Shown piece after piece: positions 1 through 64,000 of a stretch of DNA of 64,000 bases. Under the pieces are notes generated by a model. The model did no database searches. It saw nothing but the letters and a program-made list of their open reading frames with translations, and had not been told where the DNA came from. A program made the position numbers and the translations under genes. Source of the stretch: Candidatus Limnocylindrales bacterium (GTDB lineage: Bacteria; Chloroflexota; Limnocylindria; Limnocylindrales; CSP1-4); contig JBBSFD010000015.1 in assembly GCA_038239115.1 (NCBI GenBank), positions 1,544-65,543 of the forward strand. Reading direction: 5' to 3'. Within the stretch, counting starts at the first letter, position 1, and each line of letters begins with the position of its first letter.

Positions 1-1263
1 TCCGCCAATTGACTCAGCGAGCGTGTCCGCAAGGCGCGAGATCTCGTGCTCACGGGCCACATAGTCCCTTCCAGCTGTCCCCATCTGAGCTCGTTCCAAG
101 GGGCCTGCGTCGGCCAGCCTAAGGAACGCGTCGGCCATCTCGTCTGGATCGTCAGGCGGGAGTGAAATGCCAGCTCCAGACACAGCAACGGGGTCGTAGG
201 CGCTTTCACAGGCGAACACGACCGGTCGGGCAGCGGCCAGGTATTCGAACAGCTTGTTGAAGCTGATCCCATAGCGGTAAACCGGATTGGTTGTCGCGTG
301 CACAATCCCGACGTCGACCGCCCGGAGCACTCGGGGTACGAGCTGTTTGGGGACCGGGGGGCACATGATCACGTCAGCGTGACCCTGGCACATCCGCCGG
401 AGGTCCTCACGCTCAGGACCATCGCCGACGATCACCACACCGACGCCGCCGGGCGATTCGGCTTCAGCCAGGATGGCCGCCTGGACAATCGTTCCAACTC
501 TATTGACTCGACCGAGGGCCCCGACGTAACCGAAGACCAGCCGACCTTCGGACTTCATCCGATCAATTGCTGCCAGGGACTCGCCCAGGGCGCCCGGCGG
601 CTCGCCGCCGCGCGTGCGATCGAAGACTTCGAGGTCAACGCCATTCGGGATGTAGCGAACATGCTCCGTCGGAAGGCCTTGCTCCACGAGGTAGTCGCGC
701 ATACCGGGAAGGAGCGTGATCACGACCACGGCTCGCCGGACGAGGAATGCCTCGATCTGGCGCAACAGTCGCTCACGGGGCGACCCGACCCGCATCGTGC
801 CGAGATCGACAAGTGTCTGTGGCCAGAGATCGCGCACCTCGAAAATGAACCGAGCACCGCGAGCTTTCGCGACGAGCCAGGCTCCGAGCGCCGCGAACGG
901 GTGGACAGTCGAGCCGATGACTGTGTCAGGAGTGCCCAACCTGGTCTGCACGACAAGCAGGGTCGCGAGAAAGGACAGCATGTTGACTTGTCGTTGCCAG
1001 CCGTTGCCTCGATAGGGGAACGTTCGGAGCCAGACGAATCGAACGCCATCGAATTGCTGCACGCGAAAGAGCTGTCGCCGCCCAAGTCGCTCTTCGCGGC
1101 CCGTCACATGGCTGAATCCCGAGGCAAGGATCGTTACATCGGTACCACGCTCGACGAGTCGCCGGGCGAGGTCATAGTGGCGCGTGCCATTGGCACGGTC
1201 AGGTGCGTCAGCGTAGTGATTGACGATCCACAGGCTCTGGCGATGCTTGGCTCGCATCGGCAT
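1..1263 (-). CDS. Glycosyltransferase family 4 (WbuB-like), runs off the left edge
   Basis: Absent from the ORF track because it has no stop in the window. ATG at 1263 overlaps the stop of the upstream gene (TGATG). Reads MPMRAKHRQSLWIVNHYADAPDRANGTRHYDLAR..., with a GT4 C-terminal motif NKLFEYLAAARPVV near 260-220. Confidence 0.88.
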   Translation of the reverse strand, partial: MPMRAKHRQSLWIVNHYADAPDRANGTRHYDLARRLVERGTDVTILASGFSHVTGREERLGRRQLFRVQQFDGVRFVWLRTFPYRGNGWQRQVNMLSFLATLLVVQTRLGTPDTVIGSTVHPFAALGAWLVAKARGARFIFEVRDLWPQTLVDLGTMRVGSPRERLLRQIEAFLVRRAVVVITLLPGMRDYLVEQGLPTEHVRYIPNGVDLEVFDRTRGGEPPGALGESLAAIDRMKSEGRLVFGYVGALGRVNRVGTIVQAAILAEAESPGGVGVVIVGDGPEREDLRRMCQGHADVIMCPPVPKQLVPRVLRAVDVGIVHATTNPVYRYGISFNKLFEYLAAARPVVFACESAYDPVAVSGAGISLPPDDPDEMADAFLRLADAGPLERAQMGTAGRDYVAREHEISRLADTLAESIGG

Positions 1264-2408
1264 CAGCGGGTGGCGTGGGCATTCACGGACTCAGCCAACG
1301 CGTCGGCCACGTACTGAACGTCATCGTCCGAGAGCCGGCTCGAGAATGGCAGCGCCAGCGTAGAGGCCGCCACTCGCTCCGTCACCGGGAAATCGCCGGG
1401 CTTGTAGCCGAAGGACTCTCGGTAGAAGGGTTGAAGGTGGATCGGGCTGAAATACGGGCGTGAGGCCACGCCGTGCTCAGCCAGGCGGCCAACGACCGCG
1501 TCACGATCGATTTCTGGGTGGAGACGGACCACGTATACGAACCAGTCGACGGTTTCTCCGTCGCCGGCCCGAGGCAGGGTGATCCAGTCTTTGCCTCCGA
1601 AGGCCTGAGCGTACATGGTCACTACGTGTGCCCGCCCTGCCCGCATTTCGTCAATGCGCTCCATCTGGGCCACGCCAAGAGCGGCGGACATCTCGTCGAG
1701 CCGGTAGTTGAAGCCAAGCCGAATGTGCCGCAGCCATGTCCCGTCGGTATCCCGACCCTGGTTGCGCATGCTTATCATCGCTTCAGCCAGCGCCGGATCG
1801 TCGGTCACGACCATGCCGCCTTCGCCGGTCGTGATCTGCTTGTTGGGATAGAAGGCAAGGACGGCGACGTCGCCAAAGCTGCCAACGGCCTTGCCGCGCA
1901 CGGATGAGCCGAGTCCTTCGCATGAGTCTTCGACGATGGCCCAGCCCCGGTCGCGGGCCAACCCCGAAAGATCGTTGATCCGACAAGGCCGACCGAAGAC
2001 GTGGACAGGCAGGATTGCGCGCGTCCGTGGGGTTGTCGCGGCAGCAATTCGGTCCGGGTCCATGCCGAGGCTGTCTTCTTCGATGTCAATGAAGCGGGGA
2101 ATGGCTCGCTCATAGAGGAGGCAGTTCGCTGAGGCGACGAAACTGAATGGTGTCGTCAGGACCTCGTCTCCGTCGCCGACCCCCAGGGCGCGAACACCCA
2201 TGTGCAATCCGGCTGTCCCGCTCGAGCAGGCGATTGCCTCTCGCCGGCCAAGCTGGGCGGCGATTGCTGCCTCAAACCTCGGCCCGAACGGGCCGAGGGC
2301 AAGGATGTCGCTACGCAAGACCTGGGTGACGAGCTCGAGCTCGCGCACGCCGATGTCGGGTCGAGCGAGCGGTACTCGGTGCAGCGAGGAACCCGCCGGG
2401 GTCGTCAT
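1263..2408 (-). CDS. DegT/DnrJ/EryC1/StrS-family PLP sugar aminotransferase
   Basis: SSGTAGLH, TTPFSFVASAN, EDSCE, FYPNKQITTGEGG (PLP lysine), GFNYR motifs. Confidence 0.95.
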   Translation of the reverse strand: MTTPAGSSLHRVPLARPDIGVRELELVTQVLRSDILALGPFGPRFEAAIAAQLGRREAIACSSGTAGLHMGVRALGVGDGDEVLTTPFSFVASANCLLYERAIPRFIDIEEDSLGMDPDRIAAATTPRTRAILPVHVFGRPCRINDLSGLARDRGWAIVEDSCEGLGSSVRGKAVGSFGDVAVLAFYPNKQITTGEGGMVVTDDPALAEAMISMRNQGRDTDGTWLRHIRLGFNYRLDEMSAALGVAQMERIDEMRAGRAHVVTMYAQAFGGKDWITLPRAGDGETVDWFVYVVRLHPEIDRDAVVGRLAEHGVASRPYFSPIHLQPFYRESFGYKPGDFPVTERVAASTLALPFSSRLSDDDVQYVADALAESVNAHATR

Positions 2409-2540
2409 TACGTCTCCACTGGAGCAGGCCGCGATGCTTGGCGTTGCCCGCTAGCCGGAAGACTAGCCGAATCGTTCGGCCAGGTCGCCCGGACGAAGGG
2501 CCTTACCCGTCCGGTCGACCCGCAGGATCGCCCGAACGAA

Positions 2541-3353
2541 TTACGCTCGATAGGGGCGGCGATAAAGCAGGCCTTCCCACAATCGATTGAGGTCATCGAG
2601 CGCGTTCACCCGAACGTTGGCTCGCCACGGCCGGGGGTGGATCAGGGCATACATCACCGGCTCGCGGCGCTTGATCGCCTCGAACGGGTCGGCGTGCATC
2701 CACGGCGCAGGGGGTGGGGCGTCGCGGTGATAGCTGGAGACCGTGGCAAGAAAGTTCTGATCGTATGTCTCGAGGCGAATTCCCAGCTCGCTTCGGAGTC
2801 GTTCATCGGCGAGGATGGCCCAGTTGGCGATTCCCATCTTCCGATTCAGAAAGTCGCCGTGCGAGGCCACAACATCCATTGCCAGCCCAGTCGTCTTCCG
2901 GAGCTTCTGCAGGTTGACTGCGAACCGAGCCTGGGCCTCCGGGATCAGCGCGATTGCCTGGTCTCGATTTCGAGGGCGCCGCTCGCGCGCAACAGTGGCG
3001 AGCTCCTCGTAGTGGTAGCTCGCCAGGCCTCCGCCGTCAGCGATCGCCCGCATCAGAACCGGGTCGAGCGTCGAAAGACGAAAGAAATGTGAGGCCTCGA
3101 TGCCCAGCGATCGTTCGATCCGCCACATCAAGCCGGCTGTTTCCTGGTCGGTGTCGATGTCATGGCGAAGGACCAAATATCGACCAGCCGGATCGAGAGC
3201 AGTCGTGGTCACGAGTTGCCAATAGCGCTCGACCGACAGGACCGTGTAGCCGTCAGCCAGGGCGGATTCGATGAGCCGGCGGTATTCGCTTAGCCGGGAG
3301 GGCATCAGGAAGTCGCTGTAGATGCGCTCGCGGACCGTCTTGATGGCACTCAT
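2541..3353 (-). CDS. Polysaccharide-deacetylase-like protein
   Basis: LRHDID, HYE, SHG and LIHP motifs typical of NodB-like metal-binding proteins in polysaccharide loci; in operon. Confidence 0.6.
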   Translation of the reverse strand: MSAIKTVRERIYSDFLMPSRLSEYRRLIESALADGYTVLSVERYWQLVTTTALDPAGRYLVLRHDIDTDQETAGLMWRIERSLGIEASHFFRLSTLDPVLMRAIADGGGLASYHYEELATVARERRPRNRDQAIALIPEAQARFAVNLQKLRKTTGLAMDVVASHGDFLNRKMGIANWAILADERLRSELGIRLETYDQNFLATVSSYHRDAPPPAPWMHADPFEAIKRREPVMYALIHPRPWRANVRVNALDDLNRLWEGLLYRRPYRA

Positions 3354-4895
3354 CTAGTTAGAGCGTTCCTCGCTTCGACGACCACCCAGCCGACGGCCAA
3401 TCTCCAGGCCGACCGTCGCCCGTACGAGGTGGCGGACGTTGCCGTCGATGAGGGTGCGACGGCCCGTCTCGGCCAGGGTGTGGAGTCCATCGGGATACGC
3501 CGAGCTTGTTTCCGGCGTGATCTGCCTGACCTTGCGCTCCGAGAAGGACCGAGGGTTCAGGATGTCGACGCGGTTCAGGACGACACCGCCGCCGTACGCC
3601 TTGGAGTTGTCCTGGCTCGGACGATACAGCTGGCCGCCTGCCGAGAATGGAGTCCCGCCCGGTCGCGCTGATCGATCGTCGGTCATGACGGGATTTGCAA
3701 CGTGTGGTGTCCAGGGTCCGGTGAGCGCGGGTGCGTGCCAGACAAAGAGATTGTGATTGGGGCCGCGGTCCGCCCTGGTCGAGAACATCCACCAGCGACC
3801 TTCGTAGTGAACGACTGAAGCGTCAACCGCTGGCACGCCTGTCAGGATGGTAGCCGCCGGCCGCCACCTGGTCGGGAAGTCGACAGCTTCGTACAAGACC
3901 AGCTCTCCGGCAGCGGAAGTCTCCGGCAGCAGGAACGTCGTCCCCAGGTCCTCCACGAGGAATGGGTAGGACGCGTGGACGCCCGGGTCGATCACCACCT
4001 CCGGGTCGGACCATTGCCCATCCGTGTCGACAACGCAGTGCGCAATGAGCCCGCGACCCTTGGCCTGGTCGTAGTCCTCGAAGAAGACATGCAGGACGCC
4101 GTCACGTTCGGTCCCGAACGGGTCAGCCGCGAAGTGACCTGGTCGGCGGGGCATCCACGCGGTCGCTGCGAGGAGGTCCTCGGCGAGGAACTGCTCGATC
4201 CGAGCAGGAATAACGCCAATATTCCAGTCGTCATGCCTCGTGGCTGTGCCCGGTATTGACATGATCCGCTGGCCGAAGCCGGCGACTTCCAGCGCGATGG
4301 TCGGGATCGACGTCGTTCGATCCTTCCGGCGAGGTCCGCGTCGGGTTGGTAGGTGGACTGGTCCCCCTGGATCCAGGCGGTCACGCGCGATCAGCGCCGG
4401 CCACTCGCTCGGATCCAGGAGAATTCGGTCAAGTTGCTCGCCTCGCCACCAGGCAAGGCGACCTTCCCGCAGCGTGACGCCGCTGGGCTCTGACACGAGT
4501 CCGACGATTGAGTGCCCCGGAGTGCGGATGTAGTCGACCATCGCAGCCCGGAATGGGTTGCGCATCGCGTTTTTCCCATAGGAGAAGTGCCAGATCTCGC
4601 GCGCCAGCTCGAACCGAGATGGCAACCCTTCTCCGGTCAGGTCGAGCAGCACGTCCAGGGCGCCCGCGACAGTAGGATCCGGACTCGCAGGTGCGAGAGA
4701 CGGCGCCTCAGCGGGCGCGATCGACGGCGTGCGGGCGGCTTGCTCCGACCGAATTCGCTTGTCGGAACCCCGGACCCAGCGCTCGAGGTGGACGCCGCGG
4801 ACGGCGGCGAGGGCCTCAATCGTGGCAGCCTGCCAAGCGACGATTGGTCCGTCCGTCGCGACGCCGATCCGAAGCCCAGGTTTGGCCGCGGTCAC
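3354..4895 (-). CDS. Protein with a C-terminal GH43/GH32-like five-bladed beta-propeller (glucosamine-inositolphosphorylceramide transferase N-domain-like)
   Basis: FAADPF, HASYPFL, LLPET, VDAS, WTPHVANPV, RPGG, RPSQD and GLHT motifs. Confidence 0.7.
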   Translation of the reverse strand: MTAAKPGLRIGVATDGPIVAWQAATIEALAAVRGVHLERWVRGSDKRIRSEQAARTPSIAPAEAPSLAPASPDPTVAGALDVLLDLTGEGLPSRFELAREIWHFSYGKNAMRNPFRAAMVDYIRTPGHSIVGLVSEPSGVTLREGRLAWWRGEQLDRILLDPSEWPALIARDRLDPGGPVHLPTRRGPRRKDRTTSIPTIALEVAGFGQRIMSIPGTATRHDDWNIGVIPARIEQFLAEDLLAATAWMPRRPGHFAADPFGTERDGVLHVFFEDYDQAKGRGLIAHCVVDTDGQWSDPEVVIDPGVHASYPFLVEDLGTTFLLPETSAAGELVLYEAVDFPTRWRPAATILTGVPAVDASVVHYEGRWWMFSTRADRGPNHNLFVWHAPALTGPWTPHVANPVMTDDRSARPGGTPFSAGGQLYRPSQDNSKAYGGGVVLNRVDILNPRSFSERKVRQITPETSSAYPDGLHTLAETGRRTLIDGNVRHLVRATVGLEIGRRLGGRRSEERSN

Positions 4896-4921
4896 TTCGT
4901 TGCCGGAATCAGACGCACCAC
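4892..4921 (-). other. Candidate leaderless 9-codon uORF (MVRLIPATK) coupled to the 4895 gene
   Basis: TATAGT (minus strand, 4933-4928), then 6 nt, then GTG at 4921. Its TGA (4894-4892) overlaps the GTG at 4895. Confidence 0.4.
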
Positions 4922-5069
4922 GGCCCGACTATAGCCGACGAATCCCGATGCTCAGACCCTGACTGTTATCGAGAAGCCGGGGGATTATCGGCTACCATTC
5001 CCCAGCCCCCTCCCGTGAAGCGGGCCCGAGTTGGAGTTCCCGTGACCCTGCGTCAAGCATCGCCGTTCG

Positions 5070-6425
5070 ATGACTGACGACACGAGTGCGTCCGGTCGGG
5101 TCGACGCATTCTCGGACCGAGTCTTCACTCTCTTTGCCACGTCGGTCTTCTCAACTGCGCTCGGCATCCTCATCGGGTTCCTGCTCGCGCGCGTGCTGGG
5201 GCCGGCCGGCAAAGGCAATTTCTATCTGATCACGCTGTTCCCAGTCACGATCATGGTTCTTCTGCAACTCGGCCTGCCTCAGGCCTTCGGGTTCTACGCG
5301 GCCCGGGGCAAGATGACTGGGATCAATGCGAAGACGATCGTTCTCACCGTCGTGCTGGCGGTCCCGGCACTGGTGATCACGATCGCCTTGCTGCCAATTC
5401 TTCAGGCGACGATTTTCGAACACCTGCCCAGCGCAGAAATCATCCTGGGCCTTGCGGTCCTACCGTTGGCCCTCAATTCGACGTTTGTCTCGGGCATCCT
5501 GCTCGGCCGGCAGGCCGTTCGCTGGTACTCGATCGTGAGCATCGGACAAACCCTGTGCTCAGTCCTTCTGTTTGCGATCCTCGTCGGCCTGCTCGGCCTG
5601 GGGCTCGTCGGAGCCTTGTGGGCCGTCCTTGCCGACTACGTGATCCTGTCCGTCGCGTACATCGTCGGATCGATTCGACTGAGTGCCGCGCTGCCCGGAT
5701 CACCGCGCGTGTCCTACCGAGAGCTGTTCGGGTATGGACTCCCGTATTACCCCGGCAGCCTGACGAATTTCCTCAGCCTCCGCGTTGATGTGTACCTGCT
5801 GGCGTGGATCCTGGCGGATCCAGCCGCGCCGCTTGGCTACTACAGCCTCGCCGTCACGATCGCCCAACTGGTGTTCTTCCTGCCAAACGCGGTCTCGTCG
5901 ATATTCTTTCCGCACGTGGCAGGCGCCCCCCGCGAAGACACAGACCGCCAAGTCGCCTTCGTGGCCAGGGTGACCCTGCTGCTGACCGGTGGCATGGCCA
6001 TCGTCCTGGTCCCAACTTCGATCGTCCTGATCCGGGTTGTGCTCCCGGCTTTCGAACAATCGCTCCTGCCCCTGTTCGTCATCTTGCCCGGCGTTGTTGC
6101 GCTCAGCCTGACCAAGGTGTTGAACAGCTATCTCGCCGGATTGGGCCGGACAGCGTGGACGTCGTACGCGAGCATCGGGGCCGTGCTGGTGAACGTCGTC
6201 GCGAACCTCCTGCTGATCCCCCGTTTTGGGATCGTTGGCGCGGCCGCCGCATCGCTGATCTCCTACTCCGCATCCGCGGTGGCGCTCTCAATCGTGTCGG
6301 CGCGACTGGTCCACTGCTCGGTCCTGGACTTCTGGATGCCGCGCGTCTCAGATGTCCAATTCGCCCTGTCGGCGGTGGTCGGGCTCGGCCGTCGAATGCT
6401 TCGCCAAGTGGCGCGGGCTCGCTGA
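5070..6425 (+). CDS. wzx: Wzx-type oligosaccharide flippase
   Basis: About 12 hydrophobic segments; ARVLGPAGKG..Y, LGYYSLA and LLIPRFGIVGAAAAS motifs. Confidence 0.9.
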   Translation: MTDDTSASGRVDAFSDRVFTLFATSVFSTALGILIGFLLARVLGPAGKGNFYLITLFPVTIMVLLQLGLPQAFGFYAARGKMTGINAKTIVLTVVLAVPALVITIALLPILQATIFEHLPSAEIILGLAVLPLALNSTFVSGILLGRQAVRWYSIVSIGQTLCSVLLFAILVGLLGLGLVGALWAVLADYVILSVAYIVGSIRLSAALPGSPRVSYRELFGYGLPYYPGSLTNFLSLRVDVYLLAWILADPAAPLGYYSLAVTIAQLVFFLPNAVSSIFFPHVAGAPREDTDRQVAFVARVTLLLTGGMAIVLVPTSIVLIRVVLPAFEQSLLPLFVILPGVVALSLTKVLNSYLAGLGRTAWTSYASIGAVLVNVVANLLLIPRFGIVGAAAASLISYSASAVALSIVSARLVHCSVLDFWMPRVSDVQFALSAVVGLGRRMLRQVARAR

Positions 6426-6438
6426 GCGTGGCTGTCCG

Positions 6439-7383
6439 TCAGCGCCCGTAGCGCCGGCGTTTGGCGACCCGATCGATTGCCCAGCGAACGTTTCGTCGGA
6501 GTCGGTACCGGTAGCCCGGGTCAGCCGTCGAGCCATCCGCCGCGAGGTGGTCGAGGAGCGTGCTGACCGGCACGAACCAGCCCGGCTTCGAGGCGAGGTA
6601 GGCGATCGCTCGCTCGAACTCTGGATCGACGTTACCCGTGGCATCGACGAATCCGCTGGCGAAGTGGGTATAGACGATGCAGGCGCCGCCGCGAGCCTCG
6701 AGATCGTCGACATTCGCCTTCGATAGCAGGTCGGTCATTTCCACGACGGTCTGGCCATCGGAGGAGCTGAACCAGAGGTTCGAGAACGCTTCCTTGGATC
6801 GAACTCGATACGGCATCCGCGGGTCGCTTGCCAGCGTGTCGATCCCGTTGAAGGTCAGGTTCCGCACGTAGTCAATGTGCTCCTTGAAGGCGTCCCCCCA
6901 GAAATGCGGCGACGTCGGATCATCTCCGGCCCGGCGGCGGATTCGACCGTGCATGAGTCGGTACGTCAACCGATAAAGCAAGCTGAACGGCCAGTCGAAT
7001 CGACGGTCCCACCAGTAGACGCAATCGGGATTCGAGACGTGGTTGGCGTGCGCCCGAGGATAGGTGCCGAGGGCGTCACGAAAGATGTCGAGCCCGTCGA
7101 GAATCTCGGCTCGGCTGAACTCCCCGTCACCCACGTTGTGCAGGCCGATCTCGTAGCCCTGCGCCTGCAGCTCCAGGATCCAGTCGCGGTAGCCGGGGTC
7201 GAGCAGGGATTCCCCATCGAACCGACCTCGGGGCGGATAGACCCAGATCGACTTCGTGGTCAGAATCCCGTGCCGGCGGAGAAGCTCGTAGACCGGTGCG
7301 GAGTTGGCGACGGTGGCGTTGTCGGCGTCGTCGAAGACGCTGAACGCGAAGCGGGCACCGCCCGGGAACGAGCCCCGGGTCAT
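6439..7383 (-). CDS. Polysaccharide-deacetylase-like protein
   Basis: FAFSVFDDAD, GYEIGLH, HANH, YTHF and WFVPVSTLLD, typical of the NodB-like fold. Confidence 0.6.
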   Translation of the reverse strand: MTRGSFPGGARFAFSVFDDADNATVANSAPVYELLRRHGILTTKSIWVYPPRGRFDGESLLDPGYRDWILELQAQGYEIGLHNVGDGEFSRAEILDGLDIFRDALGTYPRAHANHVSNPDCVYWWDRRFDWPFSLLYRLTYRLMHGRIRRRAGDDPTSPHFWGDAFKEHIDYVRNLTFNGIDTLASDPRMPYRVRSKEAFSNLWFSSSDGQTVVEMTDLLSKANVDDLEARGGACIVYTHFASGFVDATGNVDPEFERAIAYLASKPGWFVPVSTLLDHLAADGSTADPGYRYRLRRNVRWAIDRVAKRRRYGR

Positions 7384-8396
7384 TCGGGCCGATTCAGGTT
7401 GCGCAGGTAGCGCCGGCGCTTGATCGTCCGCGGCAGGTAGTAGGCCGACCGGGCCAGCTCCCGGGCCCGGCCGATGGCCGCGAACCGTGACAGCCGGAAG
7501 TGGAGCGTCTCGACTCTCGTGCCACCGTACTTCTCCTTGTAGTCGCCGCCGCCGCCCCAGTTGTGCTCGATGACGCCGTGGGCCTGCCAGTAGCGCATGG
7601 CGTACCAGTGAAGCGCCTCATTCGGGCGCAGGCTCTGGTACTCGCGCAGGCTCCCGTTGCCCCAGAAATGGGAGGCTCGGTTGAAGCCCGGGAAGATCCC
7701 GGTCGCGATGCTCCGTCCGTCGCCGTCGCGCGCACGAAGGAGCAGCAGGTCGCCGCTCGGATGGACGTTGCGGACGAGCGACTCGACCCGGGCCTGGTCG
7801 TAGGTCGGGCGAAGCTGTTGCTTGGCGAACACATCCAGGAGCTGCGTGTAGTAGTCCTCGGCAAAGCCCTCGGCCGAGGCCTCTTCCACCATCACGCCGT
7901 TCTTGGCCGCCTTGCGAATCGCGGTCCGGGCTGGCCCCGTCATCTGCGACAAGAGGACTTCTTCACCCAGCTTGAGGTCCGAGATGAATGTGGTCCCGAC
8001 CTGCGTGGCAAAGCCGAACCGCGCCACGTCCTCGCGTCGGAGCAGGGGGTCGGCCAGCTCGAGATGGAAGCAGCCCAGCTCCCCGAAAACGAAGGGCAGG
8101 AGCGCTCCGATCGCATCCTCGCGGTGCAGCCCTGGCACCAGGTTGAAGCCCAGGCTGGGCGTGGTCCAGCCCGGGAACGGGCTACCCATGATCGGGATCC
8201 CGAAGCGCCGGATGATCACCCCGGTGAAGTAACCGACGGTCGTCCCGGAATCGACCAGTCGGGCCAGGACGACCCGGCCGTGCTGGGTCTCGCGAATGAA
8301 CTCGAGCCAGCCGCGCCGCTGGCTGAACGCGCGGTCCGCGAACTGGTCGACTTCCGACCAGTCAACCTCCTTGTAGGGCACCCTCTCGAACTTCAA
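7380..8396 (-). CDS. FemAB-like GNAT (acyl/aminoacyl transferase)
   Basis: TTG start after GAGG; ARTAIRKAAKNGV, RPNEALHW and YKEKYGG motifs of FemAB-related proteins. Confidence 0.8.
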   Translation of the reverse strand: MKFERVPYKEVDWSEVDQFADRAFSQRRGWLEFIRETQHGRVVLARLVDSGTTVGYFTGVIIRRFGIPIMGSPFPGWTTPSLGFNLVPGLHREDAIGALLPFVFGELGCFHLELADPLLRREDVARFGFATQVGTTFISDLKLGEEVLLSQMTGPARTAIRKAAKNGVMVEEASAEGFAEDYYTQLLDVFAKQQLRPTYDQARVESLVRNVHPSGDLLLLRARDGDGRSIATGIFPGFNRASHFWGNGSLREYQSLRPNEALHWYAMRYWQAHGVIEHNWGGGGDYKEKYGGTRVETLHFRLSRFAAIGRARELARSAYYLPRTIKRRRYLRNLNRPE

Positions 8397-8590
8397 CCTC
8401 GACTGCCCGTCGGTCGGGTCGGTTGGCCAAGGCGTCGACAGGCATGGCGCGGACTATTGTCGGATGACGGGATTCGGGACATCCCTCGTATGCTCTGTCG
8501 ATGCATCGGTTTGGCCGTCACAACCCTGGTCCTGCGTGTCTCGATTGTCGGGACCGAATCTCGGTCGCGCCTGCGGCCCACGGCTAGGCG

Positions 8591-9739
8591 ATGGCGGGTG
8601 CGTCGGTCTCTGCTGAGGGCTCGAAGCACGAGCGGCTGCCCGCGCTGGATGGGCTGCGATTCGTAGCCGCCGCGATGGTCGTCTTGTTCCACTACACCTT
8701 TCGTGGAGCGGCCGGTGCTACCTACCTTACCGTGACATACCCGGCCCTGGACGGCATCACTCGCTACGGGTCGACCGGCGTGAACCTATTCTTCGTGATC
8801 AGCGGATTCGTGATCCTCCTGACCGTCGATGCCGGCAAGGGACGACCCGGCCATTTCATCGCCTCGCGGATCTCGCGTCTCTATCCGGCGTTCTGGGCCG
8901 CCGCGACGCTCACCTTCGTGATCTGCAACCTCGCCGATGCCACCTTCGCCGTGAGCGCAAAGGACTACGTCCTGAACCTGGGGATGTTTCCGTCGTGGCT
9001 CCGGGTGCCGTACGTGGATGGCGCGTATTGGACCCTTGAGGCGGAGCTGACCTTCTACCTGTTGATTGTCGGCTACTTGCTGTTCCTGCAGCGACGGGTC
9101 AGGATTGAATGGCTGCTGCTGGCGTGGCTGCTTGTGATCCTGCCGTTCGCCCCAAACGATCTGGGCCCCGACCGCCTGCGCGTCCTGATTATGACCGACA
9201 CTGGACCATTCTTCATTGCTGGCTGCGTCTTCTACCGAATCTGGCGAGACGGCTGGACCCGGTTCCGGATCGGCCTGCTAGTCGGCGCATGGGGCGTTGC
9301 GCTCGTAGCCGCTTTTCGCCAGGCCGCTGACGCCACGATCAGCTTCGGGACGCCGTTCTCCGGGCCGGTCGCGGCTGCGGTTGCGTCGCTGGGCTTCATT
9401 TGCTTTGGCGCTCTGGTTTTGCGACCGGCGTGGTTCAGGTTCGGGGGGGCCCGGGCGACCCGGATCGGCGCCCTCACCTATCCGATCTATCTCGTTCACC
9501 AGAACATTGGCTACGTTGTCATCGCCGCCGCCGCTCCTGTGGTTGGCAGCTGGGGGGCACTGGCCGTGGCTATCGGGGTGGCCCTTGGGTTGGCCTACTC
9601 GATCCATCGCCTCGTCGAGCTGCGCTACAACCGGCGATTCCGACGCTGGCTCGAGCCGCCGCTGACCAGATTCGATCGTTTGGCGGATGCTGCGGCCGTT
9701 CAGCTGGACCTGCGCCTGCCTGCCCGGAATGAGCCCTGA
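8591..9739 (+). CDS. Acyltransferase-3 (OafA-like) membrane O-acyltransferase
   Basis: LDGLRFVAA..VVLFH, GVNLFFVISGF, RISRLYP, WTLEAELTFY and TYPIYLVH motifs. Confidence 0.93.
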   Translation: MAGASVSAEGSKHERLPALDGLRFVAAAMVVLFHYTFRGAAGATYLTVTYPALDGITRYGSTGVNLFFVISGFVILLTVDAGKGRPGHFIASRISRLYPAFWAAATLTFVICNLADATFAVSAKDYVLNLGMFPSWLRVPYVDGAYWTLEAELTFYLLIVGYLLFLQRRVRIEWLLLAWLLVILPFAPNDLGPDRLRVLIMTDTGPFFIAGCVFYRIWRDGWTRFRIGLLVGAWGVALVAAFRQAADATISFGTPFSGPVAAAVASLGFICFGALVLRPAWFRFGGARATRIGALTYPIYLVHQNIGYVVIAAAAPVVGSWGALAVAIGVALGLAYSIHRLVELRYNRRFRRWLEPPLTRFDRLADAAAVQLDLRLPARNEP

Positions 9740-11189
9740 GCGTGGGGCGAGCCGAGCTATGACGACAATCTCGAGATCCAGGGTGCAGGCCATTTGGAAT
9801 CGGGCACGGCCGCCCCAGACGATCTCGCCGATGGCCGCCACGATCGGGGCAGGCCTGGCGATCGCGGCGGTTGCGATGATCGTCGCGATCTCGGTCAGAT
9901 CGGGACGGGATCTCCAAGCAGCCGGAGTGGCAGTTGCCCTGTTCAGCGTGCTGGTGAGCCTGCGCTGGCCCCTCTTGCCGTTGTTTGCCCTGGCCGTCTT
10001 GATCCCGCTCGAGGAAGTGGTGGTCATCGGTGATCTGGGCACGCTGAGCCGATATGCCTCACTGCTGTTCATCGTCGCATACGGAGTTCCGCGACTCGGT
10101 CGCCTGACCCTGCGGGCGATGCCGGTCGCCGGCTACGCCTTCATCCTGTGGGCGACCTTTAGCGCGGCTTGGGCCATTGACGCGGCGACATCGTGGTCGG
10201 AGATACCGGCGCTCGTCCTGCTGCTCATTGCTGCCGTCGTCGTGGCGCAGGCAATCATCGATCGCCCAGAGATCATTCGGCCGCTGCTCTGGGCGTACAG
10301 CCTGTCGGCCGGAGCGACCGCGCTCCTCGGCGTCCTGACCTTCGTTGTGTCGGGCGGCCCTGTCGGCCCGAATGATCGAATCGGCGGGCTGGCCGGCCAA
10401 AACCCGGCCTACTTCGCGGCCATTCTTCTGCCCGCAGCCGTGTTCGCTCTTGATGAGCTCCTCCACGGCCGCTGGCTCGCACCCAGTGCCGCCATTGTGT
10501 TCCTGTGCACGGTGGCAATCGCCATCTCTGGAACCAGGGGGGCGTGGCTGAGCTTGGCCGTCGTTGTGGTAGTGTTCATCCTGCCTCGATTGGATCCGCT
10601 CCGGCGCGTGGCCGCGGTCGGAATCGTGATCGCCGTAGTCCTGATCACGTTGCAGATTCCGGGCATCGCCGACCTGGTGAATTCGCGCACGGACACGGCC
10701 ATATCGACGGGTGGCGCTGGCCGGACGGACATCTGGACGGTCGGACTCACGATCGCGGCCAAGGCGCCGGCCACCGGGGTTGGCATCGCCAACTTCCCCC
10801 TTGCCAACACGCCCGAATTGTTGCGCCAGCAAACGCTGGCTACCGGCACTGCCGAGACGCTCGCCAATCTCGGCCCTCATAACCTCGTCATCGGAACGCT
10901 CGCAGAGCTGGGGCTCGTCGGGCTGAGTCTCCTGATGGTCTTCCTGGTCCCGCTTGTCGTGCGCCGGGGTTGGGGTCCGGATGCAACGCTCATTCAGGCC
11001 GCGCTGGCATCCCTCTTGGTCATCGCGATGTTCCAAGACATGCTGGCGAGGAAGGAGCTCTGGCTGCTCATCGGGATAGCGGCCGGCCTGGCCTACCTCA
11101 AGAAGACCACGGCCCAGGGCCTGGTGATCAGGCCCAGGCCAGTACCGCAGGCGGAGACGAGGACGGCCCTCCGGGGACGGCCGACGTGA
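9729..11189 (+). CDS. O-antigen polymerase/ligase family protein (Wzy/WaaL-like)
   Basis: Polytopic; SGTRGAW, GRTDIW, GVGIANF and PHN motifs. Start is 9729 or 9759. Confidence 0.88.
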   Translation: MSPERGASRAMTTISRSRVQAIWNRARPPQTISPMAATIGAGLAIAAVAMIVAISVRSGRDLQAAGVAVALFSVLVSLRWPLLPLFALAVLIPLEEVVVIGDLGTLSRYASLLFIVAYGVPRLGRLTLRAMPVAGYAFILWATFSAAWAIDAATSWSEIPALVLLLIAAVVVAQAIIDRPEIIRPLLWAYSLSAGATALLGVLTFVVSGGPVGPNDRIGGLAGQNPAYFAAILLPAAVFALDELLHGRWLAPSAAIVFLCTVAIAISGTRGAWLSLAVVVVVFILPRLDPLRRVAAVGIVIAVVLITLQIPGIADLVNSRTDTAISTGGAGRTDIWTVGLTIAAKAPATGVGIANFPLANTPELLRQQTLATGTAETLANLGPHNLVIGTLAELGLVGLSLLMVFLVPLVVRRGWGPDATLIQAALASLLVIAMFQDMLARKELWLLIGIAAGLAYLKKTTAQGLVIRPRPVPQAETRTALRGRPT

Positions 11190-12418
11190 CCGACGCGATG
11201 TGGATCGCCAGGACCTACCCATGGGACGAAGCGCCTTGGACTGGGGTCTTCTATCAGAGTCAGGCGCGGGCGCTAGCTCGCCTCGGTCAGCACATCACCG
11301 TGGCCTGCCCGACTCCATGGGCACCGTGGCCGCTTTCAGCGATGCGGCCGCGCTGGCGTCATTACTCCGCGGCTCCGCGGCGATCAATCGACGAAGGTGT
11401 TTCGGTCGTTCGGCCACGCTACCTCAACGCACCTGGCGAGCCGAGCTGGGCGCACCCGGACAGCCTGATCGCTGAATCGATGTGGCGATCGCGCCGAGAC
11501 TGGGCCGGGGCAAGCCTGATCCATGGCCACCATGCGATAACCGGGCTGGCTGCCTGGAGGCTCGCTCGACGAACGGGCTTGCCATTCGTGCTGACCTTCC
11601 ACGGCAGCGACATCAACTCCTTTCCAGACGAGTTTCCGGAACGAGTCGGCGATCTGCGTGCGGCGACACGTGAGGCGGCAGCTGTATTCGCGGTGAGTCA
11701 GGCCCTGGCTGACCGGGTGCAGGCACTCACTGGCACGACGGCGATTCATCTGCCGCTTGGATCGGACCATCGGTCTCTCGCGGCCTCTGCCCTGGCTAAG
11801 GCCGAGGCACGGGCCCTTCTTGGGCTTCCAGCGGACGGGATTCTTGCCCTGTTCCTGGGCAACCTCAAGCCGTCAAAGGGCGTTCGTGAATTCGCGGACG
11901 CGATCCTTGCCCTTGGCAGTCCGTTCTACGGGATCCTTGTTGGAGGTGGGTCTGAAGCTGGCTACGGCGTCGACGATCCGCGCGCGATCGGCCGCCTCGA
12001 CTATCGCGGCCCGCAATCGCACGAACAGGCCATCCGGTACATGTCGGCCGCCGATGTTCTCGTTCTGCCATCGCACGGCGAGGGCTTGCCAACTGTAGTA
12101 GTCGAAGCCGGGTCGATACGCTTGCCGGTGATCGCCAGCCGCGTCGGAGGCATCCCGGAGCTCCTGGGCGACGGTCGGGGTTCCCTCCTTACTGACATCT
12201 CGTCCGAGGCCGTGGTCGTGGCGCTCAAGCAGTTCGCCGAGGGTCGGCCGGCTGCACGGGCGATGGCCGATCACCTTCATGACCTGGTCGTTCGCGACTA
12301 CGACGTTGACCGGAACGCCGCCAAGCTTCTCGACTACTACCGGCTGGCCGCACCGGGACTCCGCATTGGTACTGAAGAGAGGCTTGTCCCGGGACCGGAT
12401 CCGATCAGGATGCGATGA
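11186..12418 (+). CDS. Glycosyltransferase family 4 (TuaC-like)
   Basis: GTG overlaps the previous stop; TFHGSD, PSHGEGLPTVVVEA and ASRVGGIPE motifs. Confidence 0.9.
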   Translation: MTDAMWIARTYPWDEAPWTGVFYQSQARALARLGQHITVACPTPWAPWPLSAMRPRWRHYSAAPRRSIDEGVSVVRPRYLNAPGEPSWAHPDSLIAESMWRSRRDWAGASLIHGHHAITGLAAWRLARRTGLPFVLTFHGSDINSFPDEFPERVGDLRAATREAAAVFAVSQALADRVQALTGTTAIHLPLGSDHRSLAASALAKAEARALLGLPADGILALFLGNLKPSKGVREFADAILALGSPFYGILVGGGSEAGYGVDDPRAIGRLDYRGPQSHEQAIRYMSAADVLVLPSHGEGLPTVVVEAGSIRLPVIASRVGGIPELLGDGRGSLLTDISSEAVVVALKQFAEGRPAARAMADHLHDLVVRDYDVDRNAAKLLDYYRLAAPGLRIGTEERLVPGPDPIRMR

Positions 12419-13314
12419 TACGAATGAGCATGAACACCCGGCCGATTGATGGAGACACCCAGTCAACGCGCGGACTTCGGTCGATCGCGCGCACCTGGTT
12501 CTGGTTCATCCTGCTCGGGACGATCGTCGGGGTCGGGGCAGCCTTCCTGATCTCGGCTGTGACCCCGGCCACCTACACGGCCAGGGTTTCGCTCCTGATC
12601 ATCCCGTCCAGCCCATCCGGCTCGTCCACGCCGATCACGCCTAGTGACCTGACCGTTTCGCAGGCATTGATTCCGACGTTCGCCGAGCTTGCGACGACCA
12701 CCCCGGTGCTGACCGGGGCGATCACCGCGGCCGCTGCCACCACGAACCCGCAGGCGCTCGCTCAAGCGGTCACGACTCATGTCCCGACCAACACGAACAT
12801 TTTGGACATCAGTGTGTCGGACCGGGATCCGGCCCAGGCGGCGGCCCTTGCGAATGCCATCGCCGACCAGCTCCGGAACTATTCACCGCCTGACAGCAAT
12901 GACGCGTCCGTCGGCTCGCTCGTCCAACTCAGCAAGGTTGATCCGGCCACGCCGCCCACCGTCAAGGACGGGCCAGGCCTCCTGGTCAGGCTCGCCCTCG
13001 GCGGGGCGATCGCGCTGTTTCTGACGGTGAGCATCGCATTCCTCGGTGAGAACCTGTCGCGCGGCCGAGAGCTCATTCGCCGGTCATCCGGCCCAGGGGT
13101 CCAGGCCGACCCTCCAAATCCCGACCCGATCACGCCGCGAGCTGAGCCAGATTCGTCGAGCGGTCCGTATGCCATGCCTGCCTGGTGGCGTCGAGCCCGA
13201 GCTGCCCAGTCCACGCCGCCACCGAACTGGCCCCCCTCCCGCGCCGGCACAGTCAAGCCCGAATCGGCACCGGATCCGCGCGGCTCCGGCGCTCCCCGGG
13301 ACGCCGCTCGCTGA
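12415..13314 (+). CDS. Polysaccharide co-polymerase / chain-length regulator (Wzz/CapA-like, no kinase domain)
   Basis: Two TM segments flanking a soluble loop; PATYTARVSLL, TNILDISVSDRDPAQAAALANA and VDPATPP motifs; Pro-rich tail. Confidence 0.8.
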   Translation: MIRMSMNTRPIDGDTQSTRGLRSIARTWFWFILLGTIVGVGAAFLISAVTPATYTARVSLLIIPSSPSGSSTPITPSDLTVSQALIPTFAELATTTPVLTGAITAAAATTNPQALAQAVTTHVPTNTNILDISVSDRDPAQAAALANAIADQLRNYSPPDSNDASVGSLVQLSKVDPATPPTVKDGPGLLVRLALGGAIALFLTVSIAFLGENLSRGRELIRRSSGPGVQADPPNPDPITPRAEPDSSSGPYAMPAWWRRARAAQSTPPPNWPPSRAGTVKPESAPDPRGSGAPRDAAR

Positions 13315-13348
13315 CCGCGAATCGCCGCGAGGCACCACGGGGACGATC

Positions 13349-14299
13349 GTGCGGGTCCTGATCACCGGGGGAGCCGGTTTCATCGGGCATCATCTGGTTC
13401 GGCGGCTGCTGGATCGAGGCGATCAGGTCGCCGTCCTGGACGACTTCTCGACCGGTCTCGAGTGGCGCCTGGCACCATACCTGGGCCGGATCAGCCTCGT
13501 GCGCGGCAGCGTCCTCGTGCCGGCCGACCTCGACCGCGCGGCGGCGTCCTGCGATGTGATCCTCCACCACGCCGCGCTCGCTTCGGTCGCGCAGTCCCTG
13601 CTCGATCCACTCAGGACGAACGACGTGAACGTCGGCGGGACGATCGAGACGATGCTCGCGGCGCGTCGGCAGGGCGTCCGACGGGTCGTCCTGGCAGGAT
13701 CGTCATCGGTCTACGGCGCCGCTGACGAGCTGCCCTGCCGCGAGAGCCAGCGGGCCACCCCGCAGTCTCCGTACGGCGCGAGCAAGCTGGCCGCCGAACA
13801 CTTCCTGCATGCCCTCGGGGAGCTCCATGGCATCGAGACGGCCGTGCTCCGGTACTTCAACGTCTTCGGGCCGGGACAGGATCCAAGCCAGGAGTATTCG
13901 GCGGTGATCCCGCGCTTCATCACCGCCGTCCTGGCGGGTGATCGGCCCACGATCTACGGAAACGGCCAGATATCCCGTGACTTCATCCACGTTGACGATG
14001 TCGTCCGCGCAAACCTGCTCGCCGCCGATTCGTCGTCGCCGACCGGGATCAGCGTCAACATCGCGAGTGGCACGAGCTTGTCCATCCTCGATCTGCTGGC
14101 TGCAATCAACCACGCTGCGAGCACGAGCCTCGAACCTCGTTTCGAGCCTGCCCGTAGCGGGGACATCGCCCGCTCCGAGGCTGACATCGGGCTGGCCTTG
14201 ACCACGCTCGGCTTCGAGACAGGAATCTCTTTGGCTGATGGCCTTGCGGAAACGGTGGCTTGGTATCGACGCGATCGAGGGTCTGCCCAGCCGCCCTGA
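13349..14299 (+). CDS. NAD-dependent nucleotide-sugar epimerase (UDP-GlcNAc/Glc C4-epimerase-like)
   Basis: TGGAGFIG, SSSVYG, YGASK, LRYFNVFGPGQ and RDFIHVDD motifs. Confidence 0.93.
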   Translation: MRVLITGGAGFIGHHLVRRLLDRGDQVAVLDDFSTGLEWRLAPYLGRISLVRGSVLVPADLDRAAASCDVILHHAALASVAQSLLDPLRTNDVNVGGTIETMLAARRQGVRRVVLAGSSSVYGAADELPCRESQRATPQSPYGASKLAAEHFLHALGELHGIETAVLRYFNVFGPGQDPSQEYSAVIPRFITAVLAGDRPTIYGNGQISRDFIHVDDVVRANLLAADSSSPTGISVNIASGTSLSILDLLAAINHAASTSLEPRFEPARSGDIARSEADIGLALTTLGFETGISLADGLAETVAWYRRDRGSAQPP

Positions 14300-14351
14300 A
14301 CGGGGCCGGCCTCCGCTTTGGTAGGATCGCGCCGCAGCGCGAGCCCTAGCC

Positions 14352-16184
14352 GTGCCCAATTCAAGGCAGGCGCCATTGCCGGGTTTATCGATCTGGATGC
14401 CGGCCGACGGCGAACAGGACGCTCCGTCCCGATTCCGGCGAGCCCTCGGGCTCGAGGTCCGGCCTCCCTCGGGCGAGAGTGTGGTCAATCTCGACGTTGG
14501 CGGCTGCCTCGCCGGCCATGTTGGGTATCCGTCGTACCCGGTCCAGACGTGGCGCAGTCCTGGGATGTTGATCCTGCTCGAGGGCAGGACCTACGGTCGA
14601 TCGGATGACGAGCTGGGTCGAGAGCTCGGGGAGGTCTTCGCGGAGGCGCTCGCCGGCGGCAGCGATTTCGAGAACATCGCCCGGTTCGTAAGGTCGACCG
14701 ACGGCGACTTCCTGGCGGTCGGTATCTCGGCATCCGGTGATCGGATGGTGGCGTTTACGGATGCCCTCGGTCGCCTCCCCGTCTACGTCCATGTCGGTGC
14801 CGCCGGCGTGATCCTGAGTCGCGAATGCAAGGTGATCGGGTCGATCAACGCGACCTGGCAGTTCGATCGGCTCGGGCTTGCCGAGCACTTCTGGGTCGGC
14901 TATCCGTTGGGGGATCGGACCCAATTCGAAGGGATCCGGCGAGCTGGCGAGGGGTTCTGCCTGGAGGCCGATCGGACACCGATCAGCATTGCGACCCGCC
15001 AGGCGTCGACCTACTCGTATCGATGCGACCTGAAGTTGGATCGACGAGACATCGGGGCATCAGCCGCGGACCTCGCGGATCGGCTGGCCGCCGCCGCAGT
15101 CGCCCGCAGCGCTGGACCCGAGGGGACCACGACGGTGGTATCCCTGAGCGGTGGCAGCGACTCGCGCACCCTGCTCGCGGGCCTGCGCGGGTCAAGGTCC
15201 AATGTCGTTGCAGCAACCTTCCAGCGGAACGATGGCGGACAGGCCGAAGACGTGCGCGTTGCAGAGCTGGTCGCTCAATCGCTCGGCGTTCCCTGGCATC
15301 TCCTCAAATTGCCACCGGTCGAACCCGAGGCCGAACAGGATCTGGCCTGGCTGAGGGATGGGCTGAACAGCGTCGAGATGGCCTTTCTCCTGCCCTTCTT
15401 TGAGGAGACCGTGCGCCGCTGGGGTGATTCGGCCATCCTGCTGACCGGCGATGGCGGCGACAAGGTCTTTCCGGACCTTCGGCCGGTCCGTCGGCCGCGG
15501 AACATCGACGACCTGATCGATACGATTCTCGCGGACGCCATGCTGATGAGCACGCGCAGCGTCGAGGTCCTGTTGGGCCTGGAAGCGGGCCGCCTGCGCG
15601 ACGAATTGAGCGGACTCTTGAATTCCTACCCAGAAGAGGCGCTGGAGTACAACGCCGTCAGGTTCCTGATCGCCGAACGCGGTCGAAAGGCCCTGTTCGA
15701 GGGTGAGGACCGAGGACGGTCCTTCCTGTGGCAGGCCACCCCGTTCTACGCCCTACCGGTGTTCGAAGCAGGACTGGCGGTGCCCGACGAGAAGAAGGCC
15801 GACGATCGGTTCTACCTCGAGGTCCAAAGACATCTCGATCCGACCCTCCTGACGCTGCCCCACGCGGACTTCGGAATACCGATCGATTCGGCGCGGTTTC
15901 GTCGCCGCGCCTTCGCCCGGCGTTGGACGCTCCGCGCCGCAGGCCCAGTGGTCCGGCCGCTGCTTAGACGCGTCAGGGCACGAGAGCCCGACCCCGTAGG
16001 CCCCCGGGCGCTGACGCTGGACCTGCTGCGTCAAGCGCTGGCTGCCCAATCGCCACTGGCCGGCATGCTGGACGCGAGCGTCGCGATCGCGACGGTGACC
16101 GGAGCGACAAGCGCCAGGCTCACCGACTGGCGAACCGTGCTCCTGGTTGATCAACTCTGGAGAAGTCGCGTTACCGGCGGCTGA
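14352..16184 (+). CDS. Asparagine-synthase-like ATP-dependent amide ligase (degenerate Ntn domain)
   Basis: DALGRLPVY, SLSGGSDSR and LTGDGGD motifs; no N-terminal Cys. A TTG start at 14376 is possible. Confidence 0.75.
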   Translation: MPNSRQAPLPGLSIWMPADGEQDAPSRFRRALGLEVRPPSGESVVNLDVGGCLAGHVGYPSYPVQTWRSPGMLILLEGRTYGRSDDELGRELGEVFAEALAGGSDFENIARFVRSTDGDFLAVGISASGDRMVAFTDALGRLPVYVHVGAAGVILSRECKVIGSINATWQFDRLGLAEHFWVGYPLGDRTQFEGIRRAGEGFCLEADRTPISIATRQASTYSYRCDLKLDRRDIGASAADLADRLAAAAVARSAGPEGTTTVVSLSGGSDSRTLLAGLRGSRSNVVAATFQRNDGGQAEDVRVAELVAQSLGVPWHLLKLPPVEPEAEQDLAWLRDGLNSVEMAFLLPFFEETVRRWGDSAILLTGDGGDKVFPDLRPVRRPRNIDDLIDTILADAMLMSTRSVEVLLGLEAGRLRDELSGLLNSYPEEALEYNAVRFLIAERGRKALFEGEDRGRSFLWQATPFYALPVFEAGLAVPDEKKADDRFYLEVQRHLDPTLLTLPHADFGIPIDSARFRRRAFARRWTLRAAGPVVRPLLRRVRAREPDPVGPRALTLDLLRQALAAQSPLAGMLDASVAIATVTGATSARLTDWRTVLLVDQLWRSRVTGG

Positions 16185-16196
16185 CGACGGGCTCGA

Positions 16197-17261
16197 TCAT
16201 GAGCCCCGGTGCCCGGCAGCTCTGATGCTTCGGCGCCATCGGAGCACGGACTGAAACCACGCAGAGGGCAGGAACGTGAGCCCAAACAGCCCGAGGGTTG
16301 AGGGCGTCCACGGCGCGCTCCGCAATGACTGAGCGATGTGCGCTCGCGCCATCCGCCTCGACCCGAGGATGAGCTCGGCCGTGCCCACCCACCGATGGGC
16401 ATAGGCGCGCGCCCTGGCGATCTTTTCCGGCTCAAGCGTGATTCGGTCCGAGTCCCGAGCCAGTGCCTCCTCGAGGACTCGCAGATAGCCTTTGGCCATT
16501 GGCAGAGACGTGTGCGTTCCGCTCAGCTTGTCGTCCGTGCCAGTCCGATACCGGACGTCCGGAACGTCAACGAAGGCGACTGGCCCGGCCGCGCACGCGC
16601 GCAGGAAGAACTCGTAGTCCTCACCCATCGAGAACCGTTCATCGAACCGGCCGGTGAGGTCCAATCGCTGGCGACGCATGACGGTCGACGACGCGAGAAC
16701 CAGGTTGCCCATGATCATCGCCGAGAAGACATCGCCAACATACAGACGGCCATCCTCTGACCCGACCGGCACGACGACTCCTTGTCCCGCGAGCGGCGCC
16801 GAGCTCGGAAAGAGCTCGTCCATCGTGAAGTGCCGATATGCGCCAAGGAGCTCTTTCAGGGCAGGCGACAAGACCATCGTGCCGACGGAATCAACGAACG
16901 AAATCTCGGTCCAGATCAAGCCAGCCTCGGGGCGGCGGTCGAGGCACTCCAGCATCAGCTGCAGGTGCCAAGGCTGCCAGGCGTCGTCCGAGTCGAGGAA
17001 CGCGATGTACCCACCCGTCGCCAGGTCGAGTCCGGCGTTTCGAGCCGACGATGCGCCGCGATTGGCTTGGTACGAGTAGCGGACCCGCGGATCGCTCCCG
17101 AACCAGGCTGCCATCGACTCGCGCGTGTCGTCGGTCGAGCCGTCGTCGACGACGATCACCTCGAGGGCGCGATAGGTCTGGTCAAGCACGCTCTGGACCG
17201 CCTCTCGCAGGAGGACGGCCCGATTGAAGGTAGGGATGATGACGCTGACCGTGCCCGACAC
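16197..17261 (-). CDS. Glycosyltransferase family 2
   Basis: VSVIIPTFNR, VVDDGSTD, ARNAG, FLDSDD and EDYEF motifs. Confidence 0.95.
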   Translation of the reverse strand: MSGTVSVIIPTFNRAVLLREAVQSVLDQTYRALEVIVVDDGSTDDTRESMAAWFGSDPRVRYSYQANRGASSARNAGLDLATGGYIAFLDSDDAWQPWHLQLMLECLDRRPEAGLIWTEISFVDSVGTMVLSPALKELLGAYRHFTMDELFPSSAPLAGQGVVVPVGSEDGRLYVGDVFSAMIMGNLVLASSTVMRRQRLDLTGRFDERFSMGEDYEFFLRACAAGPVAFVDVPDVRYRTGTDDKLSGTHTSLPMAKGYLRVLEEALARDSDRITLEPEKIARARAYAHRWVGTAELILGSRRMARAHIAQSLRSAPWTPSTLGLFGLTFLPSAWFQSVLRWRRSIRAAGHRGS

Positions 17262-17446
17262 CAGAACGCGCTCCAGCTGATTGGGCAGCGAAGTATATCG
17301 CGAGGTTTGGCCACGTCCGCAAGGACCAAATCCGTGCCCAAATGGTGCGCGCTGGCAACCTCGAGCCAGCCAAATGGCTGGTCTGGCCGGATGACTATCG
17401 TATGATCCGTGCCGTTATCGACCGGGAAAAACGAGGAACGAATCGA

Positions 17447-17707
17447 GTGAACCAGAGCGCCGACGTGGCGGACCGAATTCGACAGGTGATCCGGGAGCAC
17501 GGGCACCTTCCCGTGGACATCTCGACGCTCGACGACGAGACCGACCTGTTCCAGGCCGGGATGACCTCGCACGCCAGCGTCAACCTGATGCTCGGCCTCG
17601 AGTCCGCGTTCGATGTGGAGTTTCCGGACGCGATGCTCAAGCGGAGCGTCTTCCAGAGCGTCTCGGCAATCAAGGCGGCCCTCGCCCAACTCCAGGTGGC
17701 AGCATGA
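17447..17707 (+). CDS. Carrier protein (ACP-like, amino-acyl carrier type)
   Basis: 86 aa, acidic; DLFQAGMTSHASVNLMLGLE with the phosphopantetheine Ser in a TSH context; GAGGA upstream of the GTG. Confidence 0.9.
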   Translation: MNQSADVADRIRQVIREHGHLPVDISTLDDETDLFQAGMTSHASVNLMLGLESAFDVEFPDAMLKRSVFQSVSAIKAALAQLQVAA

Positions 17708-18873
17708 CCGTAGCCGTTGACCGCGACCAGGCATTCCTGGCCGCGATCCGTCGTATCGCCGGCGAGGTCGCGGCGCCCAGTGCCGATGACGTCGACCGGA
17801 ACGCCCGCTTTCCTTCAGAAACGATCGAGGCCCTGCGGGCCGAGCACGCCATGTCGGCGTTGATTCCCGAGGAATACGGCGGCGAGGAGATCTCGTTCGA
17901 GGCGGTGGCGGCGGCGTGCTTCGAGCTCGGTCGCCGCTGCGGGGCCAGCGCCATGGTCTTCGCCATGCACCAGATCCAGATTGCCTCGATCGTGCGCCAC
18001 CTGAATGGCTCGGCCTGGTTTGAGCAGTACCTGCGCGACGTCTCGCGCGATCAGCGGCTCGTGGCTTCGGTCACCTCCGAGATCGGCACGGGCGGCGACC
18101 TGGGCAAGTCGATCGCGGCGGTCACGCCCGGCGCATACGGCCAGGCGACGTTCGAGAAACAGGCCCCGACGGTGTCCTACGGCGCCTATGCCGACGACCT
18201 GTTGACCACCCTGCGCCGTGCCCCTGAGGCGGAGCCGGGCGACCAGGTCGTCGTCCTGACTCACCGCGAGCAGTTCAACCTAGAGCAAAAGGGCACCTGG
18301 GATCCGATGGGCATGCGCGGGACGTGCTCGCCGGGCTATACCGTCCGGGCCGAGTTCCCCGTCGAACAGGTCCTGCCGACTCCCTTCTCGACGGTCGGCA
18401 CGGAGTCGATGGTGCCGATCTCGCACATCCTGTGGTCGCACCTCTGGCTGGGCATCGCCACCGACGCCTTCGATCGCGCCCGCGCCTTCGTGCGGGCGTC
18501 GGCCAAGGCGCGCCCCGACCAGCTCCCGCCGACCGCCGTCCGGCTGTCCCAGTTGATGAGCGAGCTTTCCCTCCTGCGCGCGGAGGTCAGCACTGGCCTG
18601 CGCGACTTCAGCGACGCATCCGGCGATCGCGAGAGCCTGACCACGATGGCCATGATCCTGCGCTTCAACAACCTCAAGATCGCGGCATCGGAGCAGGCCC
18701 CGCGGGTCTGCCAGGGGGCGATGAACGTGTGCGGAATCGTCGGCTACAAGAACGACACGCCGTTCAGCATCGGACGCCACCTGCGCGACACGATGTCGGC
18801 CTGCCTGATGGTCGCCAACGAGCGGATCCACCAGACGAACGCCAGCCTGCTGCTGATCGCAAAGGACGTCTAA
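17704..18873 (+). CDS. Acyl-CoA/acyl-carrier dehydrogenase
   Basis: DDVDRNARFP, PEEYGG, FAMH, SE.GTGGD and WDPMGMRGTCS motifs; ATGA-coupled to the carrier protein gene. Confidence 0.92.
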   Translation: MTVAVDRDQAFLAAIRRIAGEVAAPSADDVDRNARFPSETIEALRAEHAMSALIPEEYGGEEISFEAVAAACFELGRRCGASAMVFAMHQIQIASIVRHLNGSAWFEQYLRDVSRDQRLVASVTSEIGTGGDLGKSIAAVTPGAYGQATFEKQAPTVSYGAYADDLLTTLRRAPEAEPGDQVVVLTHREQFNLEQKGTWDPMGMRGTCSPGYTVRAEFPVEQVLPTPFSTVGTESMVPISHILWSHLWLGIATDAFDRARAFVRASAKARPDQLPPTAVRLSQLMSELSLLRAEVSTGLRDFSDASGDRESLTTMAMILRFNNLKIAASEQAPRVCQGAMNVCGIVGYKNDTPFSIGRHLRDTMSACLMVANERIHQTNASLLLIAKDV

Positions 18874-19803
18874 ATGGCCAGCTACCGGGCGGCGTCGCCG
18901 TCGCAGGCGGCCTACCTCAGCGACCTCGTCGGTCGCGGCCTGCTGCTCGAGACCGGGGTGCCCGGCATCTACGGGCAGGGGGTCGACTTCGAGCGCGTCC
19001 GCGAGGCATTCACCGCGGCGGTGATGCGGGCGGCCGTCCCGGACCACGCCGAGCCGATGCGCTTCCCGCCCCTCCTGCCCCGCTACCAGATCGAGAAGAA
19101 CGGCTACCTGTCCTCCTTTCCACACCTGGCCGGCAGCGTCTTCTCGTTCACCGGGACGGACGCCGAGGCCCTCGAGCAGGAGGCGCTGGCCGGCCGGCAC
19201 GAGGACTGGAGCGGCTTCCAGACGATGACCGACCTGGTCGTCCTGCCGGCTGCCTGTTACCCGGTGTATCCGGAGATCGCCCGGCGCGGCCCGCTGCCGG
19301 CGTCGGGGGCCACGGTCGATACCGGTAGCTCATGGGTCTTCCGCAACGAGGCCTCGGGCGATCCCGCCCGGCTCCAGATGTTCCACATGCTCGAGTTCGT
19401 GCGGATCGCCGACCCGGCCGATGTCGGCACGTTCCGTGACGAATGGCTCGAGCGCACGGTGGCCCTCTTCCAGCGGGTCGGCCTGGACGCGACGTCGGAG
19501 ATCGCGTCGGATCCGTTCTTCGGCCGGGCGGGCCGGATGCTCGCGGCCAACCAGCGCTCGCAGGAGCTGAAGTTCGAGCTGGTGGCCATGGTTGGCGGCC
19601 CGGAGCCCACCGCCATCGCCTCGTTCAACTACCACCAGGACCACTTCACCCAGATCTACGAGATCGAGCTGGAGGGTGGCCGGGTCGCCCACACCGGCTG
19701 CGTCGCCTTCGGCCTCGAGCGGATCACCCTTGCCCTGTTCCGGGCCCACGGCCTGACCCTTGACGCCTGGCCGGCCGAGGTGCGCTCAGAGCTCTGGCCA
19801 TGA
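18874..19803 (+). CDS. Amino acid--[carrier protein] ligase (truncated atypical SerRS homolog)
   Basis: YLSSFPHL, PAACYPVY, motif-2 FRNE..DPARLQMFHMLEFV, SFNYH and HTGCVAFGLER (motif 3, Zn-binding Cys); no tRNA-binding domain. Confidence 0.92.
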   Translation: MASYRAASPSQAAYLSDLVGRGLLLETGVPGIYGQGVDFERVREAFTAAVMRAAVPDHAEPMRFPPLLPRYQIEKNGYLSSFPHLAGSVFSFTGTDAEALEQEALAGRHEDWSGFQTMTDLVVLPAACYPVYPEIARRGPLPASGATVDTGSSWVFRNEASGDPARLQMFHMLEFVRIADPADVGTFRDEWLERTVALFQRVGLDATSEIASDPFFGRAGRMLAANQRSQELKFELVAMVGGPEPTAIASFNYHQDHFTQIYEIELEGGRVAHTGCVAFGLERITLALFRAHGLTLDAWPAEVRSELWP

Positions 19804-20774
19804 GCTCGGACCTGCCCGGCATGGTCAGCCTGTTCGGGCTCGATCCGGCGACCTACACGCCGCACCGCCTGCACGCCGGTGAACGCACCTACATCGAGAC
19901 CGATTGCTTCACCGACATCGTGATCGAGCTGCTCCATGCCCGCGGCGACGAACCCGTGGCCACGTTCGGCTCCTTCGTGCGGATGGGCTTCGAGAACGAT
20001 CAATGGACGTTCTTCAAGCCACTTGCGATCGATCTCGAGCTCCTGTTCGGGGTCGACATCCACGAGGTCCAGCCGTACCGCTCCATCCCGGCCCAGGTGG
20101 CCGAGGTGCTCGCCCTGGGCCGGACGATGACGATCGAGCTCGACGCCTGGTACCTGCCCGACACGGCCGCCACGAGCTACGGCCAGGCCCACGTCAAGAC
20201 CGGCGTCATTGCCGAGTCGATCGACCTGGCCGGGCAGCGCTTCCAGTACTTCCATAATGCCTCGATGTACGGGCTCGAGGGCGCGGACTTTCGGGGCGCC
20301 TTCCGGCTGGGCGACGACTGGTCGGGCGATGTCCTGCCGCCGTACACCGAGCTGATCCGCTTCGATGCAGGCCCGCGCCTGGCCGGCGAGGAGCTGCGGG
20401 CCGCCGCTCGGGGCATTCTTCGGGGCCATCTCGATCGAATGGTTCCAGGCAATCCATTCGACGGCTTCACGGCACGCCTGGTCGCGGACCTGCCCGCGCT
20501 CCTGGAAGGCGACGCGGCCCTCTACCACGCCTTTACGTTCGCCACGTTCCGCATGGCCGGCGCCGGCTTCGAGCTCCTGGCCTCGCACGTTGAATGGCTC
20601 CTGGGCGCCAACGGCGATCGTTCCGTCGCGGCCATGGCCCGGATCGTCGACGGCTGCAAGATGCTCGGCTTCAAGCTGGCTCGCCGCCGGATGTTCGATC
20701 CAACGGAGCCGATGAGCGGCCTGAGCCAGGCCTGGGCCGAGGCGATGGAATCGCTCGACGACGCACTAGGCTAG
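19800..20774 (+). CDS. DUF1839 family protein
   Basis: ETDCFTD, FENDQWTFFKP, ELDAWYLPDT..TSY..HVKT, YFHNA and LPPYTE motifs; usual position downstream of aa:CP ligases. Confidence 0.85.
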   Translation: MSSDLPGMVSLFGLDPATYTPHRLHAGERTYIETDCFTDIVIELLHARGDEPVATFGSFVRMGFENDQWTFFKPLAIDLELLFGVDIHEVQPYRSIPAQVAEVLALGRTMTIELDAWYLPDTAATSYGQAHVKTGVIAESIDLAGQRFQYFHNASMYGLEGADFRGAFRLGDDWSGDVLPPYTELIRFDAGPRLAGEELRAAARGILRGHLDRMVPGNPFDGFTARLVADLPALLEGDAALYHAFTFATFRMAGAGFELLASHVEWLLGANGDRSVAAMARIVDGCKMLGFKLARRRMFDPTEPMSGLSQAWAEAMESLDDALG

Positions 20775-20778
20775 GGCC

Positions 20779-23397
20779 ATGCGCCAGGCCCTCACTTTGG
20801 CCATGACCCCAGCTCGCGCCCGCGTCGGCAGCTACGACCTGCTTCCCCTTGATTCTGACTGGGAGGTCGCGTCTGCCCCACCCGATGCCGTGCTGGCGGC
20901 CGACCAGCTGAATAACCTCGACTGGATCCCGGCCCAGGTCCCGGGCACCGCAGCCGGCGCATTGCGCGAGGCCGGCCGCCCCGTGGCCGACCTTGACGCC
21001 CTGGATTGGTGGTTCCGGACGACCTTCGAGACTTCCCCGCCGGCGGCCGGCGAGGAGATCCGGCTGTGCCTCGCCGGCATCGCGACCACCGCCGAGGTCT
21101 TCCTCAACGGCGAGCCGATCGCCGCCAGCGAATCGATGTTCGCCAGCCAGGCCGTCGACGTGGGCGGGCAGCTTCGGGCGACGAACCAGCTCACGATCCG
21201 CTGCCGGGCGATCACGCCCCAACTGGCCGTGCAGCGCTCCCCGCGCGCTCGCTGGCGGACGCGTCTGGTCGCCGACAACAGCCTGCGCTGGTTCCGGGCG
21301 ATGCTCCTCGGCCGGGTTCCGGGCTTCTCGCCCGGGCCGCCGGCCGTCGGCCCGTGGCGGCCGATCTGGCTCGAGCGGCGAGCGGTCCTGGCCGTCGATG
21401 CCCTCGAGCTGCGAACCCGCCTCGACGGCGAGGACGGCATCCTGACCGTCCACGCCCGCCTGCGGGGCCTGGACGGGCCGGTTCGCGGACCGATCGTGCT
21501 CCAGCTCGATGGCCCATCCGGGCAGCATCTGGTCGCCCTTGAAGCGCGGGCCGAGGGCCTCGACACCACGGCCGATGGCCAGCTCCGCATCCCGGGCGTC
21601 GCCCGCTGGTGGCCGCACACCCACGGCCAGCCCACGCTCCACGACGTTCGCCTCCAGGTCGGCCCCGATGGCGCCGGGTCGCAGATCGAGGCGGGCCGGG
21701 TTGGCTTCCGCGACCTGGCGCCGGGTTCCACGGCCGACCACGACATCGAGCGTGACGGGCTGTTCGTCCACGTCAACGGTATCCCCGTCTTCGCTCGAGG
21801 CGCGTTGTGGACGCCCCTCGACATCGCCGGCCTGGCTCCATCGGAGGCTGACCTCCGACAGGCGATCGAGACGGTCCGCGCCGCCGGCATGAACATGCTT
21901 CGCCTGCCCGGCTTCGGCGCCTACGAACAGAAGGCGTTCCACGACCTGTGCGACGAGCTCGGGGTCATGGTCTGGCAGGACCTGATGTACATGAGCATGG
22001 ATTACCCGTTCGCCGACGAGGGTTTTGGTCAACTCGCGCGGGCCGAGGTTGGCCAGCTCCTGTCCGAGCTCGGCGGCCGGCCCAGCCTGGTCGTCATCTG
22101 CGGCAACAGCGAGGTCGAGCAGCAGGTTGCCATGCTCGGCCTCGATCTCGCCCTGGCCCGCATCCCGTTCTTCGATCGCGTGGTGCCGGACATGATCGAG
22201 GCCGCGAGCGTCGACGCGGTCTACGTGCCGTCCGCGCCGTTCGGGGGCGACCTGCCGATGCGTCCGGACCGGGGCGTGACCGGTTACTACGGCGTCGGCG
22301 GCTATCGGGCTCCACTGTCCGATGCCCGGACGAGCGGCGTCCTGTTTGCGGCAGAATGCCTGGCCTTTGCCAATGTGCCCGATGACGAGGCGCTGGCGAG
22401 CCTCGTCCCGGAGCCCCCGTACGAGCCGTTCGTTCACAACCCGCGCTGGAAGGCCGGCGTCGCCCGCGACGCCGGGGCGGGTTGGGACTTCGATGACCTG
22501 CGCGACTACTACTTCGAGCTGCTCTATCGGATCGACCCGCAGATCCTGCGGCGGGGCAATCCGGACCGCTACCTGGAGCTTTCCCGGGCGGTCACCGGCG
22601 AGGTAATGGAGCTGGTCTATGGCGAATGGCGCCGGGCCGGCTCGCCATCGGGCGGCGGGCTGATCCTGTGGTTGCGTGACGTGGACCCGGGCGCCGGCTG
22701 GGGCGTGGTCGACAATCTCGGCCGGCCGAAGGCCGCCTATCACCACCTGCGCCGAATCCTGGCCCCGACCGCGGTATGGCTCGTCGATGAGGGGATCGGC
22801 GGGGTCATCGCCCATGTCGCCAACGATGGCCCGAACCCGCTGACGGCCCGCCTGCGGATCGGCCTGTACAGCGACCTGGAGCTGCCGGTTGGCGTGGCCG
22901 AAGAGGAGGTCAACGTGCCGGCCCACGGCACGATCCAGCGGGACGTCGAGTCGGTCATTGGCCACTTCGTCGACGCTGCCTGGGCCTATCGCTTCGGACC
23001 GCCGGCCCAGGATGCGATCGTGGCCAGCCTCGAGGGCAGTCACGAGGGCACGGGTGACTCCGGGTCAGCCGGGCTGCTGTCGCAGGCCTTCCACTTCCCT
23101 GCCGGGCGCCCCCTGAATCCCGAGCCGGCGCAGCGCCTGGGGCTGGCGGGCGTGGCCGGCCAGGACGCGGATGGGAGCGTGACCATGGCGATCACGAGCA
23201 GGCGCCTGGCCTACGGCGTCCGGATCCATGTGGCCGGCTATGCCCCGAGCGACGACGCCTTCTCGATCGAGCCCGGCACGACCCGCACGATCCGGCTGTT
23301 TCCGACCGACCCTGGCCAATCGTTCTCGGGTGGCTGGTTGACGGCGCTCAACCTGGTCGGACGCGTCGTCATTCGCCCGCTGGAGCCGGTTTCGTGA
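20779..23397 (+). CDS. Glycoside hydrolase family 2 (beta-mannosidase-like)
   Basis: PAQVPGT, WWPHTHGQPTL, FARGALW, GMNMLR, CDELGVMVWQD and CGNSE (acid/base); FAAEC (nucleophile region). Confidence 0.88.
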   Translation: MRQALTLAMTPARARVGSYDLLPLDSDWEVASAPPDAVLAADQLNNLDWIPAQVPGTAAGALREAGRPVADLDALDWWFRTTFETSPPAAGEEIRLCLAGIATTAEVFLNGEPIAASESMFASQAVDVGGQLRATNQLTIRCRAITPQLAVQRSPRARWRTRLVADNSLRWFRAMLLGRVPGFSPGPPAVGPWRPIWLERRAVLAVDALELRTRLDGEDGILTVHARLRGLDGPVRGPIVLQLDGPSGQHLVALEARAEGLDTTADGQLRIPGVARWWPHTHGQPTLHDVRLQVGPDGAGSQIEAGRVGFRDLAPGSTADHDIERDGLFVHVNGIPVFARGALWTPLDIAGLAPSEADLRQAIETVRAAGMNMLRLPGFGAYEQKAFHDLCDELGVMVWQDLMYMSMDYPFADEGFGQLARAEVGQLLSELGGRPSLVVICGNSEVEQQVAMLGLDLALARIPFFDRVVPDMIEAASVDAVYVPSAPFGGDLPMRPDRGVTGYYGVGGYRAPLSDARTSGVLFAAECLAFANVPDDEALASLVPEPPYEPFVHNPRWKAGVARDAGAGWDFDDLRDYYFELLYRIDPQILRRGNPDRYLELSRAVTGEVMELVYGEWRRAGSPSGGGLILWLRDVDPGAGWGVVDNLGRPKAAYHHLRRILAPTAVWLVDEGIGGVIAHVANDGPNPLTARLRIGLYSDLELPVGVAEEEVNVPAHGTIQRDVESVIGHFVDAAWAYRFGPPAQDAIVASLEGSHEGTGDSGSAGLLSQAFHFPAGRPLNPEPAQRLGLAGVAGQDADGSVTMAITSRRLAYGVRIHVAGYAPSDDAFSIEPGTTRTIRLFPTDPGQSFSGGWLTALNLVGRVVIRPLEPVS

Positions 23398-25172
23398 TCG
23401 GCGCTCCGCCCCTGGCTCGCCCGGTCTACCTCGAGAACGGCAATGGGCCGGTCTTCGGGATGTTCCATGCCGCGGCCGGTGGCAGCCAGTCGTCCACCGC
23501 CGTGCTGATGTGCGGGCCATGGGGCTGGGACGAGGTCGCCTCGTATCGGAGCCGGCGGGCTTGGGCGGACTTCCTGTCGGAGCGCGGGCACCCCGTGCTC
23601 CGGATCGACCTGCCCGGCACGGGTGACAGCGGCGGCTCGCCGCACGAGCCGGACCTCGTCGGGAGCTGGACCCGGGCGATCGCCGCGGCCGCGAGCTGGC
23701 TGGCCGCGCAACCCGGTGTCGCGAGGGTCGCCGTGATCGGCCTCGGCCTGGGCGGCTTGCTGGCGGCCGCTTCGATCGGGGACGGCGTCCCGATCCATGA
23801 CCTGGTCCTGTGGGCGGCACCGAGCACCGGCCGGGCGTTCAGCCGCGAACAGCGGGCGTTCGCGGCCCTCCAAGGCACCCGGCTCGATGCGGCCGAACAT
23901 GCAGGGCCGGGCCCGGAGCCGGCCGGACTCGAGGTCGGCGGATTCCTCCTGTCAACGGATACCGCGGCCGCCCTTGGCCGGCTCGAGCTCGGCGCCATGG
24001 CCCGCGGCCGGCTCGACCGGGTCCTGCTCCTCGATCGGGATGGCATGGCCGTCGATGGCCCCGTCCGGGCACACCTGGAACACCTCGGCGTCGACCTGAC
24101 CGTCGCCTCGGGACGTGGCTGGACCGACATGGTCTTCCATCCCGAGCAGTACGCTCCGCCGCTCGACGTCTTCGCCGAGGTCGAAGACTGGTTGGCCCTG
24201 GCCCCGGTCGGCCTGACCAGGGAGGCAGCCGTCAACCTCATCGAGGCCGCGGATCACGCCGAGTTGCCCGATGGCCGGGCACGGATCCGCGAGACTCCGG
24301 TCCGGATCGATCAGCCGTTCGGCCAGATCTTCGGGGTCCTGGCGGAGCCGGTCGACCTCGCCCGATCAACGGCCTGCGCCATCTTCCTGAACGCCGGCGC
24401 CGTTCGCCGCACCGGGCCGAATCGGCTGTGGGTCGAGGCATCCCGGCGTTGGGCAGCGGCCGGCATGCCCGTCATCCGGATGGACCTCGAAGGGATCGGC
24501 GAGGCCGATGGGGATCCAGCCCGCTACCGGGACGTCGGCAATTTCTATACTGCGGAGTTCGGAGCCCAGGTGCCGGCGATCCTCGACGTCCTCGAAGCCC
24601 GCGGCCTGGGCCCACGCTTCGTCCTGGTCGGCCTTTGTGCCGGAGCCTATTGGGCGTTCAACACCGGCGCCCAGGATCGGCGGGTCGTCGAGGCGATCAT
24701 CGTCAATCCGCGGGCCATGGTCTGGGACCTGGAGCTGCTGACTCGGCGCGAGGCACGCAAGGTGAAGCGCCTGCGCCAGCCGGACCTGTGGCGCCGCCTC
24801 CTGCGAGGCGACGTCACGGGCGCGCGCATCCTGGAGGTATCAAGGGCGCTGGCGGCCACGGCCGCCCGCACGGTGGTGCGCGCCCCGGCTCGACTCCACA
24901 AGGGCCGCTCCAGCCCGGTCGAGGACCCCGCCATCACCCGACTGGACAGCCTGCGGGACCATGGGACCCGGGTCGTCCTGGCCTTCTCGGGCCTCGAGCC
25001 CGTCTACGACGAGCTCGCCGCGGACGGGATCCTGGATCAGCTGGGTCGTTGGCCGAACGTCGTCCTGGAGGAGCTGCCGGGGTCGGATCACACGTTGCGG
25101 CCCCTGGTCGCCCAGCGGGCCTTGCACGCGCTGCTCGAGCGCGAGCTCGACGCGCTCGTCGCTGCCGGCTAG
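23394..25172 (+). CDS. Tandem (two-domain) alpha/beta hydrolase
   Basis: Domain 1 has LRIDLPGTGDS and GLGLGG. Domain 2 has RMDLEGIGEA, GLCAGA and a C-terminal DH. Confidence 0.8.
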   Translation: MIGAPPLARPVYLENGNGPVFGMFHAAAGGSQSSTAVLMCGPWGWDEVASYRSRRAWADFLSERGHPVLRIDLPGTGDSGGSPHEPDLVGSWTRAIAAAASWLAAQPGVARVAVIGLGLGGLLAAASIGDGVPIHDLVLWAAPSTGRAFSREQRAFAALQGTRLDAAEHAGPGPEPAGLEVGGFLLSTDTAAALGRLELGAMARGRLDRVLLLDRDGMAVDGPVRAHLEHLGVDLTVASGRGWTDMVFHPEQYAPPLDVFAEVEDWLALAPVGLTREAAVNLIEAADHAELPDGRARIRETPVRIDQPFGQIFGVLAEPVDLARSTACAIFLNAGAVRRTGPNRLWVEASRRWAAAGMPVIRMDLEGIGEADGDPARYRDVGNFYTAEFGAQVPAILDVLEARGLGPRFVLVGLCAGAYWAFNTGAQDRRVVEAIIVNPRAMVWDLELLTRREARKVKRLRQPDLWRRLLRGDVTGARILEVSRALAATAARTVVRAPARLHKGRSSPVEDPAITRLDSLRDHGTRVVLAFSGLEPVYDELAADGILDQLGRWPNVVLEELPGSDHTLRPLVAQRALHALLERELDALVAAG

Positions 25173-25873
25173 GACGGATCATCGGGCCGAGCGTCGAGCC
25201 GGGCCGACAGCCAGGCCTGGACCGCGGCCAGGCTCTCGTCCGTGGTCGTATGGCCTATGGCGAACTCGGCGTAGTCAACGCTCAGCCCGAGCCTGCGCAG
25301 CATGGTCGCCGAACTCCGACCGGCCGCGACCCCAATCTCGCTGTCGGCCGTGCCATGGACGATCAGGACCGGCTTTCCGGCTGGCTGGTCGTCCGGGGCC
25401 AGAGCCTGCATGACTTCCGGCACGATCTCCGGCGGAAGCCAGCCGCTCATGGAGACGGCGCCTGCGATCCGCTCTGGGGCGACCAGGATCAGGCCCAGGG
25501 CGATGATCCCGCCCTGGCTGAAACCCGCCACGAACACCCGTTCCGGGTCGGCCGCGTACGTCGCGACCGCCTCGTCAACGAAGGTGATCGCCCGCGTCGA
25601 CGCTGCCTCGACCTCGCTCGGGTCGACGGCCGGTCCGCTTGGCGTGCGGGCGATCGAGTACCAGCCGAAGGCGTACGGCCTGAGCTCGATCGGTGAGCGA
25701 GCACTGATGACGATGAAGCGTGGATCGAAGCCGGCCGCGAGGGCGGCCATGGCCAGCTCGTTGCCGCCGACGCCGTGGAGCAGGATCAGCAGCGGCGGCC
25801 GCCCGGACCCGACGGGAGCCAGGGCGGCTGGGCGAACCCGGTGGACGAGCGAGAGCGGGTGGCGGCTGCCCAT
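25169..25873 (-). CDS. Phospholipase/carboxylesterase (alpha/beta hydrolase)
   Basis: LLHGVGGNE, GFSQG, HGTAD and GH motifs. Likely leaderless start: TATGAT, 7 nt, then ATG at 25873. Confidence 0.9.
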   Translation of the reverse strand: MGSRHPLSLVHRVRPAALAPVGSGRPPLLILLHGVGGNELAMAALAAGFDPRFIVISARSPIELRPYAFGWYSIARTPSGPAVDPSEVEAASTRAITFVDEAVATYAADPERVFVAGFSQGGIIALGLILVAPERIAGAVSMSGWLPPEIVPEVMQALAPDDQPAGKPVLIVHGTADSEIGVAAGRSSATMLRRLGLSVDYAEFAIGHTTTDESLAAVQAWLSARLDARPDDPS

Positions 25874-26322
25874 CGAGGCGATCATATCGATCGCTTGCGA
25901 CGCGCAGGGATCGGCCGCTGACCGTGGGGGGTGGTGCCCTGCCTGGGACCCCGGTGCCGTGGTGCCCCGAGGCACCAGATCCGGGCTCGATTTTACCCAG
26001 AGGTACTAGTCCCCGGCATCCAGATGACCTATCGTTGGTGGTCCTGAAGGGTCGGCGTTTTCCGAGTCATCCTCGACCCTTCGGCAGACGCGATGTCAGG
26101 GCTTTCGGGTGTGGCGCGTCCCCGGAAGCAAGGTCAGTCGCGAGTCGTCCGGGAACATCTTCTACGCGTCACTGGTCGCAACGTCGTATGTCGTAGCGAT
26201 CTCTGTGCCCGGGGATTCTCTTGACTGGTCGTATCTCTCGCTTGCCGGTTCGCCTTGTCGATGCTGTCCATCGCACGCCGCGATCTGAGTCCGGGTCAGC
26301 GCCTGCGCTTCCCGATGGCGCC

Positions 26323-28308
<1,986 letters not shown>

Positions 28309-28374
28309 CGGTCCGCGCCGGCGGGTTGACCGCGAAACGATCGGCGCTGTGGCTCCATCCGCTAGGCTTCCGGT

Positions 28375-29697
28375 ATGACCAGCGATACCCGCGTGGCAGT
28401 CATCGGCCTCGGCTACACGGGCCTGCCGCTCGCGATCTCTTTCGTCGAGGCCGGCCACCAGGTTGAAGGGATCGATGCCTTTGCCGGCCGGGTGGCCGAG
28501 CTGAACGCCCGGACCTCGCCGATCGACGATGTCTCCGATGAGCGCCTGGGCGCGGCCCTCGATTCCGGGCTGCGGGTCGTTGTACCGACCGAGGCGACCC
28601 TGGCCGAGGCCGACGCGATCTTCGTGTGCGTTCCCACCCCGATCACGACTACCAAGGACCCGGACCTCGGACCCGTCCTGGCGGCGGCTGACTTCATTCG
28701 GGAGCACCTCCGGGCCGGCCAGCTGATCATTCTCCAGTCGACCACGTTCCCGGGGACCACGACCGGCTCGTTTCGCGAGGCGATCGAGCGTGGCGGCCTC
28801 GTCGCCGGCCGTGACTTCGACCTGGCCTATGCCCCCGAACGGGTGAATCCGGGCGACCCGGCCAGCGCCGCGCGGGGCGTGCCCCGGCTGGTCGGCGCGA
28901 CCACCACCGCTGCCACCCGGCGAGCGGCGGCGCTCCTGGCGAAGATCAACGACCGGGTGGTCGAGATGACCTCACCCGATGCGGCCGAGCTGGCCAAGCT
29001 CCTCGAGAACGTCTTTCGCAACATCAACATCGCATTCGTGAACCAGCTCGCCCTGCTGTGCGAGCGGATGGGCCTCGATGTCTGGGAAGTGATCGATGCC
29101 GCCGCAACCAAGCCCTTTGGCTTCATGCGCTTCACCCCAGGCCCAGGCGTGGGCGGCCACTGCATTCCGGTCGATCCCTATTACCTGTCGTGGCGCGCGC
29201 GCGAGTTCGATTTCATCGACCGCTTCATCGAGACCGCGGCGGACATCAATTTCGCGATGCCGCGGCACGTGGTCGACCTCGTGGCCGAGGCGCTCAATGA
29301 GCGCAGCCTGGCCCTGAAGGGGGCCAAGGTCGGGGTTCTCGGGGTGGCCTTCAAGGCCAATGTGCAGGACGCTCGAAACTCGCCGGCGGCCGACGTGATC
29401 GCCGGCCTGGCCGGTCGCGGCGGCGATGTCCGCTATCACGACCCGCACGTTGCCAGCTTTCGGGACGGCCAGGGCGAGGTGCGCCCGAGCACCGACCTCG
29501 AAGACCTCCTTGAGTGGGCCGACGTGGTCGTGGTCGTGACCGCCCATCGGGCGATCGACTGGGCGCGCGTCTACGAGCGAGCCAGCCTGGTCGTCGATAC
29601 GGTCGACAGCTCGAGAGGCCACCAGGTCCGGCCGCGCCAGGTCCTGCGCCTGGGCGCCGGCTGGGGCACGGCCGCTTCAGCCGCGATCGCGAGCTGA
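28375..29697 (+). CDS. Nucleotide-sugar (UDP-HexNAc) 6-dehydrogenase, WbpA/WecC family
   Basis: GLGYTGLP, CVPTP, PERVNPG, KLLEN.FR..NIA and GPGVGGHCIPVDP motifs. Confidence 0.95.
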   Translation: MTSDTRVAVIGLGYTGLPLAISFVEAGHQVEGIDAFAGRVAELNARTSPIDDVSDERLGAALDSGLRVVVPTEATLAEADAIFVCVPTPITTTKDPDLGPVLAAADFIREHLRAGQLIILQSTTFPGTTTGSFREAIERGGLVAGRDFDLAYAPERVNPGDPASAARGVPRLVGATTTAATRRAAALLAKINDRVVEMTSPDAAELAKLLENVFRNINIAFVNQLALLCERMGLDVWEVIDAAATKPFGFMRFTPGPGVGGHCIPVDPYYLSWRAREFDFIDRFIETAADINFAMPRHVVDLVAEALNERSLALKGAKVGVLGVAFKANVQDARNSPAADVIAGLAGRGGDVRYHDPHVASFRDGQGEVRPSTDLEDLLEWADVVVVVTAHRAIDWARVYERASLVVDTVDSSRGHQVRPRQVLRLGAGWGTAASAAIAS

Positions 29698-29729
29698 CCT
29701 CCGGACGTCACTGAATCTCCGCCCCGGCC

Positions 29730-29749
29730 CATGACCATGGCCGGTCATG
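29730..29749. promoter_or_regulatory. Perfect 7-6-7 inverted repeat CATGACC-N6-GGTCATG upstream of the muramidase
   Basis: Seen directly; about 17 nt upstream of a TATGGT hexamer. Confidence 0.35.
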
Positions 29750-29771
29750 ACTGGTCCGATGGGGTTATGGT

Positions 29772-32447
29772 GTGCGCCCACCGCCGGGTCCACCATGGGC
29801 CTCCGCACCGATGATCCATGTGACACCTGCCTTCGAGCGTTCGCGGGTCCGACCCCAGTCGGCCCGGTACGCCGGGATCCTGACCGGGATCCTGCTGATC
29901 CTGGCCGCGGCGTTCGGCCCCGGAACGGTCCGGGCCGCCGCGCCCCTGCCTGTGTCCAGTCCCGCCCCGTCGAGCGGGCCGGTCACGCGCGGCCCGGCCG
30001 CCGGCTCATCTGTCCGGTCATCGGTGGTAGCTCCCCTCGAAGGCCTCGATGTCAGCCGCTGGCAGGCCACGATCAACTGGCCCCAGGTCAAGGCCGCCGG
30101 CAAGCAGTTCGTGGTCATGAAGGCGACCCAGGGGACCGCCTACGTCGACCCGATGTACGCAACCAATCGGGCCGGCGCGATGGACGTCGGGATTCCGATG
30201 GCCGCCTACCACTACGCCGACCCCGACTCGGCCGCCGGTGAGGCCGTCCTCGAGGCCGACCACTACGTGGCCGTCGCCGGGCTGACCGCCGGCAACCTGC
30301 TGCCCGCCCTCGATCTGGAGAAGACCGGTGCGCTCGCCCCGGCCGCGCTCCAGGCATGGGTCCGGGCCTGGCTGGACGAGGTCACGGCCAAGCTGGGCAT
30401 CCAGCCGATGATCTACGTCAGCCCCAACTTCTGGTCGTCCAAGATGGCCAACAACACGAGCATCGCCCAGGCCGGCTACAAGGTCCTCTGGATTGCCAAC
30501 TGGGGGGTGACCAGCCCGACCGTCCCGGCCAACAACTGGAGCGGCAACGGCTGGACGTTCTGGCAGTACACCGACTGCGGTCACGTCGCCGGGATCACCA
30601 CCGGCTGCGTCGACCTCGACCGGTTCGGCGGCTCGAGCCTGGCCGCCGTGACCTACCATCCGGACTTCGCGGTCGTGGCCAACCCAACCGGCCAGTCGAT
30701 CACCCGGGGCGCCACCACGACGTTCACGATCAACGTCAACCGGACCCAGTTCGTGCCCCCGGTGACCCTGTCGGTCACCAGCCCGATGCCCAGCGGCACG
30801 ACTCTTGCCTTCAGCCCGAACCCGGTCACCGGCACGACCTCGACCCTGACGATCACGACCTCGAACACGAATACGGTCACCCCGCCGGGCGTGGTCACGC
30901 CCACGATCCAGGGCGTCGGCGGCGGTCTGACCAGGACGACCCTGGCCAAGCTCACGGTCCTGCCCGCGCCGCCCGGCCCGCCGACCAGCCCGGCGGCGAC
31001 CGCGCTTGATGCCGCGGCCTACGTGGAGTGGGTTGCGCCCGCCAACGACGGCGGCGGGGCGATCGACAGCTACACCGTGGCCGCCGCCCCGGGAGGCAAG
31101 ACCTGTTCGACCACGAGCGGCCTGTTCTGCACGGTCAAGGGCCTGGATAACGGCACGGCCTACACCTTCAGCGTGGTCGCCAAGAACGAATCCGGCCCGG
31201 GCACGACCTCCGCCGCCAGCGCAGCGGTGACCCCGGTCCAGTCGATCCCGGGTGCCACTTATTTCGGGGTGACCCCCAACCGGCTGGCCGACAGCCGCAA
31301 GAAGCTCGGCCTGGACAAGGCCCTCCGGGCGGGCGTGCCGGCCGCGTTCAAGGTGACGATGCGCTCGAGTGACTCCAAGCTGAACATCCCCACCGGCGCG
31401 ATCGCGGTCACCGGCAACCTCACGATCGTCGGCCAGACGGCGCCCGGCTACGTCGCCCTGACCGAGGCGGCCACGGCCAAGCCGACGAGCTCGACCCTCA
31501 ACCTCCCCCTGGGCGACGTCCGGGCGAACGGGGTGACCGCTCCGCTGGGCACCGGCGGGCTGCTCTGGCTGACCTATGTCGCGAAGAGCGGCGCAACCGC
31601 CCAGGCCGTATTCGACGTGACCGGCTACTTCCTGCCGGGTGCCTCGGGCGCGACCTACGTGCCGCTGGCACCGGCCCGCCTGCTCGACACGCGGTTCAAG
31701 ACGGGCCTGGTCAACGGCCCGATCAAGGCCGGCGCCCTGAACACGTTCCAGGTCACCGGCGTCGGCGCCCATCCGATCCCGTCCGACGCGATCGGCGTGA
31801 CCGGCAACCTGACCGTCACCGGCCAAACGGGAGCCGGCTACTTCGCCCTCACCTCGGTCGCCTCGGCCACGCCCAGGTCATCGACCCTGAACTTCCCCCA
31901 CGGCGATACGCGGGCCAACGGGGTCACGATCCAGCTCGGGCCAGGCGGCACGCTCGGACTGGTGTACATGGCCAAGGCCGGCTCGACCGCCCAGGCGATC
32001 TTCGACGTGACCGGCTACTTCGAGCCGGGCGCGAGCGGGGCCAGCTACTTCGCCCTGCCCCCGACCCGCCTGCTCGATACCCGCCAGACGGCGCTCGCCG
32101 CCAATGGCGCGAGCAAGGCCGCCCTCAAGGCCGGCGCCAGCAACTGGTTCGTGACCACCGATCGCGACCCCAATCCGACCCTGGCCGTGCCGGCCGGAGC
32201 GGTCGCCCTGACCGGCAACCTGACGGTCACCGGCCAGACCGCCGCGGGCTACCTGGCCCTGACCTCGGCCTCCACGGTCAAGCCCACCACCTCGACCCTC
32301 AACTTCCCGGTCGGCGACACCCGGGCCAACGGCGTGACGATCGCCCTGGGAGCGGGCGGCAAGCTCTGGATCATCTACATGGCCCACATCGGCGCGACCG
32401 CTCAGGCCGTGTTCGATGTGACCGGCTACTTCCTGCCGCCGGGCTAG
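29772..32447 (+). CDS. Secreted GH25 muramidase with Ig-like/FN3 domains and three C-terminal repeats
   Basis: Signal-like hydrophobic segment; GLDVSRWQ, KATQG, PALDLE, LWIANW, FWQYT and VDLD motifs; FN3 (W.APANDGG..I.SY.V, GLDNGTAYTFSV.A.N). Start uncertain. Confidence 0.88.
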   Translation: MRPPPGPPWASAPMIHVTPAFERSRVRPQSARYAGILTGILLILAAAFGPGTVRAAAPLPVSSPAPSSGPVTRGPAAGSSVRSSVVAPLEGLDVSRWQATINWPQVKAAGKQFVVMKATQGTAYVDPMYATNRAGAMDVGIPMAAYHYADPDSAAGEAVLEADHYVAVAGLTAGNLLPALDLEKTGALAPAALQAWVRAWLDEVTAKLGIQPMIYVSPNFWSSKMANNTSIAQAGYKVLWIANWGVTSPTVPANNWSGNGWTFWQYTDCGHVAGITTGCVDLDRFGGSSLAAVTYHPDFAVVANPTGQSITRGATTTFTINVNRTQFVPPVTLSVTSPMPSGTTLAFSPNPVTGTTSTLTITTSNTNTVTPPGVVTPTIQGVGGGLTRTTLAKLTVLPAPPGPPTSPAATALDAAAYVEWVAPANDGGGAIDSYTVAAAPGGKTCSTTSGLFCTVKGLDNGTAYTFSVVAKNESGPGTTSAASAAVTPVQSIPGATYFGVTPNRLADSRKKLGLDKALRAGVPAAFKVTMRSSDSKLNIPTGAIAVTGNLTIVGQTAPGYVALTEAATAKPTSSTLNLPLGDVRANGVTAPLGTGGLLWLTYVAKSGATAQAVFDVTGYFLPGASGATYVPLAPARLLDTRFKTGLVNGPIKAGALNTFQVTGVGAHPIPSDAIGVTGNLTVTGQTGAGYFALTSVASATPRSSTLNFPHGDTRANGVTIQLGPGGTLGLVYMAKAGSTAQAIFDVTGYFEPGASGASYFALPPTRLLDTRQTALAANGASKAALKAGASNWFVTTDRDPNPTLAVPAGAVALTGNLTVTGQTAAGYLALTSASTVKPTTSTLNFPVGDTRANGVTIALGAGGKLWIIYMAHIGATAQAVFDVTGYFLPPG
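31251..32444 (+). repeat. Three tandem repeats of about 130 aa inside the GH25 gene
   Basis: Each reads GA[TS]Y..[VL].P.RL.D[ST]R...TGNLT..GQT..GY.ALT...STLN.P.GD.RANGVT..LG.GG.L...AQA.FDVTGYF. Confidence 0.85.
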
Positions 32448-34057
32448 ACCCGGGCTGACTCGCGTCCGTGGCGGAGCGCACGGCCAGGAGTTGCCCCGGT
32501 GTGCGCCCCGCCGTCGACCACCACGGTCCCGTTGACGATGACCTGCTCGATGCCCTCGGGAAACTGGCGTGGCTCCTCGATCGTGGCCAGGCTCCGGATC
32601 CGGACCGGGTCGAACACGACCACGTCGGCTGCCAGGCCGTCGACCAGCCGGCCCCGGTCGGTCAACCCGAGCCGGGCCGCCGGGGCCGAGGTCATCTTAC
32701 GGACGGCCTCTTCGAGGCTGAGCAGCCCCTCCTCGCGTACGAACTCGCCCAGGATCCGGGGAAACGAACCATAGGTGCGCGGACTGGGCTTCGCCCCGAC
32801 GAACGTCGAGTCCGTCCCGACCATGCCCACCGGATGCTGGAAGAAGGGCGGCATCGTCGGCCGGTGCGGGCCTGGAGTGACCTCATTGAGGCGCAGGTCC
32901 TCGGCCAGCAGCAGGTCGCACACCAGGTCCACGGCCTCGGCCCCGGTCTCGGCCTGGATGGCGCCGAGCGTCCAGCCCTCCCAGCGGGCGTGCTCCTGCC
33001 GGGCGAAGTAGCCGACCCGCACGCCGGCCAGACCGCCGCTGCCGGCGAACAGCGTGCCCCGTTCGGCCAGCTCGCGCCGGATCCCGGCCCGGATGGCCGG
33101 GTCGGCCAGGCGTGCCTTGGTCAGTCCCGGACCGCCCTCCTGGACCCACGGCGGAATCAGGATCAGCAGGCGGGTGCTGGCCCACTCGGACGGGTACGAA
33201 TCGAAGGTCACGTCCTGGCCGAGGGCCCGGGCCACGTCGACCAGCTCGAGCATCGGTCCGGGCCCGCCCGGGAACGTGGCCCGGTGGTAGAAGTGGGTGA
33301 TGTGGGCCGGCGCGCCGCCCCGCCGGCCGATCTCGGTTGCCTCCCGGAACGGATCCAGGTAGCCGTCGCCGAGGGGGTAGCGGACGTGGGTGTGATAGAA
33401 GCCGCCGTGCCGGCCGGCCTCCTCGGTCAGGGCCGCCAGCTCGGCCGTCGTCGCGTACGAGCCGGGTGGATAGTCGAGGCCCGAGCTCAGTCCGAAGGCA
33501 CCCTCGGCCATCGCCTCGGCCAGCATCGAGCGCATCGAGGCAATCGCGCCCTCCCCGGCCGGGACGTCGTTCCAGCCAAGGGCGCCGATCCGCAGGACCG
33601 AGTTGCCCACGAGGTAGGCGATGTTGACGCTGACCTGCCGGTCGAACCGGGTCAGATAGGCGGCCACCGTGTCCCAGTCGTAGGCGATGTCGGGGTGGCC
33701 GTCCAGCCCGGCATTCAGCTCGACGAAGGCGGCCAGGTCGGCGGGGTCGTCGAACGGGGCGTACGAGTTGCCATCGACCCCGATCACCTCGGTCGTGACG
33801 CCCTGGCGGACCTTGGGCTCGTGGCGGGGATCGGCCAGGATCATCAGGCCGGAGTGGCTGTGCAGGTCGATGAAGCCGGGGGCGACCACCTTGTCGGTCG
33901 CGTCGATGGTCCGGCCGGCGTGGTCGGGCAGCGCCTGCCCGGCCTCGATCACTCTCAGCCGCTCGCCTTCGATCGCCAGGCTGCCCGGCCGGCCCGGTGC
34001 GCCCGTACCGTCGACGAGCGTCCCGCCGGTGATCAGGATGTCGACGGCGGCCGTCAT
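32444..34057 (-). CDS. N-acyl-D-amino-acid deacylase family amidohydrolase
   Basis: PGFIDLHSHS, QGVTTEV.G, GLSSGLDYPPG, PRTYGSFPR and AVRKMTSAPA motifs; ATGA-coupled to guaD. Confidence 0.88.
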   Translation of the reverse strand: MTAAVDILITGGTLVDGTGAPGRPGSLAIEGERLRVIEAGQALPDHAGRTIDATDKVVAPGFIDLHSHSGLMILADPRHEPKVRQGVTTEVIGVDGNSYAPFDDPADLAAFVELNAGLDGHPDIAYDWDTVAAYLTRFDRQVSVNIAYLVGNSVLRIGALGWNDVPAGEGAIASMRSMLAEAMAEGAFGLSSGLDYPPGSYATTAELAALTEEAGRHGGFYHTHVRYPLGDGYLDPFREATEIGRRGGAPAHITHFYHRATFPGGPGPMLELVDVARALGQDVTFDSYPSEWASTRLLILIPPWVQEGGPGLTKARLADPAIRAGIRRELAERGTLFAGSGGLAGVRVGYFARQEHARWEGWTLGAIQAETGAEAVDLVCDLLLAEDLRLNEVTPGPHRPTMPPFFQHPVGMVGTDSTFVGAKPSPRTYGSFPRILGEFVREEGLLSLEEAVRKMTSAPAARLGLTDRGRLVDGLAADVVVFDPVRIRSLATIEEPRQFPEGIEQVIVNGTVVVDGGAHTGATPGRALRHGRESARV

Positions 34058-35409
34058 CCGGGCGGGCCCTCGAGCCGTCGGCCGCGGACCCATGCCCCGC
34101 GGACCATGTCCGGGTGAGTCCGGAAGATGAGCTGGCTGAGGACGTCAGCCGGCCCGTCGGGCTCGAGGGCGGTCAAGGCGGCTGCCGGCGGCTCGGCCAG
34201 TGCGGTGTCGATCACGATCAGGTCGGCCTCCTTGCCCGCTTCGATCGAGCCGATCTCGCCCTCGAGGCCGAGACAGCGGGCCGCCTCGTAGGTGGCCTGG
34301 CGCAGCCAGCCCAGCGAATCGAGGATCGGTCGCTGATCACCGCCGGCCACCCGTAGTGCGTTCTGGACGTAGCCGCCGAAGCGCATCGCGCCGAAGATCG
34401 ACAGGTCGGGGCCGCCGGCAACGTCGGAGCCGAGGCCGACCGCGATGCCCGCCTCGAGGTAGCGGGCCAGGGGCATGATCCCCGAGGCCAGGAACAGGTT
34501 CGAGGCTGGACAATGGGCGAGCCGCGTGCCCGTCTCGGCGATCCGGGCCACCTCGCGCTCCGACAAGTGGATGGCGTGGGCCAGGATCGTCCGCGGCCCG
34601 AGGCCGCCCGCCTGGTCGTAGACGTCGAGGTAGTCGCGAGCCTCGGGTAAGAGCTCGGCCACCGCCGCGATCTCGTCCCGATCCTCGGCCAGGTGGGTCT
34701 GCCAGTAGGCTCCGGTGGACTTGGCCAGGGCGGCCGATTCGCGGAGCATCTCGGCCGAGCAGGCCACGGCGAAGCGGGGCGTGAAGGCGTAGCGCAGCCG
34801 GCCGCCGTCGCGCATGTGCCAGCGAGCGCAAAGATCGGCCGATTGGCGCAGCGACAGCTCGAGCAGCTCGGAGGGCCGGCGGGTGTCGTCGTAGGTCAGC
34901 CGGTCCATCATCACCTTGCCGATGATCGCCCGGATGCCGTGGGCCTCGGCCGCCCGGAAGGCCGCGTCCAGCGAGGGCTCGTACACCGCGCCGTACATCA
35001 TGGCGGTCGTCGTGCCGGCGGCGGCGAGGGCCCGGTACACGGCCGGCGCCACGACCTCGGCCACCGCCTCGGTGAAATCGCGCTCGAGCGGGAAGACATA
35101 CGCCTCGAGCCACTCGAGGAGGGGTGTCCCGAAACCCAGCCCGGCATGCGGGACCTGGGGCAGGTGGACGTGCAGGTCAATCAGGCCGGGCAGGATGAGC
35201 ATCGGCCGGAGGTCGATGACGGGGCGGGCGGCAGCGGCGCCCAAGCGCGAAGCCTGGGCCCCGTCGAAGGGCTCGACCGAGGCGATCCGGCCGGCCGCGT
35301 CCACGGTCAGCAGCCCGTCCGGCTCGTAGCGGCTGCCACCTGCGGCCAGCGGCGTCAGGATCCGGGCGCGCAGCGCGAACGGCGGCCGGTCGGGCAGGCT
35401 GGCAGGCAT
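34054..35409 (-). CDS. guaD: Guanine deaminase
   Basis: PGLIDLHVHLPQ, LLEWL..YVFPLE, TPRFAVACS, QTHLAE, HCPASNLFLASG and GSDVAGG motifs. Confidence 0.92.
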   Translation of the reverse strand: MPASLPDRPPFALRARILTPLAAGGSRYEPDGLLTVDAAGRIASVEPFDGAQASRLGAAAARPVIDLRPMLILPGLIDLHVHLPQVPHAGLGFGTPLLEWLEAYVFPLERDFTEAVAEVVAPAVYRALAAAGTTTAMMYGAVYEPSLDAAFRAAEAHGIRAIIGKVMMDRLTYDDTRRPSELLELSLRQSADLCARWHMRDGGRLRYAFTPRFAVACSAEMLRESAALAKSTGAYWQTHLAEDRDEIAAVAELLPEARDYLDVYDQAGGLGPRTILAHAIHLSEREVARIAETGTRLAHCPASNLFLASGIMPLARYLEAGIAVGLGSDVAGGPDLSIFGAMRFGGYVQNALRVAGGDQRPILDSLGWLRQATYEAARCLGLEGEIGSIEAGKEADLIVIDTALAEPPAAALTALEPDGPADVLSQLIFRTHPDMVRGAWVRGRRLEGPPG

Positions 35410-35430
35410 CGCGGCGATGCTACGCCACGC

Positions 35431-35460
35431 TTGACAGCCCCGCGTCACGGGTCCCATCGT
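35431..35460 (+). promoter_or_regulatory. Candidate sigma70 promoter of the xdh-uricase operon
   Basis: TTGACA (35431-35436), 18 nt, CATCGT (35455-35460); divergent from the guaD -10 box TAGCAT (35422-35417). Confidence 0.45.
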
Positions 35461-35485
35461 CAGGCGTCAGGATGAACTCACGAAC

Positions 35486-37776
35486 ATGACCCTCCGGGAG
35501 TCCCTCGGCCGCGCCGCTGCACCCGTCATCGTGCGGCCCGATGCCCCGACCAGGGGCCTGGCTACGCCCCGCGGGCCGCTCCGGCGCGAAGGTCCAGCCA
35601 AGCTCACCGGCACCGCCCTGTACACCGACGACCTGGTCTTCCCCGGGGCCTGGTACGGAGCCACGATCCGCTCGACCGAGGCCCACGCCCGGCTGCTCGG
35701 GATCGAGCTCGACCCAGCGTTCGACTGGTCGAAGGTGGTCGTCGTGACCGCCGCCGACATCCCCGGCCCGAACGTCGTGAACTCGATCCAGGACGACCAG
35801 CCGATCCTGGTCGCCGACGAGATCCGCCACCATGCCGAGCCGGTCGCCCTCGTGGCCGCTCCCGACCGGGGCCTCCTCGGCGAAGCCGTCGCCCGCGTCC
35901 GGATCCGGACCGAAGCGCTGCCGGCCGTCCTCGACCCGCTCCTGAGCGAGCACGCCTTCGCCCACTACGAGATCGAGTCGGGCGACATCGCCGCGGGCTT
36001 CGCCGAGGCCAGCCTGGTCGTCAACGGCGAGTACCGGGTCGGCCACCAGGAGCAGCTCTACATCGAGAACAACGCGATGATCGCCGTCCCGCGTGACGAT
36101 GGTGGCGTCGCCGTCCACGGCTCGCTCCAATGCCCCTACTACGTCCACAAGGCGCTCCGCCGGTCGCTCCTCCTGACCGACGCTCAGGCCCAGGTGATCC
36201 AGGCCGAGACAGGCGGCGGCTTCGGCGGCAAGGAGGAGTACCCCTCGATCCTGGCCCTCCACGCGGCGCTCCTGGCTCGCGCCTGCGAGCGGCCGGTCCG
36301 GATGATCTACGACCGCCACGAGGACATCGCGGCGACCACCAAGCGCCACCCGGCAATCGTCCGCTACCGGAGCGGCGTATCGGCCGATGGGCGCCTCGTC
36401 GCCCAGGACATCGAGATCGTCATGGACGGCGGGGCCTACTGCACGTTGAGCCCGGTTGTCCTGTCGCGGGGCACGCTCCATTCAGGTGGGCCGTACGCCT
36501 GCCCCAACGTCCGGATCCACTCGCGGGCGATGGCCACGAACACGCCGCCCAACGGCGCCTTCCGGGGCTTCGGCGCGCCCCAGACCGAGTTTGCGGCCGA
36601 GATGCAGGTCAATCGGATCGCCGAGGCGCTGGGCGAATCGCCGCTCGAGCTGCGCCGGCGCTGGCTGTACCGGCCGGGCGACGCGACACCGACCGGCCAG
36701 GTCCTGCGCGAGAGCGTGGCGGCCGAGGACGTCCTCAACCGGGGCGCCGAGGCGGCCGAGTTCGAACGGGTCCGGGCCCGGACGGCCCTGGATCGGGCGG
36801 GGCGGCAGGCCGGCGGACGGGCCCGCTCGGCCCACGGCATCGGCCTGGCCCTGGGCTGGCACGGTGCGGGCTTCACTGGCTCGGGCGAGGTCCACCTGGC
36901 TTCGCTAGCCTCGGTCGAGCTCGGCGCCGACGGGCGGATCCGGGTCCTGATCGGCTCGACCGAGATGGGCCAGGGGACGAAGACGATCTTCCCCCAGATG
37001 GCCGCCGAAGCACTGGGCGTCGGAATCGATGACGTCGAGCTGGCGCCGGTCGACACTGCCCTCGTCCCCGACAGCGGCCCGACGGTGGCTTCGCGGACCG
37101 CGATGGTCGTCGGCGGCCTCGTGATCGAAGCCTGCCAGCGCCTGCGGGCGGTGGTCGAAAGCCGCAGCGGCGACCGGAGCGTAGGCACGGGCGGCTCGTT
37201 CGCCGACGTCTACCGGGACGACGCGCGCGTGCACGGGGCGACCCGGATCGACCAGCACTTCGAGCCCTACCCCGGCGTCGACTTCGACGACACGACCTAC
37301 CGGGGCGACGCCTATCCCGCCTTCGGCTGGGCGTCGGCCGTGGCCGAGGTCGATGTCGACCTGGACACCGGCGAGGTCGCCGTTCGGAGCGTGGTCGCCG
37401 CAGATGACGTCGGCCGGGTCATCCACCCGGTCCTGGCCGAGGGCCAGGTCGAGGGCGGCACGCTCCAGGCCGTCGGCTACGCCACGATCGAGGAGATCAA
37501 GCTCATCGACGGCCGCTACCTGAACGACCGCATGGCGACCTACCTGATCCCAACGGCGCTCGACGCTCCGAGGATTGAGACGATCCTGGTCGAAGCCCCG
37601 TTCAGCGGCGCCCCGCACGGGGCCAAGGGCATCGGCGAGCTGCCCATGGACGTGGGCGCCCCGGCCGTGGTCGCGGCGATCCACGACGCGACTGGGGTTT
37701 GGATCCACGACCTGCCGGCCAGCCCGGAGCGGATCATCGCGGCGCTTATGGCAGCCGACGCACAACGGCCGCACGC

Positions 37777-37780
<4 letters not shown>
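35486..37780 (+). CDS. Xanthine dehydrogenase molybdopterin-binding subunit
   Basis: QEQLYIE, GGGFGGKE, KRHP, AFRGFGAPQ, EMGQG, GQVEGG and GAKGIGE motifs. Confidence 0.93.
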
Positions 37781-38297
<517 letters not shown>

Positions 38298-38301
<4 letters not shown>

Positions 38302-39152
38302 TCGAGCCGCCCGTCGTCTCGCCTGACCGCCTGGCCGATGCCTATGCCCTGCTGGCCGAGTCGAGCCATCGGCCGATCGCCGGCGGCACCGACGTGCTCG
38401 TCCAGATGACCGCCGGCAGCGGCCCCCCGCCCGAACGCCTGCTCGACCTGTGGCGGCTGGACGAGCTGCGCGGCATCGACCTCGACCATGATGCCCTGTC
38501 GTTCGGGGCCCTGACCACCTACACGGCGATCCGCCGTTCGAGCGTATGCCGCGACCTGCTGCCCGCCCTGGTCGAGGCGGCGGCCACGATCGGCGCCGCC
38601 CAGATCCAGAACCGGGGCACCCTCGGCGGGAACATTGCCAACGCCTCGCCGGCCGGCGACATGCTGCCCGTCTTGCTGGCCACCGATGCCTCGATCGTCG
38701 TCGGCTCGGTCCGCGGCGAACGGACGATCCCGGCGGCCGAGTTCTGGACCGGCTATCGGGCCACGGCCCTGGCCTCGGACGAGCTCGTCGTCAGGATCCG
38801 GATCCCGCTCGTGGCCGACCGCCAGGTCCGCTTCCGCAAGGTCGGCACCCGGCGGGCCCACGCGATCAGCAAGGTGGTCCTCGCCCTGAGCTGGGTGTCG
38901 CCGTCGCTCGAGGGGCCCTGGCAGGCCGTCCGGCTCGGCCTCGGCTCGGTCGCCGAGCGGCCGATTCGAGCCAGCGCGACTGAGGCTGTCCTGGAGGGCC
39001 AGCCGCCGATCAGCGACACCGCTGATAGGGCATTCGTCTCCCTTGCCGCCGAGATCAAGCCGATCGATGATGTCCGCTCGACGGCCGACTATCGCCGGGC
39101 GGTGGCCGCCCGGGTGCTCCATCGCCTGATCCGGGACGCCGGCGGCTGGTGA
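38298..39152 (+). CDS. Xanthine dehydrogenase FAD-binding subunit
   Basis: [26 protein letters not shown] and [12 protein letters not shown] motifs. Confidence 0.93.
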
Positions 39153-42001
39153 CGGACGAGTCGAAGCCCGAACGGGAGTCGAGATTGAGCGAACCGGGCC
39201 AGCCCGAGCCGCGGCCCTTCGAGCTCGGACCGAACCGCTACGGCAAGTCCGCGATCCGGCTGGTCAAGGTCCGCCGCGGGGCCGCCGGTACGCGCGTTCG
39301 TGACCTGACCGTCTCGATCTCGCTCGAGGGCGATTTCCAGGCGGCCCACCTGGCCGGCGACAACAGCGGGGTCGTGGCCACCGACACGATGAAGAACACG
39401 ACCTACGCCCTGGCCCACGAGCACCTGACCGGCGCCATCGAGAGCTTCGGCCTGGTCCTCGCCCGGCACTTCAGCGTCATGGCCCACGTCTCGAGCGCGA
39501 CTGTGTCGATCGAGGAGCACGGTTGGGAGGCGGTGCCTACCTCCGGCGGCCCGGCACCTGACGCATTCATGCGCGCGAGTGAGCTGACCCGCACCGCCGT
39601 GGTTCGGGCAGATCCGGCCGGCTTCACGATCGAGTCGGGCCTGCAGGACCTGACCCTGATGAAGACGGCCGGCTCGGCCTTCAGCGGCTTTCCCCGGGAC
39701 GAGTACACCACCCTGGCCGAGACCGACGATCGATTGATGGCCAGCCGCCTCACGATGAGCTGGCGCTACGGCTCGATCCCGGACGACTACGACGCGACCT
39801 TCGACGACGTCTGCCGGGTCCTGCTCGACCGCTTCGCGGGCCACCGCAGCCCGTCCGTCCAGGCCACGATCTGGATCCTGGGCCGGGCCGTCCTCGAGGC
39901 CCAGCCGACGATCGACGAGGTCCGGCTGGTCATGCCCAACCTCCATCACTGGCTGGTCGATCTGGAGCGCTTCGGGCTGACCAACGATCGCGAGATCTTC
40001 GTGGCCACCAGCGAGCCGTACGGCCTGATCGAGGCGACGGTCCGTCGGATCGACGTTTCGCCCGAAACAGAATCGGAGGATCGGCCCGAGCTGGTTGTTG
40101 CCGCAGCCGCCGTTGCCGCGGCGGTCGCCGTCGAGCCCAAGCCGGAGGTTGTGCCGGAACCGGAGCCTAAGCCCGAACCCGAACCAGAGCCCGTGGCGGT
40201 GGCGCCCGAGCTCGAGCCGGTGGCGGTCGCGCCCGAGCCCGAGCCGGTGGCGGTCACGCCCGAGCCCGAGCCGGTGGCGGTCGCGCCGGAGCCCGAACCC
40301 GAGCTCCTTGCGGTCGAGCCGGAGCCCGAGCCGATGGCCCCGTATCCGGAGCCCGAGCCTGACGCCGCCTTCGCGCTGGCCGTGGCCGCGGCTGCCGCCC
40401 GCTCCGTCGCTCCGGCCGCCCCGATCGCTGCCCCGACCGGGATCGAAGTCAAGGGTCGCGCCGTCCCCGGAATCGACACGATCCTGACGCCCGAGGCGCT
40501 CGAGTTCATCGCCGGCCTCGAGCGAACGTTCGGCGCCCGTCGGCACGAGCTGCTGGCTGCCCGCCGGCAGCGCCAGAAGGAGCTCGACCGGGGGATCATG
40601 CCCGACTTCCTGTCGAGCACGGCCGATGTTCGCCGCGGCTCTTGGACCGTGCCTTCTACGCCGCCCGACCTGGCCGATCGTCGCGTCGAGATCACCGGTC
40701 CGGCGGAGCCCAAGATGATGATCAACGCCCTGAATTCGGGCGCCCGCGTGTTCATGGCCGACCTCGAGGACTCGCTCTCGCCCACCTGGGCCAACGTGAT
40801 CGGCGGCCAGGCCGCGATCGCCGAGGCCGTCCGGCGGACCCTCACCTTCGAGAGCCCCGAGGGCAAGTCCTATCAGCTCAACGACAAGATCGCGACGCTG
40901 GTGGTCCGGCCGCGGGGCTGGCATCTCGACGAGCGCCACGTCCAGGTCGACAACGCCTCGATCTCGGCCTCACTGTTCGATTTCGGGCTCTTCGTCTTCC
41001 ACAACGCCCGCGAACAGGTCAGCCGCGGGACAGCCCCCTATGTCTACCTGCCCAAGCTCGAATCGCACCGCGAGGCGCGACTCTGGAACGACGTCTTCGT
41101 GTATGCCCAGGAGGCCCTTGGCCTGCCCGTCGGCACGATCCGGGCGACCGTGCTGATCGAGACGATCCTTGCCGCGTTCGAGATGGACGAGATCCTGTAC
41201 GAGCTGCGCGACCACGCCGCCGGCCTGAATGCCGGCCGCTGGGACTACCTGTTCAGCTGCATCAAGAAATTCCGCTCGAACTCGCACCTCGTCCTGCCCG
41301 ATCGGTCAGAGCTGACGATGACCGTCCCGTTCATGCGCGCCTACACCGAGCTGCTCGTCCAGACCTGCCACCGGCGGGGCGCGCACGCGATCGGCGGGAT
41401 GGCTGCGTTCATCCCGTCACGGCGGGATCGCGAGGTCAACGAGACGGCGATGAGCCGGGTCCGCAACGACAAGGAGCGCGAGTCGCGCGACGGCTTCGAC
41501 GGCACCTGGGTCGCCCACCCCGACCTCGTCCCGCTGGCGACCGAGGTGTTCAACGGGGTCCTCGGTTCGCGGCCCGACCAGAAGGGCATGACCCGGCCTG
41601 AGGTCAAGGTCACCGCCGCCCAGCTGCTCGACCTGGTTGTGGAGGGCGGCACGATCACCGAAGCCGGGATCCGGACCAACGTCTCGGTCGCGCTGCAGTA
41701 CCTCGACTCGTGGCTGCGCGGCAACGGTGCCGCCGCCATCAACAACCTGATGGAAGACGCCGCGACCGCCGAGATCTGCCGGTCCCAGCTGTGGCAGTGG
41801 CGGGCCACCCGGACCCGGCTCGCCGACGGCCGCGTGTTCGACGGCGACCTGTACAAGAAGATTCGCCACGAGGAGCTCGAGCGGTTGGGCGGCACGGCCT
41901 CGGGCCGCCTGGGCGACGCGGTCACGATCCTCGACCAGCTCGTCTTCTCGGACGGCTTCGCCGAGTTCCTTACGCTCGAGGCCTACCGCCTCCTCGACTG
42001 A
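39149..42001 (+). CDS. pucL-aceB: Fusion of cofactor-independent urate oxidase (N-terminal), Pro/Glu-rich linker and malate synthase A (C-terminal)
   Basis: Uricase motifs [48 protein letters not shown] and PYGLIEA. Malate synthase motifs [46 protein letters not shown] and MEDAATAEI. One 950-codon ORF. Confidence 0.9.
40178..40285 (+). repeat. Four tandem 27-nt coding repeats (PEPEPVAVA) in the fusion linker
   Basis: ccc gar cYM gag ccS gtg gcg gtS Rcg x4, flanked by degenerate PEPEP units (about 40135-40365). Confidence 0.9.
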
Positions 42002-42046
42002 CAGGCGTGTCGGCGCGGCGTTCCGCCGCCGCCCCAGGGTCTCTCT

Positions 42047-42216
42047 GCGGTTTACCGCCACTACCGGTACGCGACGGGGTTCTCGGGCATCGGACCTCGT
42101 CTGGTCGCCGATCTACCGCCACTAATCTTGAAATCGCCCGGAGCGCGCCCGAACGCGCCCGGATCGGGCGGATTCGAGGTCCAAAGGCCGTCGGCTAAGC
42201 GTAGTGGCGGTATCGC
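42047..42216. repeat. Three REP-like units (TACCGCCACTA twice, plus one inverted copy)
   Basis: TACCGCCACTA at 42053-42063 and 42114-42124; reverse complement at 42202-42212; adjacent hairpin GCGGT-TT-ACCGC at 42047-42058. Confidence 0.6.
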
Positions 42217-42263
42217 GACCGTTGATCCTTCGGACTCGCGACCGCCGACGCTAGACTGCGGCC

Positions 42264-42599
42264 ATGGACGACCTCGACGGACCGATCGCCGCGCCCGACA
42301 ACCACAAGGTGATCTTCGAGAACGAGCTCGTGCGCGTGCTCGAGATCACGATCCCGGTGGGTACCACCGCGCCCATCCACACGCACTTGACGCCGACGTT
42401 GCTCTACCACGTCTCAGGCAACCACTCGGTCCGCCGCGGCGAGGATGGCGCCGTCCTTCGCGACACGCGCGCGGATCCCAGCTTCCGGCCCGAGCGCGTC
42501 ACGTTCCAGGGCCCGACTCCTGAGCACACACTCGAGAACACCGGCTCGGAGGACATCCACGTGATCGGCGTCGAGCTCAAGGACCACGCACCGGCCTGA
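42264..42599 (+). CDS. Small cupin-domain protein
   Basis: APDNHKVIFENELVRVLE, PIHTH and HTLENTG motifs; leaderless-type TAGACT-6nt-ATG. Confidence 0.8.
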   Translation: MDDLDGPIAAPDNHKVIFENELVRVLEITIPVGTTAPIHTHLTPTLLYHVSGNHSVRRGEDGAVLRDTRADPSFRPERVTFQGPTPEHTLENTGSEDIHVIGVELKDHAPA

Positions 42600-42648
42600 G
42601 CGACGGCACCCTCCCTCGTGGCCTGAGCATAACTTCGGGTTGCCCGAG

Positions 42649-42681
42649 TCTCAGACTCCTCTCACAGGGCCCGGATAGGGT
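42649..42681 (+). promoter_or_regulatory. Direct-repeat operator-like motif (TCTCAG-N5-TCTCAC) plus -10 box TAGGGT
   Basis: 11-bp-period hexamer repeat ending 10 nt before the -10 box; same architecture at 47233-47265. Confidence 0.55.
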
Positions 42682-42688
42682 CCTGGAG

Positions 42689-42759
42689 ATGCAATCTCAG
42701 TCCGCGCCGAGATGACCCGGCCGGGAGCTTACCGGCCCACTCGGCATCAGCGCGAATGA
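42689..42759 (+). other. Two chained candidate uORFs (MQSQSAPR 42689-42715; MTRPGAYRPTRHQRE 42712-42759)
   Basis: The first ATG lies 7 nt after the -10 box. Each stop overlaps the next start as ATGA, ending at murT. Confidence 0.4.
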
Positions 42760-44138
42760 GGCCTCGCCTCGAGATCGCCCTGATCGCGGCCCGGGCAGCC
42801 GGCACGCTCGCCCGCCGATTGGGCCAGGGCAACGGTACGTCGCTGCCCGGCGTCTTGGCCCGGCGGATCGATCCATCTGTGTTGAGCAGCCTCGTTCGTG
42901 AGGCGGGGATGCCCGCGGTGGTGATCACTGGCAGCAACGGCAAGACGACCACCGGACGACTGATCACTGCGCTGCTCAAGGCCGAAGGCATCGACGCGCG
43001 GAGCAACGCTGCCGGGGCGAATCTCGTGCAGGGCGTCACCACCCTCGCCGTGAGCAATGCGGACCTGCACGGGCGCCTGCCTCCAGGAATCCTGGTAGCC
43101 GAGGTCGATGAGGGTGCCATGCGCCAGGTGGTGCCTGAGCTAGCGCCACGGATCGTCCTTGTGGTCAATCTGTTCCGCGATCAGCTGGATCGCTATGGCG
43201 AGCTCTATGCTGTTTCGGACGCCATCGAATCGATCGCACGTGATCTTCCGTCGGACGCTGCCTGGGTGGTCAATGCCGACGACCCGCTCGTCGCCTCGTT
43301 GGCGCCGGATCGAGTGGGCCGGCGCGTCACCTTCGGCCTCGACCTGGACTGCTCCACCGATCGCCTTACCCGCGCGTCCGACTCCATTCGGTGCCCGCGC
43401 TGCCGGTCGGACCTCGAATATGAGCACGTCTACCTCAGTCACCTCGGCTCGTATCGATGTCCTGGCTGTGGCCTTCGCCGGCCGCGTTTGGATGTAGCCG
43501 TGACGGCACTTCGCGTGGGTGCTTCGGACACGAGTCTCACGGTGCGGATTGGATCCTCGGAGCTCGTGCTGCGGGTTCCCCAGCCAGGCGTGCACATCGC
43601 CTACGACGTCGCGGCTGCGCTGGCGGTCCTGGTCGGCCTGGGGATCTCCCCGGTGCATGCCGCCGAAGCCTTGGCCGCCGTCAAACCGGCATTCGGACGC
43701 CTCGAGACAGCCGAAGTTGGGGACCGCCGAATCGTCCTCGGCTTCGTCAAGAACCCGAGCTCGTACAACACGACGCTGCGGGCCCTGGGCCTTGCCGGCG
43801 AGCCGCGCCAGCTGCTGGTCGCGGCAAGCAATACGAAGGTCGATGGCGAGGACTTTGCCTGGTTGTGGGATGTCGACTTCGAGTCCGCCGCGCCACGCTT
43901 CGAGCACGTGACGGTCACCGGGACGCGAGCCGACGATCTAGCCAATCGGTTGAAGTACGCCGGCGTCGACCCAGGCTTGATCAGCGTGATTGGCCCGGCG
44001 AATCGGGCACTCGACGCCGCGTTTGCCGCGATCGCGCCCGGCGGACGGCTTACCATCCTGGCCGGCTACACGCCCACGATGGAGCTGCGCCGGCTGATGA
44101 ACCAGCGCGGTTGGGTCGGGCCCCTGCGCGATGCGTGA
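42756..44138 (+). CDS. murT: Lipid II isoglutaminyl synthase subunit MurT
   Basis: GTSLPG, ITGSNGKTTT, GANL, EVDE, NLFRDQLDRYGE, Zn finger CPRC...CPGC, AFGR.E, KNP and DGEDFAWLWDVDFE motifs. Confidence 0.93.
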   Translation: MRPRLEIALIAARAAGTLARRLGQGNGTSLPGVLARRIDPSVLSSLVREAGMPAVVITGSNGKTTTGRLITALLKAEGIDARSNAAGANLVQGVTTLAVSNADLHGRLPPGILVAEVDEGAMRQVVPELAPRIVLVVNLFRDQLDRYGELYAVSDAIESIARDLPSDAAWVVNADDPLVASLAPDRVGRRVTFGLDLDCSTDRLTRASDSIRCPRCRSDLEYEHVYLSHLGSYRCPGCGLRRPRLDVAVTALRVGASDTSLTVRIGSSELVLRVPQPGVHIAYDVAAALAVLVGLGISPVHAAEALAAVKPAFGRLETAEVGDRRIVLGFVKNPSSYNTTLRALGLAGEPRQLLVAASNTKVDGEDFAWLWDVDFESAAPRFEHVTVTGTRADDLANRLKYAGVDPGLISVIGPANRALDAAFAAIAPGGRLTILAGYTPTMELRRLMNQRGWVGPLRDA

Positions 44139-44952
44139 CGGCCCGGTCGACGCCAAGACTCGCGACCGCGTCCCCTTGCTCCGGATCGCCCACCTCTACC
44201 CGTCGCTGCTCAACGTGGCAGGCGACAGCGGCAACGTGATCGTCATCGAGCGCCGGGCGGGTTGGCGCGGGATCGCCACCGAGATCGTGCCGGTCGAGAT
44301 CGGAGTTTCAGTCGACCTCGCATCGTTCGACCTGATCTTCCTGCAGGGCGGACAGGACATCGAGATGGCCGTGGCCGCGCGGGACCTGCAGGGCAGGGCT
44401 GCGACCCTTCGCGAGGCGGCCGGCCGGGGGGTCGTGATCTTCGCCGTCTGCGCTGGCCTCCAGCTCCTGGGCCACCGCTACATTCCGCAGCGCGGCCCTG
44501 CGATCGAGGGGATCGGCCTGCTCGATCTCGAAACCCGGGGCGGCAATGACCGGTTCATGCAGCACGCGGCCTGCCAGGTCGGCTTCGGCGAAGGGACGGA
44601 GACGATCGTCGGTTTCGAGAACCATTCCGGCCTGACCGAGCTCGGGCCGGACGTGCGCCCGTTCGGAACGGTCATTGCCGGGGCAGGCAACAACGGCAGG
44701 GACGGGACCGAGGGAGCCCGCCGAGACAATATCTACGCCACATACCTTCACGGCCCGGTGCTGCCCAAGAATCCGTGGCTTGCCGACTACCTCATCCGGA
44801 TCGCGCTGGAGCGACGGATCGGCGGCCGAGTCTCGCTGCCCGATCTCGACGATTCGCTCGAACAGAGCGCGCACGCCCTCGCCCTCGAGGTGGCGCTGCG
44901 GAACCGCGGACGGCGGACGGCCCTCGAGCCGGCCCGCCTGGGCCGGGCATGA
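44131..44952 (+). CDS. gatD: Type 1 glutamine amidotransferase GatD
   Basis: HLYP.LLN..GDSGN, GGQD, AVCAGLQLLG, GFENHSG and TYLHGPVLPKNP motifs. Confidence 0.93.
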   Translation: MRDGPVDAKTRDRVPLLRIAHLYPSLLNVAGDSGNVIVIERRAGWRGIATEIVPVEIGVSVDLASFDLIFLQGGQDIEMAVAARDLQGRAATLREAAGRGVVIFAVCAGLQLLGHRYIPQRGPAIEGIGLLDLETRGGNDRFMQHAACQVGFGEGTETIVGFENHSGLTELGPDVRPFGTVIAGAGNNGRDGTEGARRDNIYATYLHGPVLPKNPWLADYLIRIALERRIGGRVSLPDLDDSLEQSAHALALEVALRNRGRRTALEPARLGRA

Positions 44953-46136
44953 CCCTGGGTTCGCGGCCAAGCCGGCACTCGATGGCGCATCGGCCCGGCA
45001 AGGACCGTCGAGCTCAGCGCTTCGTCGTGGCGGTCCCGGCGGTGATCGTCGCATTGACCATCGCCGCGCTCGCCATGGGCGGAACGGCGGGGCGTTCGCC
45101 AGCCAGCAGTCCGGAGGCCCTTGTTTCGCCGAGTCCGGCAGCCTCGTTCGCCGCCCCAGCGGCACCGAGTCCGAGCGCGTCAGCGACGGCCACGGCTCCG
45201 GTCGCGACGTCATCGCCGGCGCCGATCGCGGACGGCGTCTTCGCCGGTGACCTGCTGATCGCGGATCGCGGCAACAACCGGCTCCTGATCGTGAACAGCA
45301 GCGCCCAGGTCCTGTGGCGGTTCCCGGTCGCCGGCAGCCTCAGCCCGGGGCAGCAGTTCAGCGCCGATGATGCCTTCCTTGCCCCGGACGGCAGGACGAT
45401 CATGGCCAGCGAGGAGATGCACCAGGTCCTCGCTCGGATCGACATTGCGACGAAGCGGATCACCTGGCAGTACGGGCACTACAACCGGACGGGCTCGGCC
45501 GCCGGCTTCCTGAACACGCCGGACGACGCCTATCCCCTGGCCAACGGCGACGTGACGGTTGCCGACATCCGCAACTGTCGAGTCATCGAGATTGCGCCAG
45601 ACAAGCACGTCGTTCGTACCTGGGGCCACACCGGGGTCTGCCGGGACGCCCCGCCTTATGCCTACAACGAGCCAAACGGGGACACGCCCCTCGCGGACGG
45701 TGGGATCCTGATCACCGAGATCAAGGGCTCCCGCGTCGTCAGGCTGAGCGCGGCCGGCAAGGTCATCTTCAACATCCACGTTCCGACCGCCTATCCGTCG
45801 GACGCCCAGCTCGACGCACACGGCAACGTCGTCGTCGCCGACTATTCGAATCCGGGCGCGGTCGTCGCGGTGTCCCCGACGGGCCACGTTGTCTGGAGAT
45901 ACGGCCCGAAATCGGGGACCGGCCGGCTCGACCATCCGAGCCTGGCGGTGCCGCTGCCCGATGGCACCCTGGTCCTGAACGACGACCTCCGGGATCGGGT
46001 CATCTTCCTCAACCCCATCACGGGCCGGATCCTTTGGCAGTACGGCCGAACCGGGGTTGCCGGCCGGGGCCCGAATCGCCTGCACATTCCAGACGGGGTC
46101 AACCTGATCCCGCCGGGGACGATCCAGGGCCTGTGA
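44949..46136 (+). CDS. Exported NHL/PQQ-like beta-propeller protein
   Basis: N-terminal hydrophobic segment and Ser/Pro/Ala linker; repeated blades LLIADRGNNR, WQYG, PDDAYPL.NG..VAD and PSDA. Confidence 0.75.
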   Translation: MTLGSRPSRHSMAHRPGKDRRAQRFVVAVPAVIVALTIAALAMGGTAGRSPASSPEALVSPSPAASFAAPAAPSPSASATATAPVATSSPAPIADGVFAGDLLIADRGNNRLLIVNSSAQVLWRFPVAGSLSPGQQFSADDAFLAPDGRTIMASEEMHQVLARIDIATKRITWQYGHYNRTGSAAGFLNTPDDAYPLANGDVTVADIRNCRVIEIAPDKHVVRTWGHTGVCRDAPPYAYNEPNGDTPLADGGILITEIKGSRVVRLSAAGKVIFNIHVPTAYPSDAQLDAHGNVVVADYSNPGAVVAVSPTGHVVWRYGPKSGTGRLDHPSLAVPLPDGTLVLNDDLRDRVIFLNPITGRILWQYGRTGVAGRGPNRLHIPDGVNLIPPGTIQGL

Positions 46137-47200
46137 GGGCATCCGGACCTGGCGGCGCCGGGCCTCGCCTGCTGGGCTTCCTCGCCGCGTTCGTCGCGCT
46201 CGCAATGGTTTTCGCGGGCTGTGGGCAAACCCAGCCATCCGCACGGGCGGCCGCTGGTTCAGCGCTCGCCAGCCCGGTCGGATCGACGCAGGAACCGCAG
46301 ACCAGCGCGATGCCCGGATCACCGTCGCCCTCGCCTGCCACGTCGCCGGCCGAGCTGCGCATCAAGGCCGTGAAGTCGGGGATCCGTTTGCCAGCACCGA
46401 GGAGCCGGGCCGTGGCCCTCGCCCTCGGACCGGACGTCCTCATCGCCGGCGGCCTGACGACGAACGGCACCACGACCGGCTCGATCCTTCGGTTCGACCC
46501 TGGCGCAGGCCGGATCGCGCCGTTCGGCTCCCTGGCCGTCGTCGTCCACGATGCCGGTGGCGCCGCGCTGGACGGTCAGGCCTACGTGTTCGGTGGCGGC
46601 CGATCGGTTGCGGGTTCGACGGTCCAGCGCATCGGCGCGACCGGAACGTCGACCGTGATCGGCGCCTTGCCGGCCGTTCGAGCCGACCTGGACGCGGTGA
46701 CCGTCGGTGGCCAGATTGTCCTCATCGGCGGCGGAACACCGGGCCAGCCTGACGGCCGGGTGCTGGCCACCACCGATGGCCGTCAGTTCCGGGTGATCGC
46801 CCGACTGAGCGTGGCGGTTCGCTATCCGGCGGTGGCCGTCGTCGGCGGCCGGATCTACGTGGCGGGTGGCAGCACGAGCTCGGGAGCGACTTCGGTCGTC
46901 CAGGTCATCGACGTTGCGACCGGCTTGGTCCGGATCGTGGGCCACCTCCCACGGGCCATCTCGGACGCGTCGGGGCTCGTGATCGGCGGCCGAGTCGTCA
47001 TTGCCGGCGGGCGATCCGGCGGCAGGGCAGAGAGCGAGTTGTGGCAGCTGGACCTCGCGAACGGCGCTGTCCGCGACGTCGGCCACGTGCCGTACCCGGT
47101 CGCGGACGCAGCCGCGGTCGTCGTCGACCAGGCTGGCTATTTGGTTGGCGGCGAGACGATCGGGCCGATCGCCTCGATCATCGTCCTTTCGATCGAGTGA
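46133..47200 (+). CDS. Kelch-repeat lipoprotein
   Basis: Lipobox VFAG-C; six GG-containing Kelch blades (LIAGG, YVFGGG, LIGGG, YVAGG, IAGG, YLVGG). Confidence 0.8.
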   Translation: MRASGPGGAGPRLLGFLAAFVALAMVFAGCGQTQPSARAAAGSALASPVGSTQEPQTSAMPGSPSPSPATSPAELRIKAVKSGIRLPAPRSRAVALALGPDVLIAGGLTTNGTTTGSILRFDPGAGRIAPFGSLAVVVHDAGGAALDGQAYVFGGGRSVAGSTVQRIGATGTSTVIGALPAVRADLDAVTVGGQIVLIGGGTPGQPDGRVLATTDGRQFRVIARLSVAVRYPAVAVVGGRIYVAGGSTSSGATSVVQVIDVATGLVRIVGHLPRAISDASGLVIGGRVVIAGGRSGGRAESELWQLDLANGAVRDVGHVPYPVADAAAVVVDQAGYLVGGETIGPIASIIVLSIE

Positions 47201-47232
47201 TCCCAGTGGCTCGATCTTGAGGCGCGATTGAC

Positions 47233-47265
47233 TGTCAGACAGTTCTCATCCGAGGGCCCTAGCGT
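47233..47265 (+). promoter_or_regulatory. Direct-repeat operator-like motif (TGTCAG-N5-TCTCAT) plus -10 box TAGCGT
   Basis: Same spacing as 42649-42681; ATG follows 8 nt after the -10 box. Confidence 0.55.
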
Positions 47266-47273
47266 CAGGATCG

Positions 47274-47663
47274 ATGTCAAGCCATGCCCAGCGAGTGCGT
47301 GCCCGACGACCGCAGCAGCCGGCCAGCCGGAGCTACCGACCCGCCCCACGCGCGCCTGAACCGATCGCGCGGCCGATGTCCGACCCACGGAGGTTTCTCG
47401 TGTGCGCCCGGCGCCGGATCGCCGCGGCATCGGCGGTGGCCTTCGGGGTCTTCCTGGGATTGGCTGCGTTCAACGTCGTTGGTGTGACCGCGCACGCCGC
47501 GGCCCCGAGCGACAGCACGAACGGGAGCCCCGCTCCAGCGCTCGTCCTGCCCCAGGGCGACTTCTTCGGAGTACCGGGGCTCGGCGGTGGAGCAGGTCCT
47601 TTAGCTCAGCCACCGATCATCCTAGGGGGTGGTCAGCCGATGCTGTCGAGCGGCGGTTCCTGA
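47274..47663 (+). CDS. Small membrane-anchored/exported protein ending in SSGGS (candidate FMNylation substrate)
   Basis: One hydrophobic segment, low-complexity tail, C-terminal LSSGGS; first gene before apbE. Confidence 0.6.
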   Translation: MSSHAQRVRARRPQQPASRSYRPAPRAPEPIARPMSDPRRFLVCARRRIAAASAVAFGVFLGLAAFNVVGVTAHAAAPSDSTNGSPAPALVLPQGDFFGVPGLGGGAGPLAQPPIILGGGQPMLSSGGS

Positions 47664-47667
47664 CACC

Positions 47668-48624
47668 GTGGATGCGCCGTTGGCCCGGCAGGCGCCGCCG
47701 GACGAGCGGCTCCTGACGCCGGGCGATCTCGTTCGTCACACGTTCGCCGCGATGGGCACCACCGTTTCCGTCCTCGTACCGGAAGAGAGCGCTGCCGAGG
47801 GCGGCGCAGTCGAGGCGTTGTTTGGCCAATGGAACGCCACCTTCTCGCGGTTCGACCCGGATAGCGAGCTGAGCCTGCTCAATGGCGCCGCTGGGCGGCC
47901 GTGCCCGGTCAGTGACCTCATGTTCGATGTCCTGACCACGGCCCGGCAGGCCGCCGAAGCGACCAATGGCCTGTTCGATCCGACGTTGCTGCGGCCACTC
48001 GAGTCCATCGGCTACGACCGGGACTTCGCCGACCTAGAAGTCGGGGTCCCGGGCGCGAGTCCGGCCTCCCGTACGCCTCGCACTGGTGGCTGGCGACGGT
48101 TGCGGCTGGTCAAGTCGGGTCGGATTGCCGAGCTGCCGGTCGGTGTCGGCCTCGACCTCGGCGGCCTGGCCAAGGGCATGGCCGTCGATGCCGCGATCAG
48201 CGGGCTTGCCACGCGTGGCGTTCGCGCGGCGGCGGTCGACGCCGGCGGTGATCTCGCGGTCCTCGGTCTGCCGGCTGGGCAGGAAGCGTGGTCGATCGCG
48301 ATCGAAGGCCCGGACCGAGACCGAACCGTCTCGCTGCGGGCCGGCGCGTTGGCCACATCGAGCACGGCCCGGCGGCGCTGGCGTCAGGGTGACGTCGTCC
48401 GCCACCACCTGATCGACCCGCGCACGGCCCTGCCGTCGACCTCCGACTTGTGGTCCGCGTCGGTGGCGGCGCCCACCTGCACCCAGGCCGAGGTGGCGGC
48501 CAAGGCCGCCTTCCTCCTCGGCCCAGCGGAGGGTTCGCGCTTCCTGGTCCAACACGGGCTGGTCGGCCTGTTTATGGCGTCGGATGGCACCGATCAGCTG
48601 GCGGGCGCGTGGGGGTGGGCGTGA
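47668..48624 (+). CDS. apbE: FAD:protein FMN transferase ApbE
   Basis: AMGT, SRFDPDSELS, GLFDPT, DLGGLAKG.AVD, AGGD, LATS and HHLIDPRT motifs. Confidence 0.93.
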   Translation: MDAPLARQAPPDERLLTPGDLVRHTFAAMGTTVSVLVPEESAAEGGAVEALFGQWNATFSRFDPDSELSLLNGAAGRPCPVSDLMFDVLTTARQAAEATNGLFDPTLLRPLESIGYDRDFADLEVGVPGASPASRTPRTGGWRRLRLVKSGRIAELPVGVGLDLGGLAKGMAVDAAISGLATRGVRAAAVDAGGDLAVLGLPAGQEAWSIAIEGPDRDRTVSLRAGALATSSTARRRWRQGDVVRHHLIDPRTALPSTSDLWSASVAAPTCTQAEVAAKAAFLLGPAEGSRFLVQHGLVGLFMASDGTDQLAGAWGWA

Positions 48625-49688
48625 TCCCATCCAGCTTGACCTGGGAGATCGCTCGGGCGGGCGGGTTCATGGCCTACGGGCTTCTGACCGCGTCGGTCGC
48701 GATCGGACTGGTCGTCAGCCTGAAGTGGCGATCGCCGCGTTGGACCCGGTTCATCACGACGGAGCTCCATCGCTTCGTGACGCTGGTTGCCCTGGTGTTT
48801 ACGGCCATCCACACATTGATGGTCGCCATCGACCCGTTCATCGGCTTCACTCCGGCCGAGGTCCTCGTCCCGTTCCTGAGCCACTATCGACCGCTCTGGA
48901 TTGCCCTGGGCATCGTTGCGACCTACCTGCTGATCGCGGTCTACCTGAGCGAGCGGGTTCGACCCTACGTCGGCTACGTCTGGTGGCGACGATTCCACGA
49001 GCTCTCGTTCGCGATCTTCGGGCTTGCCCTGGTCCATGGCATTGCCACCGGCAGCGATGTCCGAACGCCGTGGGCGATCGCGATCTACGCGGGCAGCGTC
49101 GGGCTCGTCGGTGGTCTCGTGCTCGTCCGGGCATTTCCGCCGATGGAAGAACGGGCACATCCCATTCCGGCGGCGCTTGCCATCGTCGCCATCCTGGCGG
49201 TCGGCCTATGGGCCTGGCTCGGCCCGCTCCAACCCGGCTGGAACGCGATCGCCAACGACGGCCAGGGCTCGGGTAGCGCGAGCCTGGACGCAGCCGGGGC
49301 GAGCCCGTCGGCGGGATCCAGCCAACCAACTGCGTCCCCGACCGCCGGTCCTCAACGGCAGCCATTCAGCGACGCGATCTCGGGCCAGCTCGCGCAAGCC
49401 GACGATGGCTCGGTTGCCCTGACCGCGGTCCTCAGCAAGAGCGGTGATCGCCTCACCCTCCACTTCCCGTCGGCCCATGGTGGCCGATTGGCGATCAACG
49501 GCGCGACGATGGGGCTGCTCGCGCCGAACGGCGATGCCTGCACCGGCCCGGTCCAGGGTCTCGACAACAGCGGCCTCTCGGCGACCTGCCAGGGCGCGTC
49601 GAGTGGCTCCGTCTGGTCGATCCGGATGAGCCTGACCCAGGACAGCAACGGACTCGTCAACGGCACGATCGAGGCCGACCCGCAGTAA
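48621..49688 (+). CDS. Ferric-reductase-like (MsrQ-type heme b) membrane protein with an extra C-terminal soluble domain
   Basis: WEIARAGG, LHRF..L...F.AIH and WRRFHELSF....LVHG..TGSD (four heme His); GPLQPGW followed by a beta-rich domain with two Cys. Confidence 0.8.
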   Translation: MIPSSLTWEIARAGGFMAYGLLTASVAIGLVVSLKWRSPRWTRFITTELHRFVTLVALVFTAIHTLMVAIDPFIGFTPAEVLVPFLSHYRPLWIALGIVATYLLIAVYLSERVRPYVGYVWWRRFHELSFAIFGLALVHGIATGSDVRTPWAIAIYAGSVGLVGGLVLVRAFPPMEERAHPIPAALAIVAILAVGLWAWLGPLQPGWNAIANDGQGSGSASLDAAGASPSAGSSQPTASPTAGPQRQPFSDAISGQLAQADDGSVALTAVLSKSGDRLTLHFPSAHGGRLAINGATMGLLAPNGDACTGPVQGLDNSGLSATCQGASSGSVWSIRMSLTQDSNGLVNGTIEADPQ

Positions 49689-49700
49689 CCCGGGTCGGAT

Positions 49701-51119
49701 CTATTCGCTCAGGCGCCGTTCGACGAACTGGCCGAAGCCGCGCTGGCCAACGAAGATGCTGTCACGGATGACAGCCCGGCCGCGGACGTAGACCGAGCGG
49801 ACCGCGCCGCTGACGGCTAGTCCCTCGAACGCGGTGTAGTCCGAAGTGTGATGGAGGTCGGCGGCGCGCAAGGTGCGCCGTGCGGCGGGATCGAACAGGA
49901 CCAGATCGGCGTCGCGGCCCAGTTCGAGGACGCCTTTCGAGCCGAGGCCAAAGAGCCGCGCTGGCGCGGCGGCGAGGACCTCCACCAGCCGCTCGGCGCT
50001 GATCCGACCCGTCGCGACCCCCTCCGACCAGGCCACCGCCAGGAGCGTCTCGATCCCCGGCGCGCCGTTGCTGATCTTGTCGAACGGGACGCCGGTGACC
50101 CGTTTCTCGACGGCCACCCGGTCCGGAACGTGGTCCGTGGCGACGAGGTCGAGCGTGCCGTCCTCCAGCCCCGACCACATCGCAGCGCGGTCGGCGGCCG
50201 ATCGAAGGGGCGGCGAGATCACGACCTTGGCCACCTCGGCGTCGTCGGGATTGAGATAGCGGGCGTCGGTCAAGGCCAGGTAGTGCGGGCAGGTCTCGGC
50301 CGAGGCTCGAACACCGCGCGCTTTCGCCGCCCGAACTGCCTCGAGCCCGCCCTCCGATGAAAGGTGGACGACGTGGACCGGGGCGTCTGCCTCCTCGGCG
50401 AAGCGCATCGCCCGGGCTGTCGCGATCGCCTCGGCCCGAGCCGGTCGCGAGCTGGCGTGGAAGCGTGGCGCCGTGTCGCCGCGGGCCAGAGCCGCCGCGA
50501 CCTCGGTGTCGATGATGACCGGATCCTCGCAGTGGACCTCGAGCCGGCCGCCTCGCCGGCCCATGGTCCGGATGGCCTCGCGTAGGCGGGCATCGTCGAG
50601 CCGGAAGTCGAAGACCATGAATGCCTTCGCTGTCGGCACGCCGCCATCGACGATCGCCGGCAGCTCGCCGACCGGATTGTTCATCCGGCCGCTGATCGCC
50701 AGGCTGACGGCATAGTCGACGGCCGCGTCCGCCTGGGTGACCGCCCGCCATTCGGCCAGGCCGCGCACGAGCGAGCGCTCGGCCGCCGGCGAGGAGCCGG
50801 TGCCCGGGTTGTTGAACGCCAGGAACGTGGTCGTGCCGCCGAACGCCGCCGCGACCGAATCCTGGAAGAATCGATCGGGCTCGGCGTCACTCGCGACGCG
50901 GGTATGGGTGTGCGCGTCGACCATGCCGGGCAGGACCAGCAGGCCGGTCGCATCGACAACCTCGCGAGCCTGCCCCGCCTGCCCGCCCAGATCCGGCTCG
51001 ATGGCGCTGATCCGGCCGCCGCTGACCGCCAGATCGGCTCGCCTCGAGCCGCCGGGAGTGACGATCGTGCCGCCGCGGACGAGGAGCTCGACCGCCGGGG
51101 CGAGCTCGATCTCGGTCAC
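49701..51119 (-). CDS. Cyclic amidohydrolase (dihydropyrimidinase/hydantoinase family; allantoinase by context)
   Basis: PGMVDAHTH, AAAFGGTTT, KAFM, VHCED, VHLS, ETCPHYL, SPPLR and ATDH motifs. Confidence 0.88.
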   Translation of the reverse strand: MTEIELAPAVELLVRGGTIVTPGGSRRADLAVSGGRISAIEPDLGGQAGQAREVVDATGLLVLPGMVDAHTHTRVASDAEPDRFFQDSVAAAFGGTTTFLAFNNPGTGSSPAAERSLVRGLAEWRAVTQADAAVDYAVSLAISGRMNNPVGELPAIVDGGVPTAKAFMVFDFRLDDARLREAIRTMGRRGGRLEVHCEDPVIIDTEVAAALARGDTAPRFHASSRPARAEAIATARAMRFAEEADAPVHVVHLSSEGGLEAVRAAKARGVRASAETCPHYLALTDARYLNPDDAEVAKVVISPPLRSAADRAAMWSGLEDGTLDLVATDHVPDRVAVEKRVTGVPFDKISNGAPGIETLLAVAWSEGVATGRISAERLVEVLAAAPARLFGLGSKGVLELGRDADLVLFDPAARRTLRAADLHHTSDYTAFEGLAVSGAVRSVYVRGRAVIRDSIFVGQRGFGQFVERRLSE

Positions 51120-51123
51120 CCGA

Positions 51124-51558
51124 TCAGTCGACCTCGCGGATCGAGATCGCCTGGGCGCCCTGCCACAGGCAGCGCCGGCCAACCTCGCGCAGCCGATCCG
51201 CCCAGCCCAGGTCAGTCGGGCCTTCCGGTTCGATCGAGGCGAAGTGGTTAGCGGCCAGCTGGCCGACCTTCGAGCTCGTCGTGCAGGCGCCGTAGGGGAA
51301 GAAGATCTCGCACTCGCTGATCCCGCCGGGATACATCGCGAGCTGGCCCGGCGCGGGGTGCGAGGTGTGGTTCTCGTAGTCGATCCCTGGGCGCAGGTCG
51401 CCGTACGGGATCCAGGTCGACTCGCCACTCCAGCGACAGTGGATCAGCGACGCTTCGATCGGCAGCATCCGCCGGATCGCCTCGATCGTCTTGGGCGCGG
51501 CGGGCTCCCAGCGGGCGCTAAAGTGGAGGTCGCCGACGACGATCTGGAGTCGAGCCAT
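51124..51558 (-). CDS. DUF3830 family protein (cyclophilin-like fold)
   Basis: APKT, IHCRWSGES, ENHTSHPAPG..YPGGISECEI..PYG and GQLAANHF motifs. Confidence 0.85.
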   Translation of the reverse strand: MARLQIVVGDLHFSARWEPAAPKTIEAIRRMLPIEASLIHCRWSGESTWIPYGDLRPGIDYENHTSHPAPGQLAMYPGGISECEIFFPYGACTTSSKVGQLAANHFASIEPEGPTDLGWADRLREVGRRCLWQGAQAISIREVD

Positions 51559-51572
51559 ACGCGGAGGATAGC

Positions 51573-51905
51573 GTGGCCAATCGGGCGCCGACGATCTCCA
51601 GCCACGTCCTGGACACGAGCCGCGGAGCGCCGGCGGTCGGGGTTCGGATCGACCTTTCGGTCGTTGGCGTTGACGGTCTTGAGACCGCGGTTGGGTCGTC
51701 CGTGACCGATGCCGATGGCCGGGTCGCGGACCTGCTCGGGGCCCCGCTGGTTGCCGGGCTCTACCGGCTGCGGTTCTCGGTCGGGGAGCGAAGCCCGTTC
51801 TTCGTGGGACTGGCCGTGGACATCCGCGTCGACGATGTTGGCCGGAGCTACCACGTCCCGCTGTTGCTCAGCCCGTTCGGGTTGTCGACCTACCTCGGAA
51901 GCTGA
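51573..51905 (+). CDS. uraH: 5-hydroxyisourate hydrolase (transthyretin-like)
   Basis: ISSHVLDT..G.PA.G, TDADGR and YHVPLLLSPFG.STY.GS motifs. Confidence 0.9.
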   Translation: MANRAPTISSHVLDTSRGAPAVGVRIDLSVVGVDGLETAVGSSVTDADGRVADLLGAPLVAGLYRLRFSVGERSPFFVGLAVDIRVDDVGRSYHVPLLLSPFGLSTYLGS

Positions 51906-51910
51906 CTTCG

Positions 51911-52453
51911 TTGGCCGAGCCGGCGCCCATGCCGCCGATCGAGATCCTTGACCGGCTTCCTGCCGACGACTTTGCCGCGGCGGTCGCACCTCTGTTCGAA
52001 GGCGCGCCGTCCTTCGTCGGTCGATTGGCCCAAGCCCGACCGTTCGGTTCCTATGCTGACCTCTGGCCGCAGGCATTGGCGATTGCCCTGGCCATGCCCG
52101 AAGCCGACCAGCTCGAGCTCATCAACGCCCATCCGCGCCTCGGGGCGGCGCCGGCGAGCGTGTCGGCGCTGTCGTTCCATGAGCAGGGCTATGACCGGGC
52201 CGAGGCTGAAGCAGCCGAGTCGGCCCGTGTCGCGGCCGAGCTGGCCCGCCTCAACGATGCCTACGAGGGGCGCTTCGGCTTCCGCTACTGCGTCTTCGTC
52301 AACGGCCGCTCGCGCACCAAACTGCTGCCGCACATCGCTGCGGCCCTCGATGCCGACCGCGCCTCCGAGATCACCCGTGCCCTGACCGACGTCATCGCGA
52401 TCGCCGAGGACCGGTCCCGGACCCTCGGCGCTCTTGACGGACCGCGGAGCTAG
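51911..52453 (+). CDS. uraD: OHCU decarboxylase
   Basis: LFE, ARPF.S, LINAHPRLG, S.HEQ, LNDAYE.RFGF and IAEDR motifs. Start is 51911 or 51929. Confidence 0.9.
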   Translation: MAEPAPMPPIEILDRLPADDFAAAVAPLFEGAPSFVGRLAQARPFGSYADLWPQALAIALAMPEADQLELINAHPRLGAAPASVSALSFHEQGYDRAEAEAAESARVAAELARLNDAYEGRFGFRYCVFVNGRSRTKLLPHIAAALDADRASEITRALTDVIAIAEDRSRTLGALDGPRS

Positions 52454-52790
52454 CCGCCGAACATCGACTTGATGCGGGCCCAGAGGCCTTTCGGTGTCTC
52501 GGACAGGGCTGGGGTCGCGGTTCTTACCCGCCTCCGTGCGGCGCCGTTCCTCGAGCGGCTGGACGCCGCGATGGAGCGCCGGCCAGCGGCCCCCAAGCCC
52601 GAGCCCACCCGAGCAGGCGACCTCTCGAGCGTCTGACGCCGAGTCGGCGGCCGGATTCGTCCATTCCGCCAGCCATCCCACGAGTGCCGCGTCAGGGTAC
52701 TTTCAGGATCGTTGGGCATACTTGTCGAGAAAGGGACGTTCCGACGAGCCGGCGCGTCTGCGACTCGCCCAGAGTTCACTGGAGCTCGCC

Positions 52791-53756
52791 CTGTCGACGA
52801 TCGACGTCTCATCCGACACCACGCCCAGGACCGATCCAACCGCGCTCGGAGACCCGTCCGAATCCCATGCTGCGACCGGGCGCTCGCGGGAGACGGCTGG
52901 CGCTCGAGCTCGCCGGGTCGGCCTGTTCGGTGGCGGGATCGTCGCCGCGCTGATCGCGGTGCTGCTGTACGGAGTCCTCTTCCCCGGGGCGCCCGCCCTG
53001 ACCCAGACCGACATCAACTCGAGCATCGTTTCGGCGCTCGCATCGCAAACGCCGCCGCCCGCCTACTCGGAGCAGGCCTACGCGGCGATCCAGCCGTCGC
53101 TCGTCCTGATTGAGACGCGCAACGCGCCGGCGGCTGCGTCGGGAGCGCCGGCCGCGTCCGAGGTCCCGGGTGCGTCTTCAGGGCCGGGCGCCTCGGCGGC
53201 CCCGGCCAGCCCCATCCCCAACGGCAGCCTCGGCAGCGGCGTGATCATCAACGCCAACGGCTCGATCATGACCAGCCTCCACGTCGTGTCCGGCGCGTCG
53301 GCCATCCGGGTCACGTTCGCCGACGGAACCCAATCGTCTGCCGTCATCGCGACCACCGATCCGGCCAACGACATCGCCCTGCTGACCGCGTCGGCCTTGC
53401 CCGCCCAGGTCGTCCCGGCCGTGCTCGGCAATCCCCGCGATATCCAGATCGGGACCGACGCCTACGTGGTCGGCAACCCGTTCGGCCTGACCGGGTCGAT
53501 CACCGCCGGCGTCGTCTCGGGCCTCGATCGAACGTTCCAGGAGCCTAACGGCGGCCCGCTTCTCAAGCAGCTCATCCAGGTCGACGCGGCAGTGAATCCC
53601 GGCAACTCGGGCGGACCGCTGGTGAACCGGGAGGGCCAGGTCATCGGGATCGTCACGGCCCTGATCAATCCCACGAACCAGGATGTCTTCATCGGGATCG
53701 GCCTGGCCGTTCCGATCAACGTGGCCGGCGGCGGCGCCGGCCTGCCCCAGGATTGA
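52791..53756 (+). CDS. Membrane-anchored trypsin-like (S1C) serine protease without PDZ domain
   Basis: TM anchor; LGSGVI, TSLHVV (His), NDIAL (Asp), IQVDAAVNPGNSGGPL (Ser). Start uncertain: frame is open from 52494, and a CTG at 52791 follows GGAG. Confidence 0.88.
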   Translation: MSTIDVSSDTTPRTDPTALGDPSESHAATGRSRETAGARARRVGLFGGGIVAALIAVLLYGVLFPGAPALTQTDINSSIVSALASQTPPPAYSEQAYAAIQPSLVLIETRNAPAAASGAPAASEVPGASSGPGASAAPASPIPNGSLGSGVIINANGSIMTSLHVVSGASAIRVTFADGTQSSAVIATTDPANDIALLTASALPAQVVPAVLGNPRDIQIGTDAYVVGNPFGLTGSITAGVVSGLDRTFQEPNGGPLLKQLIQVDAAVNPGNSGGPLVNREGQVIGIVTALINPTNQDVFIGIGLAVPINVAGGGAGLPQD

Positions 53757-53787
53757 ACGAGCAGCAATGATTGAGGAGGTGAGGCCC

Positions 53788-54864
53788 ATGGACGGTGAGA
53801 CGACACCCAGCGCAACGACCCAGACGCTCGAAGCGCCGCCAGCGAAGCCGACTGAGGCCAGTTCCGCGGATCTGGCCCCGACCCGGCCGATGGAGCGCGT
53901 CCTGTACGAGGTCAAGAAGATCATCGTCGGCCAGGACCAGCTGCTCGAGCGGATGGCCGTGGCCCTCCTCGCCCGCGGCCACCTTCTCGTCGAGGGCGTC
54001 CCCGGCCTGGCCAAGACGATGGCGATCAAGACCCTGGCGGCCTCGGTCGGTGGCGACTTCAAGCGGATCCAGTTCACCCCGGATCTCGTCCCTGCCGACC
54101 TCGTCGGGACCCGGATCTACAACCAGAAGACGGGCGAGTTCAGCACGTCCCTCGGGCCCGTCTTCACCAACCTGCTTCTGGCCGACGAGATCAACCGGGC
54201 GCCGGCCAAGGTCCAGAGCGCCCTCCTCGAGGTGATGCAGGAGCACCAGGTCACGATCGGCCGGGAGACCTTCAAGGTCCCCGATCCGTTCCTGGTCCTG
54301 GCGACCCAGAACCCGATCGAGACGGAAGGCACGTATGCCCTGCCCGAGGCCCAGGTCGACCGGTTCATGCTCAAGGTCCTGGTCGGCTACCCGAGCAAGA
54401 CCGAGGAGTTCGTCATCGTCGAACGGATGACCGGCCACCTCGACGCCGTCCAGCAGGTCCTCTCGACAGATGACCTGCTCGGGCTCCAGCGCCAGGCCGA
54501 CCAGGTCTATGTCGACCCGTCCCTGATCGACTACGCCGTCCGCCTCGCCCTTGCCACCCGGGCGCCCCAGAACGCCGGGATGCCCGAGCTCGAGCACTAT
54601 ATCACGTATGGGGCCAGCCCGCGGGCGTCGATCAACCTGATCCTCACGGCGCGTGCCCTGGCCTTCATGCGCGGCCGGGCCTACGCCATCCCGCAGGACG
54701 TGCTCGACATGGCCCGCGACGTCATGCGCCACCGGCTCGTCCTGTCGTTCGAGGCCCTCTCGGACGATGTCAGCGCCGACGACATCCTGACCACGATCCT
54801 CAAGCGAGTGGCGCCCCCGGCGGTGCCTACAAGGGAGCTTCCCAACGTACGTGTCAACGCCTGA
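53788..54864 (+). CDS. moxR: MoxR-family AAA+ ATPase
   Basis: EGVPGLAKT, RIQFTPDLVPAD, LADEINRAPAKVQSALLE, ATQNPIE and GASPRA motifs; GGAGGTGA Shine-Dalgarno. Confidence 0.95.
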   Translation: MDGETTPSATTQTLEAPPAKPTEASSADLAPTRPMERVLYEVKKIIVGQDQLLERMAVALLARGHLLVEGVPGLAKTMAIKTLAASVGGDFKRIQFTPDLVPADLVGTRIYNQKTGEFSTSLGPVFTNLLLADEINRAPAKVQSALLEVMQEHQVTIGRETFKVPDPFLVLATQNPIETEGTYALPEAQVDRFMLKVLVGYPSKTEEFVIVERMTGHLDAVQQVLSTDDLLGLQRQADQVYVDPSLIDYAVRLALATRAPQNAGMPELEHYITYGASPRASINLILTARALAFMRGRAYAIPQDVLDMARDVMRHRLVLSFEALSDDVSADDILTTILKRVAPPAVPTRELPNVRVNA

Positions 54865-55738
54865 ACGCATCCTCCAGCGGCTCGACTTCCAGGTCATCCG
54901 CCGGCTCGACGGCCTGCTCCAGGGCGAGTACCGGAGCCTGTTCTACGGCAATGGCGTCGACCTGGCCGACCTGCGCGAGTACCAGCCGGGTGACGACGTC
55001 CGCTACATCGACTGGAACGTCACGGCCCGGATGGACCTGCCCTACGTCCGGCAGTACACCGAGGACCGCGAGATCACGGCCTGGTTCCTGCTCGACCTGA
55101 GCCCCTCGGTGGACTTCGGCACGGTCGAGGACGATCGCCAGAAGCGGACCGTCCTCGTCGACTTCGTGACGACCCTCGCCCGGCTGCTGACCCGGCGTGG
55201 CAACCGGGTCGGGGCGATCATGTCCGGCGGGCAGGGCACGAAGACGATCCCCGCCGCGGGCGGCCGGCTCCAGGTGCTCCAGCTGGTCAAGGCGCTGATC
55301 AACGAGCCGCGTATGGCCAGCGCCCCATTCACCGACCTGGGACCGCTCCTCGACGCCGGGCGCAAGGCGATCAAGCGGCGCTCGCTCGTCTTCATCATCT
55401 CGGACTTCATCAGCCAGCCCGGCTGGGAGCGCTCGCTCAGCCTGCTCAACGGGCGCCACGAGGTGATCGCCGTCCGCCTGTCGGACCCGCGCGAGAGCCA
55501 GCTGCCGGATGTCGGCCCGGTGATCCTCGAGGACTCCGAGACCGGCGAGCGGATGTACGTCGACACCCGCGATCGGGGCTTTCGGAACCGCTTCAAGGCC
55601 GCTGGCGTGGAGCGCGAGGCCGCGATCGCCGGGGCGTTCGGCCGGGCCGGGGTGGATGCCCTGTCCCTCTCAACCGACGAGGACCTCGTCCGGGCGATCG
55701 TCCGGATGGCCAGCCTGCGCAAGCGGCGCCGGAACTAG
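54851..55738 (+). CDS. DUF58 (VWA-like) protein
   Basis: LREYQPGDDVRYIDWNVTAR, DLSPSVDFG and FIISDF motifs. Confidence 0.93.
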   Translation: MSTPERILQRLDFQVIRRLDGLLQGEYRSLFYGNGVDLADLREYQPGDDVRYIDWNVTARMDLPYVRQYTEDREITAWFLLDLSPSVDFGTVEDDRQKRTVLVDFVTTLARLLTRRGNRVGAIMSGGQGTKTIPAAGGRLQVLQLVKALINEPRMASAPFTDLGPLLDAGRKAIKRRSLVFIISDFISQPGWERSLSLLNGRHEVIAVRLSDPRESQLPDVGPVILEDSETGERMYVDTRDRGFRNRFKAAGVEREAAIAGAFGRAGVDALSLSTDEDLVRAIVRMASLRKRRRN

Positions 55739-55771
55739 GCGCCAAAGAGACGACCACGAGATGACCCTCCG

Positions 55772-56809
55772 ATGACGTTCATCTGGCCGCAGGCCCTGCT
55801 CCTGCTGATCCTCGTGCCACTGGGCATCCTTGCCTGGCGCTGGATCGACCGGCGGCAGCGCCAGAAGGTCGCGGCGTTCGGCCAGCTCGGCGGCTCGGCG
55901 GCGGTCGCAGCTTCGGGTGCGGGCTCGACCGGCTCGGGCCGCTTCGGCCGGTTCCGATGGCGCCTGCCGGCCTTCCTGTACATCGTCGGGATCAGCGTTC
56001 TGGTCTTCGCCCTGGCCCGGCCCCAGGGCACGGTGGACGTGCCGCGCCAGGAGGGCACGGTCATCCTTGCCTTCGACGTCTCGGGCAGCATGGCCGCCAC
56101 CGACCTCCTGCCCACCCGGATGGCCGCGGCCAAGGCCGCCGCGATCGACTTCGTCCAGCGCCAGCCGTCGAGCGTCGTGATCGGCGTGATCGCCTTCAGC
56201 GACTCGGGCATCTCCGTCCAGCAGCCGAGCAACGACCAGGACACGGTCGTCGCGGCGATCAACCGGCTGACCCCCCAGAAGGGCACTTCGGTGGGCCAGG
56301 GGATTGCGGCCTCGCTCAAGGCGATCCAGGTCCAGCTGGCCGGCCCGACCGTCAACTACTACAGCAACAAGTCGCCCGCGCCGACGGCCTCGCCCACGCC
56401 GGTCCCTACCGGCTACCACGCCCCGGCCGTGATCGTCCTGCTGACCGACGGCGAGAACAACGAGAACCCCGACCCGGTCACGGTCGCCCAGACCGCCGCG
56501 GACCAGGGCGTCCGGATCTACACGGTCGGCATCGGCAGCGCCGCCGGCACGAACCTCGACCTGAACGGTTTCCAGGTCCACACCGAGCTCGACGCCGCGA
56601 GCCTCCAACAGATCGCCCAGGTCACCGGCGGCACCTACTACGCGGCCGACGACGCGGCCAGCCTGAAGTCGATCTACGACAACCTCGACACCCAGCTCAT
56701 CGTCAAGGCCGAGAACATCGAGCTGACCGCCCTGTTCGCCGGCGCGGGCATCCTGTTGCTGGTCCTGGGCGGTGCCCTGTCGCTGGTCTGGCTGGGCCGG
56801 CTGCCATGA
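55772..56809 (+). CDS. Membrane VWA protein (BatA-like)
   Basis: N-terminal F.WP TM, ALARP, MIDAS DVSGSM, LLTDGEN, IYTVGIG and C-terminal TM. Confidence 0.92.
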   Translation: MTFIWPQALLLLILVPLGILAWRWIDRRQRQKVAAFGQLGGSAAVAASGAGSTGSGRFGRFRWRLPAFLYIVGISVLVFALARPQGTVDVPRQEGTVILAFDVSGSMAATDLLPTRMAAAKAAAIDFVQRQPSSVVIGVIAFSDSGISVQQPSNDQDTVVAAINRLTPQKGTSVGQGIAASLKAIQVQLAGPTVNYYSNKSPAPTASPTPVPTGYHAPAVIVLLTDGENNENPDPVTVAQTAADQGVRIYTVGIGSAAGTNLDLNGFQVHTELDAASLQQIAQVTGGTYYAADDAASLKSIYDNLDTQLIVKAENIELTALFAGAGILLLVLGGALSLVWLGRLP

Positions 56810-56858
56810 CCTCGTTCCCTGGCCGCCTCGCGGCCGCCCCGTCCGGAGCGGCGCGCTG

Positions 56859-57956
56859 ATGCAGTTCCTGTGGCCGGGCCTCCTGCTCGCCATCGTCCTC
56901 GTGCCGTTGCTGATCGCCGGCTACATCTGGCGCCAGCGCCGCCGGCGCACGACCGGAATCCGCTACTCCAGCCTGGCCCTGATCCGGGCGGCCCAGCCGG
57001 GCAAGGGCCGCTGGCGCCGGCACGTGCCATTCGCCCTGTTCGCGGCGGCGGTCGCGGCGCTCGTCCTGGCCCTCGGCCGGCCGATCGCGATTGCCAGCGT
57101 GCCGGCCAACCAGACCACGATCATCCTCACGATCGACGTCTCGGGCAGCATGTGCTCGACAGACGTGGACCCGTACCGGCTCGCGGCCGCCGAGGCTGCC
57201 GCGGCCCAGTTCATCAAGGCTCAAAGCTCGAGCACCCAGATCGGGATTGTCGCCTTCAGCAGCTTCGCCCAGGTGGTCCAGGCACCGACCAACGACCAGA
57301 ACGCGCTGCTCGGCGCGCTCCAGAGCCTGACCACCGGCCGGCGTACCGGGATCGGCAACGGGATCCTGGCCGCGATCGACGCGATCTCGCAGGTCGACCC
57401 CTCGATCCCGGCCAGCACCGGCAACGGCAACCCCGGGACCGAGCCGGCGCCCGTGCCGGCCGGCGACTACGCCCCGGACATCATCGTCCTCCTGACCGAC
57501 GGCGCGAACAACACCGGCGAGGAGCCGGCTGCGGCCGCTCAGGAGGCCGCCACCCGCGGCATCCGGGTCTACACGATCGGCTTCGGCACGCCCCAGGGCG
57601 GCCAGTTCGACGCGACCTGCGCGACCCAGTTCCTGGGCAATGAGCCGGGCGGCGGCTTCGGCGGCGGCGCCGGCGGCGGCGCCGGCGGCGGGGGCGGCTT
57701 CGGTGGTGGCGGCGGCGGCAATGGCTTCCGGCGCGGGATCGACGACCAGGACCTGATGCAGGTCGCGACAATCACCGGCGCCAAGTACTACCCAGCCGAG
57801 AGCGCCGAGCAGCTCGAGAGCGTCTTCGGCAGCCTGCCCACGAACCTGATCACGAAGCACGAAGTGACCGAGCTCAGCGTGGGCTTCGTGGCGATCGCGG
57901 CCGGCCTGGCCGGAGCGTCGCTGCTCCTCGGGCGAGCCTGGCGCCCGCTGCCCTAG
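56859..57956 (+). CDS. Membrane VWA protein (BatA-like paralog) with a Gly-rich insertion
   Basis: MQFLWP, DVSGSM, LLTDGAN and VYTIGFG motifs; Gly tract at about 57648-57726. Confidence 0.92.
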   Translation: MQFLWPGLLLAIVLVPLLIAGYIWRQRRRRTTGIRYSSLALIRAAQPGKGRWRRHVPFALFAAAVAALVLALGRPIAIASVPANQTTIILTIDVSGSMCSTDVDPYRLAAAEAAAAQFIKAQSSSTQIGIVAFSSFAQVVQAPTNDQNALLGALQSLTTGRRTGIGNGILAAIDAISQVDPSIPASTGNGNPGTEPAPVPAGDYAPDIIVLLTDGANNTGEEPAAAAQEAATRGIRVYTIGFGTPQGGQFDATCATQFLGNEPGGGFGGGAGGGAGGGGGFGGGGGGNGFRRGIDDQDLMQVATITGAKYYPAESAEQLESVFGSLPTNLITKHEVTELSVGFVAIAAGLAGASLLLGRAWRPLP

Positions 57957-58013
57957 GTTCCGCTGCCGGGTGGCTCCCTTGCAGCGCTCCACCAGTGGTC
58001 TACGCTACGGGCC

Positions 58014-61000
58014 GTGATCTGCCCCAACTGCGCAACCGAGAACAAGCCAGGGCGGAAGTTCTGCGTCGCTTGCGCGACGCCGCTGGCCGCGGCCTGCCCC
58101 AACTGCGGCGCCTCGTTCGATCCCGGTGACGCGTTCTGTGGCGAGTGCGGCACCCCCCTGACAGCCACTGCGCCAGCGGCACGGTCGACGAACTCGGCAT
58201 CCACAGCCCAGCCGGCCCTGGCCGAACGTCGCCTCGTCACGATCCTGTTTGCCGACCTCGTCGGGTTCACCCCGTTCGCCGAGGAGCGCGACGCGGAGGA
58301 CGTCCGCGACACGCTCACGCGTTACTTCGAGATCGCCTCCGAGATCATCGCCCGCTACGGCGGCACCGTCGAGAAGTTCATCGGCGACGCGGTCATGGCC
58401 GTGTGGGGTGCCCCGACCGCCCGCGAAGACGACGCGGAGCGCGCCGTCCGGGCCGGCCTCGACCTGGTCGACGCCGTGCGCAGTCTTGGCCCGACGATCC
58501 AGGCCCGGGCCGGCGTCCTCACTGGCGAAGCGGCCGTGACCCTGAAGGCCACGAACCAGGGCATGGTCGCGGGCGACCTGGTCAACACCGCGGCCCGCCT
58601 CCAGTCGGTTGCCCAGCCCGGCACCGTGCTCGTCGGCGAGGCGACCCAGCGCGCGTCGAGCGCGGCAATCGCGTTCGAGGAGGCCGGCGAGCAGGTGCTC
58701 AAGGGCAAGCAGGCCCCCGTGGCCGCCTGGCGCGCCCTGCGGGTCGTCGGCCAGCGCGGTGGCCAGGGTCGCTCGGACCTGCCCGAACCGCCCTTCGTCG
58801 GGCGCGAGGAGGAGCTGCGCCTGCTCAAAGACGTGATCGCCACGACCGGTCGGGATGGCAAAGCGCGCCTGATCTCGATCACTGGTCCCGCCGGGATCGG
58901 CAAGAGCCGGCTCGCCTGGGAGCTCGAGAAGTACATCGACGGGATCAGCGCCACGATCTACTGGCATCGCGGCCGCTCGCCCTCGTACGGCGAGGGGATC
59001 ACGTTCTGGGCCCTGGGCGAGATGGTCCGTCGCCGGTTGCACCTGGTCGAGGATGACGACGAGGCAACCAGCCGCGAGCGGATCGACTCGACGATCACCG
59101 AGTTCATTCCCGACGAGGAGGACCGGCGCTGGGTCAAGCCAGCCCTGCTCACGTTGCTCGGCCTGGCGCCCGCTCCGGCCGGCGGCCGGGACGTCCTGTT
59201 CGCGGCCTGGCGGATCTTCTTCGAGCGGGTCGCCGATCGGGGCACCACCGTCCTTCTGTTCGAGGACCTCCAGTGGGCCGACACCGGCCTGCTCGACTTC
59301 ATCGAGTACCTGCTCGAGTGGTCGCGGACCTCGCCGATCCTGGTCGTGGCCCTGGCCCGCCCGGAGCTGTTCGAACGCCGGCCCGACTGGGGAGCGGAAG
59401 CCCGCAACCTGACCCGCCTGGCGCTCGAGCCGCTGACCGATGAGTCGATGCGCGAGCTCCTCGATGGCTTCGTGCCGGGCCTCCCCGGCCATGCCGTCGC
59501 GGCGATCCTGGCCCGGGCCGACGGGATGCCGCTATACGCCGTGGAGACGGTCCGGGCCCTGGTCGCCGATGGCCGGCTCGTCCGCGAGGGCGCGATCTAC
59601 CGGCCGGCCGGCGCGCTGGGCGAGCTGGCGATTCCGGAGACCCTGCGCAGCCTGATCGCCTCGCGCCTCGATGCCCTCGATCCGGCCGATCGGAGCTTGG
59701 TCGCCGACGCCGCCGTGCTCGGTCAGTCGTTCACCCCCGCCGGCCTGGGCGCCATCAGCGGCCAGGATGCTGCCGAGATCGAGCCGCGCCTGCGGGCGCT
59801 CGTCCGGCGCGAGATCTTCGAGCTCGAGGCCGACCCTCGGTCACCCGAGCGCGGCCAGTACGGCTTCGTCCAGTCACTCATCCGCGAGGTCGCCTACGGC
59901 ACCCTGGCCAAGCGTGAGCGGCGTGCCCGCCACCTGGCGGCGGCGCGCTACTTCGAGGCGCTCGGCGAGGACGAGCTGGCGGGCGCCCTGGCGTCCCACT
60001 ATCTCGCCGCCCACGAGGCTTCGGCCGAGGGCGCCGAGGCAGACGCCGTCGCGATCCAGGCCCGGATCGCCCTGTCCGCAGCAGCCGACCGGGCCGTCGC
60101 ACTTGGCGGCCATGAGCAGGCTGTCGCCTTCCTTCGTTCGGCCGCGGCCATCACCGATGATCCGGTCGACCGAGCTGCCCTCCTGCGCCGAGCCGCCTGG
60201 TCGGCCAACGCCCGCAGCCACCACGACGAAGCTCGGACCCTGGGCGAGGAGGCGCTGGCCACCTCTGAAGGCGCCGACGATCGCGAGGGCACCGGCAGGG
60301 CCCAGTCCTTGCTCGGCGAGATCCTGATGGACGCCGGCCTGATTCGCGAATCGCGGGCGGTCCTTGACGCGGCGGCCGCCGCCCTGCCCGAGTCGGGCAT
60401 GGACGAGGTGCGGGCCGAGGTCTACAGCAACCTGTCACGAGTGTTGATGCGACTGACCGAATCCGGAGCGGCGGTGGCCGCAGCAGACGTTGCGTTGCCC
60501 ATTGCCGAGCGGCTCCACCTCGACCGTGTCCTCGCTGAGACGCTCAACAACAAGGGCTCGGCCCTGGGTCAGATCGCGCGCCGGCGCGAGGCCAACGCCC
60601 TGCTCCGGGCCGCCGTCGACATTGCCCAGGCCGGCGGGCATGTGACGGCGGAGATTCGCGCCCTGGCCAACATGGCCGCGGCCATCGAGGACCCGCTTGA
60701 GTCGAGCCCGGTCAACCGCCAGGCCTTCGATTTGGCGATGCGCGTCGGCAACGTGAACCTGGCCCGCTGGAGCCGCGAGTCCTTCCGGTTCTCCAGCTTC
60801 CTCCTGGCCGAGCGCTGGGACGAGCCGCTGGCCGAGTCCTGGGCCGACGTTGACGCTTCATTCGGTGGCGGGTCGTCCCTGAACGACGAGGCCCGCTGGA
60901 TCGGCACCAGCGTGACGATGCGGATGCATCGCGGCCTGCCGGTCGATGACCTCCTGGCTCGACTCGACGTGATCGCCGGCGCAGTTTCCGACCCGAGTGT

Positions 61001-61554
61001 CCCCGCGGAGGTCCTGGCGCATCAGGCGTCGCTCGCGCTCGTGGCCGGTGACTACCCACGAGCCGCGCGGCTCAACCTGGAAGCGGCCGGCCTTGGAGCG
61101 CAGATCACGTTCATCTACCTCTCCTTCGCCGTTCGGGCCTTGCTCCTGGCCGGCGACTTGGAAGGTGCTCGCCTGGCGGAGGCCCGACCGCGAGGAATCG
61201 CAGGGCAACCTGATCGATAACGCGCTTGGAGTCGCCGCGCAGGCCGGGATGGCCGCTCTCGATGGGCGTCTTGACGAGGCCATCGCTGGCTACCGCGAAG
61301 CGTTGGAGCGACTCGGGGCCATCCACATCGAATGGCTGGTTGCCTTGCTCGGATTCGAGTTCATGACGCTGGTGGGCAGCGACCACCCCGCGACCCGTGA
61401 AGCGGCAGTTCGCTCCCGGGCCATCTTCGAACGGGTCAATGCCCGGCCGTGGCTGGCCAAGCTCGACGCCCTCGAGGCCGAGCGCCCTGTGGCCCCGGCC
61501 GGAGCTGGCCGCGACGCCCATGCCGCCCGAGTTGCTGACAAGCTCGCCCTGTAG
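58014..61554 (+). CDS. Double-zinc-ribbon / class III adenylate cyclase / STAND-like ATPase / TPR protein, frameshifted near 61185
   Basis: Four CxxC pairs; ILFADLVGFT, KFIGDAVMA, GDLVNTAARLQ, GPAGIGKS and FEDLQWAD motifs. Frame 1 stops at 61220, and a helical-looking tail continues in the +1 frame to 61554. Confidence 0.85.
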
Positions 61555-61809
61555 CGATCGTTATGGTCGGTCGCGGGTCGATTCGGGGCCCTCGTCGGGT
61601 CGGAGCCCGATCCACTGGAGCCGTTTCGTGCTCACGGTCACCTCGATAGGCGCCGCTGACCGCTGACCAACATTCGCGAGTCGCCCTAAGAGCCGCTACA
61701 GCGCGAATTTGGCACGAGCGCCAGCAGCGGCCGATCAGGACTAGAGTGGCTCGGAGACCCCGCGGATTCGTTGACGACCAACCGACCCGGGTGTCCAGGA
61801 GGCGACTCG

Positions 61810-62154
61810 ATGGCGCTTGGTGCTGCTGCATTCCCGATCCTGCCGGGCAAGACGGATGAATGGCGAACATTCATCGGCGAGCTGAACGGCAGCCGACGGG
61901 CGGAATACGAGGCCAACCGCAAGTCCGTTGGCGTCCGCGAGCGCGCCTACTTCCAGCCGACCCCGATGGGCGACCTCGTGATCCTCACCCTCGAGGGCGA
62001 CGATCCGGCGGGAGCCTTCAGCCGGCTCGCCGCGATGACCGATCCGTTCTCGACCTGGTTCTTCGAGCAGGTCCAGAACGTCCACGGCTTCGACATTCGC
62101 GACGTGGCGGCCGGCCCGATGCCGCAGCTCGTCGTCGACTCAGCCTCCGAGTAG
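61810..62154 (+). CDS. Conserved hypothetical protein (small alpha/beta-barrel-like)
   Basis: AGGAGG Shine-Dalgarno; FPILPGK..EWR.F, GV.ERAY.Q and DPFS.WF motifs; strong GC3 bias. Confidence 0.7.
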   Translation: MALGAAAFPILPGKTDEWRTFIGELNGSRRAEYEANRKSVGVRERAYFQPTPMGDLVILTLEGDDPAGAFSRLAAMTDPFSTWFFEQVQNVHGFDIRDVAAGPMPQLVVDSASE

Positions 62155-62216
62155 CACCGGGCGGGCGGCCGCCGGCGCGGTCGCCCTGGCCTCGGCCAAC
62201 GTGGGATCATCGGCCG

Positions 62217-63500
62217 ATGACATATGACGTCGACGAGATCCGGGCGCATTTCCCGGCACTGTCCCTGCGCGATGACGCCGGCCAGCCGCTCGCGTTCTTC
62301 GACGGCCCGGGCGGGACGCAGGTCCCGGCCGAGGTCATCGACGCGGTCAGCCGCTACTACCGCGAATCGAACGCCAACAACGGCGGTCCGTTCCTGACGA
62401 GCGTGCGCAGCGACGAGCTCGTCGAGCACGCCCACACGGCCGTGGCCGAGTTCCTAAACGCGGCGAGCGGCGACGAGATCAAGTTCGGCGCGAACATGAC
62501 CTCGCTCACCTTCCACATCAGCCGCTCGATCGGGGCGACGCTCGAGCCGGGCGACGAGATCGTGCTCACGACGCTCGACCACGAGGCGAACGTGTCGCCC
62601 TGGCGGGCGATGGCGGCGGATCGCGGAGTGACCGTCAGGACCGTCGACATCCACCCTGAGGACGGCACCCTTGACCTTGATGACCTCGATCGGCAGCTGT
62701 CCGATCGAACCCGTCTCGTGGCCGTCGGCTACGCCTCGAACGCCCTGGGCACGATCAACCTGGTGGCCCAGATCGTGGCCAAGGCACATGCGGTTGGCGC
62801 CCTGTCCTACGTCGACGCGGTCCACTTCGCGCCGCACGGCCCGATCGACGTGCAGGCGCTCGACACCGACTTCCTCGTGTGCTCGGCCTACAAGTTCTTC
62901 GGTCCCCACCTTGGTGCGCTGTACGGCAAGGGCGCCGTCCTCGACGGTCTGCCGGCGTACAAGGTTCGGCCCGCGCACGACCGGTTCGAGACCGGCACGC
63001 CCAACTTCGAGGCGATCTCAGGCACCCTCGCGGCGGTCGATTACCTGGCCGGGCTCGGTGAGCGCTTCGGCGGAGCGTTTGTCGGCGACGCCGACTTCCG
63101 AGGCCTCACCGGCCGGCGACTTCGGCTCAAGACGGCGATGCGCGCGATCCGGACCTATGAGATGGGTCTGTTCGCCCGCCTCATGGACGGCCTCGAGGCG
63201 ATCCCCGGAGCGCGGATCTGGGGGATCACCGATCGCGCTCGCTTCGTGGACCGGACGCCCACCGCCGCGGTCAGCTTCGCCGGGATCTCGCCTCGCGCGG
63301 CGTCGGAAGCGCTCGGCCGGCTCCGGATCACCACCTGGGATGGCGACTTCTATGCCCAAGGCCTGATCGAGCGGCTCGGCCTGGCCGAGACCGGCGGGGT
63401 CCTGCGGATCGGGCTCGCCCACTACAACACGGCGGGCGAGGTCGATCGTCTCGTCGGGACCCTGACCGAGATCGCCTCGGCGTCAGTCCCAGTCGCCTAG
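62217..63500 (+). CDS. Cysteine-desulfurase-like class V PLP enzyme (VC1184-type subfamily)
   Basis: FDGPGGTQVP, LDHEANVSPW, VDAVH, CSAYKFFGPH and FETGT motifs; GDFYA in place of the catalytic Cys loop. Confidence 0.9.
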   Translation: MTYDVDEIRAHFPALSLRDDAGQPLAFFDGPGGTQVPAEVIDAVSRYYRESNANNGGPFLTSVRSDELVEHAHTAVAEFLNAASGDEIKFGANMTSLTFHISRSIGATLEPGDEIVLTTLDHEANVSPWRAMAADRGVTVRTVDIHPEDGTLDLDDLDRQLSDRTRLVAVGYASNALGTINLVAQIVAKAHAVGALSYVDAVHFAPHGPIDVQALDTDFLVCSAYKFFGPHLGALYGKGAVLDGLPAYKVRPAHDRFETGTPNFEAISGTLAAVDYLAGLGERFGGAFVGDADFRGLTGRRLRLKTAMRAIRTYEMGLFARLMDGLEAIPGARIWGITDRARFVDRTPTAAVSFAGISPRAASEALGRLRITTWDGDFYAQGLIERLGLAETGGVLRIGLAHYNTAGEVDRLVGTLTEIASASVPVA

Positions 63501-63519
63501 CGGCCGCGCCGAGCCCGCC

Positions 63520-64000
63520 ATGCCTGCCGAGTCGATCACCCGGGTCCCAGCGAGTCAGCGGCGCTCGGCCTACGCCACTCTCACGATCGCCTTCTCGGCC
63601 GACCCGATCATGCGTTGGCTCTACCCCGAAGCCGAACTGTTCATGGCCGAATTTCCGGGCCTCCTGGAGGTATATGGCGGCAAGTCGTTCGCCGCTCAGG
63701 CGGCCTGGCGGGCGGGGTCGTCCTCGGCCGTCTCGCTGTGGCTGCCACCGCGAGTGGACGTGGATGGCGAAGCGTTCGTCGACTACATGATCCGGACAGT
63801 CGCCGCCGACAAGCATGACGAGCTCTTGTCTGTGGTCGAGCAGATGGGCGAGCGGCATCCGCCCGAGCCCGTGTGGTACCTGGCGCTGCTGGGTGTCGAC
63901 GCGGCCCTCCAGGGCCAGGGCCTGGGAGCGCAGCTCATGACCCACGACCTCAAGATCGTCGACCACGACCACCTGCCGGCCTATCTCGATTCCTCGAACC
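63520..64000 (+). CDS. GNAT N-acetyltransferase, runs off the right edge
   Basis: Translated by eye: AFSADPIMRW...SLWLPP...WYLALLGVD..LQGQGLG..L...PAYLDSSN. Confidence 0.88.
   Translation, partial: MPAESITRVPASQRRSAYATLTIAFSADPIMRWLYPEAELFMAEFPGLLEVYGGKSFAAQAAWRAGSSSAVSLWLPPRVDVDGEAFVDYMIRTVAADKHDELLSVVEQMGERHPPEPVWYLALLGVDAALQGQGLGAQLMTHDLKIVDHDHLPAYLDSSN

Follow-up and report, generated by a model that had tools for sequence, protein, structure and literature searches.

What happens to a small amino acid once an aaRS-like enzyme has loaded it onto a dedicated carrier protein, and why would the genes for this sit among those for a surface polysaccharide? [quoted passage not shown] The question returns in the window, by which we mean the whole stretch of 64,000 nucleotides analysed here, where six genes form a cassette at 17447-25172 on the plus strand (Table 1).

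The cassette and the idea of glycan aminoacylation are already published. The window adds no new idea, since a 2010 paper had proposed it from gene neighbourhoods: the sections of PMC2922099 used here predict that an amino acid is ligated to an amino sugar of the cell surface, with DUF1839 as the amide-forming enzyme. The same sections describe clusters around Bradyrhizobium Bll0957 and Agrobacterium Atu2573 and Atu2574, which have the ligase family, a paired carrier, a redox enzyme, DUF1839 and a glycosidase in common with the cassette. The differences are that the host here is an uncultured Chloroflexota-type MAG, that the operon lies inside a Wzx/Wzy locus, and that it has no adjacent PPTase.

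The answer that we mildly favour is that the cassette is a tailoring module for a surface glycan, one that works in the cytoplasm and depends on a carrier protein. Going by the sequences, it probably decorates an amino sugar in a surface polysaccharide with a small amino acid.

Table 1 The six-gene cassette and neighbouring features, in window coordinates.
Feature	Position	Strand	Evidence or remark
DegT aminotransferase	1263-2408		PF01041 E 3e-112
GT2 glycosyltransferase, divergent from operon	16197-17261	-	PF00535 E 1.8e-34
Intergenic region, GT2 gene / carrier-protein gene (divergent)	17262-17446	.	presumed operon promoter region
Carrier protein, 86 aa	17447-17707	+	PF00550 E 3e-6; NF005480 104.6 bits vs cut-off 72
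ACAD-fold flavoenzyme, 389 aa	17704-18873	+	Acyl-CoA_dh_N E 5e-14
aa:CP ligase, 309 aa	18874-19803	+	NF005479 381.1 bits vs cut-off 357
DUF1839 protein, 324 aa	19800-20774	+	PF08893 268.2 bits vs gathering threshold 22.5
GH2 beta-mannosidase-like protein, 872 aa	20779-23397	+	Pfam GH2 N-terminal and Ig-like domains; PDB beta-mannosidase matches
Fused double alpha/beta hydrolase, 592 aa	23394-25172	+	TIGR03101-like N half, TIGR03100-like C half, both below cut-off
Abhydrolase_2 esterase-like gene, convergent	25169-25975	-	PF02230 E 3e-22; end overlaps operon end by 4 bases
CapD/PglF-like membrane-anchored sugar 4,6-dehydratase	26221-28308	+	PF02719 E 2.6e-103
UDP-sugar dehydrogenase	28375-29697		downstream of cassette

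All six genes are found at these coordinates. Neighbouring genes overlap by 4 bases at the first, third and fifth junctions, abut at the second and are 4 bases apart at the fourth. The tight coupling claimed in the first-pass annotation is therefore real. The carrier-protein gene starts with GTG, with the Shine-Dalgarno sequence GAGGAA upstream. The region in front of it matches no Rfam family below E 0.8, so there is no riboswitch there to name the amino acid. A sigma-70-like site was also not found in this region, by a search that is uninformative for this phylum. None of the six proteins has a TM segment, and all look soluble.

The window contains genes for two GT4 and one GT2 glycosyltransferases, Wzx, Wzy, CapD, DegT and the UDP-sugar dehydrogenase. 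The cassette is thus embedded in a Wzx/Wzy polysaccharide locus, as had been proposed. It was also said to lie between the GT2 gene and the genes for the CapD-like protein and the UDP-sugar dehydrogenase; the flanks are as described, except that the convergent Abhydrolase_2 gene intervenes before CapD. A relative of that gene adjoins the cassette in 13 of 80 related loci, mostly in Chloroflexota, and is a lineage-specific neighbour.

The first step is the clearest. From its alignments, the ligase is a SerRS-type class II aaRS core that lacks the tRNA-binding domain: it covers only positions 310-498 or 342-503 of 518-position archaeal-type SerRS models. It matches the PDB entries 3mey and 4h2w of Bll0957 at E 7e-72 and 3e-74, where the E 7e-72 match spans residues 19-305, and it aligns with residues 43-328 of Bll0957. 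C128, E159 and C276 fall on a Cys, a Glu and a Cys at the corresponding positions of Bll0957, and none of the three varies among 25 relatives. We take the equivalent positions in Bll0957 to be zinc ligands. Because Bll0957 agrees at this site and in the residues nearby, the predicted substrate is most likely Gly or Ala.

The partner is the NF005480 carrier protein, encoded two genes upstream in the same operon. It weakly matches DltC (E 1.3e-4), and has relatives in 72 of the 80 loci. With both proteins above their family cut-offs, the earlier assignment of an aa:CP ligase with a dedicated carrier holds up. By homology, the ligase is predicted to activate a small amino acid with ATP and to attach it as a thioester to the phosphopantetheine arm on the 86-aa carrier. 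An AcpS-type PPTase adjoins the carrier gene in 48 of the 80 loci. The cassette-type AcpS orthologue of this genome is on another contig (C55), and homology shows that the carrier must be primed in trans.

[quoted passage not shown] In both, as would be the case here, a stand-alone ligase charges a small carrier protein with a small amino acid destined for an envelope glycoconjugate, but the likeness is by analogy only. Loading in Dlt and AlmEFG is done by ANL-type adenylation enzymes, and transfer by membrane proteins (the MBOAT protein DltB, and AlmG). Membership of the cassette in these systems is rejected: its ligase is aaRS-like, and there is no MBOAT family among the Pfam matches of the ORFs scanned at 1-32 kb. 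The sole membrane acyltransferase in those ORFs is an Acyl_transf_3 protein.

Next in the operon is a flavoenzyme that was initially called an acyl-CoA dehydrogenase. This name is doubtful. The C-terminal Pfam domains are weak and below cut-off, and the PDB matches mix ACADs with KijD3, DnmZ, DszC and MsuC; the protein resembles ACAD-fold monooxygenases about as much as true dehydrogenases. The catalytic Glu of ACADs presumably sits in a YEGT motif, or else at the IVD-type position. In a hand alignment, this protein reads LMVANE at the YEGT position, and no Glu was found at the IVD-type position. Lacking the canonical Glu in that alignment, the "dehydrogenase" may not dehydrogenate. Oxidase, monooxygenase and dehydrogenase are all candidate chemistries, and N-oxidation or monooxygenation would be as likely as dehydrogenation because the usual ACAD base is missing. 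It is the most conserved protein of the cassette, at 60-95% identity for the cassette copies across the 80 loci, and its role would be to modify the carrier-tethered aminoacyl group.

The transfer step is where DUF1839 comes in. The PF08893 match is full-length (profile positions 2-312 of 313), and the AF2 model has a pLDDT of 96.1. VIA-align places this model on CcbD with its carrier domain at Z 19.4 (rmsd 3.4 A, 282 residues), on AziU3 at Z 18.2 and on CtaG at Z 17.0. These three matches span 264-282 residues, and the next unrelated rows have Z 7.8 or less. Cys36 is kept at a level of at least 90% among 74 diverse relatives, in which D115, D121, H131 and H152 are invariant. PMC10318531 (2023), in the passages used here, describes DUF1839 as a papain-like fold with a C-(T/S)-H arrangement and a glycan-processing context.

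CcbD, in the portion of PMC12945683 used here, moves a carrier-bound aminoacyl group to its active-site Cys and from there to the amine of an amino sugar, forming an amide. The model suggests the same logic for DUF1839, predicted to be a Cys-dependent transacylase or amide synthase. Its Cys36 would accept the acyl group and hand it on to the free amine of an amino sugar, as CcbD and LmbD do in lincosamide synthesis.

The fold predicted for DUF1839 is that of CcbD over the 282 aligned residues, but the identity is only 11-13%. A single-sequence PDB search finds no match at E <=1, and a 74-sequence profile finds no relevant one at E <=10. Given that there is no detectable sequence homology, DUF1839 is not classed with CcbD, LmbD or CtaG, only as working like one. 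CcbD is also supplied by an NRPS-type A domain with its PCP, and makes an antibiotic. The cassette has an aaRS-like loader and a glycan-assembly context.

The GH2-like protein matches PDB beta-mannosidases (6bye at E 4.5e-47, 6byc at E 4.8e-47; 2vjx covers residues 68-669). Glu445 aligns with the acid/base Glu of a Xanthomonas beta-mannosidase, which is Ala in the 6byi sequence. E526 is within FAAE, which we take to resemble the nucleophile motif. Both predicted catalytic Glu thus seem to be kept. Ser444 replaces the Asn of the clan GH-A NE motif just before the acid/base Glu, and S444, E445 and E526 are each conserved in at least 97% of 47 orthologues. No signal peptide was seen, and no hydropathy window of 1.6 or more. 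The protein may be an active glycosidase or transglycosidase working on the sugar part; this role is a guess.

The last gene encodes the most constant partner of the ligase and carrier. The sequence of this hydrolase fusion is that of an N half without a nucleophile joined to a C half with a Cys nucleophile: Gly118 takes the place of the nucleophile in 56 of 59 orthologues, while Cys415 (in a GLC[SA]G motif) and His566 are each present in all 59. The AF2 model (pLDDT 89) has only generic esterases and thioesterases as Foldseek matches. As a guess, such a pair could be a second thioester-handling enzyme, either a transacylase or an editing thioesterase.

The best family match for the two halves, and for distant stand-alone relatives, is the exosortase-A-associated hydrolase pair TIGR03100 and TIGR03101. 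These hydrolases presumably sit beside a ligase and carrier protein in exosortase-A (PEP-CTERM) EPS loci, where the ligase is AMP-ligase-like and not aaRS-like as here. In the cassette the halves are fused, and the scores are well below cut-off, at 67.1 bits against 202.75 for TIGR03101 (N half) and 84.3 against 168.45 for TIGR03100 (C half). This genome, which is 92.65% complete, has no match to exosortase (PF09721). The fusion is therefore not assigned to the exosortase-A-associated hydrolases 1/2.

It could nevertheless be the fusion, and not DUF1839, that delivers the acyl group to the glycan; relatives of the exosortase-A pair may do likewise. In that case DUF1839 would have an earlier task, such as joining a second unit on the carrier like the ligase CtaG, which is among its fold matches. 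The fusion stays with the ligase and carrier in reduced variants that have neither DUF1839 nor GH2 (L023, L027, L029, L034, L035, L037, L049, L055, L075), and Cys415 and His566 are kept both there and in the distant stand-alone relatives, which argues for this reading, as does the family match. The low family scores and the missing exosortase argue against it, and an editing thioesterase is equally possible since Foldseek finds only generic enzymes. We consider this division of labour unlikely.

How general is the tailoring module? The 80 related loci, 65 of which are at least 15 kb long, come from two phyla, Chloroflexota and Actinomycetota, with many Solirubrobacterales. All six families are present in 48 of the 65 longer loci. 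In 44 of the 65 they are in the canonical order, so the arrangement is not down to chance. The route had been thought to lie outside Proteobacteria. This is true of the host of the window, but the cassette is also annotated on plasmids of Rhizobium, Azospirillum, Burkholderia and Mycetohabitans, with the same six-gene order on those of cultured Rhizobium and Mycetohabitans. Cultured carriers include the Rhizobium and Azospirillum plasmids and Patulibacter minatonensis DSM 18081. Among the matches listed, DUF1839 and its counterparts on the proteobacterial plasmids share 33-40% identity.

The neighbourhood check suggested earlier, of ligases against glycan genes, does find enrichment. With a whole-genome control on 10 genomes, 26 GT1-family matches are observed within 20 kb of the ligase versus about 3.2 expected, a figure that overstates independence because the genomes are kin and GT genes cluster. 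Nine of the ten have at least two such matches; the tenth, the reduced variant L049, has none within 20 kb among the matches listed. Polysaccharide-type flank genes number at least one in 52 of the 65 loci, and at least two in 40. In 11 of the 65, a CapD-like gene is no more than 10 kb from the cassette.

The acceptor would probably be a nucleotide- or lipid-linked precursor of the Wzx/Wzy polymer. One example would be a 4-amino sugar, which this locus should be able to make with its CapD-like dehydratase and DegT aminotransferase. Such an acceptor is locus-specific at best, given that tblastn places a DegT-type aminotransferase near the cassette in only 1 of 80 loci.

The cassette could also make a diffusible small glyco-metabolite, an aminoacyl amino sugar along lincosamide-like lines, and be found near glycan genes only because of common sugar precursors. 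The close structural relatives of DUF1839 (CcbD, AziU3, CtaG) are all from small-molecule antibiotic pathways, not glycan pathways, and the six genes move together as an independent unit, between phyla as well as onto plasmids. No polysaccharide gene is recognisable within 10 kb in 13 of the 65 loci, and genes that turn up repeatedly nearby encode, among others, a subtilase (25 loci), a SAM methyltransferase (24) and a DAO oxidoreductase (13). Set against this are the strong GT enrichment and the position within a Wzx/Wzy locus here. In addition, none of the 30 commonest flank clusters that were annotated represents an exporter, a regulator or a self-resistance gene moving along with the cassette. 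A small metabolite strikes us as quite unlikely.

It is very unlikely that the target is some other envelope molecule (peptidoglycan, a teichoic-acid-like polymer, a glycolipid or a protein glycan): flanking glycan genes do vary between relatives while the cassette is constant, its G+C content is genome-typical where that of the upstream glycan genes is lower, polysaccharide deacetylase genes are nearby in 15 of the 80 loci, and the Mycetohabitans copy has an LTA-synthase-family gene and an ArnT gene near it, but the window indicates no specific alternative and genes for glycan assembly are the closest neighbours on either side.

This leaves the glycan tailoring module as the reading with a slight balance in its favour. 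Ligase and carrier membership, the zinc-site residues, the coupling, the conservation, the glycan context and the CcbD-like fold together tip it that way, as does the 2010 paper, which reached this prediction independently from neighbourhoods.

A bolder version can be sketched, which we hold to be speculative and rather doubtful. In it, a two-Cys relay of DUF1839 Cys36 and alpha/beta hydrolase Cys415 would put a flavin-oxidised small aminoacyl group, for example an N-hydroxylated or oxo glycyl or alanyl group, on the amino sugar of a cytoplasmic glycan precursor. The GH2 protein, with its Ser for the clan GH-A Asn, would be a transglycosidase on a 2-substituted sugar. If true, this would be glycan tailoring chemistry without a characterised example, and the first biological role for aa:CP ligases.

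The published hypothesis is sharpened at several points. CcbD is a named structural precedent for the transfer step, the "dehydrogenase" calls for caution as to its chemistry, and the conserved Cys-nucleophile hydrolase domain is a second candidate transferase. If confirmed, the cassette would add to the tRNA-dependent and the ANL-type systems a third way of loading amino acids for envelope aminoacylation.

ORF listing and family scans place all six cassette genes on the + strand at 17447-25172, as the first-pass annotation had them. Along the cassette the junctions are, in order, a 4-base overlap, no gap, a 4-base overlap, a 4-base gap and another 4-base overlap. Given such near-zero junctions, the six genes make up one translationally coupled operon. 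No riboswitch was found in 16000-26500, the single match (E 0.81) being a chance one, and the promoter and terminator scan gave no site scoring above shuffles. A simple hydropathy scan found no TM-like segment in any of the six proteins, so the chemistry of the cassette would be expected on the cytoplasmic side.

Features of the cassette and its surroundings, in window coordinates
Feature	Position	Strand or orientation	Basis or remark
ORF, 270 aa	2541-3353	-	no Pfam family at E <=0.001
GINT1_N-like protein	3354-4895	-	PF24793, E 1.6e-40
ORF, 314 aa	6439-7383	-	no Pfam family at E <=0.001
FemAB-like GNAT (Acetyltransf_6)	7380-8396	-	glycan locus
AsnB-like amidotransferase	14352-16184	+	glycan locus
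GT2 gene	16197-17261	divergent	upstream bound of operon
Carrier protein	17447-17707	+	NF005480, 104.6 bits vs cut-off 72; GTG start preceded by GAGGAA
ACAD-fold protein	17704-18873	+	ORF listing and family scans
aa:CP ligase	18874-19803	+	NF005479 'amino acid--[acyl-carrier-protein] ligase', 381.1 bits vs cut-off 357
DUF1839 protein	19800-20774	+	PF08893, 268 bits
GH2-like protein	20779-23397	+	ORF listing and family scans
Protein with two alpha/beta-hydrolase halves	23394-25172	+	ORF listing and family scans
Abhydrolase_2 gene	25169-25975	convergent	downstream bound of operon; missing from the first-pass list
ORF, 950 aa, Uricase and malate synthase domains	39149-42001	+
MurT-like ligase and GatD-like amidotransferase genes, adjacent	42756-44952	+

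A scan at one genome per species gave 518 stretches encoding a relative of the ligase, and the best 80 of these were analysed with flanks of up to 10 kb on each side. In these loci (numbered L010-L089), tblastn with the window's proteins found the ligase 80 times, the carrier protein and the ACAD-fold enzyme 72 times each, DUF1839 69 times, and GH2 and each hydrolase half 66 times. Fifteen loci are ended by contig edges and shorter than 15 kb; order is counted in the remaining 65 (at least 15 kb). All six families are present in 48 of these, and 44 have the exact order carrier, ACAD-fold, ligase, DUF1839, GH2, hydrolase. Reduced variants without DUF1839 and GH2 retain the carrier, the ligase and the hydrolase fusion (L023, L027, L029, L034, L035, L037, L049, L055 and L075). 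Five of them (L027, L029, L035, L049 and L075) gain a second ACAD-fold gene and an ATP-grasp gene, and here the order is second ACAD-fold, ATP-grasp, alpha/beta-hydrolase-like, then carrier, ligase and hydrolase fusion.

An AcpS-type phosphopantetheinyl transferase (PPTase) gene adjoins the carrier gene in 48 of the 80 loci. There is none within the window. The window's genome has two PPTase genes, both off this contig, and the copy on contig C55 (L091), the orthologue of the cassette-linked PPTases, is 45-56% identical to them.

Six genes of these kinds, in the order seen here, are also annotated on one plasmid of Rhizobium and one megaplasmid of Mycetohabitans; the Rhizobium copy has one GT4 gene inserted in the cassette and another flanking it. 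Among plasmid records of Proteobacteria, 65 carry a DUF1839 gene. Cultured carriers of the cassette include Rhizobium leguminosarum and Azospirillum brasilense, each with a plasmid copy, and Patulibacter minatonensis DSM 18081 (L041). Within the window's phylum the ligase is patchy, being found in 9 of 301 sampled genomes (the window's own counted); of 15 other genomes of its family, 3 have it. Among named genomes, those nearest to the window's genome belong to uncultured Chloroflexota that bear the label Limnocylindrales or Chloroflexia. In two genomes of the same genus, G004 and G007, the ligase match is broken into 2 and 4 adjacent frames (L004-L009), which could be assembly frameshifts or decay.

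For the neighbourhood statistics, a check suggested in the first-pass annotation, genes of the 80 loci were called with a codon-usage caller trained on cassette genes, which reproduced the window's expected gene set. The 804 flanking proteins were clustered, and representatives of the 30 commonest clusters were scanned against Pfam. The glycan-related families found, in loci out of 80, are GT4 (29), polysaccharide deacetylase (15), a second GT4-like family (11), epimerase (10), CapD-like (10), Wzy (8), GT2 (8), CpsB (8), Wzx (5) and Bac_transf (5). Other flanking families are subtilase (25), SAM methyltransferase (24), DAO oxidoreductase (13) and BKACE (11). Counting only the 65 loci of 15 kb or more, polysaccharide-type genes flank the cassette in 52, with two or more such genes in 40; the other 13 have no such gene.

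As a whole-genome control, matches to PF00534 (GT1-family) were mapped in 10 genomes whose cassette lies on a large contig. The matches per genome that lie no more than 20 kb from the ligase number 3, 2, 3, 4, 2, 4, 2, 3, 0 and 3, counted among the matches listed, with ten weaker ones outside these, and with contig numbers assumed to be the records of the locus scan. Summed over the genomes, 26 matches are observed where the density in each genome would predict about 3.2, with 9 of 10 genomes having at least two, in a set of genomes that are kin (two Chloroflexota, eight Actinomycetota) and for a gene family whose members cluster among themselves. The reduced variant L049 has no GT1-family gene among the matches listed within 20 kb of its ligase. 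The association of the cassette with glycan-assembly genes is real but not universal.

Solved structures of Bll0957, the amino acid:[carrier protein] ligase of Bradyrhizobium, match the window ligase with E 7e-72 to 3e-74. Ligase residues C128, E159 and C276 align with the Cys-Glu-Cys of Bll0957, positions that we take to be its zinc ligands, and are invariant in 25 relatives. The segments around them (PAACYPVYP, HTGCVAFG and DPFFGR) are identical to Bll0957, so the substrate is likely to be a small amino acid.

The ACAD-fold enzyme has a clear N-terminal ACAD domain, and its C-terminal domains stay under Pfam cut-offs. Its NCBIfam and PDB matches mix true dehydrogenases with the ACAD-fold oxygenases SfnB, DszC, HsaA, KijD3, DnmZ and MsuC. 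It has LMVANE at the position of what we take to be the Glu-bearing YEGT motif of ACADs, and no Glu was found at the alternative IVD-type position. A flavin reductase gene lies 1-4.5 kb downstream of the cassette in 11 Chloroflexota loci. Such a reductase was considered as a partner of the ACAD-fold enzyme and dropped; the window has none, and the copy in L011 adjoins an HpaB hydroxylase gene. Monooxygenation was also guessed in a note of 2010 (PMC2922099).

The DUF1839 protein was modelled with AlphaFold2 from an alignment of 74 diverse members of its family (mean pLDDT 96.1). Foldseek places AziU3, CcbD and CtaG on top (E 2e-8 to 3e-5). VIA-align of the model against CcbD with its carrier domain gives Z 19.4 and rmsd 3.4 A over 282 residues; AziU3 follows at Z 18.2 and CtaG at 17.0, and the unrelated rows after these reach at most 7.8. 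No sequence-level link to the three proteins was found, either with the single sequence or with a profile of the 74-member alignment against PDB sequences. CcbD and LmbD are described in a passage of PMC12945683 as enzymes with a Cys-His-Glu triad that move carrier-tethered proline to the Cys and on to the amine of an amino-octose. CtaG is presented in the abstract of PMC12865890 as a papain-like ligase making amide bonds. Metagenome representatives that join the ligase to DUF1839, or DUF1839 to GH2, in one protein were set aside as evidence because the genes overlap by 4 bases, and a one-base assembly error would fuse them.

The GH2 protein aligns with beta-mannosidases over the catalytic barrel. 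Its Glu445 aligns with the Glu replaced by Ala in the 6byi sequence, and Glu526 lies within a motif resembling the nucleophile motif. Across 47 orthologues each of these two Glu residues, and also Ser444, which stands where the NE motif usually has Asn, is kept in 97% or more. Neither a signal peptide nor a TM segment could be recognised in this protein.

In the N-terminal half of the hydrolase fusion, Gly occupies the nucleophile position in 56 of 59 orthologues. The C-terminal half has Cys415, in GLC[SA]G, and His566 in 59 of 59, and nine distant stand-alone relatives (28-35% identity) retain this Cys and His. A Cys nucleophile suits thioester exchange, and hydrolysis may also be possible. 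Foldseek on the fusion found nothing beyond generic esterases and thioesterases. For seven scanned stand-alone relatives TIGR03100 is the best NCBIfam match, under cut-off; no source was found that names such relatives exosortase-associated. There is no exosortase match in the window's genome, an assembly of 3.45 Mb in 155 contigs that is 92.65% complete.

By family scans, the surface-polysaccharide locus spans 1-32447. Besides the genes tabulated up to 25975, it holds two GT4 genes, Wzx, Wzy, a Wzz-like protein, a DegT aminotransferase, an epimerase, a CapD-like dehydratase, a UDP-sugar dehydrogenase, an Acyl_transf_3 protein and a GH25 muramidase. Candidate acceptors for the aminoacyl group are the UDP-4-amino-4,6-dideoxy-HexNAc that the CapD-like and DegT enzymes would make, and de-N-acetylated oligosaccharides. 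The AsnB-like amidotransferase weakly matches the XrtA/PEP-CTERM amidotransferase TIGR03108. Together with the FemAB-like GNAT it is a candidate for further amino-acid or amide tailoring, although the genome lacks an exosortase match. Relatives of the GINT1_N-like protein directly adjoin the cassette in 6 of 80 loci (L011-L014, L025 and L044). The two ORFs with no Pfam family are well supported.

The upstream glycan genes (1-17000) have a G+C of 63-67% and a third-position G+C of 0.74-0.89, against 69-72% and 0.85-0.93 for the operon and the rest of the window (18000-64000). From this contrast the cassette looks native and the adjacent glycan genes variable. After the polysaccharide locus come purine catabolism genes. 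The 950 aa ORF combines the two Uricase domains with a full malate synthase (N, TIM-barrel and C domains), which suggests a fusion linking purine breakdown to the use of glyoxylate; its neighbours are xanthine-dehydrogenase-type genes and amidohydrolases. In Gram-positive bacteria, the MurT/GatD pair is responsible for amidation of the stem peptide of peptidoglycan.

The cassette itself is not new. A note added in proof in Biol Direct in 2010 (PMC2922099) links a SerRS paralogue to ACP, a monooxygenase/dehydrogenase, Atu2574 (there a conserved uncharacterised protein), a glycosidase and 'liposaccharide' biosynthesis genes. It predicts that an amino acid is joined to an amino sugar of the cell surface, the DUF1839 protein forming the amide. 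In the relevant section of PMC10318531 (2023), DUF1839 is classed as papain-like and acyl-CoA-dependent glycan processing at the cell wall is suggested. According to a statement in PMC9437257 (2022), the biological role remains unknown, and no experimental product of the six-gene cassette was found in the literature searched.

The first-pass annotation had an amino acid loaded on the carrier, oxidised there and transferred to a sugar of the Wzx/Wzy polysaccharide. This is reasonable, and both the flanking-gene counts and the fold modelled for DUF1839 support it, but it restates a published prediction; each chemical step past carrier loading is one that we infer. The window holds one more member of a widespread, already known cassette whose function is unproven, this time in an uncultured Chloroflexota-type genome.

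Follow-up and report, generated by a model that had tools for sequence, protein, structure and literature searches.

Why a urate oxidase and a malate synthase (MS), enzymes that act far apart in metabolism, should share a single reading frame is the question raised by a 950-codon ORF in the 64,000-nt stretch of DNA analysed here (the window; Table 1). The initial annotation described this frame as carrying a complete urate oxidase and a complete malate synthase A, and the ORF list, the translation, Pfam and NCBIfam agree with that description; the domain coordinates were correct to within a few codons, and every uricase and MS motif that had been named was found in the translation and maps to characterised active-site residues. 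No internal stop interrupts the translated 39149..42001 frame. The start codon is ambiguous, as the GTG at 39149 shares bases with the stop codon of the XDH FAD-subunit gene upstream, and an alternative in-frame TTG is located at 39185 with GGGAG 5' of it; both codons lie 5' of the uricase domain. An AF2 model of the whole fusion protein is poor (mean pLDDT 47.2). Judged at the level of sequence, the fusion is genuine, a single ORF that evolution has maintained, and it probably encodes a tethered bifunctional enzyme without substrate channelling, as the last gene of an XDH operon in soil Limnocylindria-type Chloroflexota.

Table 1. Features of the uricase-malate synthase locus and of neighbouring purine-pathway genes (positions in the window).
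Feature	Position	Strand	Remarks
guanine deaminase	34054..35457	-	divergent from the XDH operon
XDH-type molybdopterin subunit	35486..37780	+	first gene of the operon
XDH-type [2Fe-2S] subunit	37699..38301	+	ORF as listed; real start probably further downstream
XDH-type FAD subunit	38109..39152	+	TGA stop overlaps GTG of the fusion (GTGA)
uricase-linker-malate synthase A fusion ORF	39149..42001	+	950 aa, predicted ~104 kDa, pI ~5.0
urate oxidase half	39218..40048	+	aa 24-300, two T-fold uricase repeats
linker	40049..40438	+	aa 301-430, 130 aa; 82% P+E+A+V, net charge -24
27-nt tandem repeat in linker	40178..40296	+	PEPEPVAVA unit, 4.4 copies, 90% matches
in-frame ATG (Met396) in linker	40334..40336	+	GGAG upstream; possible, non-conserved internal start giving a 61-kDa MS
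malate synthase A half	40439..42001	+	aa 431-950 plus stop codon; N-terminal, TIM-barrel and C-terminal domains
dihydropyrimidinase/allantoinase-like cyclic amidohydrolase	49701..51428	-	allantoinase candidate
5-hydroxyisourate hydrolase	51573..51905	+	
OHCU decarboxylase	51911..52453	+	separate gene

The N-terminal half is matched by Uricase PF01014 in two stretches (best aa 162-295; Pfam) and reaches 301 bits with the NCBIfam equivalog TIGR03383 urate_oxi (aa 26-300), far above the cut-off of 168.4, while its top PDB match is the uricase 7f2v (242-243 bits). Alignment with 2iba and inspection of the motif blocks revealed that the catalytic equivalents are all kept, namely K33, T78, D79, R183, Q238, N264, and H266; in A. 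flavus uricase, active-site roles are reported for Lys10, Thr57, Asp58, Arg176, Gln228, Asn254, and His256 (PMC7792999). Because the catalytic residues are conserved, we read this half, which has the tandem repeats, the score and the active-site residues of factor-independent urate oxidases, as a cofactor-independent urate oxidase that would convert XDH-made urate to 5-hydroxyisourate.

In the C-terminal half, Pfam finds MS_N (aa 433-492), MS_TIM-barrel (583-828), and MS_C (836-948) in this order, malate synthase A being defined here by PF20656, PF01274, PF20659, and TIGR01344. The NCBIfam equivalog TIGR01344 malate_syn_A scores 737.9 bits over aa 445-949 (cut-off 594.5), and the PDB chains 3cux and 3cuz are matched with 625.9 and 527.2 bits, respectively. 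The equivalents of Arg166, Glu250, Arg276, Asp278, Trp365, and Asp447 are retained in the 3cuz alignment, and the aligned columns RPRGW, IETI, GRWDY, and MEDAATAE are identical. Arg166, Glu250, Asp278, and Asp447 we take to be the catalytic Arg/Asp and the Mg2+ ligands of E. coli MSA, numbers that fit the chain index plus one. MSA and MSG are described as having in common a conserved Arg as well as a catalytic Asp (PMC3832036). With its catalytic residues conserved, and with the domain order and score of malate synthase A, the C-terminal half is therefore interpreted as such an enzyme, which would condense glyoxylate with acetyl-CoA to malate. No other MS was found in the source genome (G000, 92.65% complete).

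Between the two halves lies a strongly acidic segment in which Lys and Arg are nearly absent and for which no secondary structure is predicted over aa 301-407. The linkers of different species range from 68 to 216 aa and cannot be aligned with one another; even against the 96-97% identical relative P0002, the copy number of the 27-nt repeat differs, in frame. The linker is probably a disordered or extended acidic tether.

The architecture recurs. Fused proteins make up 13 clean clusters, with identities of 59-96%, that originate from JGI, ENA, and NCBI assemblies. Within g1, a single Limnocylindria-type Chloroflexota genus, the locus is present in 14 genomes (G000 plus 13 of 15 others), and in 10 of them a single frame runs across the junction from uricase through the linker into MS; the remaining four loci are co-linear, and their frame switches also occur within conserved domains. 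An MS-domain tree of 56 rows places all 19 fused rows in one clade with an SH-aLRT of 100. Two rows of "free" MS inside this clade come from contigs of 1608 and 1773 nt.

A comparison of fused and split genes among relatives, suggested by the initial annotation, gave fused genes in g1 and, in sister genera, split genes that are translationally coupled in the XDH operon. At six sister-genus loci (G227, G170, G041, G008, G191, and G140), the stop codon of uox and the start codon of aceB, which belong to different frames, share bases or are separated by 1-4 nt, with the junction signatures TGAcATG, TGATG, GTGA, TGAgGTG, GTGATG, and TGAcgccATG. No PE-rich extension was found on the unfused MS of relatives. 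The picture is that of a Rosetta-stone-type fusion, with separate genes adjacent on the same strand in relatives and monophyletic fused forms; by this comparison, the fusion had a single origin, in one genus, from a translationally coupled uox-aceB pair. As sister genera keep the two genes separate and coupled, the comparison indicates that the fusion arose by stop-codon loss and repeat-driven linker insertion: the stop codon of an ancestral pair with overlapping stop and start was lost once, in the g1 ancestor, and the junction subsequently expanded via repeat slippage into linkers that differ in each species. The family offers a dated series of the birth of a fusion, from stop/start overlap through stop loss to a disordered linker that grows by means of repeats. 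Where two genes overlap, losing the stop codon between them can be neutral, and the fusion may be either adaptive or merely tolerated.

The divergent guanine deaminase gene scores 362.9 bits with TIGR02967, below the cut-off of 375.4, and 351.9 bits with NF006679 (cut-off 351). The operon setting is conserved, with three layouts across the family: XDH FeS-FAD-fusion in g1, XDH FAD-OHCUD-Uox-MS in the g4 type, and XDH FAD-MS in the g63 type; in several relatives the allantoinase candidate follows immediately 3' of the fusion or of MS. Searches of G000 found no allantoicase (the same search matched 2 of 121 family genomes), no AllC-type amidohydrolase, and no urease alpha subunit, and the sole ureidoglycolate lyase (UGL) candidate in this genome is a weak PF04115 match (52.7 bits) in an unrelated gene context. 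This gap from allantoate to glyoxylate in G000 hints at unknown ureide enzymes in Chloroflexota. Since the pathway between both activities is incomplete in G000, the idea that purine-derived glyoxylate feeds MS is a premise drawn from gene order. No isocitrate lyase was found in G000, nor an isocitrate lyase domain in the fusion protein; the fused congener G152 possesses a full-length isocitrate lyase, and the MS half is therefore not purine-specific across the genus.

Two congeners, G374 and G399, have kept the fusion with a degraded uricase half. The fused uricase is their only uricase copy, its Pfam scores are weakened, and catalytic residues are lost, as is also the case in proteins P0012 and P0013; searches of both genomes found no XDH ortholog, no OHCU decarboxylase, and no 5-hydroxyisourate (HIU) hydrolase. 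The degraded half is still in frame, including a deletion of approximately 16 aa in G399 that is itself in frame. According to rough pairwise NG86 values (dS 0.5-0.75, GC3 ~0.9), dN/dS is ~0.4 for this half, and the constraint on MS is the same as elsewhere (omega 0.17-0.18 vs 0.19). The intact frame together with the unchanged MS constraint speaks for a dependence of MS expression on the long ORF. These two species represent a natural experiment in which one half is catalytically dead and the fusion is kept, making the retention of partners as scaffolds testable.

Could the single frame have been produced by a sequencing or assembly error, through an erased stop codon or a frame shift between adjacent genes? 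G000 is a metagenome-assembled draft of 155 contigs, the linker is GC-rich and repetitive, the singleton proteins P0016 and P0130 resemble fusions created by frameshift or truncation, and four g1 genomes show frame switches. However, the in-frame architecture with species-specific linkers occurs in 10 g1 genomes and 13 clusters from three data sources, and a simple error could not create a 390-nt in-frame spacer that has no counterpart in unfused relatives. A 2998-nt Logan contig of run X1 moreover covers 39149-41200 and bridges the linker with 0 differences, although this run may be the source sample, so that the contig represents a second assembler working on probably the same, non-independent reads. 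An artefact is thus extremely improbable, effectively refuted by the recurrence across g1 genomes and protein clusters. The possibility that two proteins come from one ORF is less easily dismissed, but we regard it as rather unlikely. Here a separate MS would arise either through initiation inside the linker (in G000, at ATG 40334) or because the linker is cut by proteolysis, and the cell would effectively contain free uricase and free MS, as in relatives. The ATG is in frame, 37 codons ahead of the MS domain and with GGAG 5-16 nt upstream, and would yield a 61.3-kDa product; in six of nine g1 linkers, one or more in-frame starts are accompanied by an SD-like motif, and cleavage in vivo is conceivable for a linker that is long and disordered. 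GGAG is by nature frequent in PE-coding DNA, each linker holding 2-13 SD-like motifs. On the other hand, the candidate starts are not conserved in position, three of the nine linkers (G332, G454, and G399) lack any in-frame start that is paired with an SD-like motif, and ribosomes entering at the uricase start reach 41999 without meeting a stop. The absence of frameshifts and stops from the catalytically stripped uricase of G374 and G399 is likewise expected if MS needs the upstream frame, and unexpected otherwise.

A further alternative concerns the activity of the C-terminal half, which might be a UGL, or a bifunctional UGL/MS, modelled on the animal MS-like enzyme, and would then supply the final purine-breakdown step that is missing from G000. 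Metazoan MS-like UGL is reported to have the MS fold, to be dedicated to purine catabolism, and to co-evolve with uricase and allantoicase; the MS-like clade is assigned UGL function, and a bifunctional MS/UGL ancestor has been proposed (PMC10120013). The absence of allantoicase, AllC, and urease alpha from the G000 searches, the weak PF04115 candidate in its unrelated context, and the placement of MS within the purine operon in each of the three family layouts would suit this idea. The two proteins are alike as MS-fold proteins tied to purine catabolism, yet the animal enzyme carries Arg276Ile and Trp365Met (E. coli MSA numbering), has lost the acetyl-CoA site, and has a 2-aa insertion at the site interface (PMC10120013), whereas the fusion is MS-type at both positions (R in GRWDY, W in DGTWVAHP) and also retains the Arg166 and Asp447 equivalents. 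Its score above the equivalog cut-off for MS A, which likewise argues against loss of the acetyl-CoA site, and its 626-bit match to the solved MS chain 3cux point in the same direction, and the MS genes of bacterial and fungal purine clusters are described as genuine MS (PMC10120013). We therefore consider a UGL role very unlikely.

For the tethered bifunctional enzyme that we favour, both activities would act independently, and MS would be produced within the long polypeptide and not from its own start, so that the fusion would set a 1:1 synthesis of uricase and MS activities. Glyoxylate would reach MS as the C2 end product of ureide breakdown and, in some congeners, also from isocitrate lyase. 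The initial annotation had rightly called the two enzymes non-consecutive in purine-to-glyoxylate-to-malate metabolism: they are set apart by four or five steps with genes of their own, HIU hydrolase, OHCU decarboxylase, the allantoinase candidate, and the enzymes leading from allantoate to glyoxylate being separate proteins, and direct channelling is implausible for this reason. The active sites of uricase form only on oligomerisation, so that several MS units would gather on one particle. Uricase is described as a tetramer with active sites at the protomer interfaces (PMC7792999) and MS A as monomeric (PMC3832036), and on this basis one may imagine the coupling scaffold of the initial annotation, a uricase tetramer displaying four malate synthases; any kinetic or detoxifying benefit would be speculative. 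On a further reading, the four malate synthases on their long acidic arms would make up a multivalent particle, or a condensate, in which the consumption of glyoxylate is concentrated. We find this scaffold doubtful, though conceivable; G374 and G399 would then keep a constrained, in-frame uricase domain because it serves as the scaffold. Urate oxidase and malate synthase are both reported to accumulate in the peroxisomal cores of Ustilago (PMC11842775), of which such a particle would be a bacterial counterpart.

A full-text literature search found no paper describing a uricase-malate synthase architecture, in keeping with the initial annotation, whose author knew of no described fusion of this kind. 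The combination thus appears to be undescribed, albeit as a modest variation on known enzyme fusions. It had also been claimed that the usual partner of uricase is OHCU decarboxylase, and the long uricase fusions that we found do carry this enzyme: the PDB matches of the uricase half include chains that bear the name "Uric acid degradation bifunctional protein PucL", and the OHCUD-uricase proteins P0123 and P0124 were also recovered. PucL of Bacillus is likewise a natural fusion of urate oxidase with a second purine-catabolic enzyme, but its OHCU decarboxylase is N-terminal to uricase and acts two steps after it, whereas in the present fusion the partner is a C-terminal malate synthase that acts after the whole ureide pathway and is joined by a long low-complexity linker. 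A PucL-type bifunctional uricase was rejected for this protein, which has no PF09349, the OHCU decarboxylase being encoded separately. In the isocitrate lyase-malate synthase fusion, MS is reportedly joined to the enzyme that starts its glyoxylate supply; that fusion is eukaryotic, and the partner catalyses the immediately preceding step. Pro-rich interdomain spacers occur in TonB (the Glu-Pro/Lys-Pro region) and in the E2 chains of 2-oxoacid dehydrogenases, where the linkers are rich in Ala and Pro. These are similarly low in complexity, presumably extended, and placed between folded domains, whereas the linker of the fusion is strongly acidic, hypervariable between species, and joins enzymes that do not exchange substrates.

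Allantoin synthase, in which plants, diatoms, and certain bacteria join HIU hydrolase to OHCU decarboxylase, is also a purine-catabolism fusion and is interpreted as a case of co-localisation and fixed stoichiometry and not of channelling (PMC13751858); it combines consecutive steps with unstable intermediates and arose repeatedly, in contrast to the non-consecutive steps and the single origin, in one genus, of the uricase-MS fusion. MS genes have been linked to purine degradation as glyoxylate consumers, namely yeast DAL7 and bacterial glcB (PMC10120013, PMC13751858), and the MS of this bacterial family likewise sits in the XDH operon; MS is a separate gene in those clusters, whereas here it is covalently joined to uricase. 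That MS is connected with purine catabolism was known before, and the fusion adds a covalent form. Together, the fusion and the MS genes in XDH operons provide independent bacterial "Rosetta-stone" support for MS as the enzyme that salvages carbon at the end of purine degradation, a view argued recently from co-evolution in eukaryotes (PMC10120013). For uricase engineers, a soluble uricase with a long acidic Pro-rich tail may be of interest.

The uricase-malate synthase fusion is a single 950-aa ORF with a GTG start in the ORF listing of the window; its translation contains no internal stop, and the G+C content around the locus is ~70%. Both halves exceed the cut-offs of their NCBIfam equivalog models, and a spacer of 130 residues separates them, so that the initial annotation had described the fusion and its coordinates correctly. 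The predicted product has a mass of 104.0 kDa and a pI of 4.99. Alignment of the uricase half to solved uricases, with 2iba as reference (residue number equal to the chain index minus 1), places K33, T78, D79, R183, Q238, N264, and H266 at Lys10, Thr57, Asp58, Arg176, Gln228, Asn254, and His256, respectively. The malate synthase (MS) half was compared with 3cuz and is identical to it at the four columns that, in E. coli MS A numbering (which fits the chain index plus 1), we take to be Arg166, Glu250, Asp278, and Asp447. Arg276 and Trp365 are identical as well; the animal malate-synthase-like ureidoglycolate lyase has Ile and Met at these positions instead (PMC10120013), and the domain is therefore of the MS type. 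On the uricase side, Thr57 and Asn254 are described to hold the catalytic water and the peroxo hole, Lys10 to act as the dyad partner of Thr57 via a hydrogen bond, and Thr57, Asp58, Arg176, and Gln228 to bind the ligand (PMC7792999).

Coordinates of the fusion, its parts and neighboring features (window positions unless stated otherwise)
Feature	Position	Strand	Basis or remark
Large GH25 (lysozyme-type) + fibronectin-III protein	29772-32447	+	Upstream of the guanine deaminase-XDH block in G000
Guanine deaminase	34054-35457	-	Divergent, upstream of the XDH operon
XDH-type Mo subunit	35486-37780		Operon upstream of the fusion; Pfam and NCBIfam
Uricase-MS fusion	39149-42001	+	GTG start
Uricase PF01014	Two stretches, N-terminal half of fusion		Pfam
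Urate oxidase TIGR03383	aa 26-300 of fusion		NCBIfam equivalog, 301 bits (cut-off 168.4)
Linker	40049-40438 (aa 301-430)	+
27-nt tandem repeat	40178-40296		Encodes part of the linker
MS_N	aa 433-492 of fusion		Pfam
Malate synthase A TIGR01344	aa 445-949 of fusion		NCBIfam equivalog, 737.9 bits (cut-off 594.5)
MS_TIM-barrel	aa 583-828 of fusion		Pfam
MS_C	aa 836-948 of fusion		Pfam
11-mer TACCGCCACTA	42053-42063, 42114-42124, 42202-42212	+, +, - (inverted)	Exact copies
orf111	42264-42599	+	Just downstream of the fusion
MurT/GatD-like pair	42756-44952	+	Between the fusion and the remaining purine genes
Hydantoinase/allantoinase-like amidohydrolase	49701-51428	-
HIU hydrolase	51573-51905
OHCU decarboxylase	51911-52453
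PF04115 ureidoglycolate-lyase candidate	Contig C14:16751-17215		Between a P450 and an aldolase, not on the fusion contig

The linker extends from EATVRR, the last uricase motif (ending at aa 300), to GIEVKG, the first MS motif (from aa 431). In G000, the source genome of the window, it consists of 82% Pro/Glu/Ala/Val with a net charge of -24, and the tandem repeat that encodes part of it comprises 4.4 copies with 90% matches. Across the genus (g1), the fusion linkers are 68-216 aa long, with 77-88% Pro/Glu/Ala/Val, net charges of -10 to -35, and 0-5 Lys and Arg residues; those of different species are not alignable with each other, and each linker carries its own set of internal repeats. When the G000 linker is compared with that of P0002, a related protein that is 96-97% identical overall, the only differences are frame-preserving indels (13 and 2 aa) inside the repeat region. 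Together, these linker features point to repeat slippage that is still under way, with a filter on frame and composition. A genome-wide habit of forming PE-rich tracts was considered and rejected, as just five other tracts are present in a six-frame translation of G000; the linker type is not unique to the fusion within this genome, but rare. These other PE-rich or (EP)n tracts lie in long open frames on contigs C2, C5, and C18, for instance in a 780-aa frame (C2) and a 1876-aa frame (C18).

A whole-fusion search of 5.8 billion clustered proteins returned the fused proteins P0002-P0014 (720-952 aa) as top matches. They derive from JGI, ENA, and NCBI assemblies, some on contigs of up to 2.1 Mb, and their named sources are 'Candidatus Limnocylindrales'. 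Searching with the uricase region (candidates of 522-1663 aa) identified 23 long uricase-containing proteins; this search reaches only proteins sharing 5-residue words with the uricase, and fusions from distant lineages could escape it. Clean uricase-MS clusters, each at least 59% identical to the G000 uricase, account for 13 of the 23, while the singleton 'fusions' P0016 and P0130 look truncated or frameshifted and were not counted as such. The remaining eight comprise P0129 and P0131, long proteins with uricase as the sole Pfam domain listed, and uricase joined to other partners: OHCU decarboxylase (P0123 and, from Georgenia, P0124), HIU hydrolase and OHCU decarboxylase (P0125), the FAD subunit of xanthine dehydrogenase (XDH; P0126 and P0127), and an amidohydrolase (P0128). 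Most architectures of the P0123-P0128 type rest on singletons, and read-through may account for some of them; in locus L007 (genome G050), one open frame spans both OHCU decarboxylase and uricase.

At class level, uricase was detected in 193 of 301 sampled genomes, and among the rows listed, uricase open frames of ~975 aa were seen only in G000 and its congener G152. Uricase frames of 500-670 aa from the same search were rejected as partial fusions: the uricase terminates at a stop after EATxRR, and their length reflects upstream read-through in high-GC DNA. In a family search (401 genomes), 13 of the 15 other g1 genomes match the fusion locus. The comparison of fused versus split genes among relatives, which the initial annotation had proposed, revealed that ten g1 genomes (G000, G332, G435, G362, G454, G426, G374, G152, G399, and G347) encode uricase, linker, and MS in a single frame, and that uricase and MS are separate genes in sister genera. 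Four further congeners of low completeness and few contigs (G386, G417, G444, and G473) keep the co-linear order with frame switches, some inside conserved domains, which we read as assembly indel noise. The class, family, and isocitrate lyase tallies include genomes flagged unpublished, on which no specific claim depends. As regards the source assembly, a 2998-nt Logan contig of sequencing run X1 covers 39149-41200 with 0 differences; X1 may be the source sample, and its contig a second assembler's view only. Logan contigs of runs X2-X4 are short pieces of 90-99% likeness, mainly from conserved MS segments, and none extends across the junction.

All 19 fused rows group together in a single clade (SH-aLRT 100) in a quick maximum-likelihood tree (IQ-TREE) built from 56 MS-domain rows. 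Two 'free' MS rows within this clade, P0017 and P0018, lie on contigs 1608 and 1773 nt long and probably represent truncated fusion genes. The tree omits G374 (an EISGP motif variant), P0011, P0014, P0015, and P0016 (partial or frame-shifted), as well as G347, G386, G417, G444, G473, and L027 (G341). In six sister-genus loci, the uricase end and the MS start lie within a few bases of each other in different frames, namely TGAcATG (G227), TGATG (G170), GTGA (G041), TGAgGTG (G008), GTGATG (G191), and TGAcgccATG (G140), and judging from these junctions the two genes are a classic translationally coupled pair. The unfused MS proteins have short, ordinary N-termini without a PE-rich extension, and fusion in g1 therefore needed the loss of a stop codon plus ~200-650 nt of new in-frame insert. 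On sequence grounds, the g1 fusion arose once, from a coupled gene pair.

The initial annotation knew of no described uricase-AceB fusion, and our full-text literature search likewise found no title or abstract describing one. In the portions of a 2026 review of uric-acid catabolic enzymes that bear on this point, the fusions covered are HIUase-OHCUD fusions only, and malate synthase appears solely as DAL7 (PMC13751858); the word 'fusion' is absent from PMC10120013. Public records of fused sequences carry the automatic names 'malate synthase' and 'urate oxidase, partial'. The uricase-MS fusion is a bifunctional purine-catabolic fusion enzyme, which is a known kind and no new principle; as a Rosetta-stone case it is well supported, its linker is unusual, and the subclade in which one domain is degraded is informative.

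The fusion is the final gene of a tightly packed operon that encodes the XDH-type Mo subunit, the [2Fe-2S] subunit, and the FAD subunit upstream of it, with the TGA stop of the FAD gene overlapping the GTG start of the fusion. Layouts across the family were obtained by tblastn of the G000 purine-locus proteins against fetched relative loci. Members of g1 share the order XDH FeS-FAD-fusion, after which comes orf111, a conserved ORF of 111 aa; the hydantoinase-like gene often lies a short way downstream in convergent orientation. The g4-type layout reads XDH FAD-OHCUD-uricase-MS, MS directly follows XDH FAD with no uricase between in g63-type loci (L026 in G324, L028 in G356) and in L030 (G521), and g9-type loci have the order HIUase-OHCUD-uricase with MS 8-15 kb off. 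MS thus belongs regularly to the family's purine-oxidation neighborhood, which matches its published link to purine catabolism through DAL7 of yeast and glcB within bacterial purine operons (PMC10120013; PMC13751858) and the report that MS co-evolved with Uox and allantoicase (PMC10120013). In L026, L028, and L030, the hydantoinase-like gene sits just downstream of XDH FAD-MS.

In G000 (92.65% complete), the fusion carries the sole MS found, and no isocitrate lyase was found. We considered that MS might be purine-only owing to this absence, but the idea was rejected genus-wide: 16 of the 151 genomes sampled from the family have a full-length isocitrate lyase, among them G152, a congener with the fusion, and the MS half therefore also serves the glyoxylate shunt in some species. 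A model search for allantoicase gave no hit in G000, and none of the 14 named genomes supplied a positive control for it; at family level the model then matched 2 of 121 genomes, which shows that it works, and 0 of 4 g1 genomes. Searches of G000 for an AllC-type allantoate amidohydrolase and the urease alpha subunit were also negative, and its only PF04115 ureidoglycolate-lyase candidate scores a weak 52.7 bits, under all NCBIfam equivalog cut-offs. The steps from allantoate to glyoxylate are thus without assigned enzymes in G000, which weakens detailed pathway claims and leaves room for novel enzymes. As a lead only, orf111 is a candidate for such a ureide step. Its identity across five g1 loci is 60-86%; Pfam and NCBIfam gave no match and PDB sequences no meaningful one, and the protein Atlas groups it with very high confidence among small 'cupin family' clusters. 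Further candidates for the allantoate-to-glyoxylate steps are an amidohydrolase at 32444-34093 (-) and the PF04115 protein of contig C14.

Taken at the level of sequence, the fusion combines a single frame, two complete enzyme domains with intact active sites, operon membership, and a hypervariable acidic linker. Both halves would be expected to be active, and in G000 and most congeners the uricase half probably functions in the urate pathway. The linker is predicted to be disordered or extended from its composition and from the lack of secondary structure over aa 301-407, the only feature used from an AlphaFold2 model of the whole fusion (12-sequence alignment; mean pLDDT 47.2, pTM 0.34) that is too poor for domain docking or fold search. 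Uricase is a ~137 kDa tetramer with ligand sites between two protomers (PMC7792999), and MS A is normally monomeric (PMC3832036); if the uricase half tetramerises like characterised uricases, four MS units would be gathered. The gain, if any, would presumably lie in fixed stoichiometry and co-localisation, not in channelling, an argument also made for HIUase-OHCUD fusions (PMC13751858). The data are equally consistent with a fusion that arose neutrally and then became entrenched.

Within the genus, a natural experiment is offered by the fused sequences P0012, P0013, G374, and G399, which carry changes in uricase motifs that are invariant in all other fused and unfused sequences compared. YGK (Lys10) is YGT in all four, and ATDT (Thr57) is changed to TADT, TSEA, PMDT, and ASDT, respectively. 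FPRDE (Arg176) is retained in P0012, reads VPGDE in P0013 and VPGAE in G374, and is lost from G399 with an in-frame deletion of the segment; PNLHHW (Asn254, His256) reads PNIHHW in P0012, where both residues are kept, and PDLHHW, PKLHHW, and PSQDHL in the other three. The fused uricase is the only uricase copy in G374 and G399, with Pfam scores of 81/35 and 70/44 bits compared with ~118/62-68 in G152, G362, and G332. An ortholog of the XDH Mo subunit (88-89% identity in G152, G362, and G332) is absent from these two genomes, where the best matches are 28-31% identical paralogs. OHCU decarboxylase and HIU hydrolase, both carried by the same 12 of 16 g1 genomes, were not found in either. The GH25-fn3 gene lies directly upstream of the fusion in G374, suggesting that the guanine deaminase-XDH block was deleted there.

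The long fusion ORF is nevertheless intact in G374 and G399. Pairwise NG86 omega values (G374 included), which are rough given a dS of 0.5-0.75 and strong codon bias, are 0.186 (21 intact-intact pairs), 0.178 (14 degraded-intact pairs), and 0.168 (G374-G399) for the MS half, which is as constrained in these genomes as elsewhere, and 0.288, 0.403, and 0.402 for the uricase half; the degraded uricase half is therefore relaxed, though far from neutral. We infer that MS is expressed via the long frame, because otherwise nothing would keep a dead N-terminal half from breaking, and the continued constraint on that half hints at a non-catalytic role without proving it. MS could alternatively be translated from a start within the linker. 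In-frame GTG or ATG codons are present in every linker because Val is common there; their positions are not conserved, and three of nine linkers (G332, G454, and G399) have no in-frame start with an SD-like motif 5-16 nt upstream. The ATG at 40334 in G000 is preceded by GGAG, and some separate MS of 61.3 kDa may be produced from it beside the long-frame product.

The three copies of TACCGCCACTA in G000 fall within 160 nt between the fusion stop and orf111. No further copy occurs in the window, 0.15 are expected, and three copies were reached in 0 of 100 shuffles; the repeats, which are absent from the relatives' loci, may be an operator. A scan of 35000-43000 was uninformative, with 0 promoter-like sites and 3 terminator-like sites versus 1.5 expected. 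Both members of the MurT/GatD-like pair (lipid II isoglutaminyl synthase subunits) score under the equivalog cut-offs, and in several congeners without this insert, the hydantoinase-like gene comes straight after the fusion.
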